Shown here one piece after another: positions 1 to 64,000 of a stretch of 64,000 nt of DNA (positions within the stretch are counted from its first letter, which is position 1; every line of letters starts with the position of its first letter). This stretch comes from Candidatus Polarisedimenticolia bacterium (GTDB taxonomy: Bacteria > Acidobacteriota > Polarisedimenticolia > Gp22-AA2 > AA152). The stretch covers positions 326-64,325 of the forward strand of contig DASTZC010000281.1 in assembly GCA_035764505.1 (NCBI GenBank). Direction: 5' to 3'. The notes under the pieces were generated by a model that was given only the letters and a program-made list of their open reading frames with translations, made no database searches and was not told the origin of the DNA. The position numbers were made by a program, and so were the translations under genes.

Positions 1-299
1 TGCGTACTTCCGGTATTCTCGTTCTGGTGGGCGCGGTGCTGTGGATGGTCATCTCCGAGATGGTCCTCGGTGAGGGACGCGGCTCCCAGGTGCGCTTCCT
101 GCTCGGCGCCGGAGTCCTCCTGCTGGCGTCCAGCTTCGCCGTTTCGATGTTTACGCGGGTCAGTAGCAAGATGGCCGGAAAGCGCTGTCCGCGGTGCGGC
201 AAGCCGGTGCAGCAGGGGCACATCTACTGTGCCGACCACCTGAAAGAAGCGGTGAACCAGTTCCGCGACGCCCAGCGGAAGAAAGGCGATCTGGGTTGA
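1..299 (+). CDS. Membrane protein with C-terminal CxxC...C..H zinc-ribbon-like tail. Probably 5'-partial, since the frame stays open to the window edge.
   Basis: ORF track 27..299 has a GTG start but no in-frame stop upstream to position 1. It shows hydrophobic segments followed by CPRCGKP...HIYCADH. Its stop TGA 297-299 overlaps the miaA TTG start. Confidence 0.3.
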   Translation, partial: RTSGILVLVGAVLWMVISEMVLGEGRGSQVRFLLGAGVLLLASSFAVSMFTRVSSKMAGKRCPRCGKPVQQGHIYCADHLKEAVNQFRDAQRKKGDLG

Positions 300-1258
300 G
301 CTCCGGCGCGCCGCCGGAGCGGCCGATCGCCGTCGTTGTCATGGGTCCCACCGCTTCCGGGAAGAGCGAGATCGCGACGGCGCTCGCACGCCGTCTCGGG
401 GGCTGGATTCTCAGCGTCGATTCGATGGCGGTCTATCGCGGGCTGGACATCGGCACGTCGAAGCCGCCCGCGGAGGTCCGCCGGGAGATCCCGCACCGCG
501 GGCTGGATCTGGCCGAGCCGGGAGAAGATTACTCGGTCGGAGATTTCGTGCGCGCCGCGGATGCCGCTCTGGAGGAGATGCGCGCCGCCGGAGTGCTGCC
601 GATCCTGGTGGGCGGGAGCGGCCTTTACCTGCGAGGGATCCTGAAGGGGGTGTCGGAGCTGCCGCGCCGCGACGCGGTGGTGCGGCGGCGGCTGCGGGAA
701 CTGGAGGAGGCCGAGGGGACGGAGGCGCTGCACCGGCTGCTGCAGCGGCAGGACCCGGCTTCAGCACGCCGCATCGCCCCGACCGACCGCCAGAGGGTGG
801 CGCGCGCGCTGGAGCTGGCGGCCTCGGGCGTCACGGATGTCGTCGGCAAGCCGCGCGGCGAATGGCTGGGCCCCGATCGATTCCCCAGCGTCAAGATCGG
901 GCTGCGGCGCGGGCGCGAGGATCTGGCGAGCCGGATCCGGGAGCGGGCGGAAGGGTTTCTCGGGGCGGGAATGCTGGAGGAGACGCGCCGTCTGCTGGCT
1001 CGACCCGGTGCGCCGGGAAACGCCCTGAAGGCGCTCGGCTACCGCGAGCTGGCGGCGCACCTGCGCGGGGAGTGCGACCTGCCGGCGGCCCGTGAGGCGA
1101 TGGTTCGGGCGACCCTGCAGTACGCCAAGCGCCAGATGACCTGGTTCCGCAAGGAGCAGGACGTGCGCTGGTTCGACCTGGAGGGCCCGGCCTCCGCGGC
1201 GGCGCAGCGCATCGGCGATTACGTGGCCGAGCGCATCGGAGATACGAGCCGGGGTTAG
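296..1258 (+). CDS. miaA: tRNA dimethylallyltransferase (MiaA)
   Basis: P-loop GPTASGKS is followed by DSMAVYRGLDIGTSKP, which matches MiaA. The in-frame TTG at 296 gives a short N-terminus before the P-loop; the upstream part of ORF 194..1258 is likely not translated. Confidence 0.85.
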   Translation: MSSGAPPERPIAVVVMGPTASGKSEIATALARRLGGWILSVDSMAVYRGLDIGTSKPPAEVRREIPHRGLDLAEPGEDYSVGDFVRAADAALEEMRAAGVLPILVGGSGLYLRGILKGVSELPRRDAVVRRRLRELEEAEGTEALHRLLQRQDPASARRIAPTDRQRVARALELAASGVTDVVGKPRGEWLGPDRFPSVKIGLRRGREDLASRIRERAEGFLGAGMLEETRRLLARPGAPGNALKALGYRELAAHLRGECDLPAAREAMVRATLQYAKRQMTWFRKEQDVRWFDLEGPASAAAQRIGDYVAERIGDTSRG

Positions 1259-1287
1259 GGCGCCCGGTCGGGCGGGAAGGAGATTCC

Positions 1288-1608
1288 ATGGACCGAGAAG
1301 ACTCGCTGAACATCCAGAACGACTTTTTCAATCAGGCCCGCAAGGAGAAATCGCGCGTCCTGGTGTTTCTCAACAGCGGCAGGAAGATCACCGGGCGCAT
1401 CAAGAGCTTCGACAAGTTCACCGTAATCCTGGAGAGCTCCCAGGGGGAGCAGATGATCTTCAAGCACGCCATCGCCACGGTGAGCAGCAGCAAAACGTTC
1501 GGAAACTTCATCAAGTTCGATCCCGCCTCCGGGCGGCCCAAGGAAGGTCCGCGGGACGCGCCGGCACCGGAAGGGGGCGCGTCGGACGAAGGCCCGCTTC
1601 CCGAGTAG
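1288..1608 (+). CDS. hfq: RNA chaperone Hfq with an extended Gly/Pro-rich C-terminal tail
   Basis: Sm1/Sm2 motifs (VLVFLNSGRKITGRIKSFDKFTVIL...FKHAIATV) are present, and the gene sits directly after miaA in the classic miaA-hfq arrangement. Confidence 0.9.
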   Translation: MDREDSLNIQNDFFNQARKEKSRVLVFLNSGRKITGRIKSFDKFTVILESSQGEQMIFKHAIATVSSSKTFGNFIKFDPASGRPKEGPRDAPAPEGGASDEGPLPE

Positions 1609-1629
1609 GCCTCAGCGTCCGGAGGTCCC

Positions 1630-2217
1630 TTGGGATTCACCGCTGCGAACGTCGTCACCATCGGCCGGATGATTCTGGTCCCCGCCTTCATCATCCTGGT
1701 GGTGTCCAACCAGCCGGGCTGGGCCTTCGGGGTCTTCGCCGCGGCGGGCATCAGCGACGCGCTGGACGGCTTCGTGGCCCGGCGCTTCGGGCGGAGCGCG
1801 CTGGGGGCCTTCCTGGATCCGCTGGCCGACAAGCTCCTGATCACGGCCGCCCTGGTGGTTCTGTCGCTTCCCGACCATCCGGCCAGCTTTCCCGAGTTCA
1901 CCCTGCAGAACCGCTTCCCGATACTCCTGACGATCCTGACGATCAGCCGGGACGTCCTGATCGTTCTGATCGCGCTCGGCATCCATCTCGCCACCGGGCT
2001 CACTCGCTTCCCGCCGACGGTGTACGGCAAGATCACCACGGCGGTACAGGTCGCCACCGTGTCGGTCATCCTGCTCTACAACACCCTCGGGGTGCGCTCC
2101 GAGGTGGTCGTGCCCGGCATGATCCTGCTGACCCTGGGGTGCACGCTGTTCTCGGGGCTGCATTACGTGCCGCATGCGGCGCGGCTGGCAGCCACCGCCT
2201 CGGCTTCCGAGCGCTAG
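1630..2217 (+). CDS. pgsA: CDP-alcohol phosphatidyltransferase (CDP-diacylglycerol-glycerol-3-phosphate 3-phosphatidyltransferase-like)
   Basis: The CDP-OH phosphotransferase signature D-G-x2-AR...G...D-x3-D (ISDALDGFVARRFGRSALGAFLDPLADK) is present, with multiple TM segments and a TTG start. Confidence 0.8.
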   Translation: MGFTAANVVTIGRMILVPAFIILVVSNQPGWAFGVFAAAGISDALDGFVARRFGRSALGAFLDPLADKLLITAALVVLSLPDHPASFPEFTLQNRFPILLTILTISRDVLIVLIALGIHLATGLTRFPPTVYGKITTAVQVATVSVILLYNTLGVRSEVVVPGMILLTLGCTLFSGLHYVPHAARLAATASASER

Positions 2218-2241
2218 CGACACGCCGCTGCAGCGCTGCGA

Positions 2242-3876
2242 TCAGGAGCTCCAGCTCAGCTCGGCCTTGATGTTGATGTTGCGGCGGGGATCGGGAAAGA
2301 GCGCCTCATAGGTGCCGGCCTGCTGGGAGGAGAGGAAAGGAGGAGAGAGCGGCGCCTCGGAAGTGGCGACGACCTCACCCGAAGCATCGGTGAGCGTGAT
2401 CCTGACCTTGATGTCGGCAGCCGGCCCCATCCCGGCGTTGTAGACCGAGCCCTTCACCTTCAGCCTGCCGTCGAGCGTGATTTCGTGGCTGTTCTCCACG
2501 AATTGCAGGTTGGCGCGCGCAATCTCGCGCAGCCGCTCGAGGCGTGGCGCCATCTCGATGGCGCGCGGGTGGCTCTGTCCTTGGGGTGAGTAGACCTCGG
2601 CGCTGGTGGAAAGGATCTTCGTGCCGCTGCCGCCGGTCTCGGCTTCCTCCCGCGGGAGGGGGGAAGCCGCGCCAGACGTGGCCTTCAGGATGGAGGCTTC
2701 CAGCGGCGGCGCGTCGGGTGCCAAACGCGTCTCGCCGTGCGATTGCCGCAGGAAACCCCACAGGGCGATCACCCCAAGAGCGACGATCGGCAGAAGAATC
2801 CAGACCCCCGACCAGGAGCCGGCCCCGGGTGGCATCGCCGCCTCGGGCCTGGCCGGGCGCGCCGGGGGCGTCGGGAGGCCGATGGGCGCGAGCAGCCGGT
2901 CGAGCTCGCGGATCAGCGTATCGTAGTCCTTCGGCCGATCTTCCGGGCGCTTGGCCAGCATCCTTTGGGTCAGCGTGACCAGAGGAACGGGGAGATCGGG
3001 ACTGAACTGCCGCGGCGAGCGGAGCGGCTCGCGCACATGCTTCAGGATGATCGACACGGGAGTGGGGCCGTCGAAGGGGGGACGCCCGGTGACCAGCTCG
3101 TACAGCGTGGCCCCCAGCGAGTAGATGTCGGAGCGCAAATCGGCGGGAGCGCCGGAAGCCTGCTCGGGGGCCAGGTAGTTCGGCGATCCGAGGACCTCTC
3201 CGGTCAGCGTCAGCCCGGAGTCGGCCACGACCATCTTGGCCAGGCCGAAGTCGGTAACCTTGACGACCCCCTCGCGCGTCACCACCAGGTTGCTCGGCTT
3301 GATGTCACGATGAATGATGCCGCGGGCCGCGGCCGCTTTCAGGCCGACCGCCGCCTGGCGGATGAGATCGGACGCCCGCGCCGGGGCGAGCTTCCCTTCT
3401 TCCTTGAGGAGGGCGTCCAGCGGCCGCCCTTCGAGATACTCCATCGCGAAGAAAGGGCGCCCTTCGGCTTCACCGATGTCGTAGATCTGCGTCACATTGG
3501 GATGCGAGAGGGCGGCGACCGCCCGCGCCTCGCGCAGGAAGCGCTCGCAGAACCCCGGCTCCTTGGCCAGCTCCGGCTTGAGGGTCTTCACCGCCACGGC
3601 GCGGTTCAGCCGAACGTCCCAGCCTTGATAGACGATGCCCATTCCGCCGGCGCCGATCAGGCCGCGGATCTCGTAAGGCCCCAGAGTGGCCGGGGCCGCC
3701 GGAAGAGGAGCCGGCTCCGGGAGAGCCGCGCCGCGCGGGGAGTCGATGCGCTGCGTCGCATCGGTCGTGCCGGCGAGCAGCGGAAACTCGCGCCCGCAGG
3801 AGGCGCAGGTTGCCGCACTCCGGGAGGTCGGAAGCTCCTGGGTGCTGCGGCAGTAGGGGCAGCGGATGAGGGCCAT
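2242..3876 (-). CDS. Ser/Thr protein kinase with N-terminal zinc ribbon, Pro-rich linker, one TM segment and an extracytoplasmic C-terminal domain
   Basis: It has CPYCR...CASCG at the N-terminus. Hanks kinase motifs are present: GAGGMGIVY, VAVK, HRDIKPSNL, DFGLAK and APE. Confidence 0.85.
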   Translation of the reverse strand: MALIRCPYCRSTQELPTSRSAATCASCGREFPLLAGTTDATQRIDSPRGAALPEPAPLPAAPATLGPYEIRGLIGAGGMGIVYQGWDVRLNRAVAVKTLKPELAKEPGFCERFLREARAVAALSHPNVTQIYDIGEAEGRPFFAMEYLEGRPLDALLKEEGKLAPARASDLIRQAAVGLKAAAARGIIHRDIKPSNLVVTREGVVKVTDFGLAKMVVADSGLTLTGEVLGSPNYLAPEQASGAPADLRSDIYSLGATLYELVTGRPPFDGPTPVSIILKHVREPLRSPRQFSPDLPVPLVTLTQRMLAKRPEDRPKDYDTLIRELDRLLAPIGLPTPPARPARPEAAMPPGAGSWSGVWILLPIVALGVIALWGFLRQSHGETRLAPDAPPLEASILKATSGAASPLPREEAETGGSGTKILSTSAEVYSPQGQSHPRAIEMAPRLERLREIARANLQFVENSHEITLDGRLKVKGSVYNAGMGPAADIKVRITLTDASGEVVATSEAPLSPPFLSSQQAGTYEALFPDPRRNINIKAELSWSS

Positions 3877-3987
3877 CCCACCTCCGTTACGACTTCGTAA
3901 TCACGGGCGCACGGACCCCGGGGCCGGAGCGCCGGGCCTGGATGGAATCTAGGCGTCGTCGAGGGGAAGTCAAACCGGAACAGGAGG

Positions 3988-5481
3988 TCAGCCGCCGAAG
4001 ATCCCCTTCAGGATCCCCTTCTTGGATTCGGGGTGCAGCGCCTGGAGAGCGGTCTCGTTGGAGGGATCCCAGCCCAGCGCTTTCTGCAGGAACTCGTCGC
4101 CTCGCGCGGTCTGGCCCAGCTTGCGGTAGAGCAGGCCGAGCAGGGCGTAATTCTCGGCGCAGGTGGGGTTCAGCTCGATGGCCTTGATGAAGTTCTGTTC
4201 CGCTTCCCGGCGCAGCCGCGGATTGCGACTCTGCGTGATGGCCAGGTAGCGGCGGTACTCCTCGCGCGCGGGGTCTTGCTCGACCGCATGCGCGAAGCAC
4301 GACAAGGCCCGGCTCATCTCGCTGCGCTCCAGGTGCGCCTTGCCGTGCAGGAAGTTCTGGCGCGCCAGATCGCTCGAGGAAGTCTCGGGACCTGTCTTGA
4401 CGGCCACGGGCTGCAGGACCTGGTCGTATTCCTGGCGGCTCTCGGGCTTGGACAGCGTTGCGTAGGCCTCGGTGATGGCGGCGAACAGCTTCTCGGCCCG
4501 ATGCTTGGTCTCCTCTTCCGCGAACTTGTCGGGGTGCAGGCGCTTCGCCAGAGAATAATAGGCGTGCCGGATCTCGGATTCGGAGGCTCCGGATTGTATC
4601 CCGAGGATCTGATAGAGATTCTGCCCCGTCAGTGCGGCGAAACGCTCCAGTACCTCCTCCACCGGCCCCGCGGGTCGCGTGGCTTTGGCGGGTGACGGAC
4701 GCTGGGCAGGTCGCACGCGCACCGGAGCATCGGCGGCGACCGGGCGGGTCGGACCGGGCACGCCGGGCTCGCTTTCGGCGCCGTCCAGGCTGAGCAGTCC
4801 CGAGAGGATCAAGGCGCACAGCGCCCGTTCCGTCTCCTCGCTTCCGAGGGGACTCATGAGCGCGATCTCGCGCACCGTCAGGGTTCCATCGGCGCGCGAC
4901 ACGAGGAACCCCTCGGCGGGCGACAGCGGAACCTGATCTAGCGGCAGCGGGGGAGCGGTGTTCAGCCGGACGCGCGAGTCGCCCTCCCCCAGGGCGGACT
5001 TGAGACGATTCAAGTCGGTCGCCTGCCGCGCCAGGTCGAGGATGGCGATCCCGAGGCTGACGCCGGCGTCGTCGGGGTCGGAGAAAGGAAGCTCCCCTTC
5101 CTGGTACTCGTAGGCGGCGTCTTCCCAGCGCGAGGCAGACAGGAGGACTCTCTGGATCATCTCCCGCACCATCGCCTTGTGCTCGTCCGCGCTCAGGAAC
5201 CCGAGGCGCACCAGGGCGGACCCCAGCAGCTCGCTGGACTGCTTGGCGGCGGTGGCGCGGCGCATCTGGTCGGGATTGAAGCGCCCTTTCTGCTTGAGGT
5301 GCTCGCTGAGGCTCTCCGCCATGAGGTTCGAGGCGGCGTAGCGGATCGTCCGTCCCTTGTCGATGAACAGCTGCCTCACGGTCGATCCACGCGAGATCTT
5401 CAGGGCGCCGGAGCGCCCGAGGCGCAGGATCCGCCCGAGCGCCAGGACCAGGCTCTGCTCCGCGAGCTTGCCGCCGGCCAC
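3988..5481 (-). CDS. DUF4388 (PATAN-like) domain protein with central J-domain and C-terminal TPR repeats
   Basis: The N-terminus resembles that of the 7024..8979 protein (LKISRGSTVRQLFIDKG...). The J-domain YQILGI...HPDK is present, and the C-terminal region is TPR-like. Confidence 0.7.
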   Translation of the reverse strand: MAGGKLAEQSLVLALGRILRLGRSGALKISRGSTVRQLFIDKGRTIRYAASNLMAESLSEHLKQKGRFNPDQMRRATAAKQSSELLGSALVRLGFLSADEHKAMVREMIQRVLLSASRWEDAAYEYQEGELPFSDPDDAGVSLGIAILDLARQATDLNRLKSALGEGDSRVRLNTAPPLPLDQVPLSPAEGFLVSRADGTLTVREIALMSPLGSEETERALCALILSGLLSLDGAESEPGVPGPTRPVAADAPVRVRPAQRPSPAKATRPAGPVEEVLERFAALTGQNLYQILGIQSGASESEIRHAYYSLAKRLHPDKFAEEETKHRAEKLFAAITEAYATLSKPESRQEYDQVLQPVAVKTGPETSSSDLARQNFLHGKAHLERSEMSRALSCFAHAVEQDPAREEYRRYLAITQSRNPRLRREAEQNFIKAIELNPTCAENYALLGLLYRKLGQTARGDEFLQKALGWDPSNETALQALHPESKKGILKGIFGG

Positions 5482-5482
5482 C

Positions 5483-6976
5483 TCAGTGGCTCTCCGCGAA
5501 CTGCTGGACCAGGCGATCCATCCATCCCTGCTGCAGGGTGGCGAAGCTCTCGCGGGTCGCTGCGGCCAGCGCCTCCTCGTCCGGCTCTCCCTGCTTCATC
5601 CGATCCAACGTCTCGAGGATCACCTCGAAAGGATAGCGGTCGACGAGGTAGCGGGTGAAGGAGAGCGCCGACGGATAGCTGAAGTTGTCGTACCAGGATT
5701 TCCCCTGGGTCGCCGCCAGGTCGCGCGCCAGGGTGCGCTCCTCGCCGGCGGAGATCGCCTTTCCTTCGCTGATCTGGGCCAGTCCCTCCTGCAGCCAGCG
5801 AGGGGCATTGCCGCCGCTCTTGCCCGCCACGAAGGCGTGCGTCAGCTCGTGAACCAACACGGCCCGCAGCGGCGGGGACAGGCTCTTCACGCCGCCGAGG
5901 GGAATGCGGATCTTGCCGTCGAACAGTCCCGCGACGTTCGCCGGCTCCAGCGTCACTTCGTGGAACTGCCGGGACGGATAGAAGATGGCGACCACGGGCG
6001 CGGAGGGGGCGAACTGATAGCGGCTCGAGAGATCGGAATAATCCTCCTCGAGGGCGTCGCGCAAGGAGGAAGCCAGCCCCTCGGACACCGGACCGGATCC
6101 GTCGTAGCGGAACGTGAAATGGGGCGATTCCTTGCGTGCGTACTCGCCGCCGACGGAGAACTCGCGGCGCGCCTTCTCCAGCCGGGCCGCGACGCGCGGA
6201 TCGTCGAGCAGCGACAGGGAGAGCTCCCATTCCTCGATCGCCTCGCGCAGGCTTTCCTGCTCGTAGTGGACCTCGCCGAGCAGGTAGTGCAGCGACGGGT
6301 CCCTGGGAAAGGCCACCAGGCCTTCCTCGATCTGGGCCCGGGCGTACTGGTCCTTGCCCGCTCGCAAGTAGGCGGCCGACAGCCCGATGAGCGCCGGCAG
6401 GCAGCGCGAATCGTAGGTCAGGGCTTCGCCGAACCGTCCCTGCGCCGTCGCCAGGTCGTTACGATCGGCCGCCTCGCGTCCCAGGAGCGTCAGGACCAGC
6501 GCCGCCTGGCGGGAAGCCTGCTCGCGATCGGCGGAGGTGGAGCCGGCGGCGCGCTTCAGCTTTTCGGCGAGCTTCTCCAGATCGGCGGGCGACATCTCCT
6601 CCAGGTCGTCCTCATCGAGCGTCTCCACCTTGGGTGCGGCAGGGGGTCTGGCGTTGCCGTGCGTGCGCGCCGGCGGGATGGGCGGAGTCGCCGCGCGTGG
6701 CGACGGGGGCGGCACGGGCGCCGGGGAGGCCGGCGTGGCCGGCGCGGGGCTCGAGCTCTTGGCGGCGCTCGAAGCCGGAGCGGGGGTTGCCTCCACGGTC
6801 TTCTCGACGCGCTCCAGGAGCGACTTCGGGACGGTCACGCTGCCGCCGGCGATCTCGAAGATCAGGTTGTCGCCGCGGATTTCCCAGGACTCGACCTTCA
6901 GGCTGCGTCCATCTTTGAGGTGCAGGATGTCGGCCCATGCCGCGGCGGGAAACAGGAGGAGGCAGGCGGAAAGCAA
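5483..6976 (-). CDS. Secreted TPR-repeat protein with HExxH (MA-type metallopeptidase-like) motif. The start is uncertain.
   Basis: It has a signal-like LLLSACLLLFPAAAWA, TPR-like repeats and VLVHELTHAF. The ATG-initiated ORF runs to 7168 and would overlap the upstream gene by 144 nt. An in-frame TTG at 6976 is the nearest non-overlapping start. Confidence 0.5.
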   Translation of the reverse strand: MLSACLLLFPAAAWADILHLKDGRSLKVESWEIRGDNLIFEIAGGSVTVPKSLLERVEKTVEATPAPASSAAKSSSPAPATPASPAPVPPPSPRAATPPIPPARTHGNARPPAAPKVETLDEDDLEEMSPADLEKLAEKLKRAAGSTSADREQASRQAALVLTLLGREAADRNDLATAQGRFGEALTYDSRCLPALIGLSAAYLRAGKDQYARAQIEEGLVAFPRDPSLHYLLGEVHYEQESLREAIEEWELSLSLLDDPRVAARLEKARREFSVGGEYARKESPHFTFRYDGSGPVSEGLASSLRDALEEDYSDLSSRYQFAPSAPVVAIFYPSRQFHEVTLEPANVAGLFDGKIRIPLGGVKSLSPPLRAVLVHELTHAFVAGKSGGNAPRWLQEGLAQISEGKAISAGEERTLARDLAATQGKSWYDNFSYPSALSFTRYLVDRYPFEVILETLDRMKQGEPDEEALAAATRESFATLQQGWMDRLVQQFAESH

Positions 6977-7023
6977 CAGATTTCGCGCGCACCCCGGTCC
7001 GCCCTGTGGCGCGGCGGGCGGCG

Positions 7024-8979
7024 TCAATTGCCCTCCGTCGCGGTGATCCGGCGCAGCGCGATGACCACGGGATGGATGCCGCCTTCCGCCAGGACCGGGG
7101 GAATGGCTGCCGCGGCGCGCTCGGCCTGGTCGATGGAGGGGTAGAAGCCGAAGCAGAGGCGGAAACACGACCGTCCCTGCAGCAGAAACGGAGTCACGAA
7201 GAACGGATCGTCGGGGTGCGTGCCGCGTGCCGCCTTGCGCAGCGACTCCTCCTGGCAGGCGATGGCAATCTGCAGGGTGAATGATTCGGCGTGGGGGCGG
7301 AGCGCCTGCGAGAAGGAGCGCGCCGCCGCCGCATGCTCGCCGGCATCCAGCTGTGCCCGGGCCTTGGCCCAGGCAGCGGATGTCACGGCACCGGCGCGCG
7401 GCGCCTCGACGCCGGGTGAGGATGCAGGAGACGCCGCCGGCACGGGTGGCGAAGCCGCCGAAGAGGCTGGGTGAGGCGCGGTCGTTTCGACGGGCGTGGC
7501 GGGGGAAGTCTCGACGGGAGCGCTTTCGGGCGTGCCGGCACCCGGCTCAGAGGTCTCGGCGGAGGGCGCCGCATCGGTGGCGCCCGAAGGTGGAGTCTGT
7601 GCCTGGGCCGTGGCTTCCTGCGGAGTCCCGGAGGGCGCCGAGGAGACATCCTCCGGGCTCGCCTCGGGAGCGGCGGTCTCGCTCGGCGGCGCCGTTTCGC
7701 TCACACCCGCGGTATCGGAGGCGCGGGCGGGAGCGCGGAGGAACACGAACCAGTAGGAAATCAGCGCCAGTAGGACGACGCCGCTCAGGATCGACAGAAC
7801 GGTCCAGGGCCGGGAAGGCTCGCTGCGCGGCAGGTGCGCGGTCCGCAGGATGGGCACCTCTTCGCCGATCGGCTCGAGGGGGAAGCTTGCCGCTGCCGGG
7901 TGTGGAGCCTCCGGGGCCGTTTCCTCTTCCGCAGAGCTCGCCGAAGCAGCGCCCTGCTCGTCCTGAGCCGAAGAAGCGGACATGGAGAACGCGCTTTCGG
8001 CAGGCATGTCGCGAATCGAGGATGCGGCCGGGTGTGAAGTCAGCGGCGGCGGCAAAGGATCCCTCCTGGACGGCTCAGGGGGAGCCACGACATCACTCAT
8101 CGGCGCTTCAGCGTCTTCGGGGTCATCGCGTATCGAGACGACGCGGATTGGCTCGGCCCCGGAAGAAGCTTCGGACGGGTACGGCTCCGGAGACGGCCTT
8201 GCGGCGGACAGCATCGCCTCGGCGTCCTCCGAAACCGCAACGGCTGCCGCTTCCGGCGTCTCTTCCACCGGAGGGTGCTCGGGGGTCAGCCGTCCCAGCA
8301 ACGACAAGCCGTAGACAATCTTGCTGGCGGAGAAATCGTCCAGTCCCGCCGCCTGTCCGAAATCCCGGATCGCCATGGGATGCGGGAAGTGATCGATCAG
8401 CTCCTTCCATCGCCGCGGCAGGGGCGCGGTGTCGGCGCCGTTCCCGCCCGTCGCAGGGACATAGACGGTGTCCGGGGCTCCCACCTCGAGCAGCACGAAG
8501 CTCCGATCCGTCAAATCTCGGATCAGATCGAGCAGCAGCTCGCGAGTGTCGACGTTCAGCGAGGTGATCTCGCGCGGGAAGAAGCCCTCCTGGGTTTCGT
8601 AGCCGGCATCGGTGAGCGGCAGCACGCTGCCGACGATCTGCCGCAGCTGCTGGCGCGCGCCGGCGAACAGCTCGCCGCTGGTCAGGAAGCCCATCTGGAC
8701 CAGGACGCGGGCCAGCGAGACGCCCGGCCGCGTCGATTTGCGCGCCAGGTCCATTTGCTCCGGCTTCAACTTTCCGGCACGGATCAGGATCGGCGCGAGA
8801 TGGTCCGCCTGGTCGTTGGAGGATGCCATGGCGATCTCACCGCCCTGGAAATAGAGAAGCTTGAGTAGCGCCCCGCGGGACAGGCGCAGGGTTCCGTCGA
8901 ATCGATTGCGGTGCAGGCGGGCGAGCAGCCGCGGGCAGGAGATCTCGGAGAGAGTGCCCGACTTCTTCACCGTTTCCAT
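7024..8979 (-). CDS. DUF4388 (PATAN-like) domain protein with long Pro/Ala/Ser/Glu-rich linker, one TM segment and C-terminal periplasmic domain
   Basis: The N-terminus CPRLLARLHRNRFDGTLRLSRGALLKLLYFQGGEI is paralogous to the 3988..5481 N-terminus. The protein shows low-complexity acidic/Pro repeats followed by a hydrophobic helix. Confidence 0.6.
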   Translation of the reverse strand: METVKKSGTLSEISCPRLLARLHRNRFDGTLRLSRGALLKLLYFQGGEIAMASSNDQADHLAPILIRAGKLKPEQMDLARKSTRPGVSLARVLVQMGFLTSGELFAGARQQLRQIVGSVLPLTDAGYETQEGFFPREITSLNVDTRELLLDLIRDLTDRSFVLLEVGAPDTVYVPATGGNGADTAPLPRRWKELIDHFPHPMAIRDFGQAAGLDDFSASKIVYGLSLLGRLTPEHPPVEETPEAAAVAVSEDAEAMLSAARPSPEPYPSEASSGAEPIRVVSIRDDPEDAEAPMSDVVAPPEPSRRDPLPPPLTSHPAASSIRDMPAESAFSMSASSAQDEQGAASASSAEEETAPEAPHPAAASFPLEPIGEEVPILRTAHLPRSEPSRPWTVLSILSGVVLLALISYWFVFLRAPARASDTAGVSETAPPSETAAPEASPEDVSSAPSGTPQEATAQAQTPPSGATDAAPSAETSEPGAGTPESAPVETSPATPVETTAPHPASSAASPPVPAASPASSPGVEAPRAGAVTSAAWAKARAQLDAGEHAAAARSFSQALRPHAESFTLQIAIACQEESLRKAARGTHPDDPFFVTPFLLQGRSCFRLCFGFYPSIDQAERAAAAIPPVLAEGGIHPVVIALRRITATEGN

Positions 8980-9198
8980 CGATCGCAGGTCCTCGGGATG
9001 GAACGCGACCGCCGCGGCAGGAAAGGGGGCTGGTCGTTCACTACCCGGGAAGTATAGTGTCGCCTCCAGGGGGTGTCAACCGTTCCGCGGCGACGGCCCG
9101 GTTCTGATAAGTGATGAGGACACAGTAAGTTCTAACAGTTTCGTCATGGTAGAATCCGGAGCGAACGAGACGACCTGCGAGCGCTCGAAAGGACCAGG

Positions 9199-10773
9199 AT
9201 GAATCGGCACGAGGAATTCGAGGCCGTGATCGTAGGGAGCGGAATCGCCGGGCTGCGGGCCGCCGTAGAGCTGGCGGGTGCCGGCAGGAAGACGCTCCTG
9301 GTGACCAAGGACGATCCGACGCAGAGCAACACCGGCTATGCCCAGGGCGGCATCGCCGCGGCCTGGGCGGAGGACGACCGGGCGGAGCTGCACTACGAGG
9401 ACACTCTGCGCGCCGGCGACGGGCTGTGCGACGAGCAGGCGGTCCGGGTCATGGTGGAGGAGGGACCGCCGCGCATCCGCGAGTTGATCGGCTGGGGGAC
9501 CCGCTTCGATCGCGACCACGAGAAGCTGGCGCTGGCCCGCGAGGCGGCCCACAGCCGCCGGCGCGTGATCCATGCGGGAGGCGATTCCACGGGGGCGGAG
9601 ATCGTCCGTTCCCTGCTCGCGCGCGCGCGCGGCCTGCAGGCGCTGACGGTTCGCGCCTCCACCTTCAGCGTCGATCTGGTCCTGCAGGACGGGCGCTGCG
9701 CCGGAATCCTCCTGCAGGACGAGACCAGCGGCGACGTCTACGCGGCGCTCGCCGGCTGCGTCCTTCTGGCCACGGGGGGTGCGGGGCGCCTGTACCGCGA
9801 CACCACCAACCCGCCGCAGGCCACCGGGGATGGGGTGGCCATGGGCTATCGGGCCGGCGCCGTCGTCTGCGACCTCGAGTTCGTGCAATTCCATCCAACG
9901 GTCCTGATCGCGCCGGGGGCTCCGCGCTTCCTCCTGTCGGAGGCGCTGCGCGGGGAAGGAGCCGTGCTGCGCAACGGCGCAGGGGAGCGCTTCATGCGGC
10001 TTTATCATCCCGACGCCGAGCTGGCGCCACGCGACGTGGTGGCGCGCGGCATCGTCGAGGAGATGGCGCGAAGCGGCGAGGAGTGCGTCTATCTCGATCT
10101 CACCGGCCGCGACCCGCGGTTCGTGGAGGAGCGCTTTCCGAGCATTACCCGGACCTGCCTCGCCTTCGGCTTCGATCTGGCGCGCGACCGTGTCCCCGTG
10201 CGTCCCGCGGCGCACTACATGATGGGAGGATTGCAGACCGATCTGGACGGCCGGACCAGCGTGGCGGGGCTGTACGCCGCCGGGGAGGTGGCCTGCACCG
10301 GCGTGCACGGCGCCAACCGCCTGGCGAGCAACTCGCTGCTGGAAGGGGTCGTCTTCGGCGCGCGCGCGGCGGAGGCGATGCTGCAGGAGGCCGCGGCCCC
10401 GGCTCCTCGGGCAGCGGCGAAGCTGGCGACACCTCGATCCATTCCCGTCGAGGAGGCTGAGAGCCGGCGGGAGTCGGTTGCCGATCTCATGAGCGGCAAC
10501 GCCGGCGTGCGGCGCCGGGGCGCCGATCTCGAGGCGGCCCTCGCCCGGTTGCGCGAGGGCTCGGTGCGACTCGCGTCGGTCCCCCTCCGGCGCGCCGGAG
10601 TGGAGGCCCGTAACCTGCTGCTGGTCGGAGAGCTGGTGGTGGCCTCGGCGCGCGAGCGGGAGGAAAGCCGCGGCGCGCATTTTCGCATCGATTTTCCGGA
10701 GAAGCGGTCCGCGTGGCGACGGCGCCTCGCCCGGAGCGCGCCGCCGGCGGAGGACCTGCCGCGGCTCGATTAG
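9199..10773 (+). CDS. nadB: L-aspartate oxidase
   Basis: FAD-binding VIVGSGIAGL and YAQGGIAA are present, along with the fumarate reductase/succinate dehydrogenase flavoprotein fold and a C-terminal domain typical of NadB. Confidence 0.9.
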   Translation: MNRHEEFEAVIVGSGIAGLRAAVELAGAGRKTLLVTKDDPTQSNTGYAQGGIAAAWAEDDRAELHYEDTLRAGDGLCDEQAVRVMVEEGPPRIRELIGWGTRFDRDHEKLALAREAAHSRRRVIHAGGDSTGAEIVRSLLARARGLQALTVRASTFSVDLVLQDGRCAGILLQDETSGDVYAALAGCVLLATGGAGRLYRDTTNPPQATGDGVAMGYRAGAVVCDLEFVQFHPTVLIAPGAPRFLLSEALRGEGAVLRNGAGERFMRLYHPDAELAPRDVVARGIVEEMARSGEECVYLDLTGRDPRFVEERFPSITRTCLAFGFDLARDRVPVRPAAHYMMGGLQTDLDGRTSVAGLYAAGEVACTGVHGANRLASNSLLEGVVFGARAAEAMLQEAAAPAPRAAAKLATPRSIPVEEAESRRESVADLMSGNAGVRRRGADLEAALARLREGSVRLASVPLRRAGVEARNLLLVGELVVASAREREESRGAHFRIDFPEKRSAWRRRLARSAPPAEDLPRLD

Positions 10774-10906
10774 ATGTCGCGCATCCGAAATCCCGTTACC
10801 TTCGGCCGCCGTCCATCAGAGCGACAGCGCGATGCTGTCGGTCCCGGCTTGTGGCGTTGTGTCTCGCTTGCGTAGCCACATGGGTACGAAACGCCGGCGG
10901 GTGGCT

Positions 10907-11614
10907 TCAGCGAATCAGATCGAAGGAGCGGGCCCAGCGGGTGCGCGTGAACAGGTGGGTGATCTTCGACCAGATCGCCAGCACCCGATCCACCAGCCCG
11001 GTCTTCAGGTAGGCGTCGCGCTCTTCCTCGTAGGACCAGAAGATCACGAAGGCGCGTCCCTTGATGTAGTCGCGCGGGACGAACCCCCAGGCGCGCGAGT
11101 CGCGGCTGTTGTCGCGGTTGTCCCCCATCGCGAAGAAGCTGTCGGGTGGGATCTTGGTGGGCGCGTAGTCATCGGCGTCGATGTTGGTGGATTGCGGGTA
11201 GATGTGCTGGACGTAGGGCTCTTTCTGCAGGACACCGTTGAGGAAGAGCTGGCGATGGCGGATCTCGACCACGTCGCCCGGAATGCCGATGACCCGCTTG
11301 ATGTAGTCCTTCTCAGGCTCCTCGGGATATTTGAAGACGATGATGTCGCCGCGGCGGACGTCGCGGATCGGTAGCAGCTTGCGCTCCCAGGAGAAGCTGG
11401 TGGGAGCATAGACGTGCTTGTTGACCATGATGTAGTCGCCGATCAGGAGCGTCGGGATCATGGAGCCGGTCGGGATCTTCGACTGCTGGAAGACGAAGGT
11501 GCGGGCGAACAGCACGAAGATGACGCAGGTGACGATGGTCTCGAGATAGTCCCGCAGGATCCCCTTGGGCGGGGAGGATTCGGTGGCGGATGAGGCGGCG
11601 GAGGGCTCGCTCAT
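10907..11614 (-). CDS. lepB: Signal peptidase I
   Basis: It has the S26 motifs SGSMIPTL and GDNRDNSxDSR, with an N-terminal TM segment. Confidence 0.9.
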   Translation of the reverse strand: MSEPSAASSATESSPPKGILRDYLETIVTCVIFVLFARTFVFQQSKIPTGSMIPTLLIGDYIMVNKHVYAPTSFSWERKLLPIRDVRRGDIIVFKYPEEPEKDYIKRVIGIPGDVVEIRHRQLFLNGVLQKEPYVQHIYPQSTNIDADDYAPTKIPPDSFFAMGDNRDNSRDSRAWGFVPRDYIKGRAFVIFWSYEEERDAYLKTGLVDRVLAIWSKITHLFTRTRWARSFDLIR

Positions 11615-12138
11615 CGCAGGAACGCGGCGACCTGCTCGACCGCCTGCTCCGGCGTGAGGGCCGTCGTGGTGATGTCCAGTTGTTGCGCTTCGAGCATCTG
11701 GTGGCTTTTGAGCGAATCCAGGAAGCGGTCCCAGAAGTCCCCCAGCAGGACGATCCGCGTACGGGGAAGAAGCCCGCTTCGGTTCAGCGCCCAGAGAAAC
11801 GAGAGCTCCGCGAGAGTTCCGGATTTGCCGGACAGGATTATATAGGCGTCGGAAAGCTCTATCAAACGGCGGGTGCGCAGGAACAGGTCCGGCTCGTCGA
11901 GCGCTTCCGAGAGGTACGAGTTCGCCGGTCCGCGCGCGAAGGCCGCGGTGGTCACGCCGACCGAGGTCCCCCCGCCTTCACGGGCGCCGCGGCTCGCCGC
12001 TTCCATCACGCCGCCGTAGCCGCCGTTGACGACGCGCAATCCGGCGCGCGCCAGCAGCCATCCGCACCGCCGCGCCTGCTCGTAGAGGGCCTCTCCTTCC
12101 CGTGGCTCGGAGCTGCCGAACACGGCCACCGACTTCAT
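11611..12138 (-). CDS. LOG family protein (TIGR00730 Rossmann-fold nucleotide-binding/cytokinin riboside 5'-monophosphate phosphoribohydrolase-like)
   Basis: GGYGGVMEA...SGKSGTLAEL motifs are present. The stop overlaps the lepB start by 4 nt. Confidence 0.8.
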   Translation of the reverse strand: MKSVAVFGSSEPREGEALYEQARRCGWLLARAGLRVVNGGYGGVMEAASRGAREGGGTSVGVTTAAFARGPANSYLSEALDEPDLFLRTRRLIELSDAYIILSGKSGTLAELSFLWALNRSGLLPRTRIVLLGDFWDRFLDSLKSHQMLEAQQLDITTTALTPEQAVEQVAAFLR

Positions 12139-12157
12139 GAGGTCCTCCCTCGCGGTC

Positions 12158-12298
12158 TCAGCGCTCAGGGAGCCTGTCTTTGAGGCGTCGCAGCTGCGAG
12201 GAGACGGCGCGCAGTCGGACCGACAGGGTCAGGATGTAGGCGGCCAGCGCGACCCAGATAATCGTGTAGGCCCAGAACAGGTAGTTCAGGTTCTTCAT
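12158..12298 (-). CDS. ccmD: Heme exporter protein CcmD (small single-TM protein)
   Basis: MKNLNYLFWAYTIIWVALAAYIL followed by a basic tail begins 1 nt after the ccmC stop. The ORF track extends further 5' (12382), but an internal ATG at 12298 fits CcmD size and position. Confidence 0.5.
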   Translation of the reverse strand: MKNLNYLFWAYTIIWVALAAYILTLSVRLRAVSSQLRRLKDRLPER

Positions 12299-12299
12299 C

Positions 12300-13004
12300 T
12301 CAGGCTCCCGGGAGGCCTTCCCGCTCCCTCGCCTCGGCCAGGGCCTCCTGCAGCAGGCCGAGTCGGAATCGCAGACAGACAAGCAGGGTGAAGAACAGCG
12401 TCATGGTGAGCATGCACAGCAGGAACACCTTAAGCATGACCGGCTCCAGCCCCTCGCCGCCGCCCGCCTTGAACACGATGGGATGGTGTCCCCGCCAGAT
12501 CTTCACCGAGAAGTAGATCAGCGGCACGTCAAGGAAACCGACGATTCCGGTGACGGCGCACAGCCGAGCGCCCTGCTCGGGCGTCTCGGCTTGCGAGCGC
12601 AGGATCAGATAGGCGACGAAGACCAGCTCGAGGACAAGGGTGGTGGTGAGCCGCGCCTCCCAGGTCCACCAGGTGCCCCAGGCGGGGCGCGCCCAGATCG
12701 GCCCGGTGAAAAGCACGATGGCGCAGAACAGGACTCCGAGCTCCGCCGCGGCGTGGGCCAGCGTGTCCCAGGTGCGGTTGCGCGTGGCGAGATAGAGGAT
12801 GCTGGCGACGAAGACGATGAAGAACCCAAGGAACGCCACCCAGGCGGAGGGGACGTGGAAATAAAAGATGCGCTGCACCACTCCCATCGTCACTTCGTTC
12901 GGCACTACCCGGAAGACCCCGTACAAGCAGGCGATCATCAGGAGAAACACCGGAAAGAACAGGATCCGCTCGATGGCGTGGACGGTCTTTTCGAGGCGCT
13001 CCAT
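12300..13004 (-). CDS. ccmC: Heme exporter protein CcmC
   Basis: The WWD domain signature WGTWWTWEARLTTTL is present in a multi-TM protein. Confidence 0.85.
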   Translation of the reverse strand: MERLEKTVHAIERILFFPVFLLMIACLYGVFRVVPNEVTMGVVQRIFYFHVPSAWVAFLGFFIVFVASILYLATRNRTWDTLAHAAAELGVLFCAIVLFTGPIWARPAWGTWWTWEARLTTTLVLELVFVAYLILRSQAETPEQGARLCAVTGIVGFLDVPLIYFSVKIWRGHHPIVFKAGGGEGLEPVMLKVFLLCMLTMTLFFTLLVCLRFRLGLLQEALAEAREREGLPGA

Positions 13005-13010
13005 GACGTC

Positions 13011-13663
13011 TCATTCCTCCAGGACGTGATCGAAGACCAGGACGCCGGCCGCCAGGAAGGCGGCCGCGAAGCAGGCGGACAATCCCAGCAGCGGCCCATA
13101 GGCGGCGAAGGAGCGCCCGACCAGGCAGAGCCGCGTGGCCTTGACTCCCCAGATGATCACCGGCGTCGCGGCCGGAAGGAGAAGCAGAGGCAGCATGAGC
13201 TCGCTGCGCCTCGTGCGCACCGACACGGCGGCGAACAAGGTCCCCAGGGCTGAGAATCCGGCGGCGTTCACGGCAATCACGGAAGACAACGGCAGCCAGG
13301 CGCCGGACAGATCATAGCCGAAGAACACCGCCGAAATCGGCAGGATGAAGACCTGCACGATGAGCACGAAGAGAAAATTGGCCAGGAACTTTCCCAGGAA
13401 GACCGAGCTGGGATCGCAGGGGCAGAGCGCCAGGGCGGTCAGGCAGCTTCTCTCTCGCTCAATCAGAAACGAGTTCTGCAGGCTCAGGACCGCCGAGAAG
13501 GTGAGCGTGATCCACAGGGCGCCGGCTCCGACGTCCTGGAAGCCGAGGCCGAGGCGCTGGAAGTCGAAGGCGAAATTGAAAATCACCTGGACGAGCAGAG
13601 CGAAGAAAAAGGCGGCCGTAAAGCTCTCTCGCGTGCGGACCTCCTGCCGGAGGTCCTTCATGC
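13011..13663 (-). CDS. ccmB: Heme exporter protein CcmB
   Basis: A CcmB-like six-TM protein starts at MKDLRQEV. The long Arg/Gly-rich N-terminal extension of ORF 13011..14504 overlaps ccmA and is rejected. Confidence 0.75.
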
Positions 13664-13705
13664 AGATGGTCAGCGCCGGCCAGCGGCTCTCCAAGCTGCA
13701 GGACC

Positions 13706-14428
13706 TCAAGCGCCCCGGCGGGCGTGCGTGGCGTAGGCCGCCTCGAGCGTCTCGAAGCCCGCCTCGTGGCGCGCCGACTGGTAGGCGAGCACGCCGCCGG
13801 AGAGAATCGCGACGCGCTCGGCGGCTTCGTACCCGGAGCGCAGATCGTGCGACGTGAAAAGAATCGCCTTGCCGGCTGCGCTCCGTTTCCGCAAAAGGAT
13901 CGACAACGAAGCGGCGGCCTGCGGATCGAGCCCCGAGAAGGGCTCGTCCAGAAGGAGGAGGTCCGGATCGTTGACCAGGGCGCGGGCCACCGCCAGACGC
14001 TGCTGCATCCCTCGGGAGTAGCTGCCCACCAGATCGTCCTCGCGTCCCGAAAGGCCCACCTGCGCGAACAGGCTCCCGCAACGGTCGACCGTATCGCGTG
14101 CGCCGTACATGCGCGCGTAGAACAGCAGATTTTCCCGTCCGGTCAGACGCTCGTACAGCATGCTGTGATGGGAAAGAAAGCCGATGCGTGCCCGCCAGCG
14201 TCGGCGATCCTCGTGACCGGCGAGACGATTCCCATCCACCGCGATCTCGCCTTTCAAGGGCCTGAGCAGGGAGGCCAGGATGCGCAGGAGGGTCGTTTTC
14301 CCGGCGCCGTTCGGTCCGAACAGCGCCATCGACTCCCCCGGACGCATCGTCAAGCTTACCCCGCGCAACACCGGACGCAGGCCGAAGCCGAACTCCAGTC
14401 CCTTCGCCTCGACGAAGGGAGCGCTCAA
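13706..14428 (-). CDS. ccmA: Cytochrome c biogenesis ABC transporter ATP-binding protein CcmA
   Basis: Walker A GPNGAGKTTLL, the ABC signature and Walker B LLLLDEP are present. Confidence 0.85.
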   Translation of the reverse strand: MSAPFVEAKGLEFGFGLRPVLRGVSLTMRPGESMALFGPNGAGKTTLLRILASLLRPLKGEIAVDGNRLAGHEDRRRWRARIGFLSHHSMLYERLTGRENLLFYARMYGARDTVDRCGSLFAQVGLSGREDDLVGSYSRGMQQRLAVARALVNDPDLLLLDEPFSGLDPQAAASLSILLRKRSAAGKAILFTSHDLRSGYEAAERVAILSGGVLAYQSARHEAGFETLEAAYATHARRGA

Positions 14429-14763
14429 AGAGCAGCCTTCCTCGGCTGGAGAGGATCGGGCGGTCCGGCGGGAGAGCGCTCGAGCCTTGCTTCGAGAATC
14501 TCAATCTGGCGCAGAATCTCGGCGGCCTCGCCCTGATAGCGCGACTTCAGCTCCTGATAGTCCTTGTCGGCCATCTTCCCCATGCGGAAGTCGAACTCCA
14601 GATCTCGCAGCGTGTCGTAGGCGACGTTGCGCAGGGCGAGAAGGTCCTTCAGCTCGGAGGCCAGGGCGTATTCTCCCCCCTGGAATTCCTCCTTCTGCAG
14701 GAACGGCAGGAGAATCCAGAATCCAAGGCCCAAGGAAAGTGCCAGGAACGCCACGATTGCCAT
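14425..14763 (-). CDS. Small membrane protein (one TM segment plus a coiled-coil tail) inserted between ccmH and ccmA. It may be a CcmI-like accessory protein.
   Basis: An internal ATG (14763) lies within ORF 14425..15132 and gives a 112-aa MAIVAFLALSLGLGFWILLPFL... followed by a charged helical tail. Its start overlaps the ccmH stop. Confidence 0.4.
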   Translation of the reverse strand: MAIVAFLALSLGLGFWILLPFLQKEEFQGGEYALASELKDLLALRNVAYDTLRDLEFDFRMGKMADKDYQELKSRYQGEAAEILRQIEILEARLERSPAGPPDPLQPRKAAL

Positions 14764-15284
14764 CAGCGCTCCGACTGCTCCATCTCGGCTTGGACGCGTT
14801 TCAGATAGGAGGGATCGGGGGCCTTGATCCCTGAGGCGGGCAACGGCTGCACCAGCGGGGCCTCCCGCCAGGGAACGCGCGACCAGCGTCTCAGGACGAC
14901 GAGAAGGAGCACCGCGCCCGCCAGCACTGCGGCGAAGGGGGCGAGCCAGCCGACAAGGTTGAAGCCCTCGGTCGTGGGAGCCGCAAGAATCTGCTCTCCG
15001 TACTCGTCCACGTACGCCTGAAGGATCTGAGCGGGGCTCTGGCCCGAGCGGAGGCGAGTGCCGACGTCGGCGCGCACCTGATCCGCCTTGCCGCAGGTGC
15101 AGTTCTTGACCGTGAGATTGTTGCAGCCGCAATCGCAGACGATCTGCGCGGTAATCTCATCCACCGGACCGCCGTCGGGTGCATCGGCGAAGGCGCCGGC
15201 CGCGCTCAGGGCAAGCAGCACGGCGACAAACAGCCGTCGAATGCTACGCAAGAGTGCGCTCCTCCACCAGGCGGGCCCGCGCAA
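14763..15284 (-). CDS. ccmH: Cytochrome c-type biogenesis protein CcmH/NrfF-like
   Basis: It has a signal peptide, a Cys-rich segment (CDCGCNNLTVKNCTC) and a C-terminal TM segment. It is positioned between ccmF and ccmA. Confidence 0.6.
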   Translation of the reverse strand: MRGPAWWRSALLRSIRRLFVAVLLALSAAGAFADAPDGGPVDEITAQIVCDCGCNNLTVKNCTCGKADQVRADVGTRLRSGQSPAQILQAYVDEYGEQILAAPTTEGFNLVGWLAPFAAVLAGAVLLLVVLRRWSRVPWREAPLVQPLPASGIKAPDPSYLKRVQAEMEQSER

Positions 15285-17232
15285 GGAGGGCGCGCTCCCT
15301 GGCGTCGGGCCAGACGGCGACGTGCGTCCCGACGAAAATCACCATCCAGCCGATCCAGATCCAGTTGATCAGCGGATTGAGATAGGCTTTGAAGGTCGCC
15401 TGGCCGCTGTTCGGATCGAAGTCGATGAGGATCAGGTAGAGATCCTCGCGCAAGGTCGAGTGGATGTCGACCTCCGTCGAAGGCTGATTGAAGGCCTTGT
15501 AGAAGTTCCGTCCCGGGCGCAGGACCGCCACCGGATGTCCTGCCCGCTCCACCCCGAGGACGCCGATGAACGAATCCATGTTCGCGTCGCTGGTGGAGGA
15601 GGTGTCCTTGAAGGTGAGCCGGTAGGGCGACATGTCGAAAGATTCTCCCAGACGCAGCGAGAAGGTGCTCTCGCGCCGGAAGAACGAAGATCCCACTACG
15701 CCCATGAGAATCAGCACGACGCCAACGTGAACCGTGTAGCCTCCGTAGCGCCGGCGGTTCTTGCCGACGAGGTGCGCGAAGGCCGCAGGCAGCCGCTCCC
15801 CGGTGGAGAGATGTCGAGCGTGTGAGCCCCGGATGAATTCGTACGCCACGGTCCCCAGGACAAAGGCACAGAGCGTGAAAGCCACCAGCGGCGCGAAATC
15901 GCGCAATCCGCCGGCGAGCAGCACGACCAGAACCAGGGCGGCCCCCGCGGCGGGATAGAGGAAGATGCGCAGCAGGTGGTGTGCCGAGGCGCGACGCCAG
16001 GCGATCAGGGGGCATATTCCCGTGAGCGCGAGCAGGGCGAGCGCCAGGGGGAGATTGACCGTGTTGAAGAAAGGTGGCCCGACGGTGATCTTCACGCCGC
16101 GCACCGCCTCCGAGATTACCGGAAAGATGGTGCCCCAGAACACCGCGAAGCAGATCCCGACAAGAAGCAGGTTGTTGAACAGGAAGCTGCTTTCGCGAGA
16201 CACGAAGGAGTCGAGCCTTCCCTCGCTCTGCAGGCGCGGCAGCCGCCAGACCAGCAGCGTCACGGAGAACGTCACCACGATCCCCAGGAAGACTGCGAGG
16301 ACCGTGCCCACGCCGGACTTGGCGAAGGCATGGACCGAGGAGATCACACCGCTTCTTGTCAGGAAGGTTCCGAAGATTGACAGGCAGAAGGTGAGGAGAA
16401 TCAGCCCCATGTTCCATACCTTCAGCATGCGCTTCTTCTCCTGGATCATCACCGAGTGCAGGAAGGCCGTCGCCGTGAGCCAGGGCATCAGCGCCGCGTT
16501 CTCGACCGGATCCCACGCCCAGTAGCCCCCCCAACCCAGCTCGATGTAGGCCCAGTAGCCGCCCAGCAGCAGCCCGACCCCCAGAAAGAGCCAGGCGAAC
16601 AGGGTCCAGCGCCGAGTGGTGCGAATCCAGACGTCCCCGACCCTGCCCGACAGAAGCGCCCCCATGGCGAAGGCGAAAGGCACCGACACGCCGACGTATC
16701 CCAGATACAGCGTCGGCGGGTGTATCGCCATCAGTGGCGTCTGCAGCTGCGGGTTCAACCCATTGCCGTCGGGCGGGGTGAATCCCAGCAGATCGAACGG
16801 ATTGCTCGTGAAATTCAGGAGGATGAGGAAAAAGGTGGTGATGCCGGAGAGGGTGGCCACGACGTGCGGCATCAAGGCCCGGTTCTGCCTGCGGTTTTGC
16901 GCGATCACAATGGCGGAGAACACCGATAGGACGAGAACCCAGAGCAGGAGCGAGCCGGCGTGCCCACCCCAGAAGGCGGTGAACTTGAAAAGCGGAGGCA
17001 TCGCCCGGCTGGAGTACGAGGCGACGTACTCGACGTCGAAGCGGTCGCGCAGGAAAAGGGTCCACAGGGATACGGAGGCGGCGACCAGGGCGAAGGTGAC
17101 GCCCAGCGAGCCGCGCTCGCCACTTTGCACCAGCGAGCGCGAGCGCGTCAGCGCTCCCAGCGCGCAGGCCACCAGGGACCAGGCTGCGAGAACCAGGGCC
17201 AGGATCAGACAGAGGCCGCCGAACTGTGGCAT
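15244..17232 (-). CDS. ccmF: Cytochrome c-type biogenesis protein CcmF (heme lyase subunit)
   Basis: The WWD domain WGGYWAWDPVENAALMPW is present in a large polytopic membrane protein. Confidence 0.9.
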   Translation of the reverse strand: MPQFGGLCLILALVLAAWSLVACALGALTRSRSLVQSGERGSLGVTFALVAASVSLWTLFLRDRFDVEYVASYSSRAMPPLFKFTAFWGGHAGSLLLWVLVLSVFSAIVIAQNRRQNRALMPHVVATLSGITTFFLILLNFTSNPFDLLGFTPPDGNGLNPQLQTPLMAIHPPTLYLGYVGVSVPFAFAMGALLSGRVGDVWIRTTRRWTLFAWLFLGVGLLLGGYWAYIELGWGGYWAWDPVENAALMPWLTATAFLHSVMIQEKKRMLKVWNMGLILLTFCLSIFGTFLTRSGVISSVHAFAKSGVGTVLAVFLGIVVTFSVTLLVWRLPRLQSEGRLDSFVSRESSFLFNNLLLVGICFAVFWGTIFPVISEAVRGVKITVGPPFFNTVNLPLALALLALTGICPLIAWRRASAHHLLRIFLYPAAGAALVLVVLLAGGLRDFAPLVAFTLCAFVLGTVAYEFIRGSHARHLSTGERLPAAFAHLVGKNRRRYGGYTVHVGVVLILMGVVGSSFFRRESTFSLRLGESFDMSPYRLTFKDTSSTSDANMDSFIGVLGVERAGHPVAVLRPGRNFYKAFNQPSTEVDIHSTLREDLYLILIDFDPNSGQATFKAYLNPLINWIWIGWMVIFVGTHVAVWPDARERALLARARLVEERTLA

Positions 17233-17295
17233 TTCAACTCCGGAATTCGGTCGCCGGCTCTCGCCCGGGGGGGAGGAGGCGGTTTGCGGCCGGGC

Positions 17296-17745
17296 TCAGG
17301 GGGAAGCGGCCATCTTTGCCTTGGCCTGACTCTCGTACTTCGAAGGACATTTCGCCAGCAGGGTATGGGCCTCGAACGCCTCGCCGCGCATCCTTCCTTC
17401 GACCACGACCTCGGCATTGTCCACGAAGGTGTCCGGAAGCTCCTTGCCGAAGACGACCGGCAGCGTGCGGGTTCCATCGGTCATCACGAACCGCGCTCCG
17501 AGGCGACCGCTGGTCTTGACGATACTTCCCGGAACCACATGTCCGTTCACGCGGAAGTGGGAGTCGAGATCGGAGGGTGGATGGTCGATGAACTCGCCGA
17601 CCGTAAGATAGTAGACCATCGAGCTGCGAAAGCTGAGCCCGACGAGAGCGGTGAAGGCCGCCAGTAAGATGACGATGCAGATGACGATCTTGGGACTGAA
17701 CCGGAGGCGCACCGGGAAGCTCTCCCCGTCCTTTGCAAAATGCAA
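17296..17745 (-). CDS. ccmE: Heme chaperone CcmE, CxxxY variant
   Basis: It has an N-terminal TM anchor and an OB-fold. The C-terminal motif LAKCPSKY replaces the canonical LAKHDENY, so a Cys sits where the heme-binding His is expected. Confidence 0.8.
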   Translation of the reverse strand: MHFAKDGESFPVRLRFSPKIVICIVILLAAFTALVGLSFRSSMVYYLTVGEFIDHPPSDLDSHFRVNGHVVPGSIVKTSGRLGARFVMTDGTRTLPVVFGKELPDTFVDNAEVVVEGRMRGEAFEAHTLLAKCPSKYESQAKAKMAASP

Positions 17746-17829
17746 ATTGATGCTAACCCGAGACTTGCAGGGAAGTCAACCCGCGTAGCGGGGGATCCCG
17801 ATCAACCTGTGCGGCTGCAGAGCCGGGGC

Positions 17830-17857
17830 TTGACAGGCCCGCGAACGAGCCTATATT
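17830..17857 (+). promoter_or_regulatory. sigma70-like promoter (TTGACA, 16-nt spacer, TATATT)
   Basis: A near-consensus -35 and -10 sit in an AT-rich island of an otherwise 70% GC genome. It is on the plus strand, upstream of the hairpin/T-run and greA. Confidence 0.45.
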
Positions 17858-17863
17858 ACAATC

Positions 17864-18001
17864 AGATTTAGTATATATATGTTTTTGGATGCACCTCCTA
17901 CCTTTGCATCGAAAACATGCATATACAGCTCAGGCAGTCTTAAATCCTCCCAAACCCAACAACCCGATCGGGGACCGAAAGGTCCCCCCCTCCTTTTTTT
18001 T
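17864..18001 (+). ncRNA. Candidate ~135-nt small RNA or terminated greA leader transcript
   Basis: The candidate is bounded by the promoter at 17830-17857 and the intrinsic terminator at 17970-18001. The region is AT-rich and holds only a spurious 61-aa ORF. Confidence 0.35.
17970..18001 (+). terminator. Rho-independent terminator (GGGGACC-GAAA-GGTCCCC followed by an 8-T run)
   Basis: A perfect 7-bp GC stem with a GNRA-like loop is followed by CCCTCCTTTTTTTT. On the minus strand no T-run follows the stem, so the orientation is plus. Confidence 0.6.
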
Positions 18002-18110
18002 CTTCACCAATTGCGGCGCACTCGCCTTAAACCTTGAGCCGCAATGCGTTGACATCCCGTGGATCCGATCGTAGACTTCAAAAAATTCGACAAACGCAGG
18101 GAAACCGCGC

Positions 18111-18611
18111 ATGTTCAGGCAGGCCATCGAGCGTCTGGAAAAAGAGCTCCGCGCCTTGGAAAGGGAATTCCGCCACGACCTCCCCCAGGAAATCAAGAAG
18201 GCCCTCGCCATGGGGGACCTGCGCGAGAACGCCGAATACCATGCGGCCCTCGAGCGCCAGAGCTACGTCAAGGCGAAGATGGGGCAGATCAAGAAGCGCC
18301 TCTCGGAGATCGCCATGATCAAGCTCGATTCGCTGCCCAAGGACCGCGTAGGGCTCGGTTCCAGCGTTGTGCTGTTCGATCTCAAGGAGGAGAAGGAGGT
18401 GCACTACGAGCTGGTTTTCGCGGAGGACGCGGACGTCCCTCGCGGGATGATCTCGATCACCTCGCCGATCGGCAAGGGGCTTTCGGGCAAGCGCGAAGGG
18501 GACGAGGTCTCGATCCAGGTCCCCAGCGGCGTGAAGCGCTTCGAGATCGTCTCCTTGAAGACGGTGCACCAGAAGCGGCCGGCGGCCGCCCGGCCCGACG
18601 AGGAGGAATAG
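18111..18611 (+). CDS. greA: Transcription elongation factor GreA
   Basis: The coiled-coil N-terminal domain carries the acidic DLRENAEY motif, followed by an FKBP-like C-terminal domain. Confidence 0.9.
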   Translation: MFRQAIERLEKELRALEREFRHDLPQEIKKALAMGDLRENAEYHAALERQSYVKAKMGQIKKRLSEIAMIKLDSLPKDRVGLGSSVVLFDLKEEKEVHYELVFAEDADVPRGMISITSPIGKGLSGKREGDEVSIQVPSGVKRFEIVSLKTVHQKRPAAARPDEEE

Positions 18612-18617
18612 CGGCCC

Positions 18618-19601
18618 ATGCCCGAGCGCACCGCTACAGGACTCCGGCGGGCGCGCGCGCGCCGCGCCGCTCTGTGCCTCTCGGCGCTGCTCATTGCCGG
18701 GCTTTCGGCCTGTGCCGCGGAGGTCGACGTCGAGAAGCTGTTCGTGCAGTCCAACTCCGACGACTACGAGGAGCGCGTCGAGGCGCGGCAGCGGCTGGCC
18801 GAGCTGATCGAGAGCGGCAGCGTCGAGCCCTTCGCGAAAGGGCTGCAGAGCCCCAACGTCGAGACCCGCGTACAGTCGATCCTCCACCTGCTGGCGATCC
18901 ACACCCCCGAGTCGAAGAAGCCGCTCGTCGGCGAGCTGGAGCTGTCGCGCCGGTTCAACACCTTCTACAACCCGATCCGCCTCGTTCCGGTGTCGACGCC
19001 CAGCGACAGCCGCATCATGGTGGCGCACATCCTGGAGTCGAAGGGAGGCGATCCCAAGGCGGTCGAGATCCTGGCGGACAGCTACGGCAAGGAGCCGGAC
19101 ACCGCCACCCGCGTCGCCACCGTCTACGCCCTGGGGGCCCTGCAGGACAAGGCGGCGGTCCCCGCGCTGCACAAGGCCCTGCGCGATCCCGAGATGGATG
19201 TCGTCCGCGCCGCCCTCGAAGGATTGACGCAGATCCGCACTCCGGGAATCGCGGGCATGCTGATCGAAGGGCTCGCCGACCAGAACGAGACCATCCGCGC
19301 CAACTCGGCCACGGCGCTCTCGTCCTTCGGGGAGCCGGACGCGGCGAAAGCGCTGCTCGACGCGCTGCACAAGGATCCTTCCCCCAAAGTCAGGCTCTCC
19401 GCCGTCGGCGCGCTGCCGAACGCCGCAGGCTACGCGGCATTCAATCCGATCCTCTCCCTCCTGAAAGATCCACACGCGCCCCCCGAGATGAAGGACCAGG
19501 CGGCGACCTCCCTGCAGAGCCTCACCGGACAGGATTTCGGTCAGGACGCCGCCCGGTGGGCGAAGTGGTGGGAGCAGAACAAGACCACCCTGGCCCGGTA
19601 G
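18618..19601 (+). CDS. HEAT/PBS-lyase repeat lipoprotein
   Basis: A signal peptide with lipobox LSAC is followed by repeated VR..A...L HEAT-like units. Confidence 0.65.
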   Translation: MPERTATGLRRARARRAALCLSALLIAGLSACAAEVDVEKLFVQSNSDDYEERVEARQRLAELIESGSVEPFAKGLQSPNVETRVQSILHLLAIHTPESKKPLVGELELSRRFNTFYNPIRLVPVSTPSDSRIMVAHILESKGGDPKAVEILADSYGKEPDTATRVATVYALGALQDKAAVPALHKALRDPEMDVVRAALEGLTQIRTPGIAGMLIEGLADQNETIRANSATALSSFGEPDAAKALLDALHKDPSPKVRLSAVGALPNAAGYAAFNPILSLLKDPHAPPEMKDQAATSLQSLTGQDFGQDAARWAKWWEQNKTTLAR

Positions 19602-19605
19602 CGTC

Positions 19606-20457
19606 ATGTCCCTGCGCTTTCATGCATCGGTGGTCGACGCGCTGCGCCGCGGCCGGCGACTGGTGATCGCCACGGTCATCGAATCGGTCGGCTCGGCCCC
19701 GCGCAAGCCAGGCGCCTGCATGGCAGTCTTCGACGACGGAACGATAGTCGACTCCGTGGGAGGAGGGGCTTTGGAAGCCCTGGTCGTTCAGGACGCGCGT
19801 GCCCTTCTCGCATCGGGTGGTTCCCTGGTGAGGGAATACTCTCTGAAGGAGAGCTCGGAGCCGGAGAGCACCGGGATGATCTGCGGAGGGGCCGTGCGCG
19901 TGCACCTGCAATCCGAGTTTCCGCCCGAGCGCCTGGTGATCTTCGGAGCCGGACATGTCGGAGCCGCGCTCGCGGCGCTGGCGCCCGGCCTGGGCTTCGA
20001 TGCCACCGTGCTCGACGATCGGGAGGAATTCTTGGAGGCTTCCCGCTTTCCCGCCGAGGTGGCCCGCTTCCTGGCCGGGCGTGATTTCGCCGGAAGCCTG
20101 CCGCGGCTGGACGAGGAGACCTTCGTGGCCGTGGTGACGCGTTGCCACCGCAGCGACCTGGCGGCGCTGCGTCGGATCCTTCCGACCCCGGTGCGCTACG
20201 TCGGACTGATCGGCAGCCGCCGCAAGATCCGACTTCTGTCGGTGCGGCTGCGCGAAGAGGGGATACCGCCCGAGCGTCTGGAGGCGCTGCACGCCCCCAT
20301 CGGATTGTCGATCGGCGCCTGCACGCCCGCCGAAATCGCCGTCAGCATCGCGGCCGAGCTGATCCAGGTACGTCGCGGCTCGGCGGCAGAGGAGCGGAGT
20401 CCGGGCCGCCTGAGTGCAAAACGGTTCGCGGCGCGCCCCCTGGGCAGCGAGCTCTGA
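19606..20457 (+). CDS. XdhC/CoxI family protein (molybdenum cofactor insertion chaperone-like)
   Basis: It has the N-terminal XdhC_CoxI domain and a Rossmann-like C-terminal domain (VIFGAGHVGAALA). Confidence 0.75.
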   Translation: MSLRFHASVVDALRRGRRLVIATVIESVGSAPRKPGACMAVFDDGTIVDSVGGGALEALVVQDARALLASGGSLVREYSLKESSEPESTGMICGGAVRVHLQSEFPPERLVIFGAGHVGAALAALAPGLGFDATVLDDREEFLEASRFPAEVARFLAGRDFAGSLPRLDEETFVAVVTRCHRSDLAALRRILPTPVRYVGLIGSRRKIRLLSVRLREEGIPPERLEALHAPIGLSIGACTPAEIAVSIAAELIQVRRGSAAEERSPGRLSAKRFAARPLGSEL

Positions 20458-20465
20458 ACAGAGCC

Positions 20466-21200
20466 TCAGCGCCGGGCGGGAAGCGATTCCCGGCGGAGTG
20501 ACGCGGCCAGCCTGAGCCGCACTAGCGTGCGCAGGATGGCAATCCCCGCCCTCAATGTCCCCTGCACCGTTCCCGTGATCTTGGAGCGGCCGATGCGCCG
20601 CCGGTAGCTGACCGGCACCTCCATGGTCTTCCAGCCGGCCAGCGCGGCGCGCGCCTGCATCTCTACGGTCCACCCATAGGCACGATCCTCCATTCCAAGC
20701 TCCAGCAGCCGGCCGAAGCGCACCGCCCGGAAGGGACCGAGATCGGTGTAGCGCGCGCCGTAGAGCACCCGCAGGAGGAATACGGCGAGGAGATTCCCGG
20801 CGCGCGCCTGCGGCAGCAGGGCGCCCGGCTCGGCGCTTCCCAACACCCGCGATCCGATCACCAGATCGCAGCCCGCTTCGCGGATCGGGGCCAGCAGCGA
20901 CTTGATCTCCTCCGGATGATCACTGAAATCTCCATCGAGGAAGACGACGATATCGGGGGGATGCTCCCGAAGCCTATCCAGCCCGGCGAGGCAGGCGGAG
21001 CCGTAGCCGCGCCGCGCTTCGCGAACGACCGTTGCGCCGTTCGCCGCGGCTGCCTCGGCCGTCTTATCGGTCGAGCCATTGTCGACGACCAGGATCTGCT
21101 CGACGAGCCCGTCGGGGATCGCCTGCAGCACCCGGGGCAGGGAGGCTTCCTCGTTGAGAGCGGGGATGATTACGGCGACGCGGGACAGGGGAAAGGACAT
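20466..21200 (-). CDS. GT2 glycosyltransferase, polyprenyl-phosphate sugar synthase-like (DPM1/Ppm1-like soluble catalytic domain)
   Basis: VAVIIPALNEE...VVDNGSTD...DGD motifs are present. It lies divergent to a UbiA-family prenyl phosphoribosyltransferase. Confidence 0.75.
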   Translation of the reverse strand: MSFPLSRVAVIIPALNEEASLPRVLQAIPDGLVEQILVVDNGSTDKTAEAAAANGATVVREARRGYGSACLAGLDRLREHPPDIVVFLDGDFSDHPEEIKSLLAPIREAGCDLVIGSRVLGSAEPGALLPQARAGNLLAVFLLRVLYGARYTDLGPFRAVRFGRLLELGMEDRAYGWTVEMQARAALAGWKTMEVPVSYRRRIGRSKITGTVQGTLRAGIAILRTLVRLRLAASLRRESLPARR

Positions 21201-21297
21201 CGCTCCTCGAGCGGCGAAGAGGACAGGCCTTTGCAGGAAAGCGCAGCGGTGCTAACATCCGCGCCGCCTCGCGTCGCATGACGCCCAGCGGAGCACG

Positions 21298-22209
21298 ATG
21301 CCGGAGCCCCGGACGCCCAGCGGCTTCAAGCGTACCTTTCTCGACCTCCTGGAATCCACCCGCCCCCAGCAGTGGATCAAGAACCTTCTTCTCTTCGCAC
21401 CGCTCCTGTTCGCCAAGAAGCTGTCCGACAGGCACCGCATCGTCGAGGCGCTCGCCGCGTTCGCCGTCTTCTGCGCCCTGTCGGCGGGGGTCTACCTGCT
21501 CAACGATCTGCTCGACCGCAATAGGGATCTGAGCCATCCGGTCAAGTCGCGCCGGCCGATCGCCTCGGGCCGCCTGCGCCCGGGCACGGTGATCGCCGCG
21601 CTCCTGATCCTCTTCGCCGGAGGTCTCCTATCTGCCTGGCGGCTCTCCCCGGCCTTCGCGGCGACCGCCCTGTCCTACGTCCTGCTGAATCTCGCCTATT
21701 CCTTCTATCTCAAGGAAAAGGTCATCCTGGACGTCATGGCGATCGCCTTCGGGTTCGTGCTGAGGGCCCTGGCGGGAGCGGTCGCCATCGACGTGGAAAT
21801 CTCCCCCTGGCTCATCCTGTGCACCATTCTGTTGTCGCTATTCCTGGCCTTCTGCAAGCGGCGCTGTGAGCTGGAATCGCTGGAGCAGGATTCGGCGAAC
21901 CATCGGATCACGCTGGGGGAGTATTCTCTGGTCTTTCTGGACCAGATGATCTCGATCACCACGGCTTCGACCGTGGTCTGCTACTCCTTCTACACCATCT
22001 CCCCCGAGGTGGAGGAGAAGCTCGGCACGCAGCATCTGTTCATCACCATCCCTTTCGTCCTGTATGGGATCTTCCGCTACCTCTACCTGGTCCATCGCAA
22101 GGGGCAGGGCGGAAACCCCGCCTCGTCCCTTCTCGCCGATCGACCGCTGCTGGTGTGCGTCGGATTGTGGGCGGCCGTGGTGGCCGCCATCCTCTATCAC
22201 TACCACTGA
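21298..22209 (+). CDS. UbiA-family decaprenyl-phosphate phosphoribosyltransferase-like (DPPR synthase-like)
   Basis: YLLNDLLDRNRDLSHPVKSRRPIASG matches the NDxxDxxxD...HPxK..RPIA(A)G signature of DPPR synthases. The protein has 8-9 TM segments. Confidence 0.7.
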   Translation: MPEPRTPSGFKRTFLDLLESTRPQQWIKNLLLFAPLLFAKKLSDRHRIVEALAAFAVFCALSAGVYLLNDLLDRNRDLSHPVKSRRPIASGRLRPGTVIAALLILFAGGLLSAWRLSPAFAATALSYVLLNLAYSFYLKEKVILDVMAIAFGFVLRALAGAVAIDVEISPWLILCTILLSLFLAFCKRRCELESLEQDSANHRITLGEYSLVFLDQMISITTASTVVCYSFYTISPEVEEKLGTQHLFITIPFVLYGIFRYLYLVHRKGQGGNPASSLLADRPLLVCVGLWAAVVAAILYHYH

Positions 22210-22309
22210 GACATCCCCCTCCGCCGTTCTCCACGGTTGCCCCGTGGCGCTCCGGACACTAGAATGTTCATTCAAAGGCCCGCCAAGAGGCCCTTTCCCG
22301 GAGCGCTCG

Positions 22310-23458
22310 TTGCCTAAATCGAAAGTCGCCGTCCTCCGCACAGAGCCCGAGACGATCTTCCAGGACTATTCTCGCCTGATGCGCCTGGCGGGTTACCGGG
22401 ACATCCTCGACCCGGCGTCGCCGCTGCTGATCAAGCTCAACCTCTCCTGGACGAAATACTTCCCTGCCTGCTCGAGCCAGCCCTGGCAGCTGGAAGGGGT
22501 CCTGCAGACGCTGCGCGAGGACGGCTATCCGGGATCCCTCTTGACGCCGGTCGAGAACAAGACGGTGGTGACCGAGCCCTGGGCTGGAGCGCGCAACAAC
22601 CGCTGGCTCCCGGTGCTCGATCGCTTCGGGCTGAAGTTCCAGCCCCTCACCGAGGTGGAATGGATCGTCTATCGCTTCAAGTCCCCCCTGCTGATGCTCA
22701 ATCGGATTTTCCCGGAGGGGATCGAGATTCCTTCCATCTATCCGGGCCGCAACGTGCTGCACCTGCCGACCGTCAAGACCCACGGTCATTCCACCACGAC
22801 GGGATCGATCAAGAACGCTTTCGGCGGGCTCCTCAAGGAGGTGCGGCACTACGCCCACAAGCACATTCACGAGGTGCTCGTGGACCTGGTGATGATGCAG
22901 AAGGAGCTTCATCCGGCCGTTTTCACGGTGATGGACGGCACGGTGGCCGGAAATGGCGCCGGGCCCCGCACCATGGAGCCGATCGTCAAGGATACGCTGC
23001 TGGCGGCGGCCGACTCGGTCGCGATCGACGCAGTCGCCGCCAAGCTGATGGGGTTCGATCCGATGTCGATTCCTTACCTGAGGATGGCCCACGACCGGGG
23101 GCTCGGCACGGCCGACCCGCGCGACATCGAGATCGTCGGCACCTCGGTCCAAGGGCCGGGATGGGGATTCCACGCCAAGCGCAGCTTCGTGATCTGGGGG
23201 GACCAGATGCTGCGTCTCGGGCCGCTGCGCTTCCTGGAGAAGATCGCCCTGCACTCTCCGCTGGTGGTCTGGGCGCCCTTCGCCTCGAACGTCTACCACG
23301 ACTGGCTCTGGTACCCGACGGTCGGAAAAATGAAGATCGCCCGGTTCCGTGGCAGCAAGTGGGGGCAACTGTTCGATGGCAGGTACGGGGGCGGGTCGCG
23401 CGCGGGCGCCGGCCAGGCCGCGCCGATGCCAGCCTCCTCGCCCGGCGCTTCCCGCTGA
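22310..23458 (+). CDS. DUF362 domain protein
   Basis: KVAVLRTEPETIFQDY... resembles the DUF362 family. A TTG start with GGAG 7 nt upstream is used; the longer ORF from 22064 overlaps the UbiA gene. Confidence 0.5.
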   Translation: MPKSKVAVLRTEPETIFQDYSRLMRLAGYRDILDPASPLLIKLNLSWTKYFPACSSQPWQLEGVLQTLREDGYPGSLLTPVENKTVVTEPWAGARNNRWLPVLDRFGLKFQPLTEVEWIVYRFKSPLLMLNRIFPEGIEIPSIYPGRNVLHLPTVKTHGHSTTTGSIKNAFGGLLKEVRHYAHKHIHEVLVDLVMMQKELHPAVFTVMDGTVAGNGAGPRTMEPIVKDTLLAAADSVAIDAVAAKLMGFDPMSIPYLRMAHDRGLGTADPRDIEIVGTSVQGPGWGFHAKRSFVIWGDQMLRLGPLRFLEKIALHSPLVVWAPFASNVYHDWLWYPTVGKMKIARFRGSKWGQLFDGRYGGGSRAGAGQAAPMPASSPGASR

Positions 23459-23492
23459 AAACCGCCGAACCCTGAAAGAGACGAGGAGCGGA

Positions 23493-24383
23493 GTGCATTC
23501 CGCCGAGATCCGCCGCCCGTTTCCTCCCGCCGCCGTGCTGGTCGTCGCCGTCCTGGCGATCTCCTGGGGCTCGATCCTGGTCCGATACTGCACCGCCGGT
23601 CCGCTGGCGATTGCCTGCCTGCGGCTCACCTTCGCCACCCTGTTCCTGGCTCCGTTCGTCCTGCCGGGTCTCGGCCGCGCTGCGCCGCGCCCACGCGCCG
23701 CTTGGCGCACCTTGCTGGCTGCGGGCTTCCTGGCGCTGCACTTCGGGGCCTGGATCGCCTCCTTGCGCCTGACCAGCATCGGCAGCTCGGTTCTCCTGGT
23801 TTCCACTCAGCCGCTGTTCTCGGCGCAGTTGTCGGGCGCCTGGCTCGGCGAGCGGCCCGGCAAGCGCTTCTACGCGGGGATCGCCATCTGCCTGGCCGGA
23901 ATGCTCCTGCTCACGGGGGCCGATTTCGGCTCGTCGCGCGCGCGCCTGCTCGGGGATGCCCTGGCGCTGCTTGCGGCCGCTGCCGGCGCCGCCTATTTCG
24001 TTCTCGGCCGATCGGTACGCTCCGATGTCCCTTTCGGCGCCTATCTCTTCCTGGTCTACGGCGCCGCCGGGGCTTTTCTGGCGGTGGCGGCTTTTCTTGC
24101 CCATCAGCCGCTGATCGGATTCCCATCGCGCGAGTTTCTGCCGCTGGCGGCCATGGCCTTGTTTCCGAGCGTCCTCGGCCACGGCGGATTGAACTATGCC
24201 GTACGTCATCTGCCGGCCTTCACGGTCAGCCTGGCGGCATTGGGCGAGCCGGTGCTCGCCACGCTCCTCGCCCGATGGCTCTTCGACGAGCCGCTTTCCG
24301 CCGGGCTTCTCGCCGGCGGCTCGCTGATCCTCGCCGGGATGCTGCTGGCGGCGGCCCCGGCCGCCAAGGTGCAGCCGGCGTGA
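23493..24383 (+). CDS. EamA/DMT family transporter
   Basis: Ten predicted TM helices and two EamA repeats are present. The GTG start is preceded by AGGAG. The longer ORF from 23349 is rejected. Confidence 0.7.
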   Translation: MHSAEIRRPFPPAAVLVVAVLAISWGSILVRYCTAGPLAIACLRLTFATLFLAPFVLPGLGRAAPRPRAAWRTLLAAGFLALHFGAWIASLRLTSIGSSVLLVSTQPLFSAQLSGAWLGERPGKRFYAGIAICLAGMLLLTGADFGSSRARLLGDALALLAAAAGAAYFVLGRSVRSDVPFGAYLFLVYGAAGAFLAVAAFLAHQPLIGFPSREFLPLAAMALFPSVLGHGGLNYAVRHLPAFTVSLAALGEPVLATLLARWLFDEPLSAGLLAGGSLILAGMLLAAAPAAKVQPA

Positions 24384-26413
24384 GATTGAAGCGCGTGAAG
24401 GAAGATCGGCTGCGGCTTTCCACGCCGCTGTCCGGCGTACGCGGCATCGGCGAGACGCGCGCCGCGGCTCTGGCGGAGGCGGGATTGCGCCGCGTCGAGG
24501 ACCTGCTCTTGACGCTGCCGATGCGCTACGAGGATCGCGGGCGCTGCGCTTCCATCGCGTCGCTTTCCTGCGGGGATCGGGCCACCCTCCGGGCGCAGGT
24601 CGAGTGGCTGCGCATCATGGGATCGAGGAAAAGGGGCTTTGCCGTCCTGGAAGCGGAGCTGCGCGATGACACCGGCAGCCTGCTCGCCGCCTGGTACAAC
24701 CAGGTCTACCTGCGCAACCTGCTCAAGCCCGGGACCGAAATCGTCCTCTACGGTGAGGTGGGAAGCTCAGCCTCCCGCCCGGGAAGGCTCCTGCTCAAGA
24801 ACCCGCAATTCGAAGTCCTCGGTGAGGATCCGACCGGCATTCATACCGGGCGAATCGTGCCCATCTACCGCAAGACCGCCGGGCTCTCGACGCGCTCGCT
24901 GCGCTCCCTGATCCATCGCATTCTCGCCGCCCTTCCGCTCCAGCTGCCCGAGACGCTGCCGCCGTTTCTCTCCGCTCGCCCCGACCTGTGCCCGCGCGGG
25001 ACCGCTTTCCGCGAAGCGCATTTCCCCGCGCCCGGGACTTCCCAGGATCAGCTCGAGGAGAAGAAAACAGCGGCCCAGCGCCGCCTCGCCATGGAGGAGC
25101 TCTATCGCCTGCAGCGGAGCTTCGCGCGGGCGCGCCGGCTGCGATCCCGCCGTCGCGCTGTTGCGTGCCCGGCCCCGGCCGATTTGCGGGACCGCCTGCG
25201 GAGAATGTGCGCGTTCCATCTAACGGTGGCCCAGGAGCGCGCCCTGGGAGAAATCCTCGCCGACCTGGAGCGCCCCTTTCCGATGCAGCGGCTTCTCCAG
25301 GGAGACGTCGGATCCGGCAAGACGATCGTGGCGTTGCTCGCCGCCGTCTCCGCCATGGAGGCGGGGCTGCAGGTCGCCTGGATGGTTCCCACCGAGGTCC
25401 TGGCGCAGCAGCAGATGCGCTGCACGCTGGAGCTCCTGCGGGGCACCCGGTTTCGGGCCGCCCTTCTCACGTCGCGCACGCGCGAGTCATGGGAAGCGGG
25501 CTCCGGCCCGGACGCGGATCTGGTCGTGGGGACGCACTCCTTGATCCAGGAAAGCGTCCAGCTCGTTCGACTGGGACTCGTAGTCATCGACGAGCAGCAT
25601 CGCTTCGGCGTCCGACAGCGCGACCGGCTGGAGCGGAAAGGCCGCGATCTGCATCGTCTCCTGATGACCGCGACCCCCATCCCGCGATCTCTGGCGCATG
25701 CCTGCTACGGTGACCTGGACGTCTCGGTGATCGACGAGCTGCCCCCGGGAAGGGTGCCGATACGCACCGTGGTGCGGCGCGACGCCGATCGGGAGCGCAT
25801 CTACCGCTTCATCCGGGAAGAAGTGGCGCGAGGAGGACGCGCTGCATTCGTGCTTCCGGCCGTGCAGGCAGGCAAGGCCCCGGAGAGATCGGCGGTGGCC
25901 GCCCGTGAGAAGCTCGCGGCTTCCATCTTCCCGGATTTCAAGGTGGGTCTGCTGCACGGCGGCCTCGATCCGGCGGCGCGCGAGCAGGCGCTGCGCGAGT
26001 TCGCGGAAGGGGCGGCGCCCGTACTCGTCTCCACCACCGTCGTGGAGGTAGGCGTCGACGTCCCGGAAGCGTCGGTGATCGTCGTGGAGCAGGCGGATCG
26101 CTTCGGCCTGTCGCAGCTGCACCAGATGCGCGGCCGCGTCGGACGGGGCTCTCGTCCGTCGTGGTGCATCCTGATCCCGACCGAGGGAGCATCGCCGGAA
26201 GCTCTGGAGAGGATTCGTATATTACGGGAGGTGAGCGATGGCTTCGAGATCGCAAGAAGAGATCTCGAGATGCGAGGACCCGGCGAGCTGCGCGGATTGC
26301 GACAGTCCGGAGTTCCGGATCTTCGCGTGGCCGATCTCTCCAGAGATTTGGATCTGCTGGAAGCGGCGCGTCTCGCCGTATCGCGCGTTGCAATGACCGA
26401 TAAGGACTCCTGA
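24380..26413 (+). CDS. recG: ATP-dependent DNA helicase RecG
   Basis: It has a wedge domain and DEAD/DEAH helicase motifs: GDVGSGKT, DEQHRFG and a helicase C region with QLHQMRGRVGRG. The GTG start overlaps the upstream stop (GTGA). Confidence 0.9.
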   Translation: MRLKRVKEDRLRLSTPLSGVRGIGETRAAALAEAGLRRVEDLLLTLPMRYEDRGRCASIASLSCGDRATLRAQVEWLRIMGSRKRGFAVLEAELRDDTGSLLAAWYNQVYLRNLLKPGTEIVLYGEVGSSASRPGRLLLKNPQFEVLGEDPTGIHTGRIVPIYRKTAGLSTRSLRSLIHRILAALPLQLPETLPPFLSARPDLCPRGTAFREAHFPAPGTSQDQLEEKKTAAQRRLAMEELYRLQRSFARARRLRSRRRAVACPAPADLRDRLRRMCAFHLTVAQERALGEILADLERPFPMQRLLQGDVGSGKTIVALLAAVSAMEAGLQVAWMVPTEVLAQQQMRCTLELLRGTRFRAALLTSRTRESWEAGSGPDADLVVGTHSLIQESVQLVRLGLVVIDEQHRFGVRQRDRLERKGRDLHRLLMTATPIPRSLAHACYGDLDVSVIDELPPGRVPIRTVVRRDADRERIYRFIREEVARGGRAAFVLPAVQAGKAPERSAVAAREKLAASIFPDFKVGLLHGGLDPAAREQALREFAEGAAPVLVSTTVVEVGVDVPEASVIVVEQADRFGLSQLHQMRGRVGRGSRPSWCILIPTEGASPEALERIRILREVSDGFEIARRDLEMRGPGELRGLRQSGVPDLRVADLSRDLDLLEAARLAVSRVAMTDKDS

Positions 26414-27104
26414 AATCATTTCGTTTACTGCCGGCCGAAAAACTTCGCACTCTGAATTCGTGTTCTTACTCCCTCCGAGTTGTTTCATCTGGTTCATGCT
26501 GGGTCATCGGGCGCAGCGCGCCGAGAATCGCGTAATCCACACGTCGCGCTATGCTTAAGAGCAAGAATGTCCTCTGCTCCGGAATGACCGCTGACGAAAG
26601 TGAAAGCGGTTTTTTCCTTGACAAGAAAGCAGTTACGTCGTACCGTACCTGCCACACGGACGAGCATAAATAAAGCTGGTTCCATAAAATTCCGGTTTCG
26701 GTTTGCCGGAGCAACATAAAGCTAGACGAGGCTAGTGAGCGGGCGGACGAGGCCCGCGTCAGGGGTCCGAGTCGACGCTGCGGCTCGGGTCCGAGGACGG
26801 ACGCGTCGCCCTGGGTGTGCTGTCTGATGAGGTGGAGTCTTGCTGGAGTGAAGAGTGAGCAGACGGGTCCTTTTCCCCGACCCGGCTGTCAACTGTAGGT
26901 CGCTCCACCGGCGTTGTCAATCCTGAAATTGTAATCAAGCTTCTCCCATGCGCCCGGGGGATGAGTGTAGGGTCTTCCATTTCAAAAAGAGAATGGATTC
27001 CCTGATGTCCCACCCCCGTTAGTTTCGGCAGCATGAGGGGTCTTTTCCTACAGGGTTCGATCCGGCGCCGGCTGTAAGCTGAGCGTCGTGCGGGAGGTTC
27101 GACC
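26414..27104 (+). promoter_or_regulatory. Long (~690 nt) low-GC untranslated region preceding the glycan locus. It is a candidate promoter/leader and antitermination region.
   Basis: GC drops to about 50%. Only short, non-conserved ORFs are present. A TTGACA sits at 26618, GGGTCCGAG is directly repeated, and there are TGTCAA repeats. Confidence 0.3.
26587..26615 (+). terminator. Candidate intrinsic terminator (ACCGCT/AGCGGT stem, 12-nt loop, TTTTTT)
   Basis: A 6-bp stem plus T6 lies 175 nt downstream of the recG stop. TTGACA follows immediately afterwards. Confidence 0.3.
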
Positions 27105-27707
27105 ATGGTAAGGCGTCACCGGGCTTTTCTTTCGGCCGCTGCTCTGACTCTTCTACTGGCCCCGATTCTGGTGTTCGCCGACCCACCGCGAACCAAAGTG
27201 AAAGAGTCGGCGCCGCAGCCCCCCGGCGACTATCGCATCGGCGTGGGCGACATCCTCAACATCCAGGTATGGAAGGAGCCCGATCTGACCCGCTCCGTGC
27301 CGGTCAGACCCGACGGCAAGATCTCCTTCCCGCTTCTGGACGACATCCAGGCCGCGGGCCTTTCCCCGATCGAGCTCAAGGCGATTCTGGTGGAGAAGCT
27401 GCGGCAGTTCCTCAGCGAGCCGCGCGTCACGGTCCTCGTCGACGAAGTCAACAGCTACAAGGTCTACGTCATGGGCGAAGTCGTGACCCCGGGCGTCCTC
27501 ACGCTCAAATCCAAGACCAACCTGCTCCAGGTCATATCGCTCTCGGGCGGCTTCACGCCTTATGCCAAGCGCAACGACATCGTGATCCTGCGGAACAACG
27601 GCAAGCGGGACGAGAGGATCTCGGTGAGCTACGACAAGATTCTGGCCGGCAAGAGTCCCGAGCAGAATCTCTTGCTCGAGCCCGGGGATACGGTGGTCGT
27701 GCCATGA
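27105..27707 (+). CDS. Polysaccharide export protein (Wza/EpsA-like; Poly_export + SLBB)
   Basis: It has a signal peptide, and GDYRIGVGDILNIQVW...PVRPDGKISFPLL is typical of the Poly_export domain. Confidence 0.8.
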   Translation: MVRRHRAFLSAAALTLLLAPILVFADPPRTKVKESAPQPPGDYRIGVGDILNIQVWKEPDLTRSVPVRPDGKISFPLLDDIQAAGLSPIELKAILVEKLRQFLSEPRVTVLVDEVNSYKVYVMGEVVTPGVLTLKSKTNLLQVISLSGGFTPYAKRNDIVILRNNGKRDERISVSYDKILAGKSPEQNLLLEPGDTVVVP

Positions 27708-28969
27708 TCGACCACGCCCATCCCACCCCCCACCCTTTGCCGCGCTCCGGCTGGGCGCTGATCGTGGCGCTGGCCTGCGCCTCGGGGACCGGCGCGAGCC
27801 TGGCGCAAACTCCCCCTCCGCAGAAACCTCCCGGAGGGACGAGTCCCGACCTGCCGATCCGCGAAGGATCGAGCGTGAGAAACGAGGATGCCCCGACCCC
27901 GAACCAGTTTCATCTCGACTTCAACGCGGGCGCCCGCTCGAGCTCGAACGTCTTTTTCGATCCAGACGACGGCTCCCCACAGCAGGATTACATCGGCACC
28001 CTGGTCATGGATCTGAGCGCCACGCGCACCTCGCCGCGCACCGCCTGGACGATGGCCTACGTGCCGGTGCTGAACCACTATCAGACCTACGACCAGCTGG
28101 ACTCGACGAGCCATGCGTTCAATTACACCGGCCGGTATCGCCTGGGCGTCAGGGGAGGGCTCAATCTGCAGGAGCATTTCACCCTGAGCAATGATCCGAT
28201 CATTGTTTCGACGCCCCAGGAAGGGGATTCCCCGATCCTGGCCAACAACCAGCGCGTTACCCGCAACCGTGCCGAGATCAACATGGACCGCGAGCTGAGC
28301 CGCAGGACGCGCTTCAACATCGGCGCGACCCACATCCTCAACCGTTACGAGGATGAGAACTTCCAGGACTCGGACGGCTTGCTCGGACTGATAGGTCTGG
28401 ACTTCGCGGTAAGACGCGAGGACACCCTCGGCATGTCGTTGTCGGGGGGACGGCTGCAGTTCGAGGACGACGTTCCCGACGTCACGTCCGAGTCGGCCGC
28501 GCTCAACTGGAGCCATGTCCAAGATCGCTCCCGCGTGGAGCTCTCGGGCGGTGCGACGGTCGCCAAGCAGACGGAGACCGACAGCTTCTTCTCGGGCAGC
28601 GCCGCACTTTACCGTCGGTTCGGGCGCAATGCGGAGTTTGGCGGCGGCTGGAGGCGCAGCCTTACCGCCGACGTCGGGAACAACGGAACCTCCGTGGGGG
28701 ATCGCGTTTTCATGACCATCTCCGGGGATGCCGGCCGGCATCTCACCCTCATGGCCTCCGCCGATTACGGCAGGCGCGAATCGGTGGCGGGGGCCAGCGA
28801 GGTGAACCTGGATCTATGGGGTGGATCGTTCAGGGCGAGGGTCTCGATGGGGCAGCGCTGGGGGCTGGTGACGGGTGCCAATTATCGCCGCCAGGAAACC
28901 GTGCAGCCGGACATTGGAAGTCAGACCGTAAACAACTATTACCTGGGAATCACCTGCAGGGCCTTCTAG
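27704..28969 (+). CDS. Outer-membrane beta-barrel protein (PEP-CTERM-locus-type OMP-like)
   Basis: The start uses an ATGA overlap with wza. It has a signal peptide and amphipathic beta-strand periodicity, and it ends ...GITCRAF with the aromatic terminus typical of OMPs. The longer ORF from 27269 is rejected. Confidence 0.55.
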   Translation: MIDHAHPTPHPLPRSGWALIVALACASGTGASLAQTPPPQKPPGGTSPDLPIREGSSVRNEDAPTPNQFHLDFNAGARSSSNVFFDPDDGSPQQDYIGTLVMDLSATRTSPRTAWTMAYVPVLNHYQTYDQLDSTSHAFNYTGRYRLGVRGGLNLQEHFTLSNDPIIVSTPQEGDSPILANNQRVTRNRAEINMDRELSRRTRFNIGATHILNRYEDENFQDSDGLLGLIGLDFAVRREDTLGMSLSGGRLQFEDDVPDVTSESAALNWSHVQDRSRVELSGGATVAKQTETDSFFSGSAALYRRFGRNAEFGGGWRRSLTADVGNNGTSVGDRVFMTISGDAGRHLTLMASADYGRRESVAGASEVNLDLWGGSFRARVSMGQRWGLVTGANYRRQETVQPDIGSQTVNNYYLGITCRAF

Positions 28970-29011
28970 TCGGACGGAACGGGGATCGCATCCAGAGAGG
29001 GGCAAGGCCAG

Positions 29012-29245
29012 ATGGCGAGAAGAGAGGAAATCCTGACCAGCGCTGAGGCCCGTCGCTACTTGAAGATCGGACGGACCAAGCTATGGCAGCTCACCAAGGA
29101 GCAGGTGATTCCCTGCTACCGGCTGGGGAGCTCGCGCAACGCAACGATCCGGTACAAGCGCTCCGAGCTGCTGAAGTGGCTCGAGAAGCACCGCTTCGTG
29201 CCGACCGGGCCGATGGCGGGGAATGGGCAAGGCGACGGGCATTGA
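29012..29245 (+). CDS. Excisionase/MerR-like helix-turn-helix DNA-binding protein (77 aa)
   Basis: ARRYLKIGRTKLWQLTKEQVIPCYRLG resembles an Xis-family HTH. It lies immediately upstream of the NusG paralog. Confidence 0.55.
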   Translation: MARREEILTSAEARRYLKIGRTKLWQLTKEQVIPCYRLGSSRNATIRYKRSELLKWLEKHRFVPTGPMAGNGQGDGH

Positions 29246-29262
29246 GAGGGACGGGGAAGGGC

Positions 29263-29781
29263 ATGACATCCGGCTGGTATGCGATTCAGACCAAGCCTCG
29301 CAAGGAAGAGGCGGTTCTGGCGTCCCTGGGACGCAACGGGCTGGAAACCTACTGTCCTCGCACGCGGCGGCGGCGCCGCCTGCGGGGCAGGAGGGTCCAG
29401 GAGTCGGTGCCTCTTTTCCCGGGCTACCTGTTCGTCAGGCTGCAGTTTCCGCGCGACTATGCCGGCATCCGCTGGACGCCGGGGCTGGTGCGCATCGTCA
29501 GCCATGCCGGCGCGCCGGCGCGCATCGGCGAGGAGATCGTGGAAGGCATTCGCACCTTGGAGAGGACGGGAGGATTGCGAATCCCGGCGCTTCGCTTGAC
29601 CCCCGGGTCACGCGTCCGCGTGGTACAGGGTCCCTTCACCGGCTTTGAGGGGCGCGTCACGGCCCACCTCAGCGGCGGCGAGCGGATCCGAATCCTGCTC
29701 GAATTGTTCAGAAGGCATGCGGCGCTGGATTGCGACCCCGACTCCCTGCAGCCCATTGCGGCAGCAGTCGGGGCGGCCTAA
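29263..29781 (+). CDS. NusG-family specialised transcription antiterminator (RfaH/UpxY/LoaP-like paralog)
   Basis: An NGN domain (WYAIQTKPRKEE...PLFPGYLFVRL) and a KOW motif (GSRVRVVQGPFTGFEGRV) are present. The protein is 172 aa and sits inside a polysaccharide locus. Confidence 0.75.
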   Translation: MTSGWYAIQTKPRKEEAVLASLGRNGLETYCPRTRRRRRLRGRRVQESVPLFPGYLFVRLQFPRDYAGIRWTPGLVRIVSHAGAPARIGEEIVEGIRTLERTGGLRIPALRLTPGSRVRVVQGPFTGFEGRVTAHLSGGERIRILLELFRRHAALDCDPDSLQPIAAAVGAA

Positions 29782-29807
29782 GTCTTCTGGGCACAAAGCA
29801 TTGCATT

Positions 29808-30470
29808 ATGGCCCATGAAGGGCCTCGATGGCGGAGCTACATCATCATGGGGTCGTCTGAGAACCCGGCTCAGAACGTCCTCCCTTCCGAGACAGGGGTC
29901 TCGAACGGATGGAGAGGAAGAGGACTGACGCCGGTCTGGAAAAGCCTGTTGTCACCGCAGACGGGTCAGCAGGCGCTCGTGATTGGGAACGTCCCGGCGG
30001 ACCTGCTGCGCATGCTGGGGGAAGCCGGCGTCCAGATGCAGCGCGGCGAGACGATGAGCGGTCCGGTCCAGACGGGACGATTCGATTTGATCCTCGAAGA
30101 GCGCCCCGGCTGGAAAGCCAATGCTCTGCGACCCGACCAGGCCTCGTTCCTTTCCGAGCGAGGCCGCTGGGTCGTGGCCCTGAAAGGGTCACCGGCGATC
30201 GGCGTCCGAGGATGGTGGGTCCGGCGGCAGATGCGCCGCCGCGGCCTGGGAAAAGTGGAGTCGTATTACGCCCATTCAGCCCTGTGGTCTCCCGTCGTCC
30301 TGGTCCCCCTGGATCAGCGGGAGCCGTTCGATTACTTCCTGCGCCTGACCATTTCGGGGGGTTCCTTGCGCCGCTGGCTCATTCTTACCGTGTTCCAGGT
30401 CCTGGTCCACCTTCGCATCCACGCCGGTTTCCTGCCGAACTGCATCGTCGTCGCCCGGAGGACGCCATGA
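29808..30470 (+). CDS. Hypothetical protein (possibly the N-terminal partner of the downstream kinase-fold protein)
   Basis: No motif was recognised. It is ATGA-coupled to the next gene. An internal ATG at 29808 avoids overlap with the NusG-like gene. Confidence 0.35.
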   Translation: MAHEGPRWRSYIIMGSSENPAQNVLPSETGVSNGWRGRGLTPVWKSLLSPQTGQQALVIGNVPADLLRMLGEAGVQMQRGETMSGPVQTGRFDLILEERPGWKANALRPDQASFLSERGRWVVALKGSPAIGVRGWWVRRQMRRRGLGKVESYYAHSALWSPVVLVPLDQREPFDYFLRLTISGGSLRRWLILTVFQVLVHLRIHAGFLPNCIVVARRTP

Positions 30471-31486
30471 TCGGCGCCACCTCCGAATCGTTCCGGAGCT
30501 TCGCGGCCGAGGGCCTCGGTGTCGCGCCGCGCGATCTCACGGTGATGATGATCCACCGCCCCCACGAGGACAAGAACTACGTCGACCAGTCGATTTACTT
30601 CTACTTTCTGCCCCAGCAGCGCTATCCCGCGGTGGTCGGCAAGGTCGGCTTCGACAGGGATGGGGCCCGCTACCTGGAGCGCGAGCACCGCGGCCTGCAG
30701 GCGCTGGTGAGTCGCGGTCCGGCGATTCCGATCGAGTCGGTTCCCCGCCCGATCCTGTATCGCGAGATCTCCGGCAACTATCTCCTCCTGCAGTCGGCGC
30801 TCAAGGGGGACAAGATCGCCACCTGGATCACGCCCCGGGCACGTCTCAACGGCCGGGTCACGAGGCTGCTGCAGTGGGCCCCGCGGTTCAGCGCGGCGCT
30901 GGGCAACGCCACCCGCTGCGACGGCGGCGCCCTGGTCCCGGTCTGGACCGAGGAGTTCAGCGTCAAGCTGGACCGCACCGGCCGCTCACGCACGCTCCTG
31001 GAAACCGCCGCCCGCAACGTATGGGAGGCCTTTGGCAAGACCTTCCCGGCGGTCCTGGCGCACGGCGATTTCTGCGGCGAGAACATCCTCGAGGACGGCC
31101 CGCGCCACGGAGTGATCGACTGGGAGCTGTGCGACGAGCTCTCGCTGCCGGCGTACGACCTCCTGGACTTGTGCCTGTGGCTGTCGTTCCGCACCGAAGG
31201 GAGCGGCCGCTGGGATCCCTTCAACGCCCTCGACCGGGTGCTCAACGGCCGGGACTTCCTGGCGCAGGAGATGCGGAAAGCGCTGGGCGAGTACGCGCGC
31301 GAGATGCGCTTTCCGGCCCGCATCCTGCCCGAGGTCCTGGCGCTGGCCTGGGCCGGATACTGCCTGAAGAAGTTCCGTTACCTGCAGCAGGACGAGACCG
31401 GCAGCTTCGCCCGCGCCCGCGCGGGCGTGCGCAAGATTCTCGACACGCCGCCGGAGTTCCTCTCCGGTGAAGGGGGAACGGCGTGA
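30467..31486 (+). CDS. Aminoglycoside phosphotransferase (APH)/protein-kinase-like fold phosphotransferase
   Basis: The Brenner motif HGDFCGENIL and VIDWE are present. The longer ORF from 29909 is rejected. Confidence 0.6.
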   Translation: MIGATSESFRSFAAEGLGVAPRDLTVMMIHRPHEDKNYVDQSIYFYFLPQQRYPAVVGKVGFDRDGARYLEREHRGLQALVSRGPAIPIESVPRPILYREISGNYLLLQSALKGDKIATWITPRARLNGRVTRLLQWAPRFSAALGNATRCDGGALVPVWTEEFSVKLDRTGRSRTLLETAARNVWEAFGKTFPAVLAHGDFCGENILEDGPRHGVIDWELCDELSLPAYDLLDLCLWLSFRTEGSGRWDPFNALDRVLNGRDFLAQEMRKALGEYAREMRFPARILPEVLALAWAGYCLKKFRYLQQDETGSFARARAGVRKILDTPPEFLSGEGGTA

Positions 31487-32985
31487 GCATCGGCAGGGTG
31501 GTCCGCAACATCTCAGCCGGCTATGTCGGGGCGGCGGTCAACGGCGCGACGCTGCTGATCCTGACGCCCTTGGTGATCCGCAGCCTCGGCACCCTGGAGT
31601 ATGGCCTCTGGGTGACCGCGACGGCGCTGGGGAGCTACTTCGGCTCCCTCAACGCCGGCAGCGGCGCCGCCGGGGTCAGGTCGGTGGCTTCCGGCGCGGC
31701 GCGGGAGGGCTTCGACCAGGCCAGCCGGGAGCTGGGGTCCATCTTCCGCGTCTACTGCGTCCTGGGAATCCTGGCATGCGTCGGATTGATCGGTCTCGGC
31801 TTCATCACGCTCGACCGGTTCGGCGTTCCCCCGGAGCTGAAGGTCTCCATGCGCTGGCTGATCGCGCTCATCGGGATCAACTTTCTGATCTCCTTTCCCT
31901 TCGGCCTGACCCGCAGTGCGCTGGCCGGGATGCAGTATTTCGGGCTGCTCAACACCGTCGAGGTTGCCACAGCGCTTTTCCGCCTGGCGGCCACCGCGGC
32001 GCTGCTGGCGGCAGGGATGGGGGTCGTCTCGCTCGGGGTGGTGCAGCTGATCGCGTCGGTCGCCGGGCACCTCGCCCGCTGGCGCGCGATCCGCCGCCTG
32101 GCGCCGGAGATTCATCTGACCGGTGGCCCGACCTACCGCAAGCTGGTGCCCCAGGCCTTTCTCTTCTCCGCCCTTTCCTTCGGGTACGAGAGCCTGAGGA
32201 CGCTTTTCGAAAACTCCGATCTGCTGATCCTCGGCCTGCTCGCGGGGCCGCAGGCGGTGGCCCTGTTCGCCGTGGCGGCCACGGTCGCCTCCTTCGTTTC
32301 CAAGGGGCTGCAGCCCGTCTCCAACGTCCTGTTCCCGCTCGCCTCGCGCGCCGATTCCCAGGGAACGGCGCAGGCGCGCCTGCTCGAGGTGGCCACGCGG
32401 GTGAATCTGGCGCTGGCCCTGCCGGTGGTGACGCTCCTGATGGTGGACGGTGGCGCGCTCCTGCGGTTGTGGGCCGGTGAGTCTTTTGCCTCCAGCCTCC
32501 CGATCCTGCGCGCCCTCGCCCTGGCGGCGCTGGTCACGGCGGCCTCGCTGGCACCCACGACGCTGCTGTTCGGAGCCGGACGCGTGGGAGTCCTGCTGGG
32601 GGCGGAATCGTGGCGCTACGCCCTCAACCTCGCGCTTGTGGTGGTGGGATACCGCCTCTATGACTTGCCGGGCGCGGCGGTGGGCACGCTCGCGGCGACG
32701 CTCGGAATCGACGCCTGGCTGGTGCTGCGGCGCTGCTGTCCCTGGGGCGGCGTCGATCCGAAAAGCTTCCTGATCCATTCGGTGGGAGCCCCGCTCCTGA
32801 CCGGGCTCCCGGTGGTCCTCCTGATGGCCGCCTGGAAATCGTGGGCTCCTGATCCTTCTCTGCCTCTCCTGCTGGCCAGGGCCGCGGCGTGCCTCGGGGC
32901 TTTCGCCCTGATGTACGGCGTGAGCGGCACCTTCCGCGAGGAGCGGCGTCTCGTCGTGCGCGCATGGGCGGAGGTGTTCCGATGA
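31483..32985 (+). CDS. wzx: Wzx-type polysaccharide flippase (MOP/PST family)
   Basis: It has about 12-14 TM helices and a Polysacc_synt-like profile. Confidence 0.8.
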   Translation: MSIGRVVRNISAGYVGAAVNGATLLILTPLVIRSLGTLEYGLWVTATALGSYFGSLNAGSGAAGVRSVASGAAREGFDQASRELGSIFRVYCVLGILACVGLIGLGFITLDRFGVPPELKVSMRWLIALIGINFLISFPFGLTRSALAGMQYFGLLNTVEVATALFRLAATAALLAAGMGVVSLGVVQLIASVAGHLARWRAIRRLAPEIHLTGGPTYRKLVPQAFLFSALSFGYESLRTLFENSDLLILGLLAGPQAVALFAVAATVASFVSKGLQPVSNVLFPLASRADSQGTAQARLLEVATRVNLALALPVVTLLMVDGGALLRLWAGESFASSLPILRALALAALVTAASLAPTTLLFGAGRVGVLLGAESWRYALNLALVVVGYRLYDLPGAAVGTLAATLGIDAWLVLRRCCPWGGVDPKSFLIHSVGAPLLTGLPVVLLMAAWKSWAPDPSLPLLLARAAACLGAFALMYGVSGTFREERRLVVRAWAEVFR

Positions 32986-34736
32986 ATCCCGGTTTGGTGT
33001 CGCGAGCCCGCAAGTCTCCGCCTCCATTCGGCGAGGTACCGCTTCGCGAGTGGCTCTTCCCGCTCGGCGTGGCCGCTCTCCTGATGGCCATCGTGTGGAT
33101 TCCCTACTCTCTGGGCTACAGCCTGCAGGACGGCACGCATCGCTTCATGGGGCTGGTGGGCACGGACGCGATCGATGACAACAACGTTTACCTGGGCCTG
33201 ATGCGCCAGTCTGCCGAAGGACGGGTGCTGTTCACCAACAACTTCACGCCGGAGCCGAACCCGCCCGCGCTGTTCAACTTCCTCTACCTTTCGCTCGGCC
33301 GGATCTCGCGCTGGACCGGGATGAGCCTTGATCAGACGCATCGCGCGTTCGGCGCTCTGTCGATTCTGCTGCTCACGCTGACCATCTACGGCTTCATCGC
33401 CACCGCCATCCGTCGCCCTTTCTACCGCCGCTTCGCCCTGGTGCTCGCCTGCTTCGGAGGCGGCTTCCTGTGGCTCTCGCGCATCATCCTGCGGATGACC
33501 GGTGTCGACCTCAAGCCGATCACCGCCTGGCTCGTGGAAGTAAATCTCTTCCACGCGATGCTCGTCTATCCGCATTTTGTCTTCGCCGCCGCGCTGATGA
33601 CCGGCTCGCTCGTCATGTACCTCAAATCGGAGCGGGTGCGGCGCTACATGCCGGCGGCGGCGGCCGGCTGCGTGGCGACGATCCTCGCCGCCAGCCATGC
33701 CTTCGAGGCCGTGGCTTTCATTCCGATCGCCGGCGCCTATCTGGTGCTCGACGCGCTGGGGCTCGGGCGAATGCCGGGGGCCAGCCGCTGGAAGTGCTGC
33801 GCGCTGGTCATCGGGATGCCGGTGGGGATGCTGCTGGTGAATCGCTGGATGCTGATCCTGGAGCCGGCCTGGGGAGACGTGGTGACACGGCTGTCGTTCC
33901 AGACGCCGGAGCCCTTCCGCCTGATCCTCGGCCTGGGGGCCTCTTTCGCCATCTCGGTGCTGACTTTCGAAGGCTTCCTGCGCGTCGACCGCCCATCCGG
34001 AGAGCGCATGGCGAAGGCCTGGGTGCTCATGGTTCTGGTGCTGGCCTATGTACCGTACATCAACTGGCGCTGGCACCTGCTCAACGGCATCCAGATCCCG
34101 CTGTCCATTCTCGCGACCCAGGGGCTGCGGCGCACGGTGTTCCTGCGCATCCAGCGGCGGCGGCGGGCGCTCGGCAAGCGGCGCATTGTGCCGCGCGGCA
34201 TCTGGGCTCCGGCACCGCAGATGGCGGTCATGGCGCTGGTCGGCATCATCTGCTGCCTGAGCGTGGCGAACCTCTTCCTCCATTACAAATACCAGGTGCA
34301 GGACATGAGCTCGCCTACCTACCTCACCCGCGGCGAGCTGTCGGCGATGGACTGGATGAGCCGCAACGTGTCGCTCGATTCGGTGGTCCTCGGCTCCTAC
34401 AAGACCGGCAACTACGTGCCGCGACTGTCGGGACAGCGGGTCTTCCTGGGCGAGGACATGCTCACGCAGGCTTTCGAGATTCGCGCACGGGACGTGGGGG
34501 AGTTCTACTCGACGCATTGGAACGACACGCAGCGCGAGGCGCTCCTCAGGCACTACCAGGTGGGATACGTGGTGTACGGGCCGCCGGAGCGCGAGCTGGG
34601 CTCGTACGATCCGTCCGCCTCCAGCTTCCTGCACCGGATCTACGAGGCCGACGGGGTCGAGATCTTCGCGGTGAAGCAGGAGGGAGAGGGAGGCATGCGC
34701 ACCGCAACCCTTCCGGAAAAGGAGCCTTTGCCTTGA
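32982..34736 (+). CDS. Large polytopic membrane protein, putative GT-C fold glycosyltransferase or polymerase
   Basis: It has more than 12 TM segments. GTDAIDDNNVY in the first extracytoplasmic loop is a DD-type motif, and there is a C-terminal ~200-aa soluble domain. It uses an ATGA overlap. Confidence 0.45.
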   Translation: MNPGLVSRARKSPPPFGEVPLREWLFPLGVAALLMAIVWIPYSLGYSLQDGTHRFMGLVGTDAIDDNNVYLGLMRQSAEGRVLFTNNFTPEPNPPALFNFLYLSLGRISRWTGMSLDQTHRAFGALSILLLTLTIYGFIATAIRRPFYRRFALVLACFGGGFLWLSRIILRMTGVDLKPITAWLVEVNLFHAMLVYPHFVFAAALMTGSLVMYLKSERVRRYMPAAAAGCVATILAASHAFEAVAFIPIAGAYLVLDALGLGRMPGASRWKCCALVIGMPVGMLLVNRWMLILEPAWGDVVTRLSFQTPEPFRLILGLGASFAISVLTFEGFLRVDRPSGERMAKAWVLMVLVLAYVPYINWRWHLLNGIQIPLSILATQGLRRTVFLRIQRRRRALGKRRIVPRGIWAPAPQMAVMALVGIICCLSVANLFLHYKYQVQDMSSPTYLTRGELSAMDWMSRNVSLDSVVLGSYKTGNYVPRLSGQRVFLGEDMLTQAFEIRARDVGEFYSTHWNDTQREALLRHYQVGYVVYGPPERELGSYDPSASSFLHRIYEADGVEIFAVKQEGEGGMRTATLPEKEPLP

Positions 34737-35671
34737 GCCGGATCACCCCTGCCTCGGTCTCGGTCGTCGTCTGCACGCGCAACCGCGCGGGCCTGCTCGA
34801 CGGCTGCCTGGCGCGCCTGGCGATCCTCGACCCGGCGCCGCTGGAGATTCTGGTGGTGGACCAGGGGGACGACGATGCCGCGTCTCAGGTCGTGCTCCGC
34901 CATCGAGACCGCCTGCCCAACCTGCGCCACCTCCCCTCATCGAGTCGCGGCCTGAGCCGCGCGCGGAACCTCGGCATTGCCCAGGCGCACGGTGAGATTC
35001 TCAGCTTCACGGACGATGACTGCCTGGTGCGCAGCGACTGGGTGGCCTCGGTGGCGCGCGCTTTCGACCGCCATCCCGAGATCGCGGCCGTGACCGGCGG
35101 CTCGCTTCCCGACGGGGTGGACGACGCCGATCCGCGCATCCTGGCGGCGGCCACCTGGCATCCGGCGGCGCCCCGCCTCTACCGCAGCTTCGTGGATCCG
35201 GCGGTGGTGGGGGGCGGCTTCAATCTCTCCTTTCGCAAGGAGTGGGCCGAGAGGATCGGGAGGTTCGACGCCGACCTGGGCCCCGGCGCGCGGTTCCGCG
35301 GCGCCGACGACACCGATTTCATCCATCGCATCCTGCATGCCGGAGGGTCAATCCTCTACGACCCCGCCGTCGTGGTAGCCCACCTCCCATGGCGCAACGG
35401 CACCGTCCAGTCGGCGGTGGAATGGGAATATGGCCATGGCATCGCGGTGTGGGCACTGAAGCGGCTGCGGGTGCGCGACTTCTTCCCCGCCCGCGTCGCC
35501 CTGGGCGTGTTCGCTACCCAGGCCCGCCGCGTGGCGGGCGGGATCGTGCGTGGCGACGGCGGTGCCTTGCGCACCGGCTGGTCGTATGTCTCGGGGATGT
35601 GCCGCGGCGCGGCGAGCTGGCTGATGGCTTCTTCTCCCGCGCCCGTCGATCGGGAGGCCGGAAGTGTCTGA
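34733..35671 (+). CDS. GT2 glycosyltransferase
   Basis: VSVVVCTRNR...VVDQGDDD...FTDDDC (DxD) are present. TTGA overlap. Confidence 0.75.
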   Translation: MSRITPASVSVVVCTRNRAGLLDGCLARLAILDPAPLEILVVDQGDDDAASQVVLRHRDRLPNLRHLPSSSRGLSRARNLGIAQAHGEILSFTDDDCLVRSDWVASVARAFDRHPEIAAVTGGSLPDGVDDADPRILAAATWHPAAPRLYRSFVDPAVVGGGFNLSFRKEWAERIGRFDADLGPGARFRGADDTDFIHRILHAGGSILYDPAVVVAHLPWRNGTVQSAVEWEYGHGIAVWALKRLRVRDFFPARVALGVFATQARRVAGGIVRGDGGALRTGWSYVSGMCRGAASWLMASSPAPVDREAGSV

Positions 35672-36458
35672 GCGACGCGGCGTGACGATTCTCATGTACC
35701 ACTGGATCAGCGGCGATCCCGGGCAGCGGCTGCGGCACTGGGGCGTCACGCCGGAGCAGTTCGCGGCGCAAGTGCGCTGGCTGCACGAGGAAGGGTACCG
35801 CACGCTGACCCTGGACCAGGTGGTCCAGATCGTCCGCAACCTGGCGCCCATGCCGGAGCGCGCTGTGGCGCTCACCTTCGATGACGGCTACCGCGATTTC
35901 CTGGAGGGCGCCTCCCAGGTCCTGCTCGATCATGGCTTCACCGCCACCATCTTCCTGGTCGCCGACCGGGTCGGCACCACCAACTCCTGGGATGCGCGCC
36001 ACGGCGATCCGCCCCGCCGCCTCCTCTCCTGGTCGGAGGCGCGGGAGCTGGCGCGGCGCGGCTTCGAGCTCGGCTCTCACACGCGGACGCATCGCATGCT
36101 GCCGACGCTGTCGGATGCCGAGCTGGACGACGAGATCGCCGGCTCGAAAGCCCTCCTTCAGGATCGGCTCGGCATGGCGGTGCGGCATTTCTCCTATCCG
36201 CACGGGGAGCTCGACGGGCGCTGTTTGCGGCGAGTGCGCGCCGCCGGCTACGCCAGCGCCTGCTCCGACCGGCGTGGCGGCAACCGGCCGGGAGTCGATC
36301 CCTTCCTGCTGAAGCGCAGCCTGATCACCTGCCATGAGAGCCGCTGGTCCTTCTCGTTCAAGGCGCGCACCGGCTTCGGCATCCGGGAATGGACGACGAC
36401 CCGGATCTCGCGGCGGCGGATCCCCGGCACGCCCGCGGCTCTCGGAGGGCGGCCATGA
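35664..36458 (+). CDS. Polysaccharide deacetylase (CE4/NodB homology)
   Basis: LTFDDGY...H..H motifs are present. GTG start. Confidence 0.8.
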   Translation: MSERRGVTILMYHWISGDPGQRLRHWGVTPEQFAAQVRWLHEEGYRTLTLDQVVQIVRNLAPMPERAVALTFDDGYRDFLEGASQVLLDHGFTATIFLVADRVGTTNSWDARHGDPPRRLLSWSEARELARRGFELGSHTRTHRMLPTLSDAELDDEIAGSKALLQDRLGMAVRHFSYPHGELDGRCLRRVRAAGYASACSDRRGGNRPGVDPFLLKRSLITCHESRWSFSFKARTGFGIREWTTTRISRRRIPGTPAALGGRP

Positions 36459-37456
36459 GCACCCCGGCGCTCAGCATCGTCGTTCCGACCTACAACCGCC
36501 GCGAGCTTCTCTCCCGGACGCTGCCGGCTCTGCTTCAGCGGGCTCGTGAAGAGGGGCCGGCCGAGGTAATCGTCGTGGTGGACGGATCCGCCGACGGGAC
36601 TCTCGAGATCCTCGCGGGATACGTTCATGATCCCGGTCTTCAAGTGATTTTCCAGGAAAATCGCGGATTGGCCGCGGCGCGCAACCGCGGCACGGCGGCC
36701 GCCGCCGCCGAGGCGGTGCTCTTCCTGGACGACGACATGCTGCTCGACGAGGGCGCCTTGGCGCAGCACCGCGCGGCGCATGCCCCCGAAGGGGAGCGGG
36801 TGGTCTTTGGATCCCTGGGCCTGGCGCCCGGCCCCCGCAGGTCCTTCCTGAAGGAAGGGGTCGAGGTCTGGGGAGAACAGGTGCGCGAGCGGCTGTCGGC
36901 ACCGGGCTATCGCTTCCGCTTCGACGATTGCCATTTCGGCCATGCCTCGGTATCGCGCTCCCTGCTGCGCTCCCGCGGTGGCTTCGACGAGACCTACGTG
37001 AAGTTCGGCAACGAAGACTACGACCTGGGCTGGCGACTGATCCAGGCGAGCGCGGAGATGCGCTTTCTCCCAGAGGCCGTGGCCCGCCAGATCTACGACA
37101 AGGATATGCCTCGCTGGCTGCGGGACTGCCAGTGCGTCGGCGAGGCCGATCAGGTCCTGGCCGCCAAGCATCCCCTCCTGAGGAGCCACCTGCGCCTGTC
37201 GGCGCTGCCGGAGCATCCGCTGCGCCGCCTGGCGCGTCGCAGCGGCCTGTCCGCCGCGGATCCCCTGGCGCCCCTGTGGGCGCTGCTCGAGTCGTCATTG
37301 TCGCGCCTCGAGAGAAGGGGCGCGCGCGGCCGCTGGCTGGGGATGGCCCAGTCCCTGGTGGGGGAGCGCCGTTACTGGATGGGAGTCCGGAGCCGCTCCG
37401 GAGAGATGCCCAGCGTCGCCTCTTCCCGCCAGGCGCGCAGCCGGAGCGTCGCATGA
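36455..37456 (+). CDS. GT2 glycosyltransferase
   Basis: LSIVVPTYNR...VVVDGSADGT...LDDDM are present. ATGA overlap. The longer ORF from 36389 is rejected. Confidence 0.75.
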   Translation: MSTPALSIVVPTYNRRELLSRTLPALLQRAREEGPAEVIVVVDGSADGTLEILAGYVHDPGLQVIFQENRGLAAARNRGTAAAAAEAVLFLDDDMLLDEGALAQHRAAHAPEGERVVFGSLGLAPGPRRSFLKEGVEVWGEQVRERLSAPGYRFRFDDCHFGHASVSRSLLRSRGGFDETYVKFGNEDYDLGWRLIQASAEMRFLPEAVARQIYDKDMPRWLRDCQCVGEADQVLAAKHPLLRSHLRLSALPEHPLRRLARRSGLSAADPLAPLWALLESSLSRLERRGARGRWLGMAQSLVGERRYWMGVRSRSGEMPSVASSRQARSRSVA

Positions 37457-38370
37457 GCCGCGCGCGCATCTCGGTGCTCATCGCCACGGCCGACCGCCCC
37501 GAGCTGATGGAGGATTGCCTGGCGCACGTGGCCCGGGCCGCCACGAGTGCCGACGAGATCATCGTCCTGGATCAGAGCCGCGATGCCGTGTCGATTCTGC
37601 GGCTGCCGGATGACACGGGCCCGGTGCTGCGCCATCTGCGCTGTCCGCGGCGCGGCAAGAGCGCGGCGCTGAACGTCGGCGTGGCGGAGGCGTGCGGCTC
37701 CCTGCTGGCCTTCACCGACGACGACTGCCGGGTTGCCCCCGACTGGCTCGAGGTGATGCACCATGCCTTCGCGCGATCCGGGGCAGGGGTGGCGCTGACC
37801 GGACGAGTGCTCGCCGGAGAGGCCGAGCCGGGAGCGGTGCGCGCCCCGTCTCTGCGCGAGGATTCCGAGGCGCGCGAGTACCGCAGCCCCCTCTACCGCG
37901 ACGTGCTTTTCGGCAACAACATGGCGCTGCCGGCCGAGGCGCTGCGCCGGGTCGGCAGGTTCGACGAATCGCTGGGACCTGGGACCCGCTTCCCCGCGGC
38001 CGAGGACAACGACCTCGGCTATCGCCTCTTGAGGGCCGGGATCCCGATCCACTACCTGCCGGGAATGACGGTGCGGCACCGATCCTGGAGGGGCGCGTCG
38101 CAGCAGGTCGACCTGTTCCGGGCCTACGGGGTGGGGCAGGGGGCGTTCTACGGCAAGCATGCCCGCGCCGGCGACTGGCACATGCTCGGCCGGATGGCCA
38201 AGAACCTGTGGGATGGCTGCCGCGACGCGGGCGGCGCGGCCATTCTCGGGCGCGCTTATGACTTCCGGGCTTCGATCTCATTCTCGAAAGGACTGCTGCA
38301 AGGCTTTTTCGGAGCGGCCGTGCGCGGGGGGAACGGCCGGACCGCGGCGCTGCAGACGGAGAAGCCGTGA
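37453..38370 (+). CDS. GT2 glycosyltransferase
   Basis: ISVLIATADRP...FTDDDCRV are present. ATGA overlap. Confidence 0.75.
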   Translation: MSRARISVLIATADRPELMEDCLAHVARAATSADEIIVLDQSRDAVSILRLPDDTGPVLRHLRCPRRGKSAALNVGVAEACGSLLAFTDDDCRVAPDWLEVMHHAFARSGAGVALTGRVLAGEAEPGAVRAPSLREDSEAREYRSPLYRDVLFGNNMALPAEALRRVGRFDESLGPGTRFPAAEDNDLGYRLLRAGIPIHYLPGMTVRHRSWRGASQQVDLFRAYGVGQGAFYGKHARAGDWHMLGRMAKNLWDGCRDAGGAAILGRAYDFRASISFSKGLLQGFFGAAVRGGNGRTAALQTEKP

Positions 38371-39170
38371 GCCCGGAGGGAGTCGAGGCGGAGGCCTCGA
38401 CTCGAGCGCGCGAGGCGCGCCGCGTGGTGCGGCGAATCGCGCATCCCAAGATCTGGCAGTACGACTACTTGATGCTGCGGGAAATCGTCGCGGGTCTGCG
38501 GCGCCAGGCCGGGGCGCTGAACGGCGGCGGGAATCTGGAGATTCTGGACGTGGGATGCAAATACCAGCCGTACCGGGAGCTGTTCGAGGCGCGGGCGGCG
38601 AGCTACGTGGGCGTCGATCTGGCCCCTTTCCACGGGGTCGGAGTGCGCGGCGACGCCCTGGCGCTCCCTTTTCGCTCCGATGCCTTCGACCTGGTGGTCT
38701 GCACCCAGGCTTTCTACCTGATGACCGATTTCCGCCGCGCCTTGTCGGAGCTGGTGCGGGTGACCCGCTCGGGCGGCAGGATTCTCCTGACCACGATCGG
38801 CATCTGGCCCTATCCGCCGGCGGTGAGGCTGCACCGCTGGAGCCGGCGCGAGCTGGAGGAGGCGCTGGCGGAGTTCGGGGAGACGCGCGTGGAAGAGAGC
38901 GGCGGATTGCTGCAGCTGGTGCCGCAGCTGGCCAACGCTCTGCTCGCCATGGGAGTGGAAGGGCCGCTGGTGCAGCGGCACCCGCGCGGCGGACGGCTGC
39001 TGGCGCTGCCTCTGAAGGGGCTCTACCTGTCGGTGAACGTCCTCGGGATGGCCGCGTCGCGGATGATCCGCGCCGCTGCCCGTGCGGGGCTCGGGACGGC
39101 GCGCTCGATGCAGGATGTCGACACGCACCTCGCCATCAACTATCTGGCCGTGCTGCGGCCGCGGAAGTGA
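38367..39170 (+). CDS. Class I SAM-dependent methyltransferase
   Basis: LEILDVGCKYQPY (motif I) ... GGRILL is present. GTGA overlap. Confidence 0.7.
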   Translation: MSPEGVEAEASTRAREARRVVRRIAHPKIWQYDYLMLREIVAGLRRQAGALNGGGNLEILDVGCKYQPYRELFEARAASYVGVDLAPFHGVGVRGDALALPFRSDAFDLVVCTQAFYLMTDFRRALSELVRVTRSGGRILLTTIGIWPYPPAVRLHRWSRRELEEALAEFGETRVEESGGLLQLVPQLANALLAMGVEGPLVQRHPRGGRLLALPLKGLYLSVNVLGMAASRMIRAAARAGLGTARSMQDVDTHLAINYLAVLRPRK

Positions 39171-39181
39171 GGGACTGAGAA

Positions 39182-40282
39182 ATGTCGTACGAGTTGGGAG
39201 CGCGGCTCAAGGAGATCCTGCTGCGGACGGCTCCGGCCTTCATGGCGGACCGCTGGCAGGCCCCGCGAGTCCTCACCTTCATGATGACCTACCGCTGCAA
39301 CCTGCGCTGCACCATGTGCTGGCAATGGGGCGAGCAGGGTCTGTTCCACGAGATGCCGCGCGAGCACGAGCTGCAGCAGCTGGATCTCGCCACGCTGCGC
39401 GCGGTGGTGGATGATGTCGCCGCGGAAGGTACGGGAGTCTTCCTGTGGGGCGGCGAGCCCTTCCTGCACCGCGACCTCCTCCCCTTCGTCGAGCACGTCA
39501 AGTCCCTGGGAATGTACTGCAGCATCAACACCAACGGAACCTACCTGCCGCGCGACGCCCGCCGGCTGGTGGATCTGGGGGTGGACGCCATCATGGTGTC
39601 GGTGGACGGCCCGCGCGAGGTGCACGACCGGATCCGCGGCATGGACGGCTCGTTCCAGAAGATTGCCGACGGTTTGAAGGCGGTGCGCGCGGCGCGCAAC
39701 GGCGGCGCCAAGCCGGAGATCGTCGTCAACACCACCGTCTCCCCCGGCAACCAGGATGTTCTCTTGAAGACCTACGAGACCGTGGAGGCCCTGGGCGCAG
39801 ATCGGATGATTCTTTCGCAGCTCTGGTTCACCACCGAGGAGATCGGCCGAGCCAACGAGGCCTACTTCCGCGAGAAATTCAGCGCCCACGCCGGGTCATG
39901 GAAAGGCTTCGTGATGGACGTGTCGAGTCTCGACCCCGATCTCATCGGTTCGCAGATGCGCGAGATGGCGCGCCGTGACAAGTCGCTCCCCCTGAGCTTC
40001 CTCCCGGACCTGCATCCCGGACAGATCGCGGCCTATTACCGTAAGCCATCCGAGGCCTTCGGCAAGACGCGCTGCCTGGTCCCGTGGCTGGAGGCCGAGA
40101 TTCTGCCGAACGGGGACGTTACGCCCTGCTCCGATCGGCCCGATCTGATCATGGGCAACGTCCGCCGGCAGCGCTTCGGTGAAATATGGAACAACGAGCC
40201 CTACCAGACCTTCCGCCGCGCCATGCGGGAGGACGGGCTTTTCCCTTACTGCTCCCGCTGCTGCGGGCTCTGGTCTCATTGA
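39182..40282 (+). CDS. Radical SAM protein with C-terminal SPASM/twitch auxiliary cluster domain
   Basis: CNLRCTMC (Cx3Cx2C) is about 45 residues from the N-terminus, and the C-terminal Cys cluster (CLVPW...C...CSRCCG) is present. The protein is 366 aa. Confidence 0.8.
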   Translation: MSYELGARLKEILLRTAPAFMADRWQAPRVLTFMMTYRCNLRCTMCWQWGEQGLFHEMPREHELQQLDLATLRAVVDDVAAEGTGVFLWGGEPFLHRDLLPFVEHVKSLGMYCSINTNGTYLPRDARRLVDLGVDAIMVSVDGPREVHDRIRGMDGSFQKIADGLKAVRAARNGGAKPEIVVNTTVSPGNQDVLLKTYETVEALGADRMILSQLWFTTEEIGRANEAYFREKFSAHAGSWKGFVMDVSSLDPDLIGSQMREMARRDKSLPLSFLPDLHPGQIAAYYRKPSEAFGKTRCLVPWLEAEILPNGDVTPCSDRPDLIMGNVRRQRFGEIWNNEPYQTFRRAMREDGLFPYCSRCCGLWSH

Positions 40283-40292
40283 GGTCGTCGTG

Positions 40293-41210
40293 ATGCGCTC
40301 CATATCGGTCCTCATCTGCACCCGCGATCGCAGCGCCATGCTGGAAGAGTGCCTGCGTTCGGTGCTGGCCTGCGCGCCGGGGGCCACCGAGATCGTGGTG
40401 GTGGACCAGAGCGCCGATGAGACGACCCGGCTGGCGGTCTGCCGACAGCAGGGAGGCAAGGTGCCGGTGCGCTACCTGCGCAGCCGGGGCAAGGGGCTGT
40501 CGCACGCGAAGAACCAGGGAATTGCCGATTGCACCTCCGACATCGTCGCCTTCACCGACGATGACTGCCGGGTCGATGCGGGCTGGCTCGGAGCGATCAC
40601 CGGCCCGATTGCCGCCGGCACGGCGGGCGCCGTCGCCGGCCGGACCCTGCCGGAGCCCGGGAGCGACGGAGGCGAGGAGACCCGCTCGATGTACGCGCCG
40701 CCGCAGGCCCGCTCCTTTTCGGCCCGGACGCATCCCTGGCGGGTCGGCGGGGGAGGAAATTTCGCGGTGCTGCGCGAGGCGATGCGCCGCGTCGGACCGT
40801 TCGACGAGCGCTTCGGCCCCGGCGCCCCCCTCGAGAGCGCCGAGGATATGGACATGGTGCATCGCCTGCTGCGCGCCGGCTTCCGTATCGTCTACGTCCC
40901 CGAAGCGGTGGTGCAGCACCGCTCCTGGCGGGCTCCGGTGGAGAACCGCCGCCTGGCCCGCCGCTACGGCGTGGGCGCGGGCGGCTATTTCGCCAAGCAT
41001 TTCGTCGCGGGCGATTTGATCAGCGGATGGCGCTTCGTGCAGCGCGCCGGAGTGCGCAGCCTGTCGCTCGCTTCGGGAGCGCTGCGCGGCGACGGCCGGA
41101 AGATGGAAGAACAGCTCGAGTATTTGAAGGGCCTTTTCCAGGGGGGCGCGCGTTACTTCGCATGTATCTCCGCCGGAATGGCGGGACTCGAGAAAGGACG
41201 GGCCCGATGA
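40293..41210 (+). CDS. GT2 glycosyltransferase
   Basis: ISVLICTRDR...VVDQSADE...FTDDDCRV are present. Confidence 0.75.
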   Translation: MRSISVLICTRDRSAMLEECLRSVLACAPGATEIVVVDQSADETTRLAVCRQQGGKVPVRYLRSRGKGLSHAKNQGIADCTSDIVAFTDDDCRVDAGWLGAITGPIAAGTAGAVAGRTLPEPGSDGGEETRSMYAPPQARSFSARTHPWRVGGGGNFAVLREAMRRVGPFDERFGPGAPLESAEDMDMVHRLLRAGFRIVYVPEAVVQHRSWRAPVENRRLARRYGVGAGGYFAKHFVAGDLISGWRFVQRAGVRSLSLASGALRGDGRKMEEQLEYLKGLFQGGARYFACISAGMAGLEKGRAR

Positions 41211-42691
41211 CGCGCCGCATCGGGGAGATGGAAGTGAGAACGCTGGTCGGGGTCCTGGTCGGCTCCGCGGTGGCCGTGTTCATCCTGGCGGCTGCCTTCG
41301 GACTGTTCAATCCTCAAGATACCTCGCAGCCCGAGGGAGCGGTGGTCGCCGCAGCTCTGCGGGTGGCGCATGGCGAGCCCCTGTTCCTGAACATCCACAA
41401 GGGACCTTACGTGACCGCCATGTACGGGCCGGTGCTCTATCTGGCGCTGGGGGCGATGACCCGGCTTTTCGGGGCCGGCGTCGACGGGGCTTACCTGCTG
41501 GGCCGGATCCTGGCCCTCGCATCGGCCGTCGCGAGCGCGCTGATCCTGATCCGCCTGGCGCGGCATGCCGGGGCCGATCGTTTCGGAGCGCGAGTGGCCG
41601 GCGCGCTGTTCCTCGCCTCTCCCATCATCCTGCCGGTGGCCTATTCATCGCGCAGCGACGTGCCCGCCGTGGCGCTCTCGCTTCTCGGGATGCTGATCTA
41701 CACGTTGCACGCCGATTCCCCCCGCCGGTACTGGGCGATTCTGCCGCTGGTGGCGGCCGCCTTCACCAAGCAGACCGCCCTGGCGGCGACGCTGGCAATC
41801 GCGCTGCATCTGATCTGGGAGAAGAAGCCCGGGAAGGCCATCCTCTTTATAGGGGCCGTCGCGGTTCCCTGCCTGGCCATCCTGCTGGGCCTGGATCGGC
41901 TCACCGGGGGGCTGGCCACGATGAACCTCTTCGAGGTTCCCGGCTCCTCGCCACTGAGCTTCATCAGCCGGCCGCTGGGGGGGTTGGCGATGTTCCTGGC
42001 GCTCGCCGCCCTGCCGCTGATCCTGGCGGCGCCGGCAATTCTGTCGGGACCGGATCCGAAGCTGCGTCTTCCGGCCTGCTACCTGCTGGTCTCCGTGGCC
42101 GTCTCCATGGCCGCCTCCACCAAGCTGGGGAGCGACACCTATTACTTCATGGAGCCGCTGGCCGCCGCTCTGATTCTCGCCGGAGCGGGGTTGGCGCGAC
42201 TCGCCGGGCGCGAAGGTGCCACACTGCAGCAGGCGCCGGCCGCCCTGCTGGCGGGGCTGTTCTGCGTCGGCATCGCCTCTTCGGTCGGGATGACCGGGAG
42301 GATGGCCGAGTTCCGCTATCGCCCCAACCAGGATGCGGTGCGCATCGCCGCCGAGGCACCGGGCGACGTCCTGATCGAGGACGAGAACGTGGCCCTCAAG
42401 TGCGGCAAGCCGCTCACCATCATGGATCCCTTCGCCTTCGCCTACATGGAGAAGCGAGGCCGGTGGGATCCGGGGCCCCTGAACCGGCGGATCCTGGCGC
42501 GCGAGTTCGGAGCGATCCTGCTGCGCTCGCCGCTCGAGCACCCCAGCCATTACCAGGGAGAGAACTACTGGGCACCCACCACGCTCGAGGCGATGGACCG
42601 CGCCTACCGCATGGATCGGATCGTGGACGGCTTGTTCGTCTACCGGCCGCGGGCCGAGCTGGCAGCGAGTGCCGCGGGAGGGCGCTCATGA
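41207..42691 (+). CDS. GT-C fold membrane glycosyltransferase (PMT_2/ArnT-like)
   Basis: It has about 12 TM segments and a first-loop acidic motif, and it resembles the 42688, 44358 and 58813 proteins. ATGA overlap. Confidence 0.55.
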   Translation: MTRRIGEMEVRTLVGVLVGSAVAVFILAAAFGLFNPQDTSQPEGAVVAAALRVAHGEPLFLNIHKGPYVTAMYGPVLYLALGAMTRLFGAGVDGAYLLGRILALASAVASALILIRLARHAGADRFGARVAGALFLASPIILPVAYSSRSDVPAVALSLLGMLIYTLHADSPRRYWAILPLVAAAFTKQTALAATLAIALHLIWEKKPGKAILFIGAVAVPCLAILLGLDRLTGGLATMNLFEVPGSSPLSFISRPLGGLAMFLALAALPLILAAPAILSGPDPKLRLPACYLLVSVAVSMAASTKLGSDTYYFMEPLAAALILAGAGLARLAGREGATLQQAPAALLAGLFCVGIASSVGMTGRMAEFRYRPNQDAVRIAAEAPGDVLIEDENVALKCGKPLTIMDPFAFAYMEKRGRWDPGPLNRRILAREFGAILLRSPLEHPSHYQGENYWAPTTLEAMDRAYRMDRIVDGLFVYRPRAELAASAAGGRS

Positions 42692-44361
42692 GCGTGCGGG
42701 GTGCTCTGGGAGAGATGTCGATTCTGCCGCTGCGCGCCGCCGCCGACCGGGCCCTGCCGGGATGGTCGGCGCGCCACGAGATCCTTGCGCTGGTGCTGGC
42801 GCTCGCCGCCTTCGCCGCGGCGCTCGCGCCCGCCCTGAGGGAATCGGGGACGCCGCCCGGCTGGGATCCCGCGAATCATCTGCGCGACAGCCTGGTCGTC
42901 GAGCGGATCCTGACCCATCCGGGGACCGTGAGCCTGCCCGTTGTGCGCGCCATCCTGCACGGCTCCGAGGACTACCCGCTGATCACGCCGACCGGCTACT
43001 ACCCTCCGCTGGTCCCCGCCGTGACGGCCTTGCTCTATCTCGCGGCGGGCCACAGCTACGAGACGGCGATGGCGACGAACCTGCTCTTCCTCGGAGTGCT
43101 CGCCTTCGCGGTGTGGGGGCTGGGCAACGCGCTGGCGCCGCGGCCCGCCGGATTGCTGGCGGCCCTGCTGGTGCTGGCCGCGCCCGGCATCCGCTCCAAC
43201 GCCCGGGAGTACATGCTCGATCTGCCGCTGGCGGCGCTGGTGATCCTGGCGGTCTGGGCCCTGCTGAAGACACGCGGCTTTGCCGATCGCCGCTGGAGCC
43301 TTTTCTTCGGAGCGCTGTGCGGTACCGGCATGCTGGCCAAGTGGAGCTTCTTCTTGTTCCTGGCGCCCCCGATGACCTGGGCCGTTGCGCGCAGCTGGGT
43401 TGCGGACGGCAGGGAAGCCTCGCCGCGGCGCCGGGCGGCCAACCTGGGGTTGGCGCTGCTCGTCGGGGCGGCGCTCGTCGCACCGTATTACCTGCCGATC
43501 CTGCCAATCCTGGCTCGCAAGACCTGGGTGCACGCGGGGGGCGCCGCCGATGGCTTCGAGTCTCCCTTCACCCTCTTCTCGGTGCGCTACCACCTCGAGG
43601 CGCTGCCGAGAAGGCTGATGGGGTGGCCCCTCACGCTGGCGACCGCCGCCGGGATCGCAGCGGGTCTGTGGCGCGGCACGGCGCGGCGATCGATCGGGCT
43701 GCTGCTGGGCTGGGCGGCGGTCCTCTACGTCGTTTTCACCTTCGGCGTCGCCAACAAGCAATCACGCTACCTGCTCCCCTGGATCCCGGTGCTCCTGCTG
43801 GCCGCCTCCATCGGCCTGGCCGATCTCTGGCGGCGCGCCGCCTCCCGGCACGTCGCGGTCACGGGCGCGGCCGCCGTGCTGCTGCTGATGCCGGCGGCGG
43901 GTCTGCGCGGCGGATGGGAGGCCGGCGGTAGCGGCGACTGGAAAATGGCGGCGCTGACCGGGGCGATCGAGAAGGATCTCTCCGAGCACAAGGCGTCGGA
44001 TCGCGTCCGCAAGGTCGGAGTGGTGGCCGACATGCAGTCGGTCAACGGCCCGACGGTCGCCTACTTCACGGCGCGCCGCGGTCTGCCGGTCACCGTCGTA
44101 CAGCTGGTGAACCGGATGAAATCGCATGTCGCCATGGAAGTCGGGCTGGACCCTTTCGGGCGTCCCGACTTCTACCAGTCCTTCACGGAGTACGACTACC
44201 TGGTCACCAAGACCGGCGACAGCGCGGTGCCGCCGTGGGAAGGGGTGGTGCCCGAGATGATGCGCTACGTCGAGAGCCGCAGAAGCGAGCTGGACGAGAT
44301 CGCCACTTTTGCGGTTCCCGACGGATCGATCGTGTCGCTGTACGGGAGGAAGGACCGATGA
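42688..44361 (+). CDS. GT-C fold membrane glycosyltransferase (PMT_2/ArnT-like)
   Basis: HGSEDYPLITPTGYYPP is followed by multiple TM segments and a C-terminal soluble domain. ATGA overlap. Confidence 0.55.
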   Translation: MSVRGALGEMSILPLRAAADRALPGWSARHEILALVLALAAFAAALAPALRESGTPPGWDPANHLRDSLVVERILTHPGTVSLPVVRAILHGSEDYPLITPTGYYPPLVPAVTALLYLAAGHSYETAMATNLLFLGVLAFAVWGLGNALAPRPAGLLAALLVLAAPGIRSNAREYMLDLPLAALVILAVWALLKTRGFADRRWSLFFGALCGTGMLAKWSFFLFLAPPMTWAVARSWVADGREASPRRRAANLGLALLVGAALVAPYYLPILPILARKTWVHAGGAADGFESPFTLFSVRYHLEALPRRLMGWPLTLATAAGIAAGLWRGTARRSIGLLLGWAAVLYVVFTFGVANKQSRYLLPWIPVLLLAASIGLADLWRRAASRHVAVTGAAAVLLLMPAAGLRGGWEAGGSGDWKMAALTGAIEKDLSEHKASDRVRKVGVVADMQSVNGPTVAYFTARRGLPVTVVQLVNRMKSHVAMEVGLDPFGRPDFYQSFTEYDYLVTKTGDSAVPPWEGVVPEMMRYVESRRSELDEIATFAVPDGSIVSLYGRKDR

Positions 44362-46355
44362 GTCCGGTGCCCGTTCCGATGCGCGCCGAGGACGCGCTTC
44401 CCGTGGTAGAGCCGATGGGATCCCGCGGCCGTCACCTGCTCGCCGCCGCATTGGCCCTGACCGGGTTGTCTGCAGGATACCTGGCGATGCATCTCGAGCC
44501 GATGCTGGGCCGCTTCGACACGCTCACCTTCCTCCTGGCCGATCCGGCGGGACGGATGGAGCGGATCAAGCTGTCGATCCTGGCGTGCGGCGGGCTGCTG
44601 TCGCTGCTGGCGCTCGCCTCCTTGATCTCGGTCCGGCTCGCCGCGGCTGCCGCGGGCGTGGCGATGCTGGCCGCGGCAGCCCTGAGCCATCCGCTGGGCA
44701 GTCAGCTGCTCTCGCAGGAGAGAGGATTGGAGGAGAGCCTTCTGTATCGTCTGCGCGGACTGGCCGACATCTCTCTGGTCGCCGGGTTGTTCCTCCTCTT
44801 CCTGGCGGTGCTCCCGACCCTGCTCGCCGCGGAGCCGCGCAAGGTGGAGGGCGCGCTGCAGCGGTTCCTGGAATCGGCGCGCCGGATCTGGCGCTCGATG
44901 CGACCGGCGCGGCGGCGACTGCTGCTCGCCGCTCTGGTTTTCGCGACGGCGGTGATCCTGGGGCAGGTCGTGCTGCAGGACTTCCCCAACTCCTCGGATG
45001 AGAGCTCGTACCTGACACAGGCGCGCATCTTCGCCGACGGCCGGCTGTGGGTGCCGGCGCCGCCTCACCCGGAGTTCTTCCGCGCCCGCAGCTTCGTGAT
45101 GGATGTCGAGCATGGACGCTTCTTCGCCAAGGCATTTCCCGGCTGGTCGGCGCTGCTGGCCATCTTCGTGAAGCTCGGAGTGCCGCAGATCCTCAACCCG
45201 CTCCTCGCCGCGCTGACCGTGGCGCTGTTCGGCTGGCTGGCGGCCCGGCTCCTGGGACCGCGGAGCGAGGCTTTGGCCCTCTCGCTCCTGGCGGCAGCAC
45301 CCTTCTTCCTGTTCAACGCCGCATCGTATTTCAACCACCCTCTCACCCTTCTGCTGGTCACCGCCTTTCTCGCCGCGGTGTGGAGGGTGGAGGAGACCGG
45401 CTCGGCGCGCTGGACGGCGGCGGCCTCGGCGGCGGCCGCCGCGGCGCTGACGGTACGGCCCGCATCGGCCCTGCTCCTCACCGGGCCTTTCGTGATCTAT
45501 CTGGCCTGGCGGTTCATGACCGCGCGGCGCGGGGCGCACCTGGCGGCGCTGGTGATGCCGCTGGCGGCTTCCGTGGCGCTGCTGGCCTTCTTCAATGGGA
45601 CGCTGTATGGCTCGGCCTGGCGATCCGGATATCAGGCCTACGATCCCGGCGACATCCAGGCCGGGCTCGGCCCCGGGAATCTGATGGTGACGGCCTGGTG
45701 GCTGGTCAAGCTGATGCTCTGGGTCGTCCCGGGGAGCCTCGTGGGGATCGCTTTCCTCGCGAGCGGACGGGCGGGGGAGCGCGCGACGCCGCGCCGGCGG
45801 ATTCTGACTCTGGCGGCCATCGCCTTCGTCCTGGATGCGGTGGGACACCTCATCTTCCAGAACAAGGGGAGCAACGAGTATGGTCCGCGCTACTACCTCG
45901 ACGGCTTCGTCTACCTCGTCCTGCTGGCGACCGCGGGATGGCAGAAGTGGCTGGCCCAGCGGCGCGGCGAGGAAGGGGAACGCGCCCGGCGCGGCCTGGT
46001 CCTGTCCGGCGCCGCGGCGCTCGCCCTGACCTTCGGGCTGACCCTGCCGCTGCTGGCCTACCACTATCGCGACAAAGTAGCCCACAACCGCGACCTGTAC
46101 GCCACGGTGCGGGCGACCGGATTGAAATCGGCCCTCGTCTTCCTGCAGACCGGCAGCGGCCGCATGCCGCCGGGCGATCTGGTGCGCAACCCGCTCGATT
46201 TCCGCACCGGGATCGTCTACGCGCGCGATCTGGGCCAGGAGAGCCGGCGTCAGCTGCAGGCCCTTTATCCCGACCGCCCGGCCCTGGTCTATTCGTACGA
46301 TCCGTTCCGGCGGCGCTCCCATCTGGAGCTGCTGGAATCGGGAGGCACGCGATGA
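44358..46355 (+). CDS. GT-C fold membrane glycosyltransferase (PMT_2/ArnT-like), 665 aa
   Basis: DESSYLTQARIF (DE motif) is followed by more than 10 TM segments. ATGA overlap. Confidence 0.5.
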   Translation: MSPVPVPMRAEDALPVVEPMGSRGRHLLAAALALTGLSAGYLAMHLEPMLGRFDTLTFLLADPAGRMERIKLSILACGGLLSLLALASLISVRLAAAAAGVAMLAAAALSHPLGSQLLSQERGLEESLLYRLRGLADISLVAGLFLLFLAVLPTLLAAEPRKVEGALQRFLESARRIWRSMRPARRRLLLAALVFATAVILGQVVLQDFPNSSDESSYLTQARIFADGRLWVPAPPHPEFFRARSFVMDVEHGRFFAKAFPGWSALLAIFVKLGVPQILNPLLAALTVALFGWLAARLLGPRSEALALSLLAAAPFFLFNAASYFNHPLTLLLVTAFLAAVWRVEETGSARWTAAASAAAAAALTVRPASALLLTGPFVIYLAWRFMTARRGAHLAALVMPLAASVALLAFFNGTLYGSAWRSGYQAYDPGDIQAGLGPGNLMVTAWWLVKLMLWVVPGSLVGIAFLASGRAGERATPRRRILTLAAIAFVLDAVGHLIFQNKGSNEYGPRYYLDGFVYLVLLATAGWQKWLAQRRGEEGERARRGLVLSGAAALALTFGLTLPLLAYHYRDKVAHNRDLYATVRATGLKSALVFLQTGSGRMPPGDLVRNPLDFRTGIVYARDLGQESRRQLQALYPDRPALVYSYDPFRRRSHLELLESGGTR

Positions 46356-47302
46356 GGCTGCCGCTGAGCATTCTGGTTTGCACGCACAACCGTGCCGGCG
46401 TCCTGCGCGACGCGCTCGCCAGCCTGGAGGCGCAGACGCTGCCGCGGGATCGCTTCGAGGTCCTGGTGGTGGACAACGCCTCCACCGACGACACGCCGGA
46501 GGTTGTGGCCGGCTTCGCCCGCCGCGGGATACTCGATGTGCGCGTGTTCCGCGAGATGGAGCTGGGTCTCGACGCCGCCCGCAACCGGGGGGTGCGCGAG
46601 GCCAAGGGAGAGATCATCGCCTTTCTGGACGATGACGCGCGGGCACGTCCCGAGTGGGCCGCCGCCATCCTCGATGGCTTCGCCCGTCACGACGCGCCCA
46701 TCGTGGGGGGAAAGGTGGATCTGGTCTGGGAGGCGCCGCGGCCGATCTGGTTCAGCGACGTCCTGCTGCGCTACTTGATCCACTGCGACTATGGCACACA
46801 GGTCATCGAGATCGTCTCTCCGCCCTGGTTGTATGGGACCAACGTCGCGTTCCGGCGGGAGATCTTCCAGGAGATCGGCTTGTTCCGACTGGATCTGGAT
46901 CGCAAGGGGAGCTCACTCATGGGAGGCGGCGACACCGAGTTCTTCATCCGGGCGCGTGCCCGCGGCAAGCGCCTCCTCTACCTCCCGGAGCTGGTGGTCG
47001 ATCATCTGGTTCCCGCCAGCCGTCTGACCCGGGAGTTTTTTCGCGAGCGCCTGTTCTACTCCGGCTACACGCGCGCGGCGCACGGCACCGAATCGGTGCC
47101 GCGCCGGGCGGCGAATTGCCTGGTATTCGCGGCGGGGGGCCCCGCCTGCGCCGTCGCAGCGGGGGCGCTGCGGCTCGCGGGGCTCGCGCGGCAGAGCTTC
47201 GCCCAGGAGCGCCGTGCGCTCCTGGCCTGCGGCTATCTCTACTACTTCCTCCTCAAGGCCGGCGGCCGCGTCCCCCCGCCGCGCCTGGAGGCATGGACCT
47301 GA
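46352..47302 (+). CDS. GT2 glycosyltransferase
   Basis: LSILVCTHNR...VVDNASTDDT...LDDDA are present. ATGA overlap. Confidence 0.75.
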   Translation: MRLPLSILVCTHNRAGVLRDALASLEAQTLPRDRFEVLVVDNASTDDTPEVVAGFARRGILDVRVFREMELGLDAARNRGVREAKGEIIAFLDDDARARPEWAAAILDGFARHDAPIVGGKVDLVWEAPRPIWFSDVLLRYLIHCDYGTQVIEIVSPPWLYGTNVAFRREIFQEIGLFRLDLDRKGSSLMGGGDTEFFIRARARGKRLLYLPELVVDHLVPASRLTREFFRERLFYSGYTRAAHGTESVPRRAANCLVFAAGGPACAVAAGALRLAGLARQSFAQERRALLACGYLYYFLLKAGGRVPPPRLEAWT

Positions 47303-47336
47303 TGCGTCGTCTTCGAGCGCGAGGGAGTCGAACTTC

Positions 47337-48818
47337 ATGAAGAGGATATTGCTGCTGAACGGCCCGGACGACCGCGTCGATTCGGTCATGATCCGGAGCG
47401 GCGATCGCTGGCCGCACCGCCTGCCGCGCAAGCTCAGCCGGCAGGTGCCGCACGCCTACCCGTTCTGGTTCGCCCAATGCGGCGCGCTGCTGAAGGCGGA
47501 AGGGCACGAGGTCACCTATGTCGACGCCATCGCAGAGAATCTGGGGATCGACGGCACCGTCGAGCGTTATGCCACCCTGCGCCCCGACCTGGTGATCGTC
47601 GCCACCTCCACGCCGACCATCCACACCGACCTGCTGATGGCGCGGCTGGCCAAGGAGAAGATCGGGGCGTTCACCGTGCTGGTGGACACCCACGTGACCG
47701 TGTTCCACCGCGAGCTGGCCTCCGAGCCCTTCGTCGACGCGGCGGTACGGGGCGAGTTCGAAGTGGCGGTGAGCGAGATCGCCCGGGTCCTGGAGCAGGG
47801 AGCGGACCTCTCCGGCATCCCCGGGGTGACCTGGAAGCGCGCCGGCGAGGTGGTGGTGAACCCCGACCGCCCCCTCCTGAAAGACCTGGACCACCTTCCC
47901 TGGCCGGACCGCAGCCTGGTCCCCGCCGACCAGTACATCGTCGGATTGCGGACGCAGGATCCCTGCTACATGGTAATGGCCAGCCGGGGCTGCCCGTTCC
48001 GCTGCACCTTCTGCCTGTGGGTCCCGGTGATGTTCAACAACAAGGTCCGCTTCCGCGACGTCGAGAAGGTGGTGGACGAGATCGTCGATTTGCAGAAGCG
48101 CTTCGGGGCGCGCGAGGTCTTCTTCCACGACGACACCGTGAACGTCACGGTGCGCCGCGTAGAGGAGATCTGCAACGCCATCCTGCGGCGCGGGGTGCGC
48201 ATTGGCTGGATCGCCAACTTCCGCGCCGACCAGACCACACCCGAGCTTTTCCGGCTGATGAAGCGGGCCGGCTGCACGAAGATCCTCCTGGGGGTCGAGA
48301 GCGGCTCCCAACGCCTCCTGGACGAGACCATCGACAAGGAGATCACTCTGAAGGAGGTGGAGGACACGATCCGCTGGGCCAAGTCGGCGGGTATCCGCGT
48401 GCACTGCACCTACTCGCTCGGCGCTCCGGGAGAGACGCGCGAGACGATGCGCGAGACCCTGGAGTTCATCAAGAAGACCGATCCCGACGACATTCAGGTG
48501 AGCCTGATGACGCCGATTCCCGGCACCCCCTTCTACGAGAAGGTGAAGCACGAGGTAGCCGACTGGCACGACTTCGACGGCGTCTCGGGGCGCTCCTGGT
48601 GCGACCTGCCGACACCCGAGCTGAAGAACGCCATGAACCGGATCTACATCGAGCACTATCTGACGCCGCGGCGCATCCTCAAGCGGGTGACGCGCATGCG
48701 CAACCTCTACGACGTCAAGGAGAACTGGCGCCAGTTCAAGGCGTTCCTGAGCCGCTACGCGGCAACCGGTTTCCCGCGTCCCATCGGCACCTCTTTCGAG
48801 AGCGGAGAGCAGGCGTGA
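47337..48818 (+). CDS. B12-binding domain radical SAM protein (class B)
   Basis: An N-terminal cobalamin-binding Rossmann region is followed by SRGCPFRCTFC and a TIM-barrel rSAM core. The protein is 493 aa. Confidence 0.8.
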   Translation: MKRILLLNGPDDRVDSVMIRSGDRWPHRLPRKLSRQVPHAYPFWFAQCGALLKAEGHEVTYVDAIAENLGIDGTVERYATLRPDLVIVATSTPTIHTDLLMARLAKEKIGAFTVLVDTHVTVFHRELASEPFVDAAVRGEFEVAVSEIARVLEQGADLSGIPGVTWKRAGEVVVNPDRPLLKDLDHLPWPDRSLVPADQYIVGLRTQDPCYMVMASRGCPFRCTFCLWVPVMFNNKVRFRDVEKVVDEIVDLQKRFGAREVFFHDDTVNVTVRRVEEICNAILRRGVRIGWIANFRADQTTPELFRLMKRAGCTKILLGVESGSQRLLDETIDKEITLKEVEDTIRWAKSAGIRVHCTYSLGAPGETRETMRETLEFIKKTDPDDIQVSLMTPIPGTPFYEKVKHEVADWHDFDGVSGRSWCDLPTPELKNAMNRIYIEHYLTPRRILKRVTRMRNLYDVKENWRQFKAFLSRYAATGFPRPIGTSFESGEQA

Positions 48819-50017
48819 GAATCGCGGTGCTGTGCGGCCATTACCCCTATAGCGGGGCCGGGGTCATCGCCTTCGAGGCGGCCCGCGAGCTGGCGCGCGC
48901 CCACGAGGTTGCTTTCATCCATGGCGGCAGCGAGGAGCTCGACCTGCGGGAGGAAGGGCTGCGGCGGATTTCGCTGCCGCTGCCGCCCGAGCCGGACCGC
49001 CGCCCCTGGCATCTGTTCTGGAATCCGGCGATGATCCGCAAGCTGAAGGCGGCGCTGCGCTCCTTCCAGCCCGAGATCCTGCACTTCCACATCGTGCAGA
49101 GGCGCAGCTTCTCGCTGGCCGCCCTCCTCCTGTCGCGCCGCGCTCCGACCGTGTGGACGCTGCACGATCAGTGGCACCTCTGCCTGCGCTCGGTTCCCGA
49201 GCCGCCGTCGTGCGAAGGGATGCGGCGCCTGTGCGTCTTCTGCAGCGCCTGGCCGGGCGCTTCGATCGCGGGCAAGCTGCTCAAGGAGGCGGTCTACGCC
49301 GCCTCGCCCCTCGAAGTGGTGGTGCCGTCGCGCTGGCTCGAGGAGCTCACCCGCTACTCGCTTCTGGGACGCAAGAAGATGCATCTCGTCTACAACGGCA
49401 TCGACCTCGAGCGCTTCCAGCCCGCCTCGGAGGAGGCCGGCGATCGCGCCGTGACCCTGCTGTTCGTCTCCGGCCCGAACGATCCGACCAAGGGGCTCGC
49501 CGAGCTCCTGCAGGCCTTCCAGGCCCTGCGCGCGGCGCATCCGAAGGTAAAGCTGCGCCTGGTCGGGACACTCCCTCCCGGCGCGCCCGCCGAGGGGATC
49601 GAGGCGACCGGCAGCGTGGAGCGCGAGCGCATGCCCGAGGAATACCGGCGCGCCGATCTGTTCGTCCTCCCGACTCTGGCCGACAATACTCCCGTGACGC
49701 TCATGGAGGCGATGGCTTCCGGCCTGCCTTCCGTGGCCACCAGGGTGGGCGGCATCCCCGAGCTCGTGAGGGACGACGTCACGGGCCGTCTGGTGGCTCC
49801 CGGCGACGTCGCCGGTCTGACATCGGCCCTGGATGATCTGGTGCGCGACGGAGCGCAGCGTCGCGCCATGGGGCGTGCGGCCCGCCGCGAAGCGGAGGCC
49901 CGCTTCTCGCGGCGCCGGATGGCAGGGCAGCTGGAAGGAATCTACCGGGGAATGCTGGGTCGGATAGAGATGCGCGCGGCCGGCGCAGAGGCCTCGGCGG
50001 CGGGAGGTGCCTCATGA
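48815..50017 (+). CDS. GT4 (GT-B) glycosyltransferase
   Basis: A Glycos_transf_1 C-terminal domain (E..G.P....EAMA.G.P) is present. GTGA overlap. Confidence 0.75.
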   Translation: MRIAVLCGHYPYSGAGVIAFEAARELARAHEVAFIHGGSEELDLREEGLRRISLPLPPEPDRRPWHLFWNPAMIRKLKAALRSFQPEILHFHIVQRRSFSLAALLLSRRAPTVWTLHDQWHLCLRSVPEPPSCEGMRRLCVFCSAWPGASIAGKLLKEAVYAASPLEVVVPSRWLEELTRYSLLGRKKMHLVYNGIDLERFQPASEEAGDRAVTLLFVSGPNDPTKGLAELLQAFQALRAAHPKVKLRLVGTLPPGAPAEGIEATGSVERERMPEEYRRADLFVLPTLADNTPVTLMEAMASGLPSVATRVGGIPELVRDDVTGRLVAPGDVAGLTSALDDLVRDGAQRRAMGRAARREAEARFSRRRMAGQLEGIYRGMLGRIEMRAAGAEASAAGGAS

Positions 50018-51750
50018 AAGCAGTCATTCTCGCGGGCGGCCAGGACACCCACATGGTGCCGCTCGTCCGCACGGTCCCCAAGGCCCTGCTGCCCGTGGCC
50101 AACCGCCCGATGGTGGAATACCTGCTGCACCTCTTGAAGTCGAACGGGGTGCGCGAGGTCGCCCTGGCGGTAAGCGGCTCGGGAGATGCCTACAGCCATA
50201 CCCTCGGCGACGGAAAGGCCATCGGGATGCAGCTGCACTACTCGCAAGAGGCGCTGCCGCGCGGGACGGCCGGGTGCCTCCTCCCCTTGAAGGACTTCAT
50301 CGACTCGGAGCCCTTCATGGTGATCCACGGCAGCCTCTTCCTGGACGCCGACCTCGGCTCGCTCGGCGCGTTCCACCAGGACAAGGGGGCGGCGGTCACC
50401 ATCGCGGTGCGCCCCTACTCGGAAGGCTCCCGCGACTGGCACCACATGGAGCTCGAGGTAGGCGAGGAGGGGGAGGTCAGCTCCATGCGGGTGCGCAACC
50501 TCTCCCAGAGCGACCGCCTGGCCCGCGTGCCGGTGGGTGTCTACGTCTTCGATCCCGGGGTCCTCGATGTGATCCAGCCGGGAGTCTACTTCGACATCAA
50601 AGAGCAGCTCCTGCCGCGCCTGCGCGAGGAGGGCCGCGCCATCCAGGCGGTGGACCTGGACGGCTACTGCAAGAACGTCCTGGAATTGCGCGACTATCTG
50701 CGGGTCAACCGGGCGGTCCTGCTGGGGCACGTCAACGGCTACAGTTTCGAAGGCGAGATTGCCGATCGGATCTGGGTCGGGCGCGGCAGCCGCGTGTCCA
50801 ACATGTCGCACCTGTTCGGCCCGGTGATGATCGGACGCGATTGCGTCATCGGCTCCCAGACGCAGCTCATCGGGCCGGTGTGCATCGGTGACGGCTGCGT
50901 GGTGGAGGACGGCGCCGTGATCCGCGAGAGCTTGCTGCTCCCCGGGTCCCACGTGGAGCGCGACTCGCGGGTGGACGGCTGCGTCCTGGCGGCCGACACC
51001 GTCGTCTCCCCGGGCCAGAGCCTGCGCGGGGTGGTGGCGATCCCGGAGAGTCTGGACATCGGCGAGGTGGATCTCTCCGACGCCGACTTGGTCATCCAGG
51101 GGCTGGCCTCGTCGGCCGGGCATTACGCCCGCGGCCTCGCGGCGCGCGCCATGTACCGCTTCTTCAAGCGGGCCATGGATCTGGGGGCGGCGCTGGCCGG
51201 TCTCGTCCTGCTGCTGCCGGTGATTCTGGTGGTCGCCGCCGTCGTGAAGGCGACCTCTCCCGGGCCGATCTTCTTCCGCCAGAAGCGCTGCGGCCGCAAC
51301 GGACGCGAGTTCAAGATGGTCAAGTTCCGCACGATGGTGAAGGACGCCGAGGCGATGCAGACCGACCTGCGCCCCAAGAACGAGGTGGACGGTCCCATGT
51401 TCAAGATGGAGAACGATCCCCGCTCGACCAAGCTGGGGAAGCTCCTGCGCCGCTTCAGCATCGACGAGATCCCCCAGCTGTGGAACGTGCTGATGGGAGA
51501 GATGAGCCTGGTGGGCCCGCGCCCCCTGGCCGAGAAGGAGATGCAGTTCTGCCCGGCCTGGCGCGACGCGCGATTGAAGGTGCGGCCGGGGATCACCGGC
51601 CTGTGGCAGGTCAGCGGCCGGAGCAAGACGTCGTTTCACGACTGGATCCGCCTCGACATCGAATACGTGCGGGAGCGGTCCCTGATGCTGGATCTGAGAA
51701 TCCTCTTGCGGACCCTGTTCATCGTGTTCCACACGCGCGGGTCCTTCTGA
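50014..51750 (+). CDS. Fusion protein: an N-terminal sugar-1-phosphate nucleotidyltransferase with LbH domain, joined to a C-terminal polyprenyl-phosphate phosphoglycosyl transferase (Bac_transf/PglC-like initiating enzyme)
   Basis: The N-terminus has the NTP-transferase G-x-G-T-R-L-like motif (MKAVILAGGQDTHMVPL) and hexapeptide repeats. The C-terminus has a reentrant helix plus DEIPQLWNVL...VGPRP, the PGT catalytic signature. Confidence 0.75.
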   Translation: MKAVILAGGQDTHMVPLVRTVPKALLPVANRPMVEYLLHLLKSNGVREVALAVSGSGDAYSHTLGDGKAIGMQLHYSQEALPRGTAGCLLPLKDFIDSEPFMVIHGSLFLDADLGSLGAFHQDKGAAVTIAVRPYSEGSRDWHHMELEVGEEGEVSSMRVRNLSQSDRLARVPVGVYVFDPGVLDVIQPGVYFDIKEQLLPRLREEGRAIQAVDLDGYCKNVLELRDYLRVNRAVLLGHVNGYSFEGEIADRIWVGRGSRVSNMSHLFGPVMIGRDCVIGSQTQLIGPVCIGDGCVVEDGAVIRESLLLPGSHVERDSRVDGCVLAADTVVSPGQSLRGVVAIPESLDIGEVDLSDADLVIQGLASSAGHYARGLAARAMYRFFKRAMDLGAALAGLVLLLPVILVVAAVVKATSPGPIFFRQKRCGRNGREFKMVKFRTMVKDAEAMQTDLRPKNEVDGPMFKMENDPRSTKLGKLLRRFSIDEIPQLWNVLMGEMSLVGPRPLAEKEMQFCPAWRDARLKVRPGITGLWQVSGRSKTSFHDWIRLDIEYVRERSLMLDLRILLRTLFIVFHTRGSF

Positions 51751-51754
51751 GGGG

Positions 51755-53995
51755 TTGAGAGGAGAGAGGGAAATGAGGGAAGAGACGCAGCAGCAACAGA
51801 CCTCCGAGCTCGAGTTCGATATCCAGGCCTATCTCCGCCTGATCGCAGCCAACAAGTGGATCATCATCTCCTTCACGATCGTGCTCGGCGTCGCCGTGGG
51901 GGTCTGGTCGTCCCTGCAGCCCAAGCTGTACGAGGCCCAGAGCAGCGTCCTCGCGGGGCGCGAATTGCCCCGCCTGCTCAGCTTCGACGACGTCCTGCCG
52001 GGCGAGCAGATCCGCGACCTCAACTACGTCCAGACGCAGGTGGCGATCCTCGGGAGCCGCAGCTTCCTGCAGAAAGCGGTGAAGCGCCTCATCCGGGAGG
52101 GCTTCTACGGCAAGGTGGACGAGAAGGACGTCGAGAACAAGTCGCGCAAGCTCGCCAAGATGATGGAGCCGCGTATCAACGTCATGCCGGCCGGGCAGTC
52201 GCGCGTCCTCAAGATCACCGTGCGCGGCGGCTTCCCCGACCGGGTGGCGCGCATCGCCGATGCCATCGCCGAAGAATACGTCGACAGCAACCTGGAGAAG
52301 AAGCAGCAGATGGCGGACCAGGGGGTGACCTGGCTGGAATCAAGGCTGGCCGAGCAGAAGGCGAAGCTGGGCGAGGCCGAGTCGGCGCTGCAGACCTTCA
52401 AGGAGCAGGAGAACATCATGGCCTCCGACGAGGAGGATCCCTTCTCGACTCTGGCGCTGGGACGGCTGAATGAAGAGTACCTGACCACCCGCTTCCAGCG
52501 CATGGAACGCGAGCAGCGCATCGAGGCGCTCAAGCGCGCCACCAAGGGCGGCAGCTCCTCTTCTTCGGGGGCGAAGAGCGCCACCAACGCTCTCGACGCG
52601 GAGGTTCAGAACGCGGTCAAGGAGCAGATGAAGAAGGAATATGTCGACGGCCAAATCCAGCTGCGCGAGCTGTCGCAGCGCTACGGCCCGGACCATCCCG
52701 ACATCCTGTCCCTCAAGCTCAAGGTGGATCGGATCGGCGCGGAGCTGAAGACCATGGATGTCCCGGACATGGGGACGCCGAGTGCCGACCCGTCGCTGAA
52801 GGGTGCCTCCCTGGCCGAGCTGACCTCCGACTACAACATCCTCAAGAACAAGGAAGACGCCCTCGCCAAGACCCTCGAGTCCCACAAGGCGGCAGTGCGC
52901 AACGTCGGCCGCGTGGGGGTGCGCTACGGCTTCCTGAAGCAGGAGGTCGAGATCAATCGCACGACCTACAACGGGCTGCTGCAGCGCCTCAACGAGACGA
53001 AGCTGTCGGGCGAGATCAAGAACCCGGCCGTGCTGGTCCTGGACAAGGCCGAGGTCCCGACCATACCGGTGGAGCCCAACGTAGGGCGCAACATCATGAT
53101 GGCCCTGGTTCTCGGGCCGGTGTTCTCCATCGGCTTCGTCCTGCTGCGCGAGCACCTGGACAGCCGGATGAAGGGGCCGGATGACGCGGGCCGGACGCTG
53201 GGCCTGCCGGTCCTGTGCGTGGTCCCCGAGCTGCCGGGCGGGCCGGGCGAGAAGGTGAACGGCGTCATGCCGCTGCTGACGGTGAACGAGCCGCGCTCGC
53301 ACGTGGCGGAGATGTACCGAAATTTGAGAACCTCGATCCTGTTCTCCTCGGGGAAGCAGAACATCAAGACGGTCCTGGTCACCAGCGCGGTGGCGGGTGA
53401 AGGGAAGTCGACCACGGCGGCCAACCTCGCCGCGGTCATGGCCCAGAGCGGACGCAAGGTCCTGCTGATCGACGCCGATCTGCGGCGCCCCGCCCTGCAC
53501 CGCTATTTCAACCGCGAGCAGGGACGCGGCATCGTCCGTCTCCTGACCACCGACTGCACGCTGGAGGAGGCGATCCAGACCTCGAGCGTGGAAAACCTGG
53601 ATCTGCTGCTGTGCGTCGGCATCCCGCCCAATCCTTCCGAGCTGCTGGGCTCGGAGCGCGCGCGCATGGTCATGGAGCAGCTGAAGGCACGCTACGACCT
53701 GATCGTCGTCGACTCGCCGGTCCTGATCTCGGTGACCGACTCGGTGATCCTGGCGGCGCGCTCGGACGCGGTGCTGATGGTGCATCGTCCCGGGGCGGCG
53801 GAGCGTACCCTCGTGCGTCGGGCGCGGGAAAGGCTGGACGAGGTCCAGGCCAACGTCATCGGGCTGGTCCTGAACAAGGTGAATCTCAAGAAGCAGGGCT
53901 ACCGGTATCCGGAATACGGCTACTACGGCTACGAGGGCTATCCCTCGCAGGACGCCGCGGCCGAGAAACCCAAGGGAAAGCAGAAAAAGGCGTGA
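51755..53995 (+). CDS. wzc: Polysaccharide co-polymerase/BY-kinase (Wzc/EpsB-like tyrosine autokinase)
   Basis: It has an N-terminal TM segment, a Wzz periplasmic coiled coil, a second TM segment and Walker A GEGKSTTAANLA. The C-terminus carries the Tyr cluster YRYPEYGYYGYEGY. Confidence 0.85.
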   Translation: MRGEREMREETQQQQTSELEFDIQAYLRLIAANKWIIISFTIVLGVAVGVWSSLQPKLYEAQSSVLAGRELPRLLSFDDVLPGEQIRDLNYVQTQVAILGSRSFLQKAVKRLIREGFYGKVDEKDVENKSRKLAKMMEPRINVMPAGQSRVLKITVRGGFPDRVARIADAIAEEYVDSNLEKKQQMADQGVTWLESRLAEQKAKLGEAESALQTFKEQENIMASDEEDPFSTLALGRLNEEYLTTRFQRMEREQRIEALKRATKGGSSSSSGAKSATNALDAEVQNAVKEQMKKEYVDGQIQLRELSQRYGPDHPDILSLKLKVDRIGAELKTMDVPDMGTPSADPSLKGASLAELTSDYNILKNKEDALAKTLESHKAAVRNVGRVGVRYGFLKQEVEINRTTYNGLLQRLNETKLSGEIKNPAVLVLDKAEVPTIPVEPNVGRNIMMALVLGPVFSIGFVLLREHLDSRMKGPDDAGRTLGLPVLCVVPELPGGPGEKVNGVMPLLTVNEPRSHVAEMYRNLRTSILFSSGKQNIKTVLVTSAVAGEGKSTTAANLAAVMAQSGRKVLLIDADLRRPALHRYFNREQGRGIVRLLTTDCTLEEAIQTSSVENLDLLLCVGIPPNPSELLGSERARMVMEQLKARYDLIVVDSPVLISVTDSVILAARSDAVLMVHRPGAAERTLVRRARERLDEVQANVIGLVLNKVNLKKQGYRYPEYGYYGYEGYPSQDAAAEKPKGKQKKA

Positions 53996-55008
53996 AGCTC
54001 ATCATCCAGATCCCCTGCTTGAACGAGGAGACCACCCTCCCGATCACTCTCGCGGGGCTGCCGCGCAGCCTCCCCGGGGTGGATCGCATCGAGCTTCTGG
54101 TCATCGACGACGGGAGCACCGACCGCACCGCGGAGGTGGCCCGGCGCCTGGGCGTGCATCACGTCGTGGTGCTGCCGACCCACCAGGGGCTGGCACGCGC
54201 CTTCACCCAGGGACTGGACGCGGCCCTCAAGCTCGGCGCCGACATCATCGTGAACACCGATGCCGACAACCAGTACGACGCTCGCGATCTGGAGCGGCTC
54301 ATCACCCCCATCCTCGAGGGCACGGCGGATCTCGTCGTGGGCGATCGGCGGGTCCAGACGCTCGGGCACTTCTCACGGGTCAAGCGGATGCTGCACCGCC
54401 TCGGGGACCACGTGATGCGGCGCCTTTCGGGGCTGGAGCTGCTCGACTCGACCAGCGGCTACCGGGCCTTCAGCCGGGAGGCGGCGCTGCGGCTGAATGT
54501 CTTCTCGCGCTTCACCTATACCCTGGAGACGCTGATTCAGGCCGGCAAGAAGCATCTGGCGGTGGCGCACGTGCCGGTAGGTGTCAACAAACAGCTGCGC
54601 GAATCGCGGCTGTTCCCGAACCTGTGGTTCTACATCAAGCGGTCGGTGAGCACGATGGTGCGGATCTATGCGCTCTACGAGCCGCTGAAGGTCTTTGCCT
54701 ACGCCGGCCTGACGCTGCTGGCCGGCGGCGGGCTGCTGATCGCCCGGTTCTTCTACTTCTATTTCACCGCCGAGGGGTCCAGCGGCCACACCCAGTCGTT
54801 CCTGGCGGGGACGGCGCTCTCCATCCTCGGGGCGGTGACCATCCTCTTCGGCGTCGTCAGCGACCTGATGGCGGCCAACCGGCAGCTGGTCGAGGACGTG
54901 CAGTACCGGCTGCGCAAGATGGAGCTGGAGAATCTGGAGAGCGACTCGGAGCACGCCGCCTCGCGACGGAAGACTTCCTCCTGGGGCGGCGGAGGGAAGC
55001 CGTCATGA
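53992..55008 (+). CDS. GT2 polyprenyl-phosphate sugar synthase (GtrB/ArnC/DPM1-like) with two C-terminal TM helices
   Basis: IIQIPCLNEE...VIDDGSTD...DADNQY are present, with C-terminal TM segments. GTGA overlap. Confidence 0.75.
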   Translation: MKLIIQIPCLNEETTLPITLAGLPRSLPGVDRIELLVIDDGSTDRTAEVARRLGVHHVVVLPTHQGLARAFTQGLDAALKLGADIIVNTDADNQYDARDLERLITPILEGTADLVVGDRRVQTLGHFSRVKRMLHRLGDHVMRRLSGLELLDSTSGYRAFSREAALRLNVFSRFTYTLETLIQAGKKHLAVAHVPVGVNKQLRESRLFPNLWFYIKRSVSTMVRIYALYEPLKVFAYAGLTLLAGGGLLIARFFYFYFTAEGSSGHTQSFLAGTALSILGAVTILFGVVSDLMAANRQLVEDVQYRLRKMELENLESDSEHAASRRKTSSWGGGGKPS

Positions 55009-56135
55009 CGATGCGGCGCGTCCTCGTCACGGGAGGAGCCGGATTCATCGGCTCGCACCTGGTCGCCGCGCTGAGAGCGCGCGGGCACCGCGTGCGCGTC
55101 CTGGATGTCCTCGATCCGCAGGTGCACGGCCGCGACGGCCGGCACCGAGGCACGCCCGAGGACGTCGAGATGCTGCGCGGCGACATCCTGGACGAGGAGC
55201 TGCTCGGCCGTGCTCTGGAGGGCATCGAGGTGCTGTTTCATCAGGCCGCCAGCGTGGGCGTCGGCCAATCGATGTACGAGGCGGCCGCTTATACGCGGGT
55301 GAACAGCCTGGGGACGGCGCTGCTCATGCAGCGCCTGGCGGCGCCGGGCTCGAAGGTGGAGAAGGTCGTCGTCGCCTCGTCGATGTCGCTCTACGGCGAG
55401 GGATACTACTCCTGTCCCTCCTGCGGCCCGGTCCATCCGCAGCCGCGCAGCCGGCGCAGCCTGTCGCCGGGCGAATGGGAGCCGGCCTGCCCGCGCTGCA
55501 AGGCGCCGCTGGAGCCTCTACCCACGGCGGAGACGGTGCCACCTGCGCCCACATCGATCTACGCCATCACCAAGCGCTGCCAGGAGGAGACGGTGCTGGT
55601 GATGGGGCGCGCCTACGGCATTCCGGCCGTCGCCTTGCGCTACTTCAATGTCTATGGCCCCGGCCAGGCGCTGTCGAACCCTTACACCGGCGTGGCGGCG
55701 ATTTTCGCCAGCCGCCTGCTCAATGGGGCGGCCCCGATCCTCTTCGAGGACGGCATGCAGAGCCGCGATTTCATCCATGTCTCCGATATCGTGCGCGCCA
55801 ACCTGCTGGCGATGGAGAAGCCGCAGGCGGACGGCGAGGTGTTCAACGTGGGGACCGGCCGGCGCACGACCTTGCTGGAGATGGCCTCCTCGCTGGCGGC
55901 CAAGCTGCGCCCTCAGGGAGACGCGGCGCCCCAGGTGGCGGGGACCTTCCGGGAAGGCGACATCCGACATTGCTTCGCGGACGTGACGAAGATCGGCAAG
56001 GCCCTCGGATTCGAGGCGGCAATGCCCTTGGAGCGCGGCTACGAGGACCTGGCCGAGTGGGCCAGGACCCAGAAGCCGCAGGATTTCACCCGCGAGGCGG
56101 TCGCGGAGCTCGAGGCGCGCGGGCTGGTCTCCTGA
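55005..56135 (+). CDS. NAD-dependent epimerase/dehydratase (extended SDR) with inserted Cys4 zinc-ribbon
   Basis: GGAGFIGSHL, YxxxK and YFNVYGP are present. A ~40-aa insertion YYSCPSCGPV...PACPRCK interrupts the Rossmann core. Confidence 0.8.
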   Translation: MTMRRVLVTGGAGFIGSHLVAALRARGHRVRVLDVLDPQVHGRDGRHRGTPEDVEMLRGDILDEELLGRALEGIEVLFHQAASVGVGQSMYEAAAYTRVNSLGTALLMQRLAAPGSKVEKVVVASSMSLYGEGYYSCPSCGPVHPQPRSRRSLSPGEWEPACPRCKAPLEPLPTAETVPPAPTSIYAITKRCQEETVLVMGRAYGIPAVALRYFNVYGPGQALSNPYTGVAAIFASRLLNGAAPILFEDGMQSRDFIHVSDIVRANLLAMEKPQADGEVFNVGTGRRTTLLEMASSLAAKLRPQGDAAPQVAGTFREGDIRHCFADVTKIGKALGFEAAMPLERGYEDLAEWARTQKPQDFTREAVAELEARGLVS

Positions 56136-56182
56136 CCCGCGCCGCCCGGGAATCTCATTCACCGAAAGGAGTGCGCAGTTCC

Positions 56183-57673
56183 ATGTTCAAGGCTCTCGTG
56201 ACCAACCCACCCTGGCCAGGGGACGGCTACGGCGCCCGGTCCTCCGTGCGCTGGCCGCACAAACGCAAGGACAAGAAGCTCGAATTCCCCATTTTCCTCG
56301 CCTACACCGTCGCGCTCCTGAAAGAGAAGGGGGTGGAGACCGTCTTCCTGGACGGCGTCTGCGACGAGCTGGACATCGAGCGCTACGCCGCCGAGGTGGC
56401 GCGCATCGCGCCCGACTTCATCGCCATGGAGTGCTCGACTCCCTCCATCGATCACGACCTCCAGTCGATCCGACGAATCAAGGAGCTGCGGCCGCAGACC
56501 TTCGTGGCGCTGATGGGCTCGCACGCGACCTACTATCACCAGGAGCTGCTGCGGGAGCACCCGGAGATCGGCGCCATCATCCGCGGCGAGTTCGAGGTCA
56601 CGGTGCGCGAGGTGGCCCTGGCGCTCCGCGCCGGCTCGAATCTGGAGAAAGTCGCCGGAGTGACCTGGCGCGGCGAAGGCGGCATCCGCGTCAATCCGGA
56701 TCGCCCCTTCGAGGGTGATCTCGACCGCTGGCCCTATCCCGATCGCGAATCGATCCTGATGGAGAAGTACCAGACGGCGCAGTACCAGGGGAAAAAGGGG
56801 ACCTTCATGCTCTCCAGCCGCGGCTGCCCCTATCGCTGCACCTTCTGCCTGTGGCCGGGGACGATGGTGGGGCGCGACTTCCGTGCCCGCGACCCGGAGT
56901 CGGTGGTCGACGAGATGGAGTACCTCGTGCGCCAGCACGGCGTCGACGACATCTACTTCGACGACGACACCATGACCATCGATCGGGAGCGGCTCCTGCG
57001 GATCTGCCGGCTGATCCAGGAGCGCGACCTGAAAGTCCACTGGATCTCCATGGGGCGCGTCGACACGGTGGACGATGAGCTGCTCAGTGAGATGCGCAAG
57101 GCCGGGTGCGACAACCTGTACCTCGGGGTCGAGTCGGGATCGCAGGAGATCCTCAATCGCCTGAAGAAAGGGATCACGCTCGATCAGGTCGTGAAGGCCT
57201 TCCAGGCGGCGCGGCGCGCCGGCATCAAGACCCAGGCCTTCTTCATGCTGGGCGGACCGGGAGAGACGAAGGAGACCTTGAAGGAGACCATCGACTTCGC
57301 CGTGAAGCTGGATCCCGACAACGCTCAGTTCGCCGCCGCGGTGCCCTATCCCGGCACCGAGATGTACGAAGAGTCGCTGCGCAAGGGCTATCTGCGGGCC
57401 ACCAGCTGGGAGGACTACGCCGCCAAGGACATCGTCCTGGAGACCGAGACCCTGTCGCGCCTGGACCTCGAGAAGGCCCGGCTCGAAGCCTACCGGCGCT
57501 TCTACCTGCGCCCTCGCTTCATCATGCGCACGGCGTCACGGCTGACCAGCACGCGCGAGTTCCGGCGCGTCTGGCGGGGCACCGTCTCCATCGTGAGTCG
57601 GCTGCTCTACTTCTCCAAGAACGTCCGCCGCAAGACGCGCTCCACGACGCGCGGCGCCCTGGAATCGGCGTGA
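56183..57673 (+). CDS. B12-binding domain radical SAM protein (class B), paralog of 47337..48818
   Basis: The same architecture, with SSRGCPYRCTFC, is present. The two share VRWPH/DRWPH and other blocks. Confidence 0.8.
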   Translation: MFKALVTNPPWPGDGYGARSSVRWPHKRKDKKLEFPIFLAYTVALLKEKGVETVFLDGVCDELDIERYAAEVARIAPDFIAMECSTPSIDHDLQSIRRIKELRPQTFVALMGSHATYYHQELLREHPEIGAIIRGEFEVTVREVALALRAGSNLEKVAGVTWRGEGGIRVNPDRPFEGDLDRWPYPDRESILMEKYQTAQYQGKKGTFMLSSRGCPYRCTFCLWPGTMVGRDFRARDPESVVDEMEYLVRQHGVDDIYFDDDTMTIDRERLLRICRLIQERDLKVHWISMGRVDTVDDELLSEMRKAGCDNLYLGVESGSQEILNRLKKGITLDQVVKAFQAARRAGIKTQAFFMLGGPGETKETLKETIDFAVKLDPDNAQFAAAVPYPGTEMYEESLRKGYLRATSWEDYAAKDIVLETETLSRLDLEKARLEAYRRFYLRPRFIMRTASRLTSTREFRRVWRGTVSIVSRLLYFSKNVRRKTRSTTRGALESA

Positions 57674-57674
57674 G

Positions 57675-58826
57675 ATGACCGTTTGCTACTGGGGGACCTA
57701 CGACCGCGATTATCCGCGCAACCGCATTCTCATCCAGGGGCTGCGCGCCAACCAGGTCGTGGTCCGCGAGATGCACGCGCCGCTGTGGGGATCCACCGCC
57801 GAAAAGGTGCGGCGCGCGCGCGGCCGTTGGCTGGGCCCCGGCCTGGTATTGCGGGCGGCCTGGGCCTACCTGCGCCTCGGCGCCCGGTTCCTTGCATCAC
57901 CCCGCCCTGATTTCCTGTTCGTCGGCTATTCGGGGCATTTCGACGTCTTTCCCGCCTGGGTCCTCAGCCGCGTCCGCCGGGTCCCCCTGGTCTTCGACGC
58001 GTTCCTGTCGCTGTACGACTCTCTGGTCCTCGACCGCGGCGCGCTGGCGCCGCGCGGTCTCAAGGCGCGGGCCCTCGCTTGGGTGGACCGCTGGTCCTGC
58101 CGCCTGGCGGACCGGGTCCTCCTCGACACCAGCGCGCATCGTGAGTTCTTCTGCCGGCAGTTCGGCGTGCCTCCGGAAAAATTCTGGATTCTGCCGATCG
58201 GGGCCGACGACACCGTGTTCACCCCCGCCGCGGAACCTCCCGGCAACGGACATCAACCGCCGACGGTGCTGCACTTCGGGCGCTACATTCCGCTGCACGG
58301 TATGGAAACGGTGGTGCGGGCCGCGGCGCTGCTGGAGGAATCCGGCGAGCCCTGCCGGTTTCTGCTGGTGGGAGACGGAGAGGAGCGGCCGCGCATCGAG
58401 GCTCTGGCGCACGAGCTCGGGCTGCGCAGCGTGGAGTTCGTCGGGAGCCAGTCCCCGGAGATGCTGGCCGAGACGGTACGGCGCTCGGATCTCTGCCTCG
58501 GAATCTTCGGCACCACCGGGAAAGCCGCCCGCGTCGTGCCCAACAAGGTTTACGAGGCGATGGCTTCCGGCAAGCCGATCCTGACCGCCGATTCGCCGGC
58601 GGCGCGCGAGATGCTCACCGACGGGGTCGACTGCCTGCTGTGCGAGAGCGGCAATCCGCAGAGCCTTGCAGACGCCATCCGGCGGGCCCGCTCCGACCTC
58701 GAGCTGGCGAATCGACTGGGGAGCAATGCGCGGCGCCGCTTCGAGCTGTGCGCCGCTCCCGCCGTGATCGGACAGACCCTGGCGCGAAACCTGCAGGTCC
58801 TGGGAGGGGCGCATGCCGCTTCTTGA
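57675..58826 (+). CDS. GT4 (GT-B) glycosyltransferase
   Basis: EAMASGKPIL in the C-terminal Glycos_transf_1 domain. Confidence 0.7.
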   Translation: MTVCYWGTYDRDYPRNRILIQGLRANQVVVREMHAPLWGSTAEKVRRARGRWLGPGLVLRAAWAYLRLGARFLASPRPDFLFVGYSGHFDVFPAWVLSRVRRVPLVFDAFLSLYDSLVLDRGALAPRGLKARALAWVDRWSCRLADRVLLDTSAHREFFCRQFGVPPEKFWILPIGADDTVFTPAAEPPGNGHQPPTVLHFGRYIPLHGMETVVRAAALLEESGEPCRFLLVGDGEERPRIEALAHELGLRSVEFVGSQSPEMLAETVRRSDLCLGIFGTTGKAARVVPNKVYEAMASGKPILTADSPAAREMLTDGVDCLLCESGNPQSLADAIRRARSDLELANRLGSNARRRFELCAAPAVIGQTLARNLQVLGGAHAAS

Positions 58827-60255
58827 TCCGGGGGCGGCGCGCGAGAAGCGCTGGGTCGTGGGGCTCCTGATACTGGCCCTGATGCTGCGCCTCGGCTTCG
58901 TGTTGATGCAGCCGTCGGGATTCTATTTCTTCGATTCGGTGGAGTTCGATCGGGCCGCCCGCACGCTGCTGGATCTGGGCCGCTTCCACCACTCCTACGA
59001 GCACCTGCCCGGATATCCGATCTTCATGGCGGGAGTCTACGCGCTGTTCGGCCGCGAGGTGCTGCCGCTGCGGCTGGTGCAGGCGCTGCTTTCCACCGGC
59101 CTTTGCGCGCTGATCTGGCTGCTCGGCCGGCGGCTGTTCGGCCGCCGAGCGGGGCTGTTGGCGCTGGCCCTGTGCGTTTTCTTCCCGGTACAGATCGTCC
59201 TGCCCGGGATCGAGTACCCGCTGGTCGTGGGGAGCCTGGCGATATGGGGGGGGCTGACGCTGCAGGCGCTGCGCTCCGGGGAGCCGCGGCGCGACTTCAT
59301 CTGCCTGGCCGGCGCGGGCGTCCTGATCGGAGCAGCCTGCCTGACGTTCGAGGCCGGATGGGCCGCGGCCGTGTTCATGGGTTTCTGGCTGCTGATGGAA
59401 GGCGGTACCCTGAAGCGACGGGCCGGAGCCTCAGCGGTGTTCACGGCGGCGGTGCTGGTCACCGCGATTCCCTTCCTGGTGGGCATGGCCGAGTCGGACG
59501 ACTTCCGGCCGGTGCTCAAGCGGGCGGGGGTCCATCTGCCGGCCGCCCCCGACAGCGACGCGCCCCTTTCGCAGGGAAACGGCACGAACCTGGTGGAGGC
59601 CAAGCTCACGGCGATGGCCGAACGACCCGGGTTCACTTTGAAGCACATCGCTTCCGAGTTCGTGCGCTTCTGGAACCCCTATCCCGACCGGCTTTGGGCG
59701 GCGAGCGCCGGATTTCGCGAGAAAGCGCACCGCGAGGACGCGCGCATGCGCCTCCAGAATCCTCTCGTCACCAATCGGAAGAAGCTTCTCTATGCCGCGG
59801 GCTTCTCCGTCCTGCTCGCGGGAGCGGCGCTCGGCGCTTTCATGGCCCGCCGCAAGGTGGTCGGCTGGGGCTTCCTGGCAGGGTGGCCGGTTGCCCTGGG
59901 TTTGGCTTACGCTCCTTTCTTCACCCAGATGCGTTATCGCATTCCCGCCGATCCGGCTTTTTTCCTGCTGGCCGCCTATGCGGCGGATCAACTCTTGGAA
60001 GGAGAGCTCGTGAACGCCCTACGATCCCTGCCCGCCGCCCTCTGGGAAGGCTGGAAGCGGGTGGCCCTGAAAATCGCCCTGGTCCAGACGTTCCTCCTCC
60101 TGGCCCTGCTGTTCGGCCTGGTCCTGGGCCCCCTCTCCCTGTTGATGAAGCTGTTCCGCAAGGATCCCATGGAAGGGGTCGTGCAGGGGTCGTCCTTCTG
60201 GGTGGTCCGGGAGAAGACGAGCGAGGGCCTGCAAGAATGTCTCAGACAGTTCTGA
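58813..60255 (+). CDS. GT-C fold membrane glycosyltransferase (PMT_2/ArnT-like)
   Basis: FFDSVEFDRAA in the first loop is followed by HLPGYPIFMAGVYALFG, typical of PMT_2, with about 11 TM segments. Confidence 0.6.
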   Translation: MPLLDPGAAREKRWVVGLLILALMLRLGFVLMQPSGFYFFDSVEFDRAARTLLDLGRFHHSYEHLPGYPIFMAGVYALFGREVLPLRLVQALLSTGLCALIWLLGRRLFGRRAGLLALALCVFFPVQIVLPGIEYPLVVGSLAIWGGLTLQALRSGEPRRDFICLAGAGVLIGAACLTFEAGWAAAVFMGFWLLMEGGTLKRRAGASAVFTAAVLVTAIPFLVGMAESDDFRPVLKRAGVHLPAAPDSDAPLSQGNGTNLVEAKLTAMAERPGFTLKHIASEFVRFWNPYPDRLWAASAGFREKAHREDARMRLQNPLVTNRKKLLYAAGFSVLLAGAALGAFMARRKVVGWGFLAGWPVALGLAYAPFFTQMRYRIPADPAFFLLAAYAADQLLEGELVNALRSLPAALWEGWKRVALKIALVQTFLLLALLFGLVLGPLSLLMKLFRKDPMEGVVQGSSFWVVREKTSEGLQECLRQF

Positions 60256-60268
60256 TTGGATGGAGTGC

Positions 60269-62005
60269 ATGAACATACTCGGAATCTCCTGTTTCTACCA
60301 TGATTCGGCCGCCTGCCTGATCCAGGACGGGCGGGTGGTCGCAGCCGCTTCCGAGGAGCGGTTCACCCGTAAGAAGCACGACGAAGACTTTCCCAAGAAC
60401 GCGGTGGAGTACTGCCTGAAGGCGGGCGGTATCACGACGGCCGATCTGGATTACGTCGGCTTCTACGACAAGCCCTTCCTGAAGTTCGAGAGGCTGCTCT
60501 CCACCTATCTGTCGACCTTCCCGCGCGGCTTCCGCTCCTTCAGCAAGGCGATGCCGGTCTGGCTCAAGGAAAAGCTCTGGATCCCGCAGATGATCCGGAA
60601 GGAGCTGAACTACAAGGGAAAAATCCTGTTCACCGAGCACCACATGTCGCACGCCGCCAGCGCCTTCCTGGTCTCGCCTTTCAAGGAGGCGGCCATCCTC
60701 ACGGTGGACGGGGTCGGCGAGTGGGCCACCGCCAGCTACGGCGTGGGGCGCGACCGCAAGATCGAGCTGTTCAAGGAGATTCGCTTCCCGCATTCCCTCG
60801 GGCTGCTGTACAGCGCCTTCACCTACTACCTCGGCTTCAAGGTCAACAGCGCCGAGTACAAAGTGATGGGGCTGGCACCTTACGGCGAGCCGAAATATGT
60901 CGACCTGATCCGCAAGCTGATCGCCGTCAAGGACGACGGCAGCTTCGAGATGGACATGCGCTACTTCTCCTATCACTACGGCCTGCGCATGGTGAACGGC
61001 AGCTTCGCGAAGCTGTTCGGGGCGCCGCCGCGCGAGGCCGAATCGAAGCTCGAGCAGCACCACAAGGACCTGGCCGCCTCGGTCCAGAAAGTGACCGAGG
61101 AGATCATGCTCAAGATGGCCGATTACCTGCACCGCGAGACCGGCATGGAGAACCTCTGTCTGGCGGGCGGCGTGGCCCTGAACTGCGTGGCCAACGGCCG
61201 GGTCCTGCGCGAAGGCCCCTTCAAGGACCTGTTCATCCAGCCCGCCGCCGGGGATGCCGGTGGTGCGCTCGGGGTGGCGGCCTACATCTATCACAGCGTC
61301 CTGGACCAGCCGCGCACAGAGAGCATGAGCCACGCCTATCTGGGCCCGGAATTCTCGGACGACGAGGTCCAGGCGATCCTCGAAAAGTACAGGGCGCCGG
61401 CCGAGAAGCTGGATCGCGACACCTTGGTGAAGCGGGTGGCGGCGCTGATCGAAGGGCAGACGGTCATCGGCTGGTTCCAGGGCAAGATGGAATTCGGACC
61501 GCGGGCCCTGGGCGGACGGAGCATCCTCGCCGACGCCCGCAATCCCGAGAACAAGGACGTGGTCAATCTCAAGATCAAGTTCCGCGAGAGCTTCCGCCCC
61601 TTCGCGCCGACGGTGCTGGAAGAGCGCATCTCCGAATATTTCGAAATCGATCGTCCCAGCCCCTACATGCTTCTGGTGGCGCCTGTGCGGGAGGAGAAGC
61701 GCATCATCCCGTCGGTGACCCACGTGGACCATTCGGCGCGCATCCAGAGCATCAACCGGGAGCAGAACGCCCTGTACTACGATCTGATCAAGGAGTTCGA
61801 TCGCCGGACCGGCGTCCCGGTGATCATCAACACCTCCTTCAACGTCCGGGGGGAGCCCATTGTCTGCACGCCGGATGATGCGTACCGCTGTTTCATGCGC
61901 ACGCACATGGACTATCTGGTGATGGGGCCTTACGTTCTCGACAAGAAGGCCCAGCCTGCCTTCCAGGAGGAAGGGGACTGGCGGCAGGAATTCCAACTCG
62001 ACTAG
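60269..62005 (+). CDS. Carbamoyltransferase (NodU/CmcH family)
   Basis: MNILGISCFYHDSAACLI..G.VVAAASEERFTRKKHD plus the YrdC/Kae1-like C-terminal half. The ATG at 60260 is an alternative start. Confidence 0.85.
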   Translation: MNILGISCFYHDSAACLIQDGRVVAAASEERFTRKKHDEDFPKNAVEYCLKAGGITTADLDYVGFYDKPFLKFERLLSTYLSTFPRGFRSFSKAMPVWLKEKLWIPQMIRKELNYKGKILFTEHHMSHAASAFLVSPFKEAAILTVDGVGEWATASYGVGRDRKIELFKEIRFPHSLGLLYSAFTYYLGFKVNSAEYKVMGLAPYGEPKYVDLIRKLIAVKDDGSFEMDMRYFSYHYGLRMVNGSFAKLFGAPPREAESKLEQHHKDLAASVQKVTEEIMLKMADYLHRETGMENLCLAGGVALNCVANGRVLREGPFKDLFIQPAAGDAGGALGVAAYIYHSVLDQPRTESMSHAYLGPEFSDDEVQAILEKYRAPAEKLDRDTLVKRVAALIEGQTVIGWFQGKMEFGPRALGGRSILADARNPENKDVVNLKIKFRESFRPFAPTVLEERISEYFEIDRPSPYMLLVAPVREEKRIIPSVTHVDHSARIQSINREQNALYYDLIKEFDRRTGVPVIINTSFNVRGEPIVCTPDDAYRCFMRTHMDYLVMGPYVLDKKAQPAFQEEGDWRQEFQLD

Positions 62006-62018
62006 GGGGAAGGGCAGG

Positions 62019-62198
62019 ATGAGCATCAAGGAATCGGTGAAGGACAAGGTCCAATTCGGCAGGGAATTCTGGGAATTCCTGCGGGTCAGGAAGAAGTGGT
62101 GGCTGGCGCCGATCATCATTCTGAGCGCGCTGTTGGGAATTCTGATCGTGCTGACCCACGGCTCCGCCCTGGCTCCGTTTATCTATACCATTTTCTGA
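62019..62198 (+). CDS. DUF5989-like small membrane protein (59 aa), absent from the ORF track
   Basis: Manual translation gives MSIKESVKDKVQFGREFWEFLRVRKKWWLAPIIILSALLGILIVLTHGSALAPFIYTIF. It lies immediately downstream of the carbamoyltransferase, as is commonly seen for this family. Confidence 0.55.
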   Translation: MSIKESVKDKVQFGREFWEFLRVRKKWWLAPIIILSALLGILIVLTHGSALAPFIYTIF

Positions 62199-62394
62199 GT
62201 TTTTCCCGGCAACACGACGGTGACCACGATGATCCGACAAGCACCCTGGGGAGCGCCGCCGCGGCCGCTTCCTTGCCATCAAGCCAAGAATCGCTTTCAA
62301 CATCGCCCCCAATCGCGGGGCGTGTGCGCCACTTCGGACCGGAGCCGGCACGTAACCAGCGCGTGCGGCGGGGGCGGGCGGCGCTGAGCCGGCG

Positions 62395-63579
62395 ATGACC
62401 CGAACCCCGATCCGGGTGCTGGCGATCGTCAACAGTCTCGGGTTCGGCGGCACGGAGAGGATGCTGGAGCGCCTGGCCGTGGAGCTGCAGGCCTCCGGGC
62501 GCGTGGCGATGACCGTCGCCAGCCTCGAAGACGTCGGCGCCATCGGCGCGCGCCTGCAGGCCCGCGGCATCGAGGTGCTCGCCTTCGGCGGGCGCGGCTC
62601 CACGCTGCGCATCGTGGGAGGAGGCTTTCTCACGTTGCGCCGGCTGATGCGCCGGCGCCGCTTCGACCTGATCCACAGCTTCCTGTATCGCTCGCACTGT
62701 GCCGCGCGGCTCACCCGCCTCTTCACCCTCCGCCGGGTACCCCTGATCTCCTCGGAGCGCTGCCTCGGGGACAACCGTTCCCCGGCGGCGCTCTGGATCA
62801 ACCGTGTCTCCAGTCCCCTCAGCACTCGCATCCTGGCCGTGTCCGAAGCGGTCGCGGAGCGCCTCGAGAGCCGGGATCGCGTGCCACGCAGCCGCATCGC
62901 CGTCGTGCGCAACGGCATCGAAGCCGTGGAGCCCTCGCCGCGCTGGGGTGCGCGGCTTCGTTGCCGCCTCGGAATCGCCCCCGAGGAAGCGGTGCTGCTC
63001 CTCTTGGGGCGCCTGCATGCGGAAAAGGGGCCCGATCTCCTCCTCGAGGCGCTGGCGTTGATGGACGCCGGTCCCTGTCCGCCCTGGCGTGCCCTGCTGG
63101 TCGGAGATGGACCGGAGGCTGCCGCGCTGAAGGATCTGGCCCGCCGGCGGGGGCTGCAGGAGCGGGTTTTCTTTGCCGGGTCGCGCGGCTTCGTGGCTCC
63201 CTGGATAGAAGCCTGCGATCTCCTGGTGCTTCCTTCGCGCGAAGAGGGGCTGCCGGTGGCGCCGCTGGAAGCGATGGCGCGCGGCAAACCGGTCGTGGCG
63301 TCCCGGGTCGGCGGAAGCGGCGAAGTGGTGGTGGATGGCGTGACCGGCAGGCTGGTCCCGCCTGAAGATCCCGCGGCCCTGGCGGTCGCCTTGAGCGGGC
63401 TGATCAGCAGTTCCGATCTGCGCCGCCGGCTCGGGTCGCAGGCCCTCGAGCGTGTCCGTAGCGAATTCTCGATTCAGCGCATGGCCCGCGATACCCTGAA
63501 TCTTTACGACGAGCTGCTCTTGTCGAACCGAGGCAGTCGCCTCGATTCCAAGCCGCAGGAGCCCTTATGGCAGCCGTGA
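62395..63579 (+). CDS. GT4 (GT-B) glycosyltransferase
   Basis: Glycos_transf_1 motif E..G.PV.EAMARGKPVV. Confidence 0.75.
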   Translation: MTRTPIRVLAIVNSLGFGGTERMLERLAVELQASGRVAMTVASLEDVGAIGARLQARGIEVLAFGGRGSTLRIVGGGFLTLRRLMRRRRFDLIHSFLYRSHCAARLTRLFTLRRVPLISSERCLGDNRSPAALWINRVSSPLSTRILAVSEAVAERLESRDRVPRSRIAVVRNGIEAVEPSPRWGARLRCRLGIAPEEAVLLLLGRLHAEKGPDLLLEALALMDAGPCPPWRALLVGDGPEAAALKDLARRRGLQERVFFAGSRGFVAPWIEACDLLVLPSREEGLPVAPLEAMARGKPVVASRVGGSGEVVVDGVTGRLVPPEDPAALAVALSGLISSSDLRRRLGSQALERVRSEFSIQRMARDTLNLYDELLLSNRGSRLDSKPQEPLWQP

Positions 63580-64000
63580 CGACCTCTTCGGGCCGCTGGA
63601 AGCTCCCTTTCACCCCCGCCGCGGCGTCCACCGCCAAGTCGGCGCGCTCCTGGAGTTTTCCCCGCTGGCTCACCGTGCCGTTCTGGATCGTGACCTCGGC
63701 GCTGACTCTGGCGTGGGTGATCCTGATGCTGCCTCCGGCCGGGGCCGCATTCCTGGCCATCGTCGGGGCGGGCGTGACGATCTGGGTCCTGGTCCCCATG
63801 ATCAGCCTGTACGCCATCGTGGTGCTCTCGCCCTTCGAGATGGCCTACGAGGTCGGCGGACTCAACGGCGTGCGGGCGTTGGATGCCGTGATTCTCACGC
63901 TCGTCGTGGTGACCACCGGCTCCATCCTCGCCCGGGCGCGCGGCGGGGCGCGCTTCCTGAGCCCCTTGACCCGGGTCTTCATGGCGCTCTGGGCTTTTCT
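63567..64000 (+). CDS. Wzy-type O-antigen polymerase/ligase-like membrane protein (3'-partial)
   Basis: A polytopic hydrophobic N-terminus starts with an ATG overlapping the previous stop. It runs off the window. Confidence 0.4.
   Translation, partial: MAAVTTSSGRWKLPFTPAAASTAKSARSWSFPRWLTVPFWIVTSALTLAWVILMLPPAGAAFLAIVGAGVTIWVLVPMISLYAIVVLSPFEMAYEVGGLNGVRALDAVILTLVVVTTGSILARARGGARFLSPLTRVFMALWAF

Follow-up and report, generated by a model that had tools for sequence, protein, structure and literature searches.

SPOR domains bind peptide-free ('denuded') glycan strands, which mark septal or remodelled peptidoglycan. The E. coli bitopic SPOR divisome proteins DamX, DedD and FtsN share their topology, with a cytoplasmic N-terminus, one transmembrane (TM) segment, a long low-complexity linker in the periplasm and a C-terminal SPOR domain, with P4, the first product of the four-gene module described here. 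P4 differs from them in having a folded cytoplasmic part of ~235 residues, a PATAN module, rather than a short or disordered tail, in showing no sequence similarity outside the SPOR domain, and in the coupling of its gene to those for a peptidase and a J-protein. The peptidase, P3, resembles BepA, a TPR-containing M48 zinc metalloprotease of the E. coli periplasm, in being a periplasmic zincin fused to TPR, and by this analogy a role in envelope quality control or assembly is plausible. However, P3 belongs to Peptidase_MA_2, structurally nearest to the M9, M1 and M61 families and not to M48; in P3 the TPR repeats precede the peptidase, and a further beta-rich domain stands at the N-terminus.

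Several site-specific J-proteins, namely DjlA (E. coli inner membrane), TopJ (Mycoplasma terminal organelle) and ZipN/Ftn2/ARC6 (cyanobacterial and plastid division; ZipN has a J-domain), carry an HPD J-domain on a targeting module, without the Zn-finger and C-terminal domains of DnaJ. The same is true of P2, which implies local recruitment of DnaK, although P2 targeting would use PATAN and TPR rather than a TM anchor. No sequence relation of P2 to DjlA, TopJ or ZipN was found beyond the J-domain, and the NCBIfam scores are all far below cutoffs. The closest solved TPR and J protein is DNAJC3 (p58IPK; 2y4t_A), in which the order is TPR then J, the reverse of P2; DNAJC3 and DNAJC7 are eukaryotic and lack PATAN, and the likeness is at most architectural convergence. 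The fourth product is, like the PASTA kinases PknB and StkP, a bitopic Hanks kinase with an extracytoplasmic sensor, but PASTA repeats are absent, the ectodomain consists of one small domain with a probable beta-sandwich fold, and the NF033483 score of the kinase domain, 337 bits, is below the 450-bit cutoff.

The PatA-type PATAN-REC regulators (Anabaena PatA; Synechocystis PixG, PixE, TaxP and LsiR) have the PF14332 PATAN domain and its helical insert in common with P4 and P2. Unlike them, P4 and P2 lack a receiver domain and so are not under histidine-kinase control, and their PATAN modules are fused to TM-SPOR or J-TPR, in another phylum. The Synechocystis regulators bind PilB1 and PilC (bioRxiv 10.1101/2021.06.11.447907), and PatA is reported to interact with the divisome in Anabaena (PMC7380572); the known PATAN partners are thus membrane-associated machines. 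PATAN proteins of M. xanthus are among the candidates given with SopA in a study of T4aP regulators (bioRxiv 10.1101/2024.03.11.584430).

A predicted four-gene operon in an uncultured Acidobacteriota

The DNA analysed is a 64,000-nt window from a Candidatus Polarisedimenticolia MAG, in which four ORFs lie on the minus strand at 2242-8979 in the order P4, P3, P2, kinase.

7024..8979, minus: P4, 651 aa; cytoplasmic PATAN, acidic Pro/Ala/Ser linker, one TM, Pro/Ala/Ser/Thr periplasmic linker, SPOR
5483..7027, minus: P3, 514 aa; after the signal peptide a small beta-rich domain, a Pro/Ala linker, TPR and the gluzincin peptidase
3988..5481, minus: P2, 497 aa; PATAN, Pro/Arg linker, J-domain, TPR; GTG start
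2242..3876, minus: bitopic Hanks Ser/Thr kinase, 544 aa (Pfam Pkinase 1.5e-48)
9051..9079, minus: sigma70-like promoter candidate, TTGACA-17-TATACT, ~70 nt ahead of the P4 ATG
3946..3973, minus: weak promoter-like site (9/12 matches) inside the P2-kinase spacer

The original prediction of four minus-strand genes was borne out for all four ORFs, and no description of their arrangement, which it took to be without a described function, was found in the literature searched, NCBIfam or PADLOC. Proteins 100% identical to P4 and P2 are listed at NCBI as 'DUF4388 domain-containing protein [Candidatus Polarisedimenticolia bacterium]' and 'DnaJ domain-containing protein [Candidatus Polarisedimenticolia bacterium]' respectively. 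P3 had been assigned a start at 7168, overlapping P4 by 144 nt; the plausible start is instead TTG 7027, as in a public gene call (514 aa; the NCBI call is 497 aa), which reduces the overlap to 4 nt.

Among the module genes, a strong promoter-like site is present only upstream of P4; it has 11/12 consensus matches and is a consensus match only, and the region has three promoter-like sites compared with 0.4 expected from shuffles. There is no terminator between the four genes. The P4 TGA stop and the P3 TTG start share 4 nt (TTGA) in the window, and the same overlap occurs in public gene calls of the related loci L081 and L091, and also in L005, L006, L007 and L024; on sequence, P3 is translationally coupled to P4. 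Between the P3 stop and the P2 GTG there is 1 nt in the window and a 4-nt overlap in L085. The abutting or overlapping of genes that had been described thus holds for these two junctions but not for the third, where P2 and the kinase are separated by 111 nt containing the weak promoter-like site, with a GGAGG ribosome-binding site ahead of the kinase ATG; in L084 these two genes overlap by 4 nt.

The P4-P3-P2 triad is found at 18/18 loci with enough upstream sequence and the kinase at 23/23 loci of the close clade (P2 identity 36–71%), and gene order is kept down to ~30% protein identity. Judging from sequence, P4, P3, P2 and the kinase are a real, conserved four-gene operon, and functional linkage of the four is supported by the tight packing and overlaps, the single strong sigma70-like promoter upstream of P4, and the conserved order. 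Of the four genes the kinase is the least conserved, being absent from L024, L025, L085 and L088, where the other module genes are kept, and its casting as the provider of input is not supported. Because distant lineages without the kinase keep P4-P3-P2, SPOR-P3-P2 or P4-P3, the triad is the core and the kinase an add-on.

Domain architecture of P4, P3 and P2

8275..8979, minus: P4 PATAN module, residues 1-235; core, helical insert and C-terminal small helical (winged-helix-like) domain
7738..7806, minus: P4 TM segment, aa 392-414, WTVLSILSGVVLLALISYWFVFL, read from sequence
7045..7284, minus: SPOR domain of P4, in the periplasm, aa ~566-645; conserved Cys, profile match to DamX SPOR
6158..6490, minus: P3 TPR repeats, aa ~180-290 (Pfam TPR)
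5486..6130, minus: P3 Peptidase_MA_2 gluzincin catalytic domain (Pfam)
4777..5481, minus: P2 PATAN module, aa 1-235 (Pfam DUF4388 7.6e-9)
4423..4620, minus: P2 J-domain with HPD, aa 288-353 (Pfam DnaJ 8.7e-20)
4036..4350, minus: P2 C-terminal TPR repeats, aa ~378-482 (Pfam TPR)

The C-terminal part of P4 had been described as an extracytoplasmic domain, but its SPOR identity was missed: profile A2 (21 P4 orthologs) matches the DamX SPOR structure 2lfv with an E of 2.1e-7. Pfam SPOR is recovered at E<1 in 14/21 orthologs; the domain of the window P4 on its own scores 15.7–15.9 bits, below the Pfam cutoff of 21, and that of the L085 ortholog clears it. Cys54 and Cys84 are invariant in A2; such conserved Cys residues are reminiscent of the FtsN SPOR domain, which has a disulfide. 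Some P4 orthologs are named DamX or DedD in JGI annotation. Among 141 cluster representatives that were newly retrieved, 106 show the order PATAN, TM, SPOR, and by this architecture PATAN-TM-SPOR is a large unstudied family. The P4 PATAN module (DUF4388 1.1e-13, Pfam) gave an AF2 model with pLDDT 90 and pTM 0.85, for which no whole-domain match was found in the PDB.

In P3, HELTH lies at 5837-5851 and WLQEGLAQ 18 residues further downstream, and the HExxH and Glu are invariant (22/22). The Peptidase_MA_2 score is 29.5 bits for the whole of P3, and 33.2 for the domain alone against a Pfam cutoff of 32.4. The AF2 model of the peptidase (pLDDT 91.4) matches the M9 collagenase 7wss_A by Foldseek (E 1.2e-4, TMq 0.61), and also M1 and M61 peptidases. 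Sequence analysis makes P3 a secreted protein with TPR repeats, in which the gluzincin active site is intact. The DUF4388 score of P2 is 36.1 bits (cutoff 25) and its H316, P317 and D318 are invariant among 18 homologs. By sequence, P2 is cytoplasmic and combines its PATAN module with TPR repeats and a J-domain that is intact. Catalytic motifs of the module are all invariant, and the Pfam scans recover these domains that had been named (DUF4388 twice, DnaJ, TPR, Peptidase_MA_2 and Pkinase).

A possible role at sites of cell-wall remodelling

The module had been interpreted as one for signalling or proteostasis, of which the domain calls and the functional linkage stand, but the SPOR domain and the periplasmic half were missed; taken together, they make a link with the cell wall and septum more likely than generic proteostasis. 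We tentatively propose, with a probability of roughly 35%, that the module spans the inner membrane and performs SPOR-anchored chaperone remodelling where the cell wall is being remodelled, for example at the division septum. The SPOR domain would fix P4 to denuded glycan strands of septal or otherwise remodelled peptidoglycan, and P4 would position P3 in the periplasm, or be processed by it, probably through contact of the TPR with the long Pro-rich linkers. In the cytoplasm, the P4 PATAN would recruit the paralogous P2 PATAN, and the P2 J-domain would load DnaK onto a client bound to the P2 TPR repeats, so that chaperone remodelling would be directed specifically to the place of division or remodelling. 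The kinase of the Polarisedimenticolia clade, with its ectodomain as sensor, might tune the module by phosphorylating Ser-rich linkers or P2.

This proposal draws on the SPOR assignment, the invariant active sites, the operon structure, the conserved triad, and two genomic contexts: in relatives a SPOR-SpoIID gene and a third PATAN gene are just past miaA, and one distant PATAN-TM-SPOR gene comes after glmU-glmS. The reported interaction of PatA with the Anabaena divisome (PMC7380572) is a precedent for PATAN. Against it are the sub-cutoff score of the window SPOR, the absence of any division gene or dnaK from the 64-kb window, the different, signalling-type gene context of P2-like proteins in other Acidobacteriota, and the synteny of LOG, lepB and nadB. 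The PATAN-scaffolded complex of the original prediction was its own inference, and L085 encodes TM-SPOR, P3 and P2 with a SPOR anchor that has no PATAN domain, so PATAN-PATAN pairing cannot be universal.

An unlikely alternative is trans-envelope signalling by regulated proteolysis, in which the kinase ectodomain or the P3 TPR senses a periplasmic cue, P3 cleaves the P4 periplasmic linker, the cytoplasmic PATAN is thereby released or made unstable, and the freed fragment or its partner is dealt with by P2 and DnaK. The invariant active site of P3 and its translational coupling to P4 would fit, as would the P4 linker, which at ~120 residues of Pro/Ala/Ser/Thr character looks protease-accessible, a PATAN fusion to a rhomboid intramembrane protease and TPR (P0116), and a kinase gene followed with a 4-nt overlap by a TPR-peptidase gene in a Planctomycetota MAG (L086). 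However, the module includes no transcription factor or sigma/anti-sigma element and no DNA-binding domain above threshold, several lineages dispense with the kinase, and the SPOR domain would be superfluous in such a scheme.

PATAN modules and their MshEN-like insert

8626..8808, minus: MshEN/T2SSE_N-like four-helix insert in the P4 PATAN (profile and Foldseek)
~5137-5316, minus: MshEN-like insert inside the P2 PATAN module

A shared N-terminal domain had been proposed for P4 and P2, and this is upheld by Pfam DUF4388 matches in both and by 32% identity over 166 aa (BLASTP, E 3e-18); the two modules are, on this similarity, paralogous. The insert is homologous by profile to the c-di-GMP receptor unit at the N-termini of MshE, PilF and PilB (PilF 6f8l, 1.8e-15; MshE-N 5htl, 3.3e-9) and superposes on c-di-GMP-bound MshEN structures at 1.4–1.5 Å (for P4 and 5htl_A, Foldseek prob 1.0, rmsd 1.5 Å over 54 columns). 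In contrast to MshEN, both 24-residue motifs are degenerate in the window proteins, with the first Arg missing, Gly replaced by Ala/Ser and a spacer of 4 rather than 5; the matches are only 7/11 and 9/11 in P4 and 6/11 and 8/11 in P2, which also matches the NCBIfam model 'c-di-GMP_motif, MshE-related' below threshold (E 0.002). The insert is thus best described as an MshEN/PilB-N-like unit with a degenerate c-di-GMP motif, sitting within another domain rather than N-terminal to an ATPase as in MshE, PilF and PilB.

This homology, together with the PilB1/PilC binding of the Synechocystis regulators and the M. xanthus candidates, could point to type IV pilus or motility polarity, with both PATAN modules binding the pilus motor (PilB/PilC) and the J-protein assembling or disassembling a polar machine, as with Mycoplasma TopJ. 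We consider this quite improbable: pil, tad and gliding genes are absent from the 64-kb window and from the surroundings of the module at all loci examined, and the SPOR domain and periplasmic peptidase would have no explanation. The P2 J-domain and TPR do match TopJ and PilW models weakly, but far below cutoffs, as expected of generic J-domain and TPR similarity.

Gene neighbourhoods

That the four genes are unrelated neighbours, kept in order by collinearity of LOG, lepB, nadB, the module, pgsA, hfq and miaA in a fairly narrow clade, is very unlikely. LOG, lepB and nadB do adjoin the module at L084, L085 and L091, with pgsA-hfq-miaA on the other side at many loci, so some of the order may have been kept by common descent and not by selection. 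However, insertions of up to ~6 kb occur right after the kinase, which makes that region a breakpoint, and the four genes stay contiguous despite them. In addition, two or three junctions have 4-nt start/stop overlaps, one operon holds two paralogous PATAN modules, and the pairs P4-P3 and kinase-P3 are each met again among wholly different neighbours, the former in L088/L089 (a PATAN-TM-SPOR gene then Peptidase_MA_2) and the latter in another phylum.

The module kinase

2929-3675, minus: kinase domain (Pkinase)
2749-2814, minus: TM, one segment
2245-2514, minus: C-terminal periplasmic domain, probable beta-sandwich
3784-3867, minus: Cys4 ribbon, in 4/18 orthologs only

An anti-phage defence system built on a PD-T4-6-like Ser/Thr kinase has almost no likelihood, since the strong matches to the PADLOC PD-T4-6 and mad6 models and to NCBIfam MADS6 span only the generic kinase domain (residues ~65-330), P4, P3 and P2 match no PADLOC model, and the locus, unlike defence islands, keeps its place among housekeeping genes throughout a class-level clade without signs of mobile elements. 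The catalytic Lys, HRD, DFG and PE of the kinase are invariant in 18/18 orthologs. Its ectodomain is conserved in the A3 alignment, matches DUF3426 or LacZ_4 weakly, and is probably an Ig-like beta-sandwich. The N-terminal Cys4 ribbon that had been noted is present in the window copy, but it is a feature of few of the orthologs.

A four-gene module among housekeeping genes

Four minus-strand open reading frames fill positions 2242–8979 of the window, whose GC content is about 68%, and together they combine a SPOR-anchored envelope protein with a site-specific J-protein module. NCBI proteins from a metagenome-assembled genome named 'Candidatus Polarisedimenticolia bacterium', a class of Acidobacteriota, are 100% identical to two of the products (P2 and P4). 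The flanking genes are all housekeeping genes: three converge on the module from the left, and on the right nadB is divergent, with lepB, a LOG-family gene, ccm genes and greA beyond it.

194–1258, plus: miaA
1288–1608, plus: hfq
1630–2217, plus: CDP-alcohol phosphatidyltransferase gene
3876–2242, minus: membrane Hanks kinase
5481–3988, minus: P2, 497 aa, cytoplasmic, with a PATAN (DUF4388) module, a Pro/Arg linker, a J-domain and TPR repeats
About 5137–5316, minus: putative MshEN-like insert of P2
7027–5483, minus: P3, 514 aa, whose signal peptide is followed by a small conserved beta-rich domain (ILHLKDG…), then by a Pro/Ala linker, TPR repeats and the peptidase domain
8979–7024, minus: P4, 651 aa, with a PATAN module (residues 1–235), an acidic Pro/Ala/Ser linker (155 residues, net charge -20), a single TM segment (residues 392–414), a Pro/Ala/Ser/Thr linker (120 residues) and, at the C-terminal end, a helical hairpin followed by a predicted SPOR domain whose Cys pair is invariant
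8626–8808, minus: putative MshEN-like insert of P4
9079–9051, minus: sigma70-like site TTGACA-17-TATACT (11/12 match), about 70 nt upstream of the P4 ATG
9199–10773, plus: L-aspartate-oxidase-like gene (nadB)

The region has three sigma70-like sites, where shuffled sequences would lead one to expect 0.4, and that at 9079–9051 is the only strong one on the minus strand. P4 and P3 overlap by 4 nt, P3 and P2 are 1 nt apart and P2 and the kinase are separated by 111 nt, with no terminator-like site between the module genes. The 111-nt spacer contains a weak promoter-like match (9/12) and a GGAGG ribosome-binding site, and the kinase may thus own an extra promoter. Overall, we consider it likely that the four genes are linked as an operon. 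An Rfam scan of window positions 1–12000 gave zero matches.

Long opposite-strand frames at 9076–10680 (minus), 5357–7144 (plus) and 7281–8567 (plus), of 428–595 aa, were rejected as shadow ORFs of a high-GC genome; the first translates to a low-complexity, Arg/Gly/Ala-rich sequence, and the real gene at that position is the plus-strand nadB. P4 escaped a crude GC3-based gene finder because of its Pro/Ala-rich linkers. The hfq product is 106 aa long, with a Pfam Hfq match at residues 9–69, and at its C-terminus it extends about 35 residues past the core.

Domains of P4 and P2

The original prediction had assigned kinase, DUF4388, DnaJ, TPR and HExxH peptidase domains to these proteins, and a Pfam scan confirmed all of them (Pkinase, DUF4388, DnaJ, TPR, Peptidase_MA_2). 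It had also proposed a related N-terminal domain in P4 and P2. Both proteins match DUF4388 (PF14332) above the cutoff of 25 bits, P4 with 51.7 and P2 with 36.1, and their PATAN regions align directly with 32% identity over 166 residues (E 3e-18), so the common domain is real and its similarity far above chance.

The extracytoplasmic domain assigned to P4 does exist, although its identity had been missed: by profile comparison it belongs to the SPOR domains. On its own, the window copy stays below the Pfam SPOR threshold (PF05036; 15.7–15.9 bits, cutoff 21), but a profile of 21 orthologous C-termini matches the DamX SPOR structure 2lfv with an E value of 2.1e-7 over 88 positions. Fourteen of the 21 orthologs have a Pfam SPOR match at E<1, the ortholog at locus L085 of a related genome exceeds the cutoff with 22.4 bits, and some orthologs carry JGI labels of DamX or DedD. 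SPOR domains bind peptide-stripped glycan strands, concentrated at the septum (DamX, DedD, FtsN, RlpA), and the nearest functional analogues of P4 are DamX, DedD and FtsN. In an alignment of the P4-family SPOR C-termini (window 7045–7284) two cysteines are invariant and a third is mostly kept (…IAC…, …GRxCYRxCWG…), which suggests a periplasmic disulfide.

P2 matches DnaJ (PF00226) with an E value of 8.7e-20 (71 bits, cutoff 27.8) and also has a TPR match. The HPD tripeptide of its J-domain is invariant in 18 homologs; HPD-bearing J-domains activate DnaK. P2 was rejected as a canonical DnaJ or CbpA, as it has no Gly/Phe region, Zn-finger or C-terminal substrate-binding domains, and against canonical DnaJ (TIGR02349) residues 289–365 alone match, with 60 bits where the cutoff is 377. 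The name 'CbpA' given by JGI to P2-type proteins reflects the J-domain only, and the nearest functional analogues are DjlA, TopJ and ZipN.

An MshEN-like insertion in PATAN

PATAN is described as an alpha/beta core broken by an alpha-helical insertion (Makarova et al. 2006, cited in PMC7380572). The AF2 model of P4 has this organization, with strands at 29–54, four helices at 61–118 and a strand at 126–131 (pLDDT 90 for residues 1–235). Neither sequence profiles nor Foldseek found a solved PATAN structure in the PDB, or a whole-domain match for P4 1–235, and actin-like (ASKHA) Foldseek matches were discarded at probabilities of 0.06–0.18. At the position of the helical insertion, a profile built from 24 PATAN regions hits the N-terminal MshEN/T2SSE_N domain of pilus ATPases (PilF 6f8l, 1.8e-15; MshE 5htl, 3.3e-9; PilB 9g1w, 3jc8), and superposition of the modelled P4 insert gives 1.5 Å for c-di-GMP-bound MshE-N (54 columns) and 1.4 Å for PilF GSPIIB. 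As judged from profiles and models, the insertion is homologous to the c-di-GMP-binding MshEN/T2SSE_N unit of PilB, PilF and MshE, which suggests that PATAN carries an MshEN-like unit. The literature consulted notes only that some DUF4388 proteins are co-annotated with GspE_N.

The relaxed c-di-GMP motif consists of two 24-residue elements, [RKPN]hGxxhhxx[GAS]hhxxxxhxxxhxx[QNKRYWST], with a spacer of 5 (Wang et al., PMC5013675). P4 (7/11 and 9/11) and P2 (6/11 and 8/11) fall short of it, both with a spacer of 4, and the MshEN-type model NF053729 of NCBIfam gave 17.9 bits against a cutoff of 38. With a degenerate motif on a matching fold, nucleotide binding by these two proteins is neither predicted nor ruled out. 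Near-canonical motifs with a spacer of 5 occur in distant PATAN proteins at L026 (9/11 and 10/11) and L088:7710–9512 (8/11 and 11/11).

A predicted periplasmic peptidase and a membrane kinase

Pfam matches TPR and Peptidase_MA_2 in P3. The gene had been described as starting at 7168 and overlapping P4, and the neighbours as abutting or overlapping; the close P3/P2 junction was borne out, but the P3 start was wrong. The frame is open to 7168, but in the longest ORF (5483–7168) the 47 extra codons overlap P4 and come before the signal peptide (…CARNLLLSACLLLFPAAAWA|D), which is located after the P4 stop, and public calls begin at 7027 or later. The start candidate is a TTG at 7027 that overlaps the P4 TGA as TTGA; an independent public call is exactly the 514-aa protein, and the NCBI call is shorter (497 aa).

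The peptidase domain alone scores 33.2 bits against Peptidase_MA_2 (PF13485, cutoff 32.4), and both the HExxH motif (HELTH) and the downstream Glu (WLQEG, WLxEGxAQ) are invariant in 22 of 22 orthologs. The AF2 model of this part (pLDDT 91.4) matches Vibrio M9 collagenases in Foldseek (7wss_A, E 1.2e-4; 7esi_A, E 5.4e-4; TMq 0.61 each) as well as M1 aminopeptidases and an M61 enzyme, the catalytic domains of M9, M1 and M61 all at a probability of 1.0. By motif and modelled fold P3 is thus a gluzincin metallopeptidase of clan MA(E), with HExxH and a Glu ligand on a thermolysin-like fold, and the invariant active site and the fold match predict that it should be active as a periplasmic zinc peptidase. 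Its nearest functional analogue is BepA.

The kinase matches Pkinase (PF00069) with an E value of 1.5e-48 (165.9 bits), and the catalytic Lys, HRD, DFG and (A/S)PE are invariant in all 18 orthologs, as in Hanks-type kinases. It has one TM segment and a conserved C-terminal periplasmic domain. It had been seen as a membrane Hanks kinase with a Cys4 ribbon, and kinase and membrane segment stand, but the ribbon is kept in only 4 of the 18 orthologs. Compared with the MJ0042-type architecture, in which an N-terminal CxxC…CxxC ribbon goes with a C-terminal DUF3426 domain, the ribbon matches many Zn-ribbon families weakly (Zn_ribbon_4 and Zn_ribbon_5 among them, E 0.02–0.07), and DUF3426 scores 16.9–17.5 bits (cutoff 27.7), with matches in 4 of 18 orthologs. 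For the ectodomain, scanning all orthologs with Pfam and searching the PDB by profile turned up weak Ig-like hints only (DUF3426, LacZ_4). The nearest functional analogues are PASTA kinases; assignment to that group was rejected, as Pfam found no PASTA repeats and the PknB/Stk1 model NF033483 covers the kinase domain alone, at 337.5 bits with a cutoff of 450.

Conservation of the module

We scanned one genome per species with the P2 alignment, which gave 386 relatives, kept 80 loci and searched these by tblastn with the window proteins. P4 and P3 are present in the same order at all 18 loci with enough upstream sequence, 16 of them in the close clade (L001–L023, P2 identity 36–71%), and the kinase at all 23 close-clade loci with downstream sequence. 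The other two loci (L024 and L025) have P4–P3–P2 without the kinase. The 4-nt overlap of P4 and P3 recurs in L005, L006, L007, L024, L081 and L091, and gene calls give 4-nt overlaps for P2/kinase in L084 and for P3/P2 in L085.

More distant loci retain sub-sets. L085 has a 221-aa TM–SPOR protein lacking PATAN, followed by P3 and P2, and no kinase; in L088/L089 a 699-aa PATAN–TM–SPOR protein is followed after 5 nt by a 311-aa Peptidase_MA_2 protein lacking TPR, with another PATAN–TPR protein nearby. These sub-sets, found beside other flanking genes, indicate that the pairs of SPOR anchor with peptidase and peptidase with J-protein form a conserved core, to which the kinase is, on this gene distribution, a clade-specific addition. 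A single example outside Acidobacteriota (L086:4856–7314, a Planctomycetota MAG), in which a Hanks kinase gene has a 4-nt overlap with a TPR–Peptidase_MA_2 gene (30% identical to P3), suggests a kinase–peptidase partnership there as well.

An HMMER search with P4 against 1.84 billion cluster representatives returned 119 proteins at E<=1e-30 and 829 at E<=1e-10, and the order PATAN, TM, SPOR-type domain is present in 106 of 141 newly retrieved P4-family representatives. By these searches PATAN–TM–SPOR proteins constitute a large family, for which our literature searches retrieved no paper.

P2-like PATAN–J–TPR proteins reach Pyrinomonadaceae, Aminicenantes and Nitrospirae at 26–30% identity, and tblastn and HMM searches found no P3, P4 or kinase adjacent to these genes, so we treat them as a different system. 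Within L026–L080 (e.g. L064:11511–12242, L045:214–1653) an HD_5/HDOD (HD-GYP-type) gene follows the P2-like gene in 36 loci and a divergent histidine kinase precedes it in 28. The contexts of distant P3 homologs (P0179, P0175) and of a distant P4 homolog (P0118) are unrelated to the module. At L083:5731–7395 a fusion (P0116) of PATAN, 67% identical to that of P4, with a rhomboid intramembrane protease and TPR repeats is a further link of PATAN, TPR and protease. A small NYN_YacP nuclease-like gene lies beside PATAN–SPOR or P2 genes at L082:9886–10314, L085:8594–9037 and L088:1900–2406, three otherwise dissimilar loci.

A model for the module and its alternatives

Roles in cell division and envelope biology are known individually for SPOR proteins, site-specific J-proteins and wall-sensing Hanks kinases; we know of no earlier case of all three in one operon. 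PATAN is a widespread bacterial domain that, to our knowledge, has been studied in only two settings, both in cyanobacteria, and its fusions in this module are unusual. Each part belongs to a known family and the combination to no described system, in agreement with the original prediction: neither NCBIfam nor PADLOC has a specific family or system for it, and literature searches (DUF4388/PATAN, Peptidase_MA_2, PATAN with J-domain, Polarisedimenticolia) found nothing on it.

Half of the mass of the module is periplasmic and half cytoplasmic, and the topology of the parts indicates that the halves are joined by two single-pass proteins. Topology, operon structure, conservation and intact active sites were observed, and the remainder is reasoned from known domain functions. 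PATAN domains bind membrane-associated machines: PatA is reported to interact with the divisome (PMC7380572), and for PATAN-REC regulators interactions with the pilus proteins PilB1 and PilC are reported (bioRxiv 10.1101/2021.06.11.447907). We propose that P4 would mark sites of wall remodelling, where P3 would be held, or would process P4, in the periplasm. Through PATAN contacts P4 would recruit P2 to this site, and DnaK with it, and the kinase would act as a modulator in this clade. We put the probability of this full mechanism at about 0.35. If it is right, it provides a concrete route for DnaK and a periplasmic protease to a site marked by cell-wall state, and a first function for a family of at least 100 PATAN–TM–SPOR clusters; the hosts are uncultured, and the impact therefore depends on heterologous experiments.

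Two genomic contexts fit a role at the cell wall. In relatives, a 401-aa PATAN-only protein and a 764-aa SPOR and SpoIID protein are encoded just upstream of miaA on the same strand (L002:15654–19218; also L008, L012, L013 and L015, and partially L003 and L018), so that the wider region there has three PATAN and two SPOR proteins; the window begins 193 nt before miaA and is without the pair. At L093:1067–8025 a distant PATAN–TM–SPOR gene (26% identical to P4) is directly downstream of glmU, glmS and a gene for a 522-aa TPR protein, all on the same strand.

As an alternative, we regard a system for signalling by regulated proteolysis as fairly unlikely. Control of pilus polarity seems quite unlikely. 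That the arrangement is mere synteny is very improbable: nadB, lepB and the LOG-family gene are syntenic also in L084, L085 and L091, so part of the conserved order is plain inheritance, but the interval between the kinase and pgsA varies in relatives between roughly 25 nt and roughly 6 kb and the four genes stay together beside this breakpoint. A defence system can practically be dismissed, as matches to PD-T4-6 and MADS are limited to the kinase domain and the locus context is housekeeping and syntenic.

Returning to the proposed recruitment by P4, it is a long shot, though one with leads, that PATAN is a second, overlooked home of the MshEN unit and that P4 and P2 are cyclic-dinucleotide-gated partners, insert-bound ligand controlling PATAN–PATAN or PATAN–client association. 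The leads are the near-canonical motifs of L026 and L088 and the HD_5/HD-GYP-type gene beside Pyrinomonadaceae P2-like genes. Were such gating true, the ligand would act as a switch for both the local recruitment of DnaK and the proteolysis in the periplasm where peptidoglycan is marked by SPOR, giving a second messenger a direct link with a chaperone at the site of division.

Other features of the window

In the right half of the window, large ORFs at 32889–34736, 41027–42691 and 44235–46355 are without a Pfam match. The stretch 36389–62005 looks like an exopolysaccharide cluster, with a GT2 glycosyltransferase, a sugar-1-phosphate transferase fused to a nucleotidyltransferase, a Wzz/GNVR tyrosine-kinase-type protein, two B12-binding radical SAM enzymes and a carbamoyltransferase.

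Follow-up and report, generated by a model that had tools for sequence, protein, structure and literature searches.

The question raised by the present locus is whether the DNA between ccmE and greA of an uncultured bacterium holds a leader of greA or a gene in its own right. We analysed a stretch of 64,000 nucleotides (64 kb; hereafter the window), whose host is placed among uncultured Acidobacteriota by its GreA homologues and by the genome records carrying them. In the window, ccmE, with ccmF behind it in the ccm operon, is separated from greA by a gap of 365 nt that houses the candidate RNA element (Table 1); downstream of greA lie a HEAT-repeat gene and then an XdhC-like gene. A previous inspection of the letters alone (the sequence-only reading) had noted in this gap an AT-rich island with a promoter, a strong terminator, an inverted repeat and a second promoter-like element, and had proposed either a GraL-like leader RNA of greA or an independent sRNA gene whose transcription diverges from that of the ccm operon. 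The AT-rich island is real, with a GC content of 36-50% between 17800 and 18100 in surroundings of about 65%.

Acidobacteriota rank with the most abundant bacteria of soils. To our knowledge, hardly anything has been learned about RNA regulators in this phylum, for which we are aware of just a couple of candidate motifs in Rfam. As described below, the element is very probably an sRNA gene that is conserved, structured and served by a promoter of its own.

Table 1. Features predicted in the ccmE-greA region of the window
Feature	Position	Strand	Remarks
ccmE	17296..17745	-	Pfam CcmE; gene-caller start 17712; upstream divergent neighbour
Promoter of the divergent ccmE/ccmF operon	17750..17779	-	TTGACT-18-TAGCAT; promoter scan and footprint
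P1, predicted sRNA promoter	17830..17857	+	-35 TTGACA 17830-17835, 16-nt spacer, -10 TATATT 17852-17857
Predicted sRNA transcript	17864..18001	+	about 131-138 nt; predicted +1 A17864; predicted 3' end within the U-run
Hairpin 1	17871..17926	+	long AU-rich stem; MFE fold and covariation
Unpaired C-rich segment	17941..17969	+	UAAAUCCUCCCAAACCCAACAACCCGAUC; core CCUCCCA 17946-17952, putative seed
Hairpin 2	17970..17987	+	terminator or 3'-end hairpin; GGGGACC-GAAA-GGTCCCC; 7-8 bp GC stem, GAAA tetraloop
3' tail	17988..18001	+	C-rich spacer CCCUCC 17988-17993, then U8 17994-18001
Inverted repeat	18010..18045		ATTGCGGC (18010-18017) / GCCGCAAT (18038-18045); outside the conserved unit
P2, predicted promoter of greA	18049..18077	+	-35 TTGACA 18049-18054, 17-nt spacer, -10 TAGACT 18072-18077
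greA	18111..18611	+	166 aa; ATG at 18111; Pfam GreA_GreB_N and GreA_GreB; downstream neighbour

Three footprinted promoters

We compared about 20 related acidobacterial loci, among the matches listed, which were collected from genome and metagenome collections by GreA-guided searches and from exact-protein look-ups, and all of which were fetched through greA. For the analysis of promoter footprints we used the loci whose GreA is 70-90% identical (L002, L083, L163, L165, L167, L170, L172 and L173), leaving out L082 because its 5' end is cut. The ccmE-greA gap was alignable to that of the window in all eight distinct relatives with upstream DNA (8/8).

In comparison with the window, the -35 and -10 elements of P1 were 98% and 94% identical in the eight relatives, with 35% identity in the spacer and 38% in the six bases 3' of the -10. 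At P2, the -35 and -10 elements were 100% and 96% identical, with identity falling to 57% in the spacer and 36% in the greA 5' UTR, and the hexamers of the ccm promoter were 83-98% identical, against 38% in the surrounding spacer. P1 matches the consensus at 11 of 12 positions and is the near-consensus sigma70 promoter (TTGACA-16-TATATT) seen in the sequence-only reading; in the relatives its -10 takes the extended form C-TATATT. The second promoter-like element of that reading, TTGACA-17-TAGACT, was also recovered, although its true site is that of P2 in Table 1 and not about 18044-18072. Promoter-like sites are concentrated in the region, with three in 2 kb against 0.1 expected.

The same arrangement was recognised in more distant homologues, which are preceded by TTGAC-N17-(C)TATATT or TTGAC-N17-TAnATT. 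In the distant clade, TTGACA-17-TGnTAnnnT lies 3' of the sRNA as the greA promoter, and in L087 and L090 the -35 of greA overlaps the U-run of the sRNA. A separate greA promoter downstream of the RNA was kept in every homologue among the loci compared. As judged from these footprints, the region is made up of three putative promoters and one conserved block that is presumably transcribed; three sigma-70-type promoters would thereby be defined in an uncultured lineage.

Boundaries and predicted structure of the RNA

The conserved block starts at 17863/4 (AGAU) and stops just 3' of hairpin 2, so that one boundary coincides with the predicted +1, located 7 nt after the -10 of P1, and the other with the end of hairpin 2. 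Both ends of the RNA are predictions. Transcription would start at the near-consensus sigma-70-type promoter P1 and yield an RNA from 17864 to about 18001. Between these borders the RNA body is 57-100% identical by block in the eight relatives, the stems being 86-100% identical, and the spacer after the hairpin falls to 44%.

The predicted 138-nt transcript folded with z = -4.4 against shuffled sequences. From 5' to 3', the predicted fold comprises a long AU-rich hairpin, a C-rich stretch without structure (core CCUCCCA), a GC-rich hairpin capped by GAAA, and a C-rich tail. In hairpin 1, positions 17871-17886 pair with 17911-17926, the stem is extended by pairing of 17889-17893 with 17905-17909, and the 11-nt apical loop (17894-17904) is C-rich (CCUCCUACCUU). 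Hairpin 2, which 106 nt precede in the predicted transcript, has a stem of 7 bp, six of them G-C, and is 100% identical in the eight close relatives. The pattern of this hairpin (GGGGNNCGAAAGNNCCCC) occurs once, against 0.10 expected.

The C-rich core of the linker was found in every homologue including the short forms described below, as CCUCCCA, CCCGCCA or CCUUCCA, and is the most widely shared element. Across 15 homologues, its predicted probability of being unpaired ranged from 0.54 to 0.99, the value for the window being 0.83.

Homologues in distant relatives and covariation

A covariance model (R1) built from the close relatives detected full-length homologues in a distant clade with GreA of 52-57% identity (L006, L087, L089, L090 and L092), in which the RNA lies immediately 5' of greA in each case; it also detected a variant in L011, whose 5' hairpin is GC-rich. 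Covariance-model searches also detected divergent forms in L085, L175 and L127. The window RNA itself scored 133 bits with R1 and 123 bits with R2. Searches of the remaining approximately 140 acidobacterial greA loci with R2 and R3 gave no match, and three covariance models together with motif searches found no further copy or paralogue in the 64-kb window, where the RNA is single-copy.

Covariation was examined in a combined alignment of 14 sequences (A5), for which RNAalifold gave a consensus of two helices. Standard pairs occupied 97.1% of the cells (22 consensus pairs in 14 sequences), namely 95.7% in hairpin 1 and 100% in hairpin 2, compared with 30-65% in a control in which the 3' partners were slid by 1-3 columns. 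Compensatory double changes were present in 10 of the 22 pairs (7/15 in hairpin 1 and 3/7 in hairpin 2), and the covariation values were reached by none of 500 shuffles. In hairpin 2, the swaps in distant relatives were A-U to G-C, C-G to U-A and G-C to A-U. In L090 and L011 the sequence of the hairpin 1 stem is wholly different, with the pairing retained.

The divergent relatives keep less of the RNA. L085 and L175 have a shorter and different 5' hairpin, followed by the ...CACGACCUCCCAU... core that the window RNA also has and by a canonical hairpin with U7. In L127, CCUCCCA is located within a hairpin loop. The short forms of L004 and L147, about 65 nt long, start at GCAGUCUU, which in the window RNA is the linker; they have only a C-rich 5' end and the terminator, a layout shared with sRNAs made up of a seed and a terminator. 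Since the C-rich stretch and the 3' hairpin are what the divergent relatives have in common, the invariant module, as far as the sequences can tell, is an exposed C-rich stretch followed by a 3' hairpin. With seed and terminator alone, the short forms are 'minimal' variants that occur in nature.

The element might not be an RNA gene at all. Its palindromes might act as DNA operators on the two divergent promoters, of ccm and of greA, or the region might encode a small protein. Hairpin 1 comes close to a palindrome (GTATATATATG...CATATATATAC) and lies between divergent promoters, and the covariance models weakly match it on the minus strand. However, the minus-strand scores were 20-35 bits against 113-158 bits for the plus strand. 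UG occurs at one pair in four sequences, with further G-U pairs elsewhere, and these would be C-A on the opposite strand; together with the scores, they indicate a plus-strand RNA, and on these grounds we discarded both a minus-strand RNA and a DNA palindrome. The replacement of the stem sequence in L090 and L011 with the pairing kept, and the orientation of the promoter and of the terminator and tail, also argue against a DNA site. As for a small protein, the open reading frames overlapping the region are 52 and 61 codons long, but no ORF is conserved across the element. Among the homologues, ORFs change in frame and length through indels, with no conserved start or Shine-Dalgarno sequence, so that we rejected a coding potential and regard the element as non-coding. 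We consider it extremely improbable that this region is an operator or a small-protein gene.

An unusual 3' end

The sequence-only reading had described hairpin 2 and the following T-run as a textbook intrinsic terminator. The hairpin (17970-17987) and the T8 (17994-18001) are where it placed them, and the GC-rich stem-loop of a canonical terminator is present. The T8 is the sole T8/A8 run on either strand of the 64 kb (0.07 expected). However, 'textbook' does not describe the site. In the window, no U-tract lies at the canonical distance of 0-2 nt from the stem, as the 6-nt CCCUCC intervenes, and the eight close homologues lack a U-run. Hairpin and T8 fall barely within the terminator-scan rule, and the terminator-like sites in the window number 25 against about 27 expected, which is the shuffle level.

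In the relatives the spacer after the stem is ACCCCCC or ACCCGCC and is kept as a C-rich sequence. The eight close relatives have ACCCCCC(U) with 0-3 U and no proper U-run, and the distant clade has ACCCGCC followed by U3-5; a U-run directly after the stem was found only in L085 and L175. Hairpin 2, aided by U8 in the genome of the window, would set the 3' end of the RNA. Because most close relatives have no U-run, transcription there may often continue towards greA. The absence of a U-tail in most relatives would also argue against a classical Hfq-type 3' end. The conserved non-canonical signal, a hairpin and then a C-rich tail, bears on how termination takes place in these high-GC genomes.

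Downstream of this tail, the 8-bp inverted repeat of the sequence-only reading is present, but had been over-read. Its left arm lies in a spacer that is unalignable among the relatives, only its right arm shares bases with a clade-specific block located 5' of the P2 -35, and the region folded no better than shuffled sequences (z = -0.70). With neither conservation nor a significant fold, the repeat was rejected as a functional hairpin or operator. An 8-mer (TCAGGCAG) is present in the same sense in the RNA and in codons 2-4 of greA; the two copies cannot pair, and we treat them as a coincidence.

Relationship to greA

In E. coli, an sRNA upstream of greA, GraL, is 37-59 nt long and is transcribed from the P1 and P2 promoters of greA itself (PMC6829880). 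It is produced when transcription terminates, imprecisely and with an efficiency dependent on GreA, within the greA 5' UTR; only about 19 nt precede its hairpin, and no greA promoter is located past the terminator (PMC6829880). The window RNA is similar in being a short RNA that ends at a hairpin, on the same strand as greA and immediately upstream of it, with read-through conceivable.

On this precedent, the RNA could be a cis-acting attenuator, with P1 as a distal promoter of greA from which most transcripts stop at hairpin 2 and the rest reach greA. GreA would possibly tune the termination, the hairpin, C-rich spacer and weak U-run forming a site prone to pausing or backtracking, and this role may coexist with one in trans, as proposed for GraL. 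The RNA immediately precedes greA, on the same strand, in the window, in the eight close and six distant relatives, and in L004, L127 and L147. In L004 and L127 other DNA parts it from ccmE and not from greA, the U-run merges with the -35 of greA in L087 and L090, and read-through is plausible in most close relatives given their lack of a proper U-run. In addition, the RNA was within the ccmE-greA interval in every locus retrieved, a constancy that is partly due to ascertainment, as all loci were fetched via greA, and that leaves room for a local role in cis.

Other observations lead us to consider a cis attenuator unlikely. A strongly footprinted greA promoter is located past the hairpin in every homologue, whereas GraL has none. 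In L085 and L175, a minus-strand gene for a response regulator, convergent to the RNA, lies between the RNA and greA, so that the RNA cannot be a greA leader there, and yet the RNA is kept along with its canonical terminator. Seven loci with the ccmE-greA arrangement (L003, L005, L084, L086, L088, L176 and L177, the last from Candidatus Polarisedimenticolaceae) have a short intergenic region and no RNA. A simple attenuator would also not need a strongly conserved unpaired sequence. Finally, the RNA is unlike GraL in size, being about 135 nt long with a dedicated promoter, and in sequence, no similarity having been found.

A riboswitch or other 5' leader is followed by the gene it regulates with no promoter or gene in between; here the conserved P2 intervenes, as does the gene in L085 and L175, and the architecture of hairpin, linker and hairpin contains no multi-stem aptamer. 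In the light of these comparisons, greA is a transcription unit separate from the upstream RNA and would be transcribed from P2, the analogy with GraL is positional only, and read-through from P1 into greA may occur. The GraL-like leader of the sequence-only reading is accordingly not supported, given the conserved P2 downstream of the hairpin, the length of the RNA and the lack of an Rfam match. Its other proposal, an independent sRNA gene of about 135 nt divergent from the ccm operon, is supported by the promoter footprints, the boundaries, the covariation, the absence of a conserved ORF and the intervening gene in L085 and L175.

Comparison with known RNA families

A scan of Rfam, which the sequence-only reading had suggested as a check, found no family that matches the window element or the 14 homologous loci. 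With Rfam 15, the whole window gave no match at the gathering threshold, the region 17600-18300 gave only two chance matches to miRNAs at E <= 10 (E 5-9), and the 14 homologous loci gave one unrelated match at E <= 1 (E = 0.9), outside the element. In particular, neither the window nor the 14 loci matched 6C, RsaE, cuckoo/CcsR, 6S, Acido-1 or Acido-Lenti-1. Acido-1 (RF01686) and Acido-Lenti-1 (RF01687) are candidate non-coding RNAs from Acidobacteria (PMC2864571); they share the phylum with the window RNA but did not match it or the 14 loci even at permissive E-values. In the literature we found no described acidobacterial sRNA that resembles the window RNA.

The likeness to other sRNAs is one of design. 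The 6C sRNA (B11) of Actinobacteria binds the G-rich ribosome-binding sites of several mRNAs through C-rich loops, without Hfq or ProQ (PMC6486639). It resembles the window RNA in its high-GC host, its own promoter and its conserved unpaired C-rich stretches, and hairpin 1 of the window clade also has a C-rich apical loop (CCUCC/CCCUCC). The two RNAs differ in phylum and genomic context, show no match in sequence or structure, and are built differently, since the universal C-rich element is here a linear linker and not a loop, and the second hairpin has a GAAA loop.

Another comparison is offered by RsaE/RoxS of Firmicutes, which exposes one or more C-rich motifs resembling an anti-Shine-Dalgarno sequence and has a terminator hairpin. 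The CcsR or 'cuckoo' CCUCCUCCC sRNAs of Alphaproteobacteria likewise expose anti-Shine-Dalgarno motifs (PMC4615179, PMC8034643). The window RNA shares with both groups the design of exposed C-rich motif(s) and a terminator hairpin, but its motif is CCUCCCA (with the variants CCCGCC and CCUUCC) and not CCUCCUCCC, it is single-copy and not in tandem, it has no link to a DUF1127 gene, and the taxa are unrelated.

We therefore regard the window RNA, from the alignments and searches above, as a previously undescribed family found in a subset of Acidobacteriota; the family is new, but the kind of regulator is known. It brings a covariation-supported sRNA family with a defined promoter, defined boundaries and a putative seed, which could enter the RNA family databases and serve the annotation of MAGs. 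Among the MAGs that carry it are JAKEFJ01 and GCA_033854255.1, and a contig identical to the window stems from SRR25158454.

Proposed mode of action

The window RNA has the features generally expected of a trans-acting sRNA, namely its own promoter and a 3' hairpin, a fold supported by covariation, and a conserved seed predicted to be single-stranded. Pairing of unpaired C-rich motifs with G-rich ribosome-binding sites is established in high-GC bacteria (PMC6486639). From these features we infer both the mechanism and the nature of the targets. The C-rich stretches would pair with G-rich sites, typically Shine-Dalgarno sequences, of mRNAs encoded elsewhere in the genome, and this pairing would repress the translation or stability of the target mRNAs. 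The stretches available for pairing would be the linker in all forms and, in the window clade, also the hairpin 1 loop and the 3' tail. The full statement, that the element encodes an independent non-coding sRNA acting in trans by base-pairing through its exposed C-rich stretches, has in our view a slightly better than even chance of being correct.

Three observations on the C-rich stretches concern this proposal. Of possible targets, the neighbours greA and ccmE were examined, and the duplex energies of the C-rich region with their translation-initiation regions were at the shuffle level (z from -1.2 to +1.1), which we counted against the main reading. The core of L006 and L089 is CCCGCC, which is not an anti-Shine-Dalgarno sequence and counts against the seed model. 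The C-rich loop of hairpin 1 (CCCUCC, UCCUACC) is confined to the window clade and does not occur in the distant clade, which likewise weighs against this reading.

The same stretches could instead bind a protein. There are at most three exposed, C-rich and G-poor stretches per molecule (loop, linker and 3' tail), which might titrate a protein that binds C-rich RNA or act as a decoy for Rho loading (rut-like). The conserved C-rich tail past the hairpin, which the needs of termination do not explain, would fit such a sponge, and so would the negative result for greA and ccmE as nearby mRNA targets. However, known sponges such as CsrB have many motifs and this RNA has one to three; the short forms of L004 and L147 retain a single C-run and the terminator, and the neighbouring genes include none for a candidate partner protein. 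This reading is one of inference, and we think it very unlikely.

Apart from base-pairing in trans, the tandem of sRNA and greA may form a module that senses GreA, although we find this quite unlikely. RNA polymerase would pause or backtrack at the atypical terminator, with its hairpin, its C-rich spacer of 6-7 nt, its weak or absent U-run and the greA promoter abutting or overlapping it, and GreA would set the outcome; the level of GreA would decide between release of the sRNA and either read-through into greA or occlusion of P2. If so, it would be an acidobacterial autoregulatory loop convergent with E. coli GraL, in which the released RNA would relay the GreA signal in trans to G-rich targets. 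Should the link with greA be functional in any form, the RNA would add a second, independent example of an sRNA that is coupled with a transcript-cleavage factor gene.

Promoters and conserved blocks of the ccmE-greA gap

Among the relatives, the divergent ccmE/ccmF promoter (TTGACT-18-TAGCAT) shows a footprint just as sharp as those of P1, the promoter of the predicted sRNA, and P2, greA's own promoter, so that three conserved promoters of the sigma-70 type lie within the 365-nt gap of this uncultured acidobacterial lineage. Immediately 5' of the P2 -35 hexamer, a block (TAAaCcTTGA...CGCAAtGCG) is kept in the window clade, the close relatives, and is not kept in the distant clade; it could serve as an UP-like element or as the site of a regulator. 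It contains the right arm of the inverted repeat proposed by the sequence-only reading.

Forms of the sRNA and their 3' ends

Loci L004 and L147 carry 65-nt minimal forms of the sRNA, which start with the GCAGUCUU linker, as found in the full sRNA, and have no hairpin 1; their 5' end has a C8 run, and a canonical terminator is also present. Behind the 3' hairpin, and ahead of the U-run where there is one, stands a conserved C-rich element of 6-7 nt (ACCCCCC, ACCCGCC or CCCUCC) that is unexplained by canonical termination; it may provide a third C-rich site for pairing, or signal pausing or termination. Terminator-like sites (hairpin plus U-run) numbered 25 in positions 1-60000 of the window against about 27 expected from shuffled sequence, and so the lineage appears to rely little on canonical intrinsic terminators.

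The 8-mer TCAGGCAG occurs both in the sRNA linker and in greA codons 2-4, and TCAGACAG stands at both equivalent places in L002. Pairing between the two copies was ruled out because they are of the same sense, and the repetition is thus probably a coincidence.

Gene content around greA and other sites

In L085 and L175, the sRNA and greA are separated by an inserted gene for a response regulator that has a zinc-ribbon domain. This gene and the sRNA are convergent, and the terminator of the sRNA, which in these loci has a proper U7, may be shared by the two. In most relatives, greA is followed by an S-methyltransferase gene and then by the HEAT-repeat gene; the S-methyltransferase gene is missing from this place in the window (18611-18618) and in its closest relative, L162. 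Two further promoter-like sites in the window match 11 of the 12 consensus positions each, and no obvious small-RNA-like hairpin was found after either.

Coordinates of the features
Feature	Locus and position	Strand	Remark
Minimal sRNA form	L004 about 2318-2386		directly upstream of greA
Minimal sRNA form	L147 about 842-905		directly upstream of greA
C-rich element	window 17988-17993; L002 2370-2376		equivalents in other loci
ccmE/ccmF promoter	window 17750-17779	minus	
Block upstream of P2	window 18026-18048		
8-mer copies	window 17930-17937; 18115-18122		linker; greA
Response-regulator gene	L085 about 1150-1950	minus	PF00072 + PF13717
Response-regulator gene	L175 697-1401	minus	PF00072 + PF13717
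S-methyltransferase gene	L163, L165, L167, L170, L172, L173, at about 2008-2880		PF02574
Promoter-like site	window 9051-9079	minus	ORF follows
Promoter-like site	window 11837-11865	minus	within coding region

Follow-up and report, generated by a model that had tools for sequence, protein, structure and literature searches.

A UbiA-family phosphoribosyltransferase gene with a conserved DUF362 partner suggests a variant lipid-linked pentofuranose donor module in a Candidatus Polarisedimenticolia genome

In mycobacteria the lipid-linked donors of pentofuranose serve as drug targets, and in Gram-negative pathogens they drive antigenic diversity; to our knowledge the organisms in which their biochemistry has been worked out are few. 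The decaprenyl-phosphate-arabinose pathway of Mycobacterium tuberculosis combines the UbiA-family enzyme Rv3806c with a PAP2 phosphatase encoded beside it (Rv3807c), the 2'-epimerase pair of DprE1 (an FAD oxidase) and DprE2 (an SDR reductase), and the GtrA/SMR-type protein Rv3789. The phosphoribose-binding sites of Rv3806c are absent from the rest of the UbiA superfamily (PMC10994848). Outside Actinobacteria, this chemistry has been documented for the Pseudomonas pilin and, in 2024, for the Citrobacter "three-component systems", and such pentofuranose systems are widespread in Gram-negative bacteria (Kelly et al. 2024, PMC11127046). In Citrobacter youngae O1/O2, ORF15-ORF14-ORF12 constitute a three-component system for pentofuranose side chains, and in systems of this type auxiliary enzymes alter the lipid-linked ribose before export (PMC11127046). 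Here we analyse a 64-kb stretch of DNA from a Candidatus Polarisedimenticolia bacterium (the window), in which a UbiA-family gene (21298..22209, plus strand) is followed on the same strand by genes for a DUF362 protein (22310..23458) and an EamA/DMT-family transporter (23493..24383). We think it reasonably probable (roughly 0.6) that these three genes (21298..24383) form a variant module for making a lipid-linked pentofuranose donor, in a type of pathway that is already known.

Both open reading frames described in the original prediction, the UbiA-family gene and a divergently oriented GT2 glycosyltransferase gene, are present in the sequence, and the signature attributed to the former was found as LNDLLDRNRDLSHPVKSRRPIASG (NDxxDxxxD...HPxK...RPIASG). 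The 303-residue UbiA protein, in which a crude hydropathy scan detects six strong hydrophobic segments (the UbiA fold has nine TM helices), matches the Pfam UbiA domain across residues 50–269 (E = 3.5e-26). Among the NCBIfam models it scores 294 bits with NF008977 (decaprenyl-phosphate phosphoribosyltransferase; E = 1.3e-87, cutoff 234), far beyond chance, and 220.5 bits with NF008978 (cutoff 207). Models for other activities in the UbiA family (quinone, heme, chlorophyll and GGGP prenyltransferases) give 41 bits at most, with heme O synthase at 36, ubiA_proteo at 22.9 and MqnP at 20.9 bits. The protein and Rv3806c are almost equal in length (303 and 302 residues), and phmmer aligns the former with the Rv3806c structure (8j8j) collinearly over nearly the full length (residues 17–298 on 17–298; E = 1.9e-37), with 32.7% identity (91 of 278 aligned positions).

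The PRPP contacts of Rv3806c are retained in the window protein. Nine of the eleven (R22, K28, Y70, N73, D77, K87, R90, Y138 and K143 in Rv3806c numbering) are identical in the window protein, and the other two are conservatively changed, Q135 to N131 and Y157 to F153 (the second number in each case referring to the window protein). In the latter numbering, residues R22, K28, Y66, K83, R86, Y134 and K139 are the same as their Rv3806c equivalents, N69, D70, D73 and D77 of the Mg2+/pyrophosphate motif are all there, and each of these motif and contact positions is invariant across 15 orthologues. The change of Y157 to phenylalanine also occurs in some mycobacteria.

An ordinary aromatic or quinone prenyltransferase of the MenA/UbiA/MqnP type, mislabelled through homology, would suit the Pfam match, which is to the generic UbiA domain only, and the '4-hydroxybenzoate polyprenyltransferase' label that many orthologues carry at JGI. 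This reading is extremely improbable in view of the model scores given above, of the contacts to the 5-phosphate and ribose of PRPP (K28, Y66, N131, F153), which are placed as in Rv3806c, and of the failure to find quinone-pathway genes nearby in the window. The protein is thus very probably, as predicted from its signature, a phosphoribosyltransferase of the DPPR-synthase (or PPPRS) type, and PRPP-dependent transfer is highly likely. Taken alone, there is nothing unusual about the gene, which belongs to a known family and is already annotated correctly. At E ≤ 1e-30 that family comprises 2,932 clusters at 50% identity, which, alongside the Gram-negative systems described above, makes outdated the earlier view that the chemistry is rarely documented outside Actinobacteria, with NoeC as the precedent.

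The gene directly downstream of UbiA encodes a cytoplasmic DUF362 protein of 382 residues (TTG start after GGAG; Pfam DUF362, 79 bits). Of 82 non-redundant species loci, 30 have a gene of this family immediately 3′ of UbiA and in the same orientation. Conversely, UbiA stands directly upstream of all three further DUF362 orthologues that were examined. The records with the UbiA-DUF362 pair are labelled Acidobacteriota, Aminicenantes, Bacteroidota, Ignavibacteria, Chlorobiaceae, Planctomycetota, Methylomirabilota and 'Eubacteriales'. Where UbiA identity is 57–60% the neighbouring DUF362 proteins are 70–75% identical, and across phyla the values are about 50% for UbiA and 45–50% for DUF362. The arrangement is not universal, DUF362 being adjacent in fewer than half of the loci with sufficient downstream sequence. 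In the window, a promoter/terminator scan places one promoter-like site between UbiA and DUF362. Within this UbiA subfamily DUF362 is the conserved partner in the operon, and it is likely to serve in the same pathway. The neighbour clusters behind these statements were recomputed with strict coverage and HMM; a first single-linkage clustering with loose coverage was rejected, since fused ORFs in high-GC DNA had joined DUF362 to an unrelated protein of 318–349 residues.

The nature of the DUF362 protein was approached through its predicted fold. The AF2 model (pLDDT 81) finds its best PDB matches among LarA-type nickel-pincer enzymes, and the LarA-type racemases are the only folds to reach a Foldseek probability of at least 0.9, although the match is weak (E = 4e-3) and the TM-scores are low (0.32–0.42). 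DUF362 and the N-terminal domain of LarA (DUF2088) belong to the same Pfam clan (PMC11770544). At the level of sequence there is no corresponding similarity: sequence and profile searches of solved structures with the DUF362 protein returned no LarA chain, and PF04015 (DUF362) is its only Pfam match, with none to DUF2088/LarA_N even at E ≤ 10. None of larB, larC or larE occurs among the annotated neighbours of the related loci. DUF362 would then be distantly related to the LarA racemases, which it resembles weakly; its orthologues share an invariant block rich in histidine and lysine. A literature search found no paper connecting DUF362 to UbiA or PPPRS.

The third gene, with a GTG start that was checked, encodes a protein of about 296 residues with two EamA repeats (Pfam EamA, 105 bits) and eight hydrophobic segments in the hydropathy scan. 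EamA follows UbiA-DUF362 in the clade of the window and in four FCB-group MAGs labelled Bacteroidota, Ignavibacteriaceae or Chlorobiaceae (L025, L031, L053 and L085), and in a Myxococcota MAG a 122-residue SMR/EamA-like gene is found 3′ of UbiA. In other phyla, the slot after UbiA is taken by an NAD-dependent epimerase (L010, L054) or by small SMR-like or LPG_synthase_TM membrane proteins (L014, L033), and in L010 a PHP phosphoesterase gene lies just upstream of UbiA. These neighbours belong to the enzyme classes expected under the three-component scheme (PMC11127046). Some relatives also have a sulfatase/AP-superfamily protein beside UbiA-DUF362.

From the family membership, the conserved active site and the conserved gene order, all of which are directly observed, we infer each of the following biochemical steps for this subfamily. 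At the cytoplasmic face, UbiA would transfer ribose-5-phosphate from PRPP to polyprenyl phosphate, the carrier presumably being undecaprenyl phosphate given that the organism is of the Gram-negative type. DUF362, in which the hydropathy scan detects neither a TM segment nor an evident signal sequence and which would therefore act before flipping, most likely works on the lipid-linked phosphoribose, either removing the 5-phosphate or changing the stereochemistry of the sugar. The finished polyprenyl-phosphate pentose would then be flipped to the periplasmic face, most likely by EamA, and periplasmic GT-C enzymes would attach the pentofuranose to a glycan or protein. The assignment of the flippase role to EamA falls slightly short of an even chance in our estimation. 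EamA proteins carry many small metabolites, which counts against it, and the known flippases of such pathways are MATE or SMR/GtrA-like proteins and not 10-TM EamA proteins.

Three-component systems include a 5′-phosphatase activity, supplied by a PRP domain fused to the PPPRS or by a separate enzyme. Here this obligatory step has no assigned enzyme: a scan of the window ORFs turned up no phosphatase of the kinds used by such pathways (HAD-type PRP, PAP2), and the annotated gene neighbours of the relatives include no PAP2 or HAD protein either. That DUF362 is itself the missing enzyme for processing lipid-linked phosphoribose, whether as a LarA-clan epimerase or as a new 5′-phosphatase, is a doubtful proposition. 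Were the epimerase variant true, a metal- or cofactor-dependent DUF362 protein would replace DprE1/DprE2 or the SDR epimerases and provide a new route to polyprenyl-phosphate-linked arabinose, xylose or another pentose.

The resemblance to the systems of Citrobacter and to the D-Araf system of the P. aeruginosa pilin lies in a PPPRS homologue that is combined with a putative flippase and with GT-C transferases, and relatives of the window carry the UbiA and GT-C genes in a single gene string, as the three-component systems do. Unlike in those systems, no phosphatase domain of the HAD-type PRP kind is fused to the window UbiA, the transporter encoded two genes downstream belongs to the EamA/DMT and not the MATE type, and DUF362 occupies the auxiliary slot. 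The prototype GT-C transferase of the three-component systems belongs to GT136; the GT-C neighbours in the relatives are TMTC/PMT-like, none adjoins UbiA in the window, and the module sits amid housekeeping genes and not in an O-antigen locus.

The candidates for the final step are more distant in the window than in its relatives. A polysaccharide locus begins at 27105, 4.9 kb past the UbiA stop codon and close to where the original prediction had put a GT-C-rich locus (about 5 kb away), although the five GT-C enzymes said to lie there reduce to one protein that passes a GT-C model and two more with weak matches. The former (58768..60255, plus strand) has about eight hydrophobic segments, matches Pfam PMT_2 with 36.9 bits (cutoff 26.1) and is the only downstream protein above a GT-C model cutoff. 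Of the weaker pair, the polytopic product of 43932..46355 (plus strand; about ten hydrophobic segments) is a possible GT-C-type transferase with sub-threshold matches to GT22/PMT_2 (E = 2e-3 to 1e-2) and to the LA_3751 family (32 bits, cutoff 200), and has a homologue in an Aminicenantes locus, L067 (BLASTP E = 2e-24 over 523 columns); that of 40565..42691 weakly matches membrane families of glycopolymer formation. The product of 32889..34736 is polytopic without a family match, and 31483..32985 was rejected as a GT-C because it encodes a Wzx-type flippase. The window candidates, 58768..60255 and possibly 43932..46355, are 22–36 kb from the module and part of a distinct EPS locus of the Wzx type, RecG lying between the two.

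In related loci the connection is closer. Four of them (L088, L089, L094 and L095) share the order UbiA-DUF362-sulfatase-TMTC, followed by a convergent PMT gene and PMT_2, with gene ends that overlap or abut along the plus-strand run, and in L067 UbiA-DUF362 and a TMTC-like gene stand beside the homologue of the window protein 43932. With L009 and L037, this makes at least seven loci in which GT-C genes directly follow DUF362. For the TMTC calls only strong matches or matches in the TM region were retained, and these were checked by BLASTP; jackhmmer with TMTC seeds also matched TPR proteins, window genes 3991..5595 and 5486..7546 among them, which were discarded. The earlier proposal of a lipid-linked pentose as the substrate of GT-C enzymes finds support in the UbiA-DUF362 strings with TMTC, PMT and PMT_2 genes in relatives, although the count of five in the window does not stand. 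The TMTC-, PMT- and PMT_2-type proteins encoded after DUF362 would be the consumers in the relatives, and we favour GT-C transferases generally as consumers of the lipid-linked pentose.

The same neighbourhoods could be taken to mean that the product of UbiA-DUF362(-EamA) is no glycosyl donor for GT-C enzymes but a conserved lipid or membrane-bound metabolite with a housekeeping role, for example a phosphoribosyl-polyprenyl compound that is transformed by DUF362 and then exported or used as such. The setting is a housekeeping one, with GreA and RecG in the window and MutL and RecG in L053, many loci contain no GT-C within 10 kb, no phosphatase was found, and the degree of conservation across phyla is unusually high for a glycan decoration. 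We nevertheless regard this as unlikely: a GT-C gene directly follows DUF362 in the seven or more loci listed above, the epimerase, SMR-like and Wza neighbours in other phyla suit a glycan pathway, and all characterised members of the family produce a glycosyl donor. The setting among housekeeping genes is in any case an odd one for a variable glycan decoration, and the end product may be another one.

If DUF362 were the missing processing enzyme, the housekeeping-like module would make a conserved and hitherto unnoticed pentofuranosylated component of the envelope in phyla that include Acidobacteriota and those of the FCB group. The NF008977 subfamily of PPPRS enzymes is spread over many uncultured lineages, where it is accompanied by a highly conserved DUF362 protein and often EamA and not by known phosphatase or epimerase genes. 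DUF362, a large family, thereby gains a concrete and testable biochemical context, and the locus points to envelope glycosylation, so far unstudied, in abundant soil and sediment bacteria.

The original observation is thus partly confirmed, and its interpretation, a mycobacterial-type decaprenyl-phosphate-arabinose pathway in which a DPPR synthase and a Ppm1-like GT2 supply Araf or Ribf to five GT-C enzymes, is partly supported. The window shares with that pathway a UbiA protein of the same enzyme family as Rv3806c, with the NDxxDxxxD motif and most of the PRPP contacts, and GT-C enzymes as the expected consumers. It differs in lacking a PAP2 phosphatase of the Rv3807c type, the DprE1/DprE2 pair and a GtrA/SMR-type Rv3789, in having DUF362 and EamA as partners of UbiA, and in a lipid that is presumably undecaprenyl and not decaprenyl phosphate. 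DprE1 and DprE2 were sought by tblastn with sequences validated beforehand against the PDB, and neither the window nor 89 related loci yielded a match at E ≤ 1e-3. Arabinose has no support from this search and was dropped; without DprE1/DprE2 the sugar would be ribofuranose or another epimer, and nothing indicates arabinose.

The GT2 gene (20466..21200, minus strand) bears on the same question. The divergent GT2-UbiA pair occurs at nine distinct acidobacterial loci including the window, borders a string of three GT-C genes in L089 and L094, and persists in L096 without the HEAT and XdhC genes that usually separate it from GreA, all of which would fit the arabinose pathway. The pairing is nonetheless confined to one acidobacterial lineage: GT2 is missing from the close relatives L087, L088 and L095, which have UbiA-DUF362, and from all loci outside the lineage, while GT2 orthologues of 64–65% identity elsewhere stand in unrelated gene contexts. 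DUF362, and not GT2, is the widely conserved partner of UbiA, and with the DprE1/DprE2 search negative, PAP2 not found in the window and a single downstream protein above a GT-C cutoff, the arabinose pathway appears quite improbable.

The prediction of a soluble, DPM1/Ppm1-like GT2 was itself sound. The 244-residue protein has no TM anchor (the hydropathy scan finds zero hydrophobic or TM segments) and contains a DPMS/DPM1/AglJ-like catalytic domain (Pfam Glycos_transf_2, 73.7 bits). Enzymes of this type are held at the membrane by TM helices of their own or by a partner subunit, the latter in human DPM1 and M. tuberculosis Ppm1. Archaeal AglJ comes out as its best NCBIfam model (115 bits, cutoff 325), and the window protein passes no curated equivalog model (DPhHxTase 63 against 375, PpgS 50 against 370, ArnC 38 against 529). 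Foldseek with the AF2 model (pLDDT 91) scores DPMS, ArnC and the soluble GpgS about equally, whereas profile alignment separates the three. The best PDB match of the family profile is the P. furiosus DPMS (5mlz; E = 8.9e-16, positions 4–209), covering the donor and acceptor halves with the C-terminal EVP..R.G.SK block, whereas GpgS is matched in the N-terminal half only (6–109/126). On this basis GT2 is a candidate for a polyprenyl-phosphate hexose synthase. It is a companion specific to the lineage and outside the core module, and probably makes a separate polyprenyl-phosphate-hexose donor for PMT-type GT-C enzymes. The divergent intergenic region, read from the sequence, spans 97 bp (21201..21297) and contains no sigma-70-like site in the promoter/terminator pattern scan; its sole pattern match is a minus-strand terminator-like hairpin (21213–21201), no more than expected by chance. 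A GT2 protein of 100% identity is recorded from a Ca. Polarisedimenticolia MAG, and the protein carries a C-terminal amphipathic helix at residues 212–235.

Codon-position G+C and Pfam scans were combined to map the window (G+C ~68%), and both proteins of the original prediction, a 303-aa UbiA-family protein (21298..22209, +) and a divergent 244-aa GT2 glycosyltransferase (20466..21200, −), are encoded by real open reading frames at these positions. Pfam scans placed CcmF (15244..17232, −), CcmE (17296..17745, −), GreA (18111..18611, +), a HEAT-repeat protein (18618..19601, +) and an XdhC-like protein (19606..20457, +) upstream. Downstream lie a 382-aa DUF362 protein (22310..23458, +; TTG start with GGAG ahead of it), an EamA (DMT-family) transporter (about 23493..24383, +; GTG start), RecG (ending at 26413, +) and, from 27105 onward, a Wzx-type polysaccharide locus.

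The UbiA protein, in which the motif sequence LNDLLDRNRDLSHPVKSRRPIASG is present, scored 294 bits against the NCBIfam model for decaprenyl-phosphate phosphoribosyltransferase (NF008977; curated cutoff 234) and 220.5 bits against NF008978 (cutoff 207). Models for heme O synthase, 4-hydroxybenzoate prenyltransferase, MqnP, chlorophyll synthase and GGGP-type enzymes gave no more than 41 bits; a quinone prenyltransferase is therefore rejected and the proposed assignment as a DPPR synthase stands. The protein is collinear with the solved structure of the Mycobacterium tuberculosis DPPR synthase Rv3806c (8j8j; E 1.9e-37, residues 17–298 on 17–298, 91/278 positions identical). In Rv3806c the donor PRPP is contacted by R22, K28, Y70, N73, D77, K87, R90, Q135, Y138, K143 and Y157, and the paper states that its phosphoribose-binding sites do not occur in the rest of the UbiA superfamily (PMC10994848). 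The 11 contacts map to R22, K28, Y66, N69, D73, K83, R86, N131, Y134, K139 and F153, of which nine of 11 are identical; Gln to Asn (Q135 to N131) is conservative, and Tyr to Phe (Y157 to F153) is also found in some mycobacteria. All 11 positions are invariant among 15 orthologues, down to 56% identity. The window protein very likely (probability about 0.85, judged from sequence) performs PRPP-dependent phosphoribosyl transfer onto polyprenyl phosphate.

At E ≤ 1e-30 an exhaustive phmmer search of 1.84 billion cluster representatives returned 2,932 clusters, rising to 9,970 at E ≤ 1e-10, and at least 589 matching stretches were confirmed when GTDB was scanned with one genome for each species. 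The best 80 of these loci (48–74% identity) come from records labelled Acidobacteriota, Aminicenantes, Vicinamibacterales, Bacteroidota, Ignavibacteria, Chlorobiaceae, Planctomycetota, Myxococcota, Elusimicrobiota, Zixibacteria, Omnitrophota, Methylomirabilota, Nitrospinia and others. Such proteins already carry the name decaprenyl-phosphate phosphoribosyltransferase at NCBI, and the UbiA gene's membership of this known, widespread and correctly annotated family is well supported.

DprE1 and DprE2 queries, validated against the PDB (full-length matches, 1058 and 546 bits), gave no tblastn match at E ≤ 1e-3, either in the window or across 89 related loci. The locus is not the mycobacterial-type arabinose pathway that had been proposed, and with neither enzyme found in these sequences its sugar would be ribofuranose or a derivative of it. 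No PAP2 or HAD phosphatase was found in the window ORFs scanned or among the relatives' annotated neighbours. The view that such chemistry is rarely documented outside Actinobacteria, with NoeC as the precedent, has been overtaken by Kelly et al. 2024 (PMC11127046) and by the older Pseudomonas pilin studies that they cite. Their three-component scheme combines a polyprenyl-phosphate phosphoribosyltransferase, which may or may not carry a fused HAD phosphatase, with auxiliary epimerases (SDR to xylofuranose, DprE1/E2 to arabinofuranose), a flippase of the MATE or SMR type and a GT-C enzyme (PMC11127046). The family and the pathway type are already known, and it is the module bearing DUF362 that deserves attention, being kept across phyla and tied to GT-C genes in relatives.

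With tblastn, clustering of ORFs and HMM searches, neighbourhoods were compared at 82 non-redundant loci, about 66 of which have downstream sequence long enough to judge DUF362. It lies directly downstream of UbiA on the same strand in 30/82 loci, usually after a gap of 10–100 nt, and is found beside it across phylum boundaries; conversely, UbiA is immediately upstream of all three further DUF362 orthologues, which were picked solely by the length of their contigs. DUF362 is the more conserved of the two (70–75% identity where UbiA shows 57–60%). EamA follows in the window's clade and also in MAGs labelled Bacteroidota, Ignavibacteriaceae and Chlorobiaceae (related loci L025, L031, L053 and L085), the order in L053 being MutL-UbiA-DUF362-EamA-SpoIIE-RecG. 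At loci without DUF362, UbiA is directly followed by an NAD-dependent epimerase/dehydratase in Elusimicrobiota (L010, 8963-12083, with a PHP phosphoesterase just upstream) and Omnitrophota (L054, 9811-10854), and elsewhere by a 122-aa SMR/EamA-like protein (L014, Myxococcota), an LPG_synthase_TM protein (L033) or a Wza-type exporter (L021). These enzyme classes fit the three-component scheme, and UbiA-DUF362(-EamA) looks like a variant of such pentofuranose systems with a highly conserved, uncharacterised partner. Vicinamibacterales loci (L015, L017, L018, L048 and others) show another conserved order, in which UbiA stands between a STAS-domain protein and a 318-349-aa protein that has a low-complexity tail and no Pfam match, followed 2-3 kb downstream by GT4-like genes; a small zinc-ribbon protein lies ~630 nt upstream.

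By hydropathy the DUF362 protein has no transmembrane segment and no evident signal sequence. It contains one invariant Cys, which rules out an Fe-S protein, and an invariant His/Lys-rich block (H151, K156, H158, H160, K168, H180, H183, K184, H187, E188); its C-terminal extension, outside the Pfam domain, is aromatic-rich (Trp/Tyr/Phe 18.7% versus 8.1% elsewhere). DUF362 shares a Pfam clan with the LarA N-terminal domain (PMC11770544). The only high-probability PDB likenesses of its AlphaFold2 model (pLDDT 81, pTM 0.84) are LarA-type nickel-pincer racemases (Foldseek 0.91–1.0, with a weak E of 4e-3 and TM-scores of 0.32–0.42). Sequence, profile and Pfam searches found no sequence-level link to LarA, and there were no lar maturation genes among the annotated neighbours. 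Because an epimerase holds the same slot in other phyla and its fold clan comprises racemases and epimerases, an epimerase acting on polyprenyl-P-ribose(-5-P) is an attractive guess. Equally open is a novel 5'-phosphatase, since dephosphorylation must occur and has no enzyme assigned to it; we pick neither. The literature searched held no paper connecting DUF362 with the lipid-linked pentose pathway. A sigma-70-like promoter match (TTGCCC-17-TAGAAT, 9/12; 22237-22265, +), the sole one within 20300-24600, lies inside the 100-nt UbiA/DUF362 gap and weakly hints that DUF362-EamA could also have its own transcript.

The broader proposal, in which GT-C enzymes would draw on a lipid-linked pentose, finds its strongest support in the GT-C strings of relatives; the claim of 'five GT-C enzymes' downstream is not confirmed. 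Only the protein at 58768..60255 (+) passes a GT-C model (PMT_2). Those at 43932..46355 (+) and 40565..42691 match GT-C-like or glycopolymer-formation membrane families weakly and below threshold, 32889..34736 is polytopic without family assignment, and the product of 31483..32985 is a flippase of the Wzx type. In the acidobacterial loci L088, L089, L094 and L095 the shared order is UbiA, DUF362, a sulfatase/alkaline-phosphatase-superfamily protein, a TMTC_DUF1736+TPR protein, PMT/PMT_2 and PMT_2, three GT-C genes in each, with plus-strand gene ends overlapping or abutting and the middle PMT gene convergent. In an Aminicenantes MAG (L067), UbiA-DUF362 precedes a TMTC-like GT-C that shares a homologous transmembrane region with its L088 counterpart and beside which lies a homologue of window 43932..46355 (BLASTP E 2e-24, 523 columns). 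The window lacks the sulfatase-superfamily protein (~480-490 aa; L088 10165-11634 and equivalents), whose gene overlaps the DUF362 stop and which could serve the same pathway as a phosphatase, phosphotransferase or periplasmic modifier.

The GT2 gene diverges from UbiA across 97 bp, and its product has no hydrophobic segment. A protein from a Candidatus Polarisedimenticolia (Acidobacteriota) MAG matches it with 100% identity. A profile of 37 orthologues best matched Pyrococcus furiosus dolichyl-phosphate mannose synthase (DPMS; E 8.9e-16, positions 4-209) across both catalytic-domain halves, including the C-terminal EVP..R.G.SK block; it matched GpgS in the nucleotide-binding half only. The top NCBIfam model was AglJ, below its cutoff. 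To the AlphaFold2 model (pLDDT 91), DPMS, ArnC and GpgS are equally close. Taken together, these results make the description as a DPM1/Ppm1-like GT2 lacking transmembrane segments a fair one. Our best guess, at roughly even odds, is that it makes a polyprenyl-P-hexose for PMT-type GT-Cs. The link with UbiA is lineage-specific: across the 82-locus comparison and related loci the two adjoin nowhere but in the acidobacterial lineage of the window, in nine distinct loci (the window, L001, L003, L008, L009, L032, L089, L094 and L096), and the close relatives L087, L088 and L095 lack GT2 but keep the rest. Orthologues elsewhere (64–65% identity) sit beside DUF2064 genes in Planctomycetota and, in one genome, within a GT2/GT87/PMT cluster; in two Planctomycetota MAGs (L092 5247-6693, L093 5340-6738) DUF2064 is directly upstream, a conserved two-gene context unlike the window's.

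Within the polysaccharide locus, a NusG-domain paralogue (29083-29781, +) follows a Wza-like gene near the head and may be a specialised antiterminator of the long EPS operon; in L001, L003 and L087 an HTH_17 gene precedes it, an order conserved across relatives. The locus also encodes three radical SAM enzymes, one with a SPASM domain and two that are B12-binding, and a carbamoyltransferase (39179-40282, 47028-48818, 54869-57673, 60149-62005), which suggests that sugars are modified in unusual ways, for example by C-methylation and carbamoylation. A single ORF (49837-51750, +) fuses a sugar-1-phosphate nucleotidyltransferase and hexapeptide-repeat domain to a Bac_transf initiating phosphoglycosyl transferase.

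The GreA, HEAT-repeat and XdhC-like block (18111-20457, +) lies upstream of UbiA throughout the Polarisedimenticolia-like lineage (L005/L006, L088, L089, L094, L095), the XdhC stop overlapping the UbiA start in L005/L006; with 251 bits, the XdhC-like protein fell short of the cutoff (350) of the model named 'XdhC family aldehyde oxidoreductase maturation factor'. At 2242-9075 (−) are a Ser/Thr protein kinase, two DUF4388/PatA_N-domain proteins, one bearing DnaJ and TPR domains, and a TPR + Peptidase_MA_2 protein, a regulatory cluster also kept in L087.
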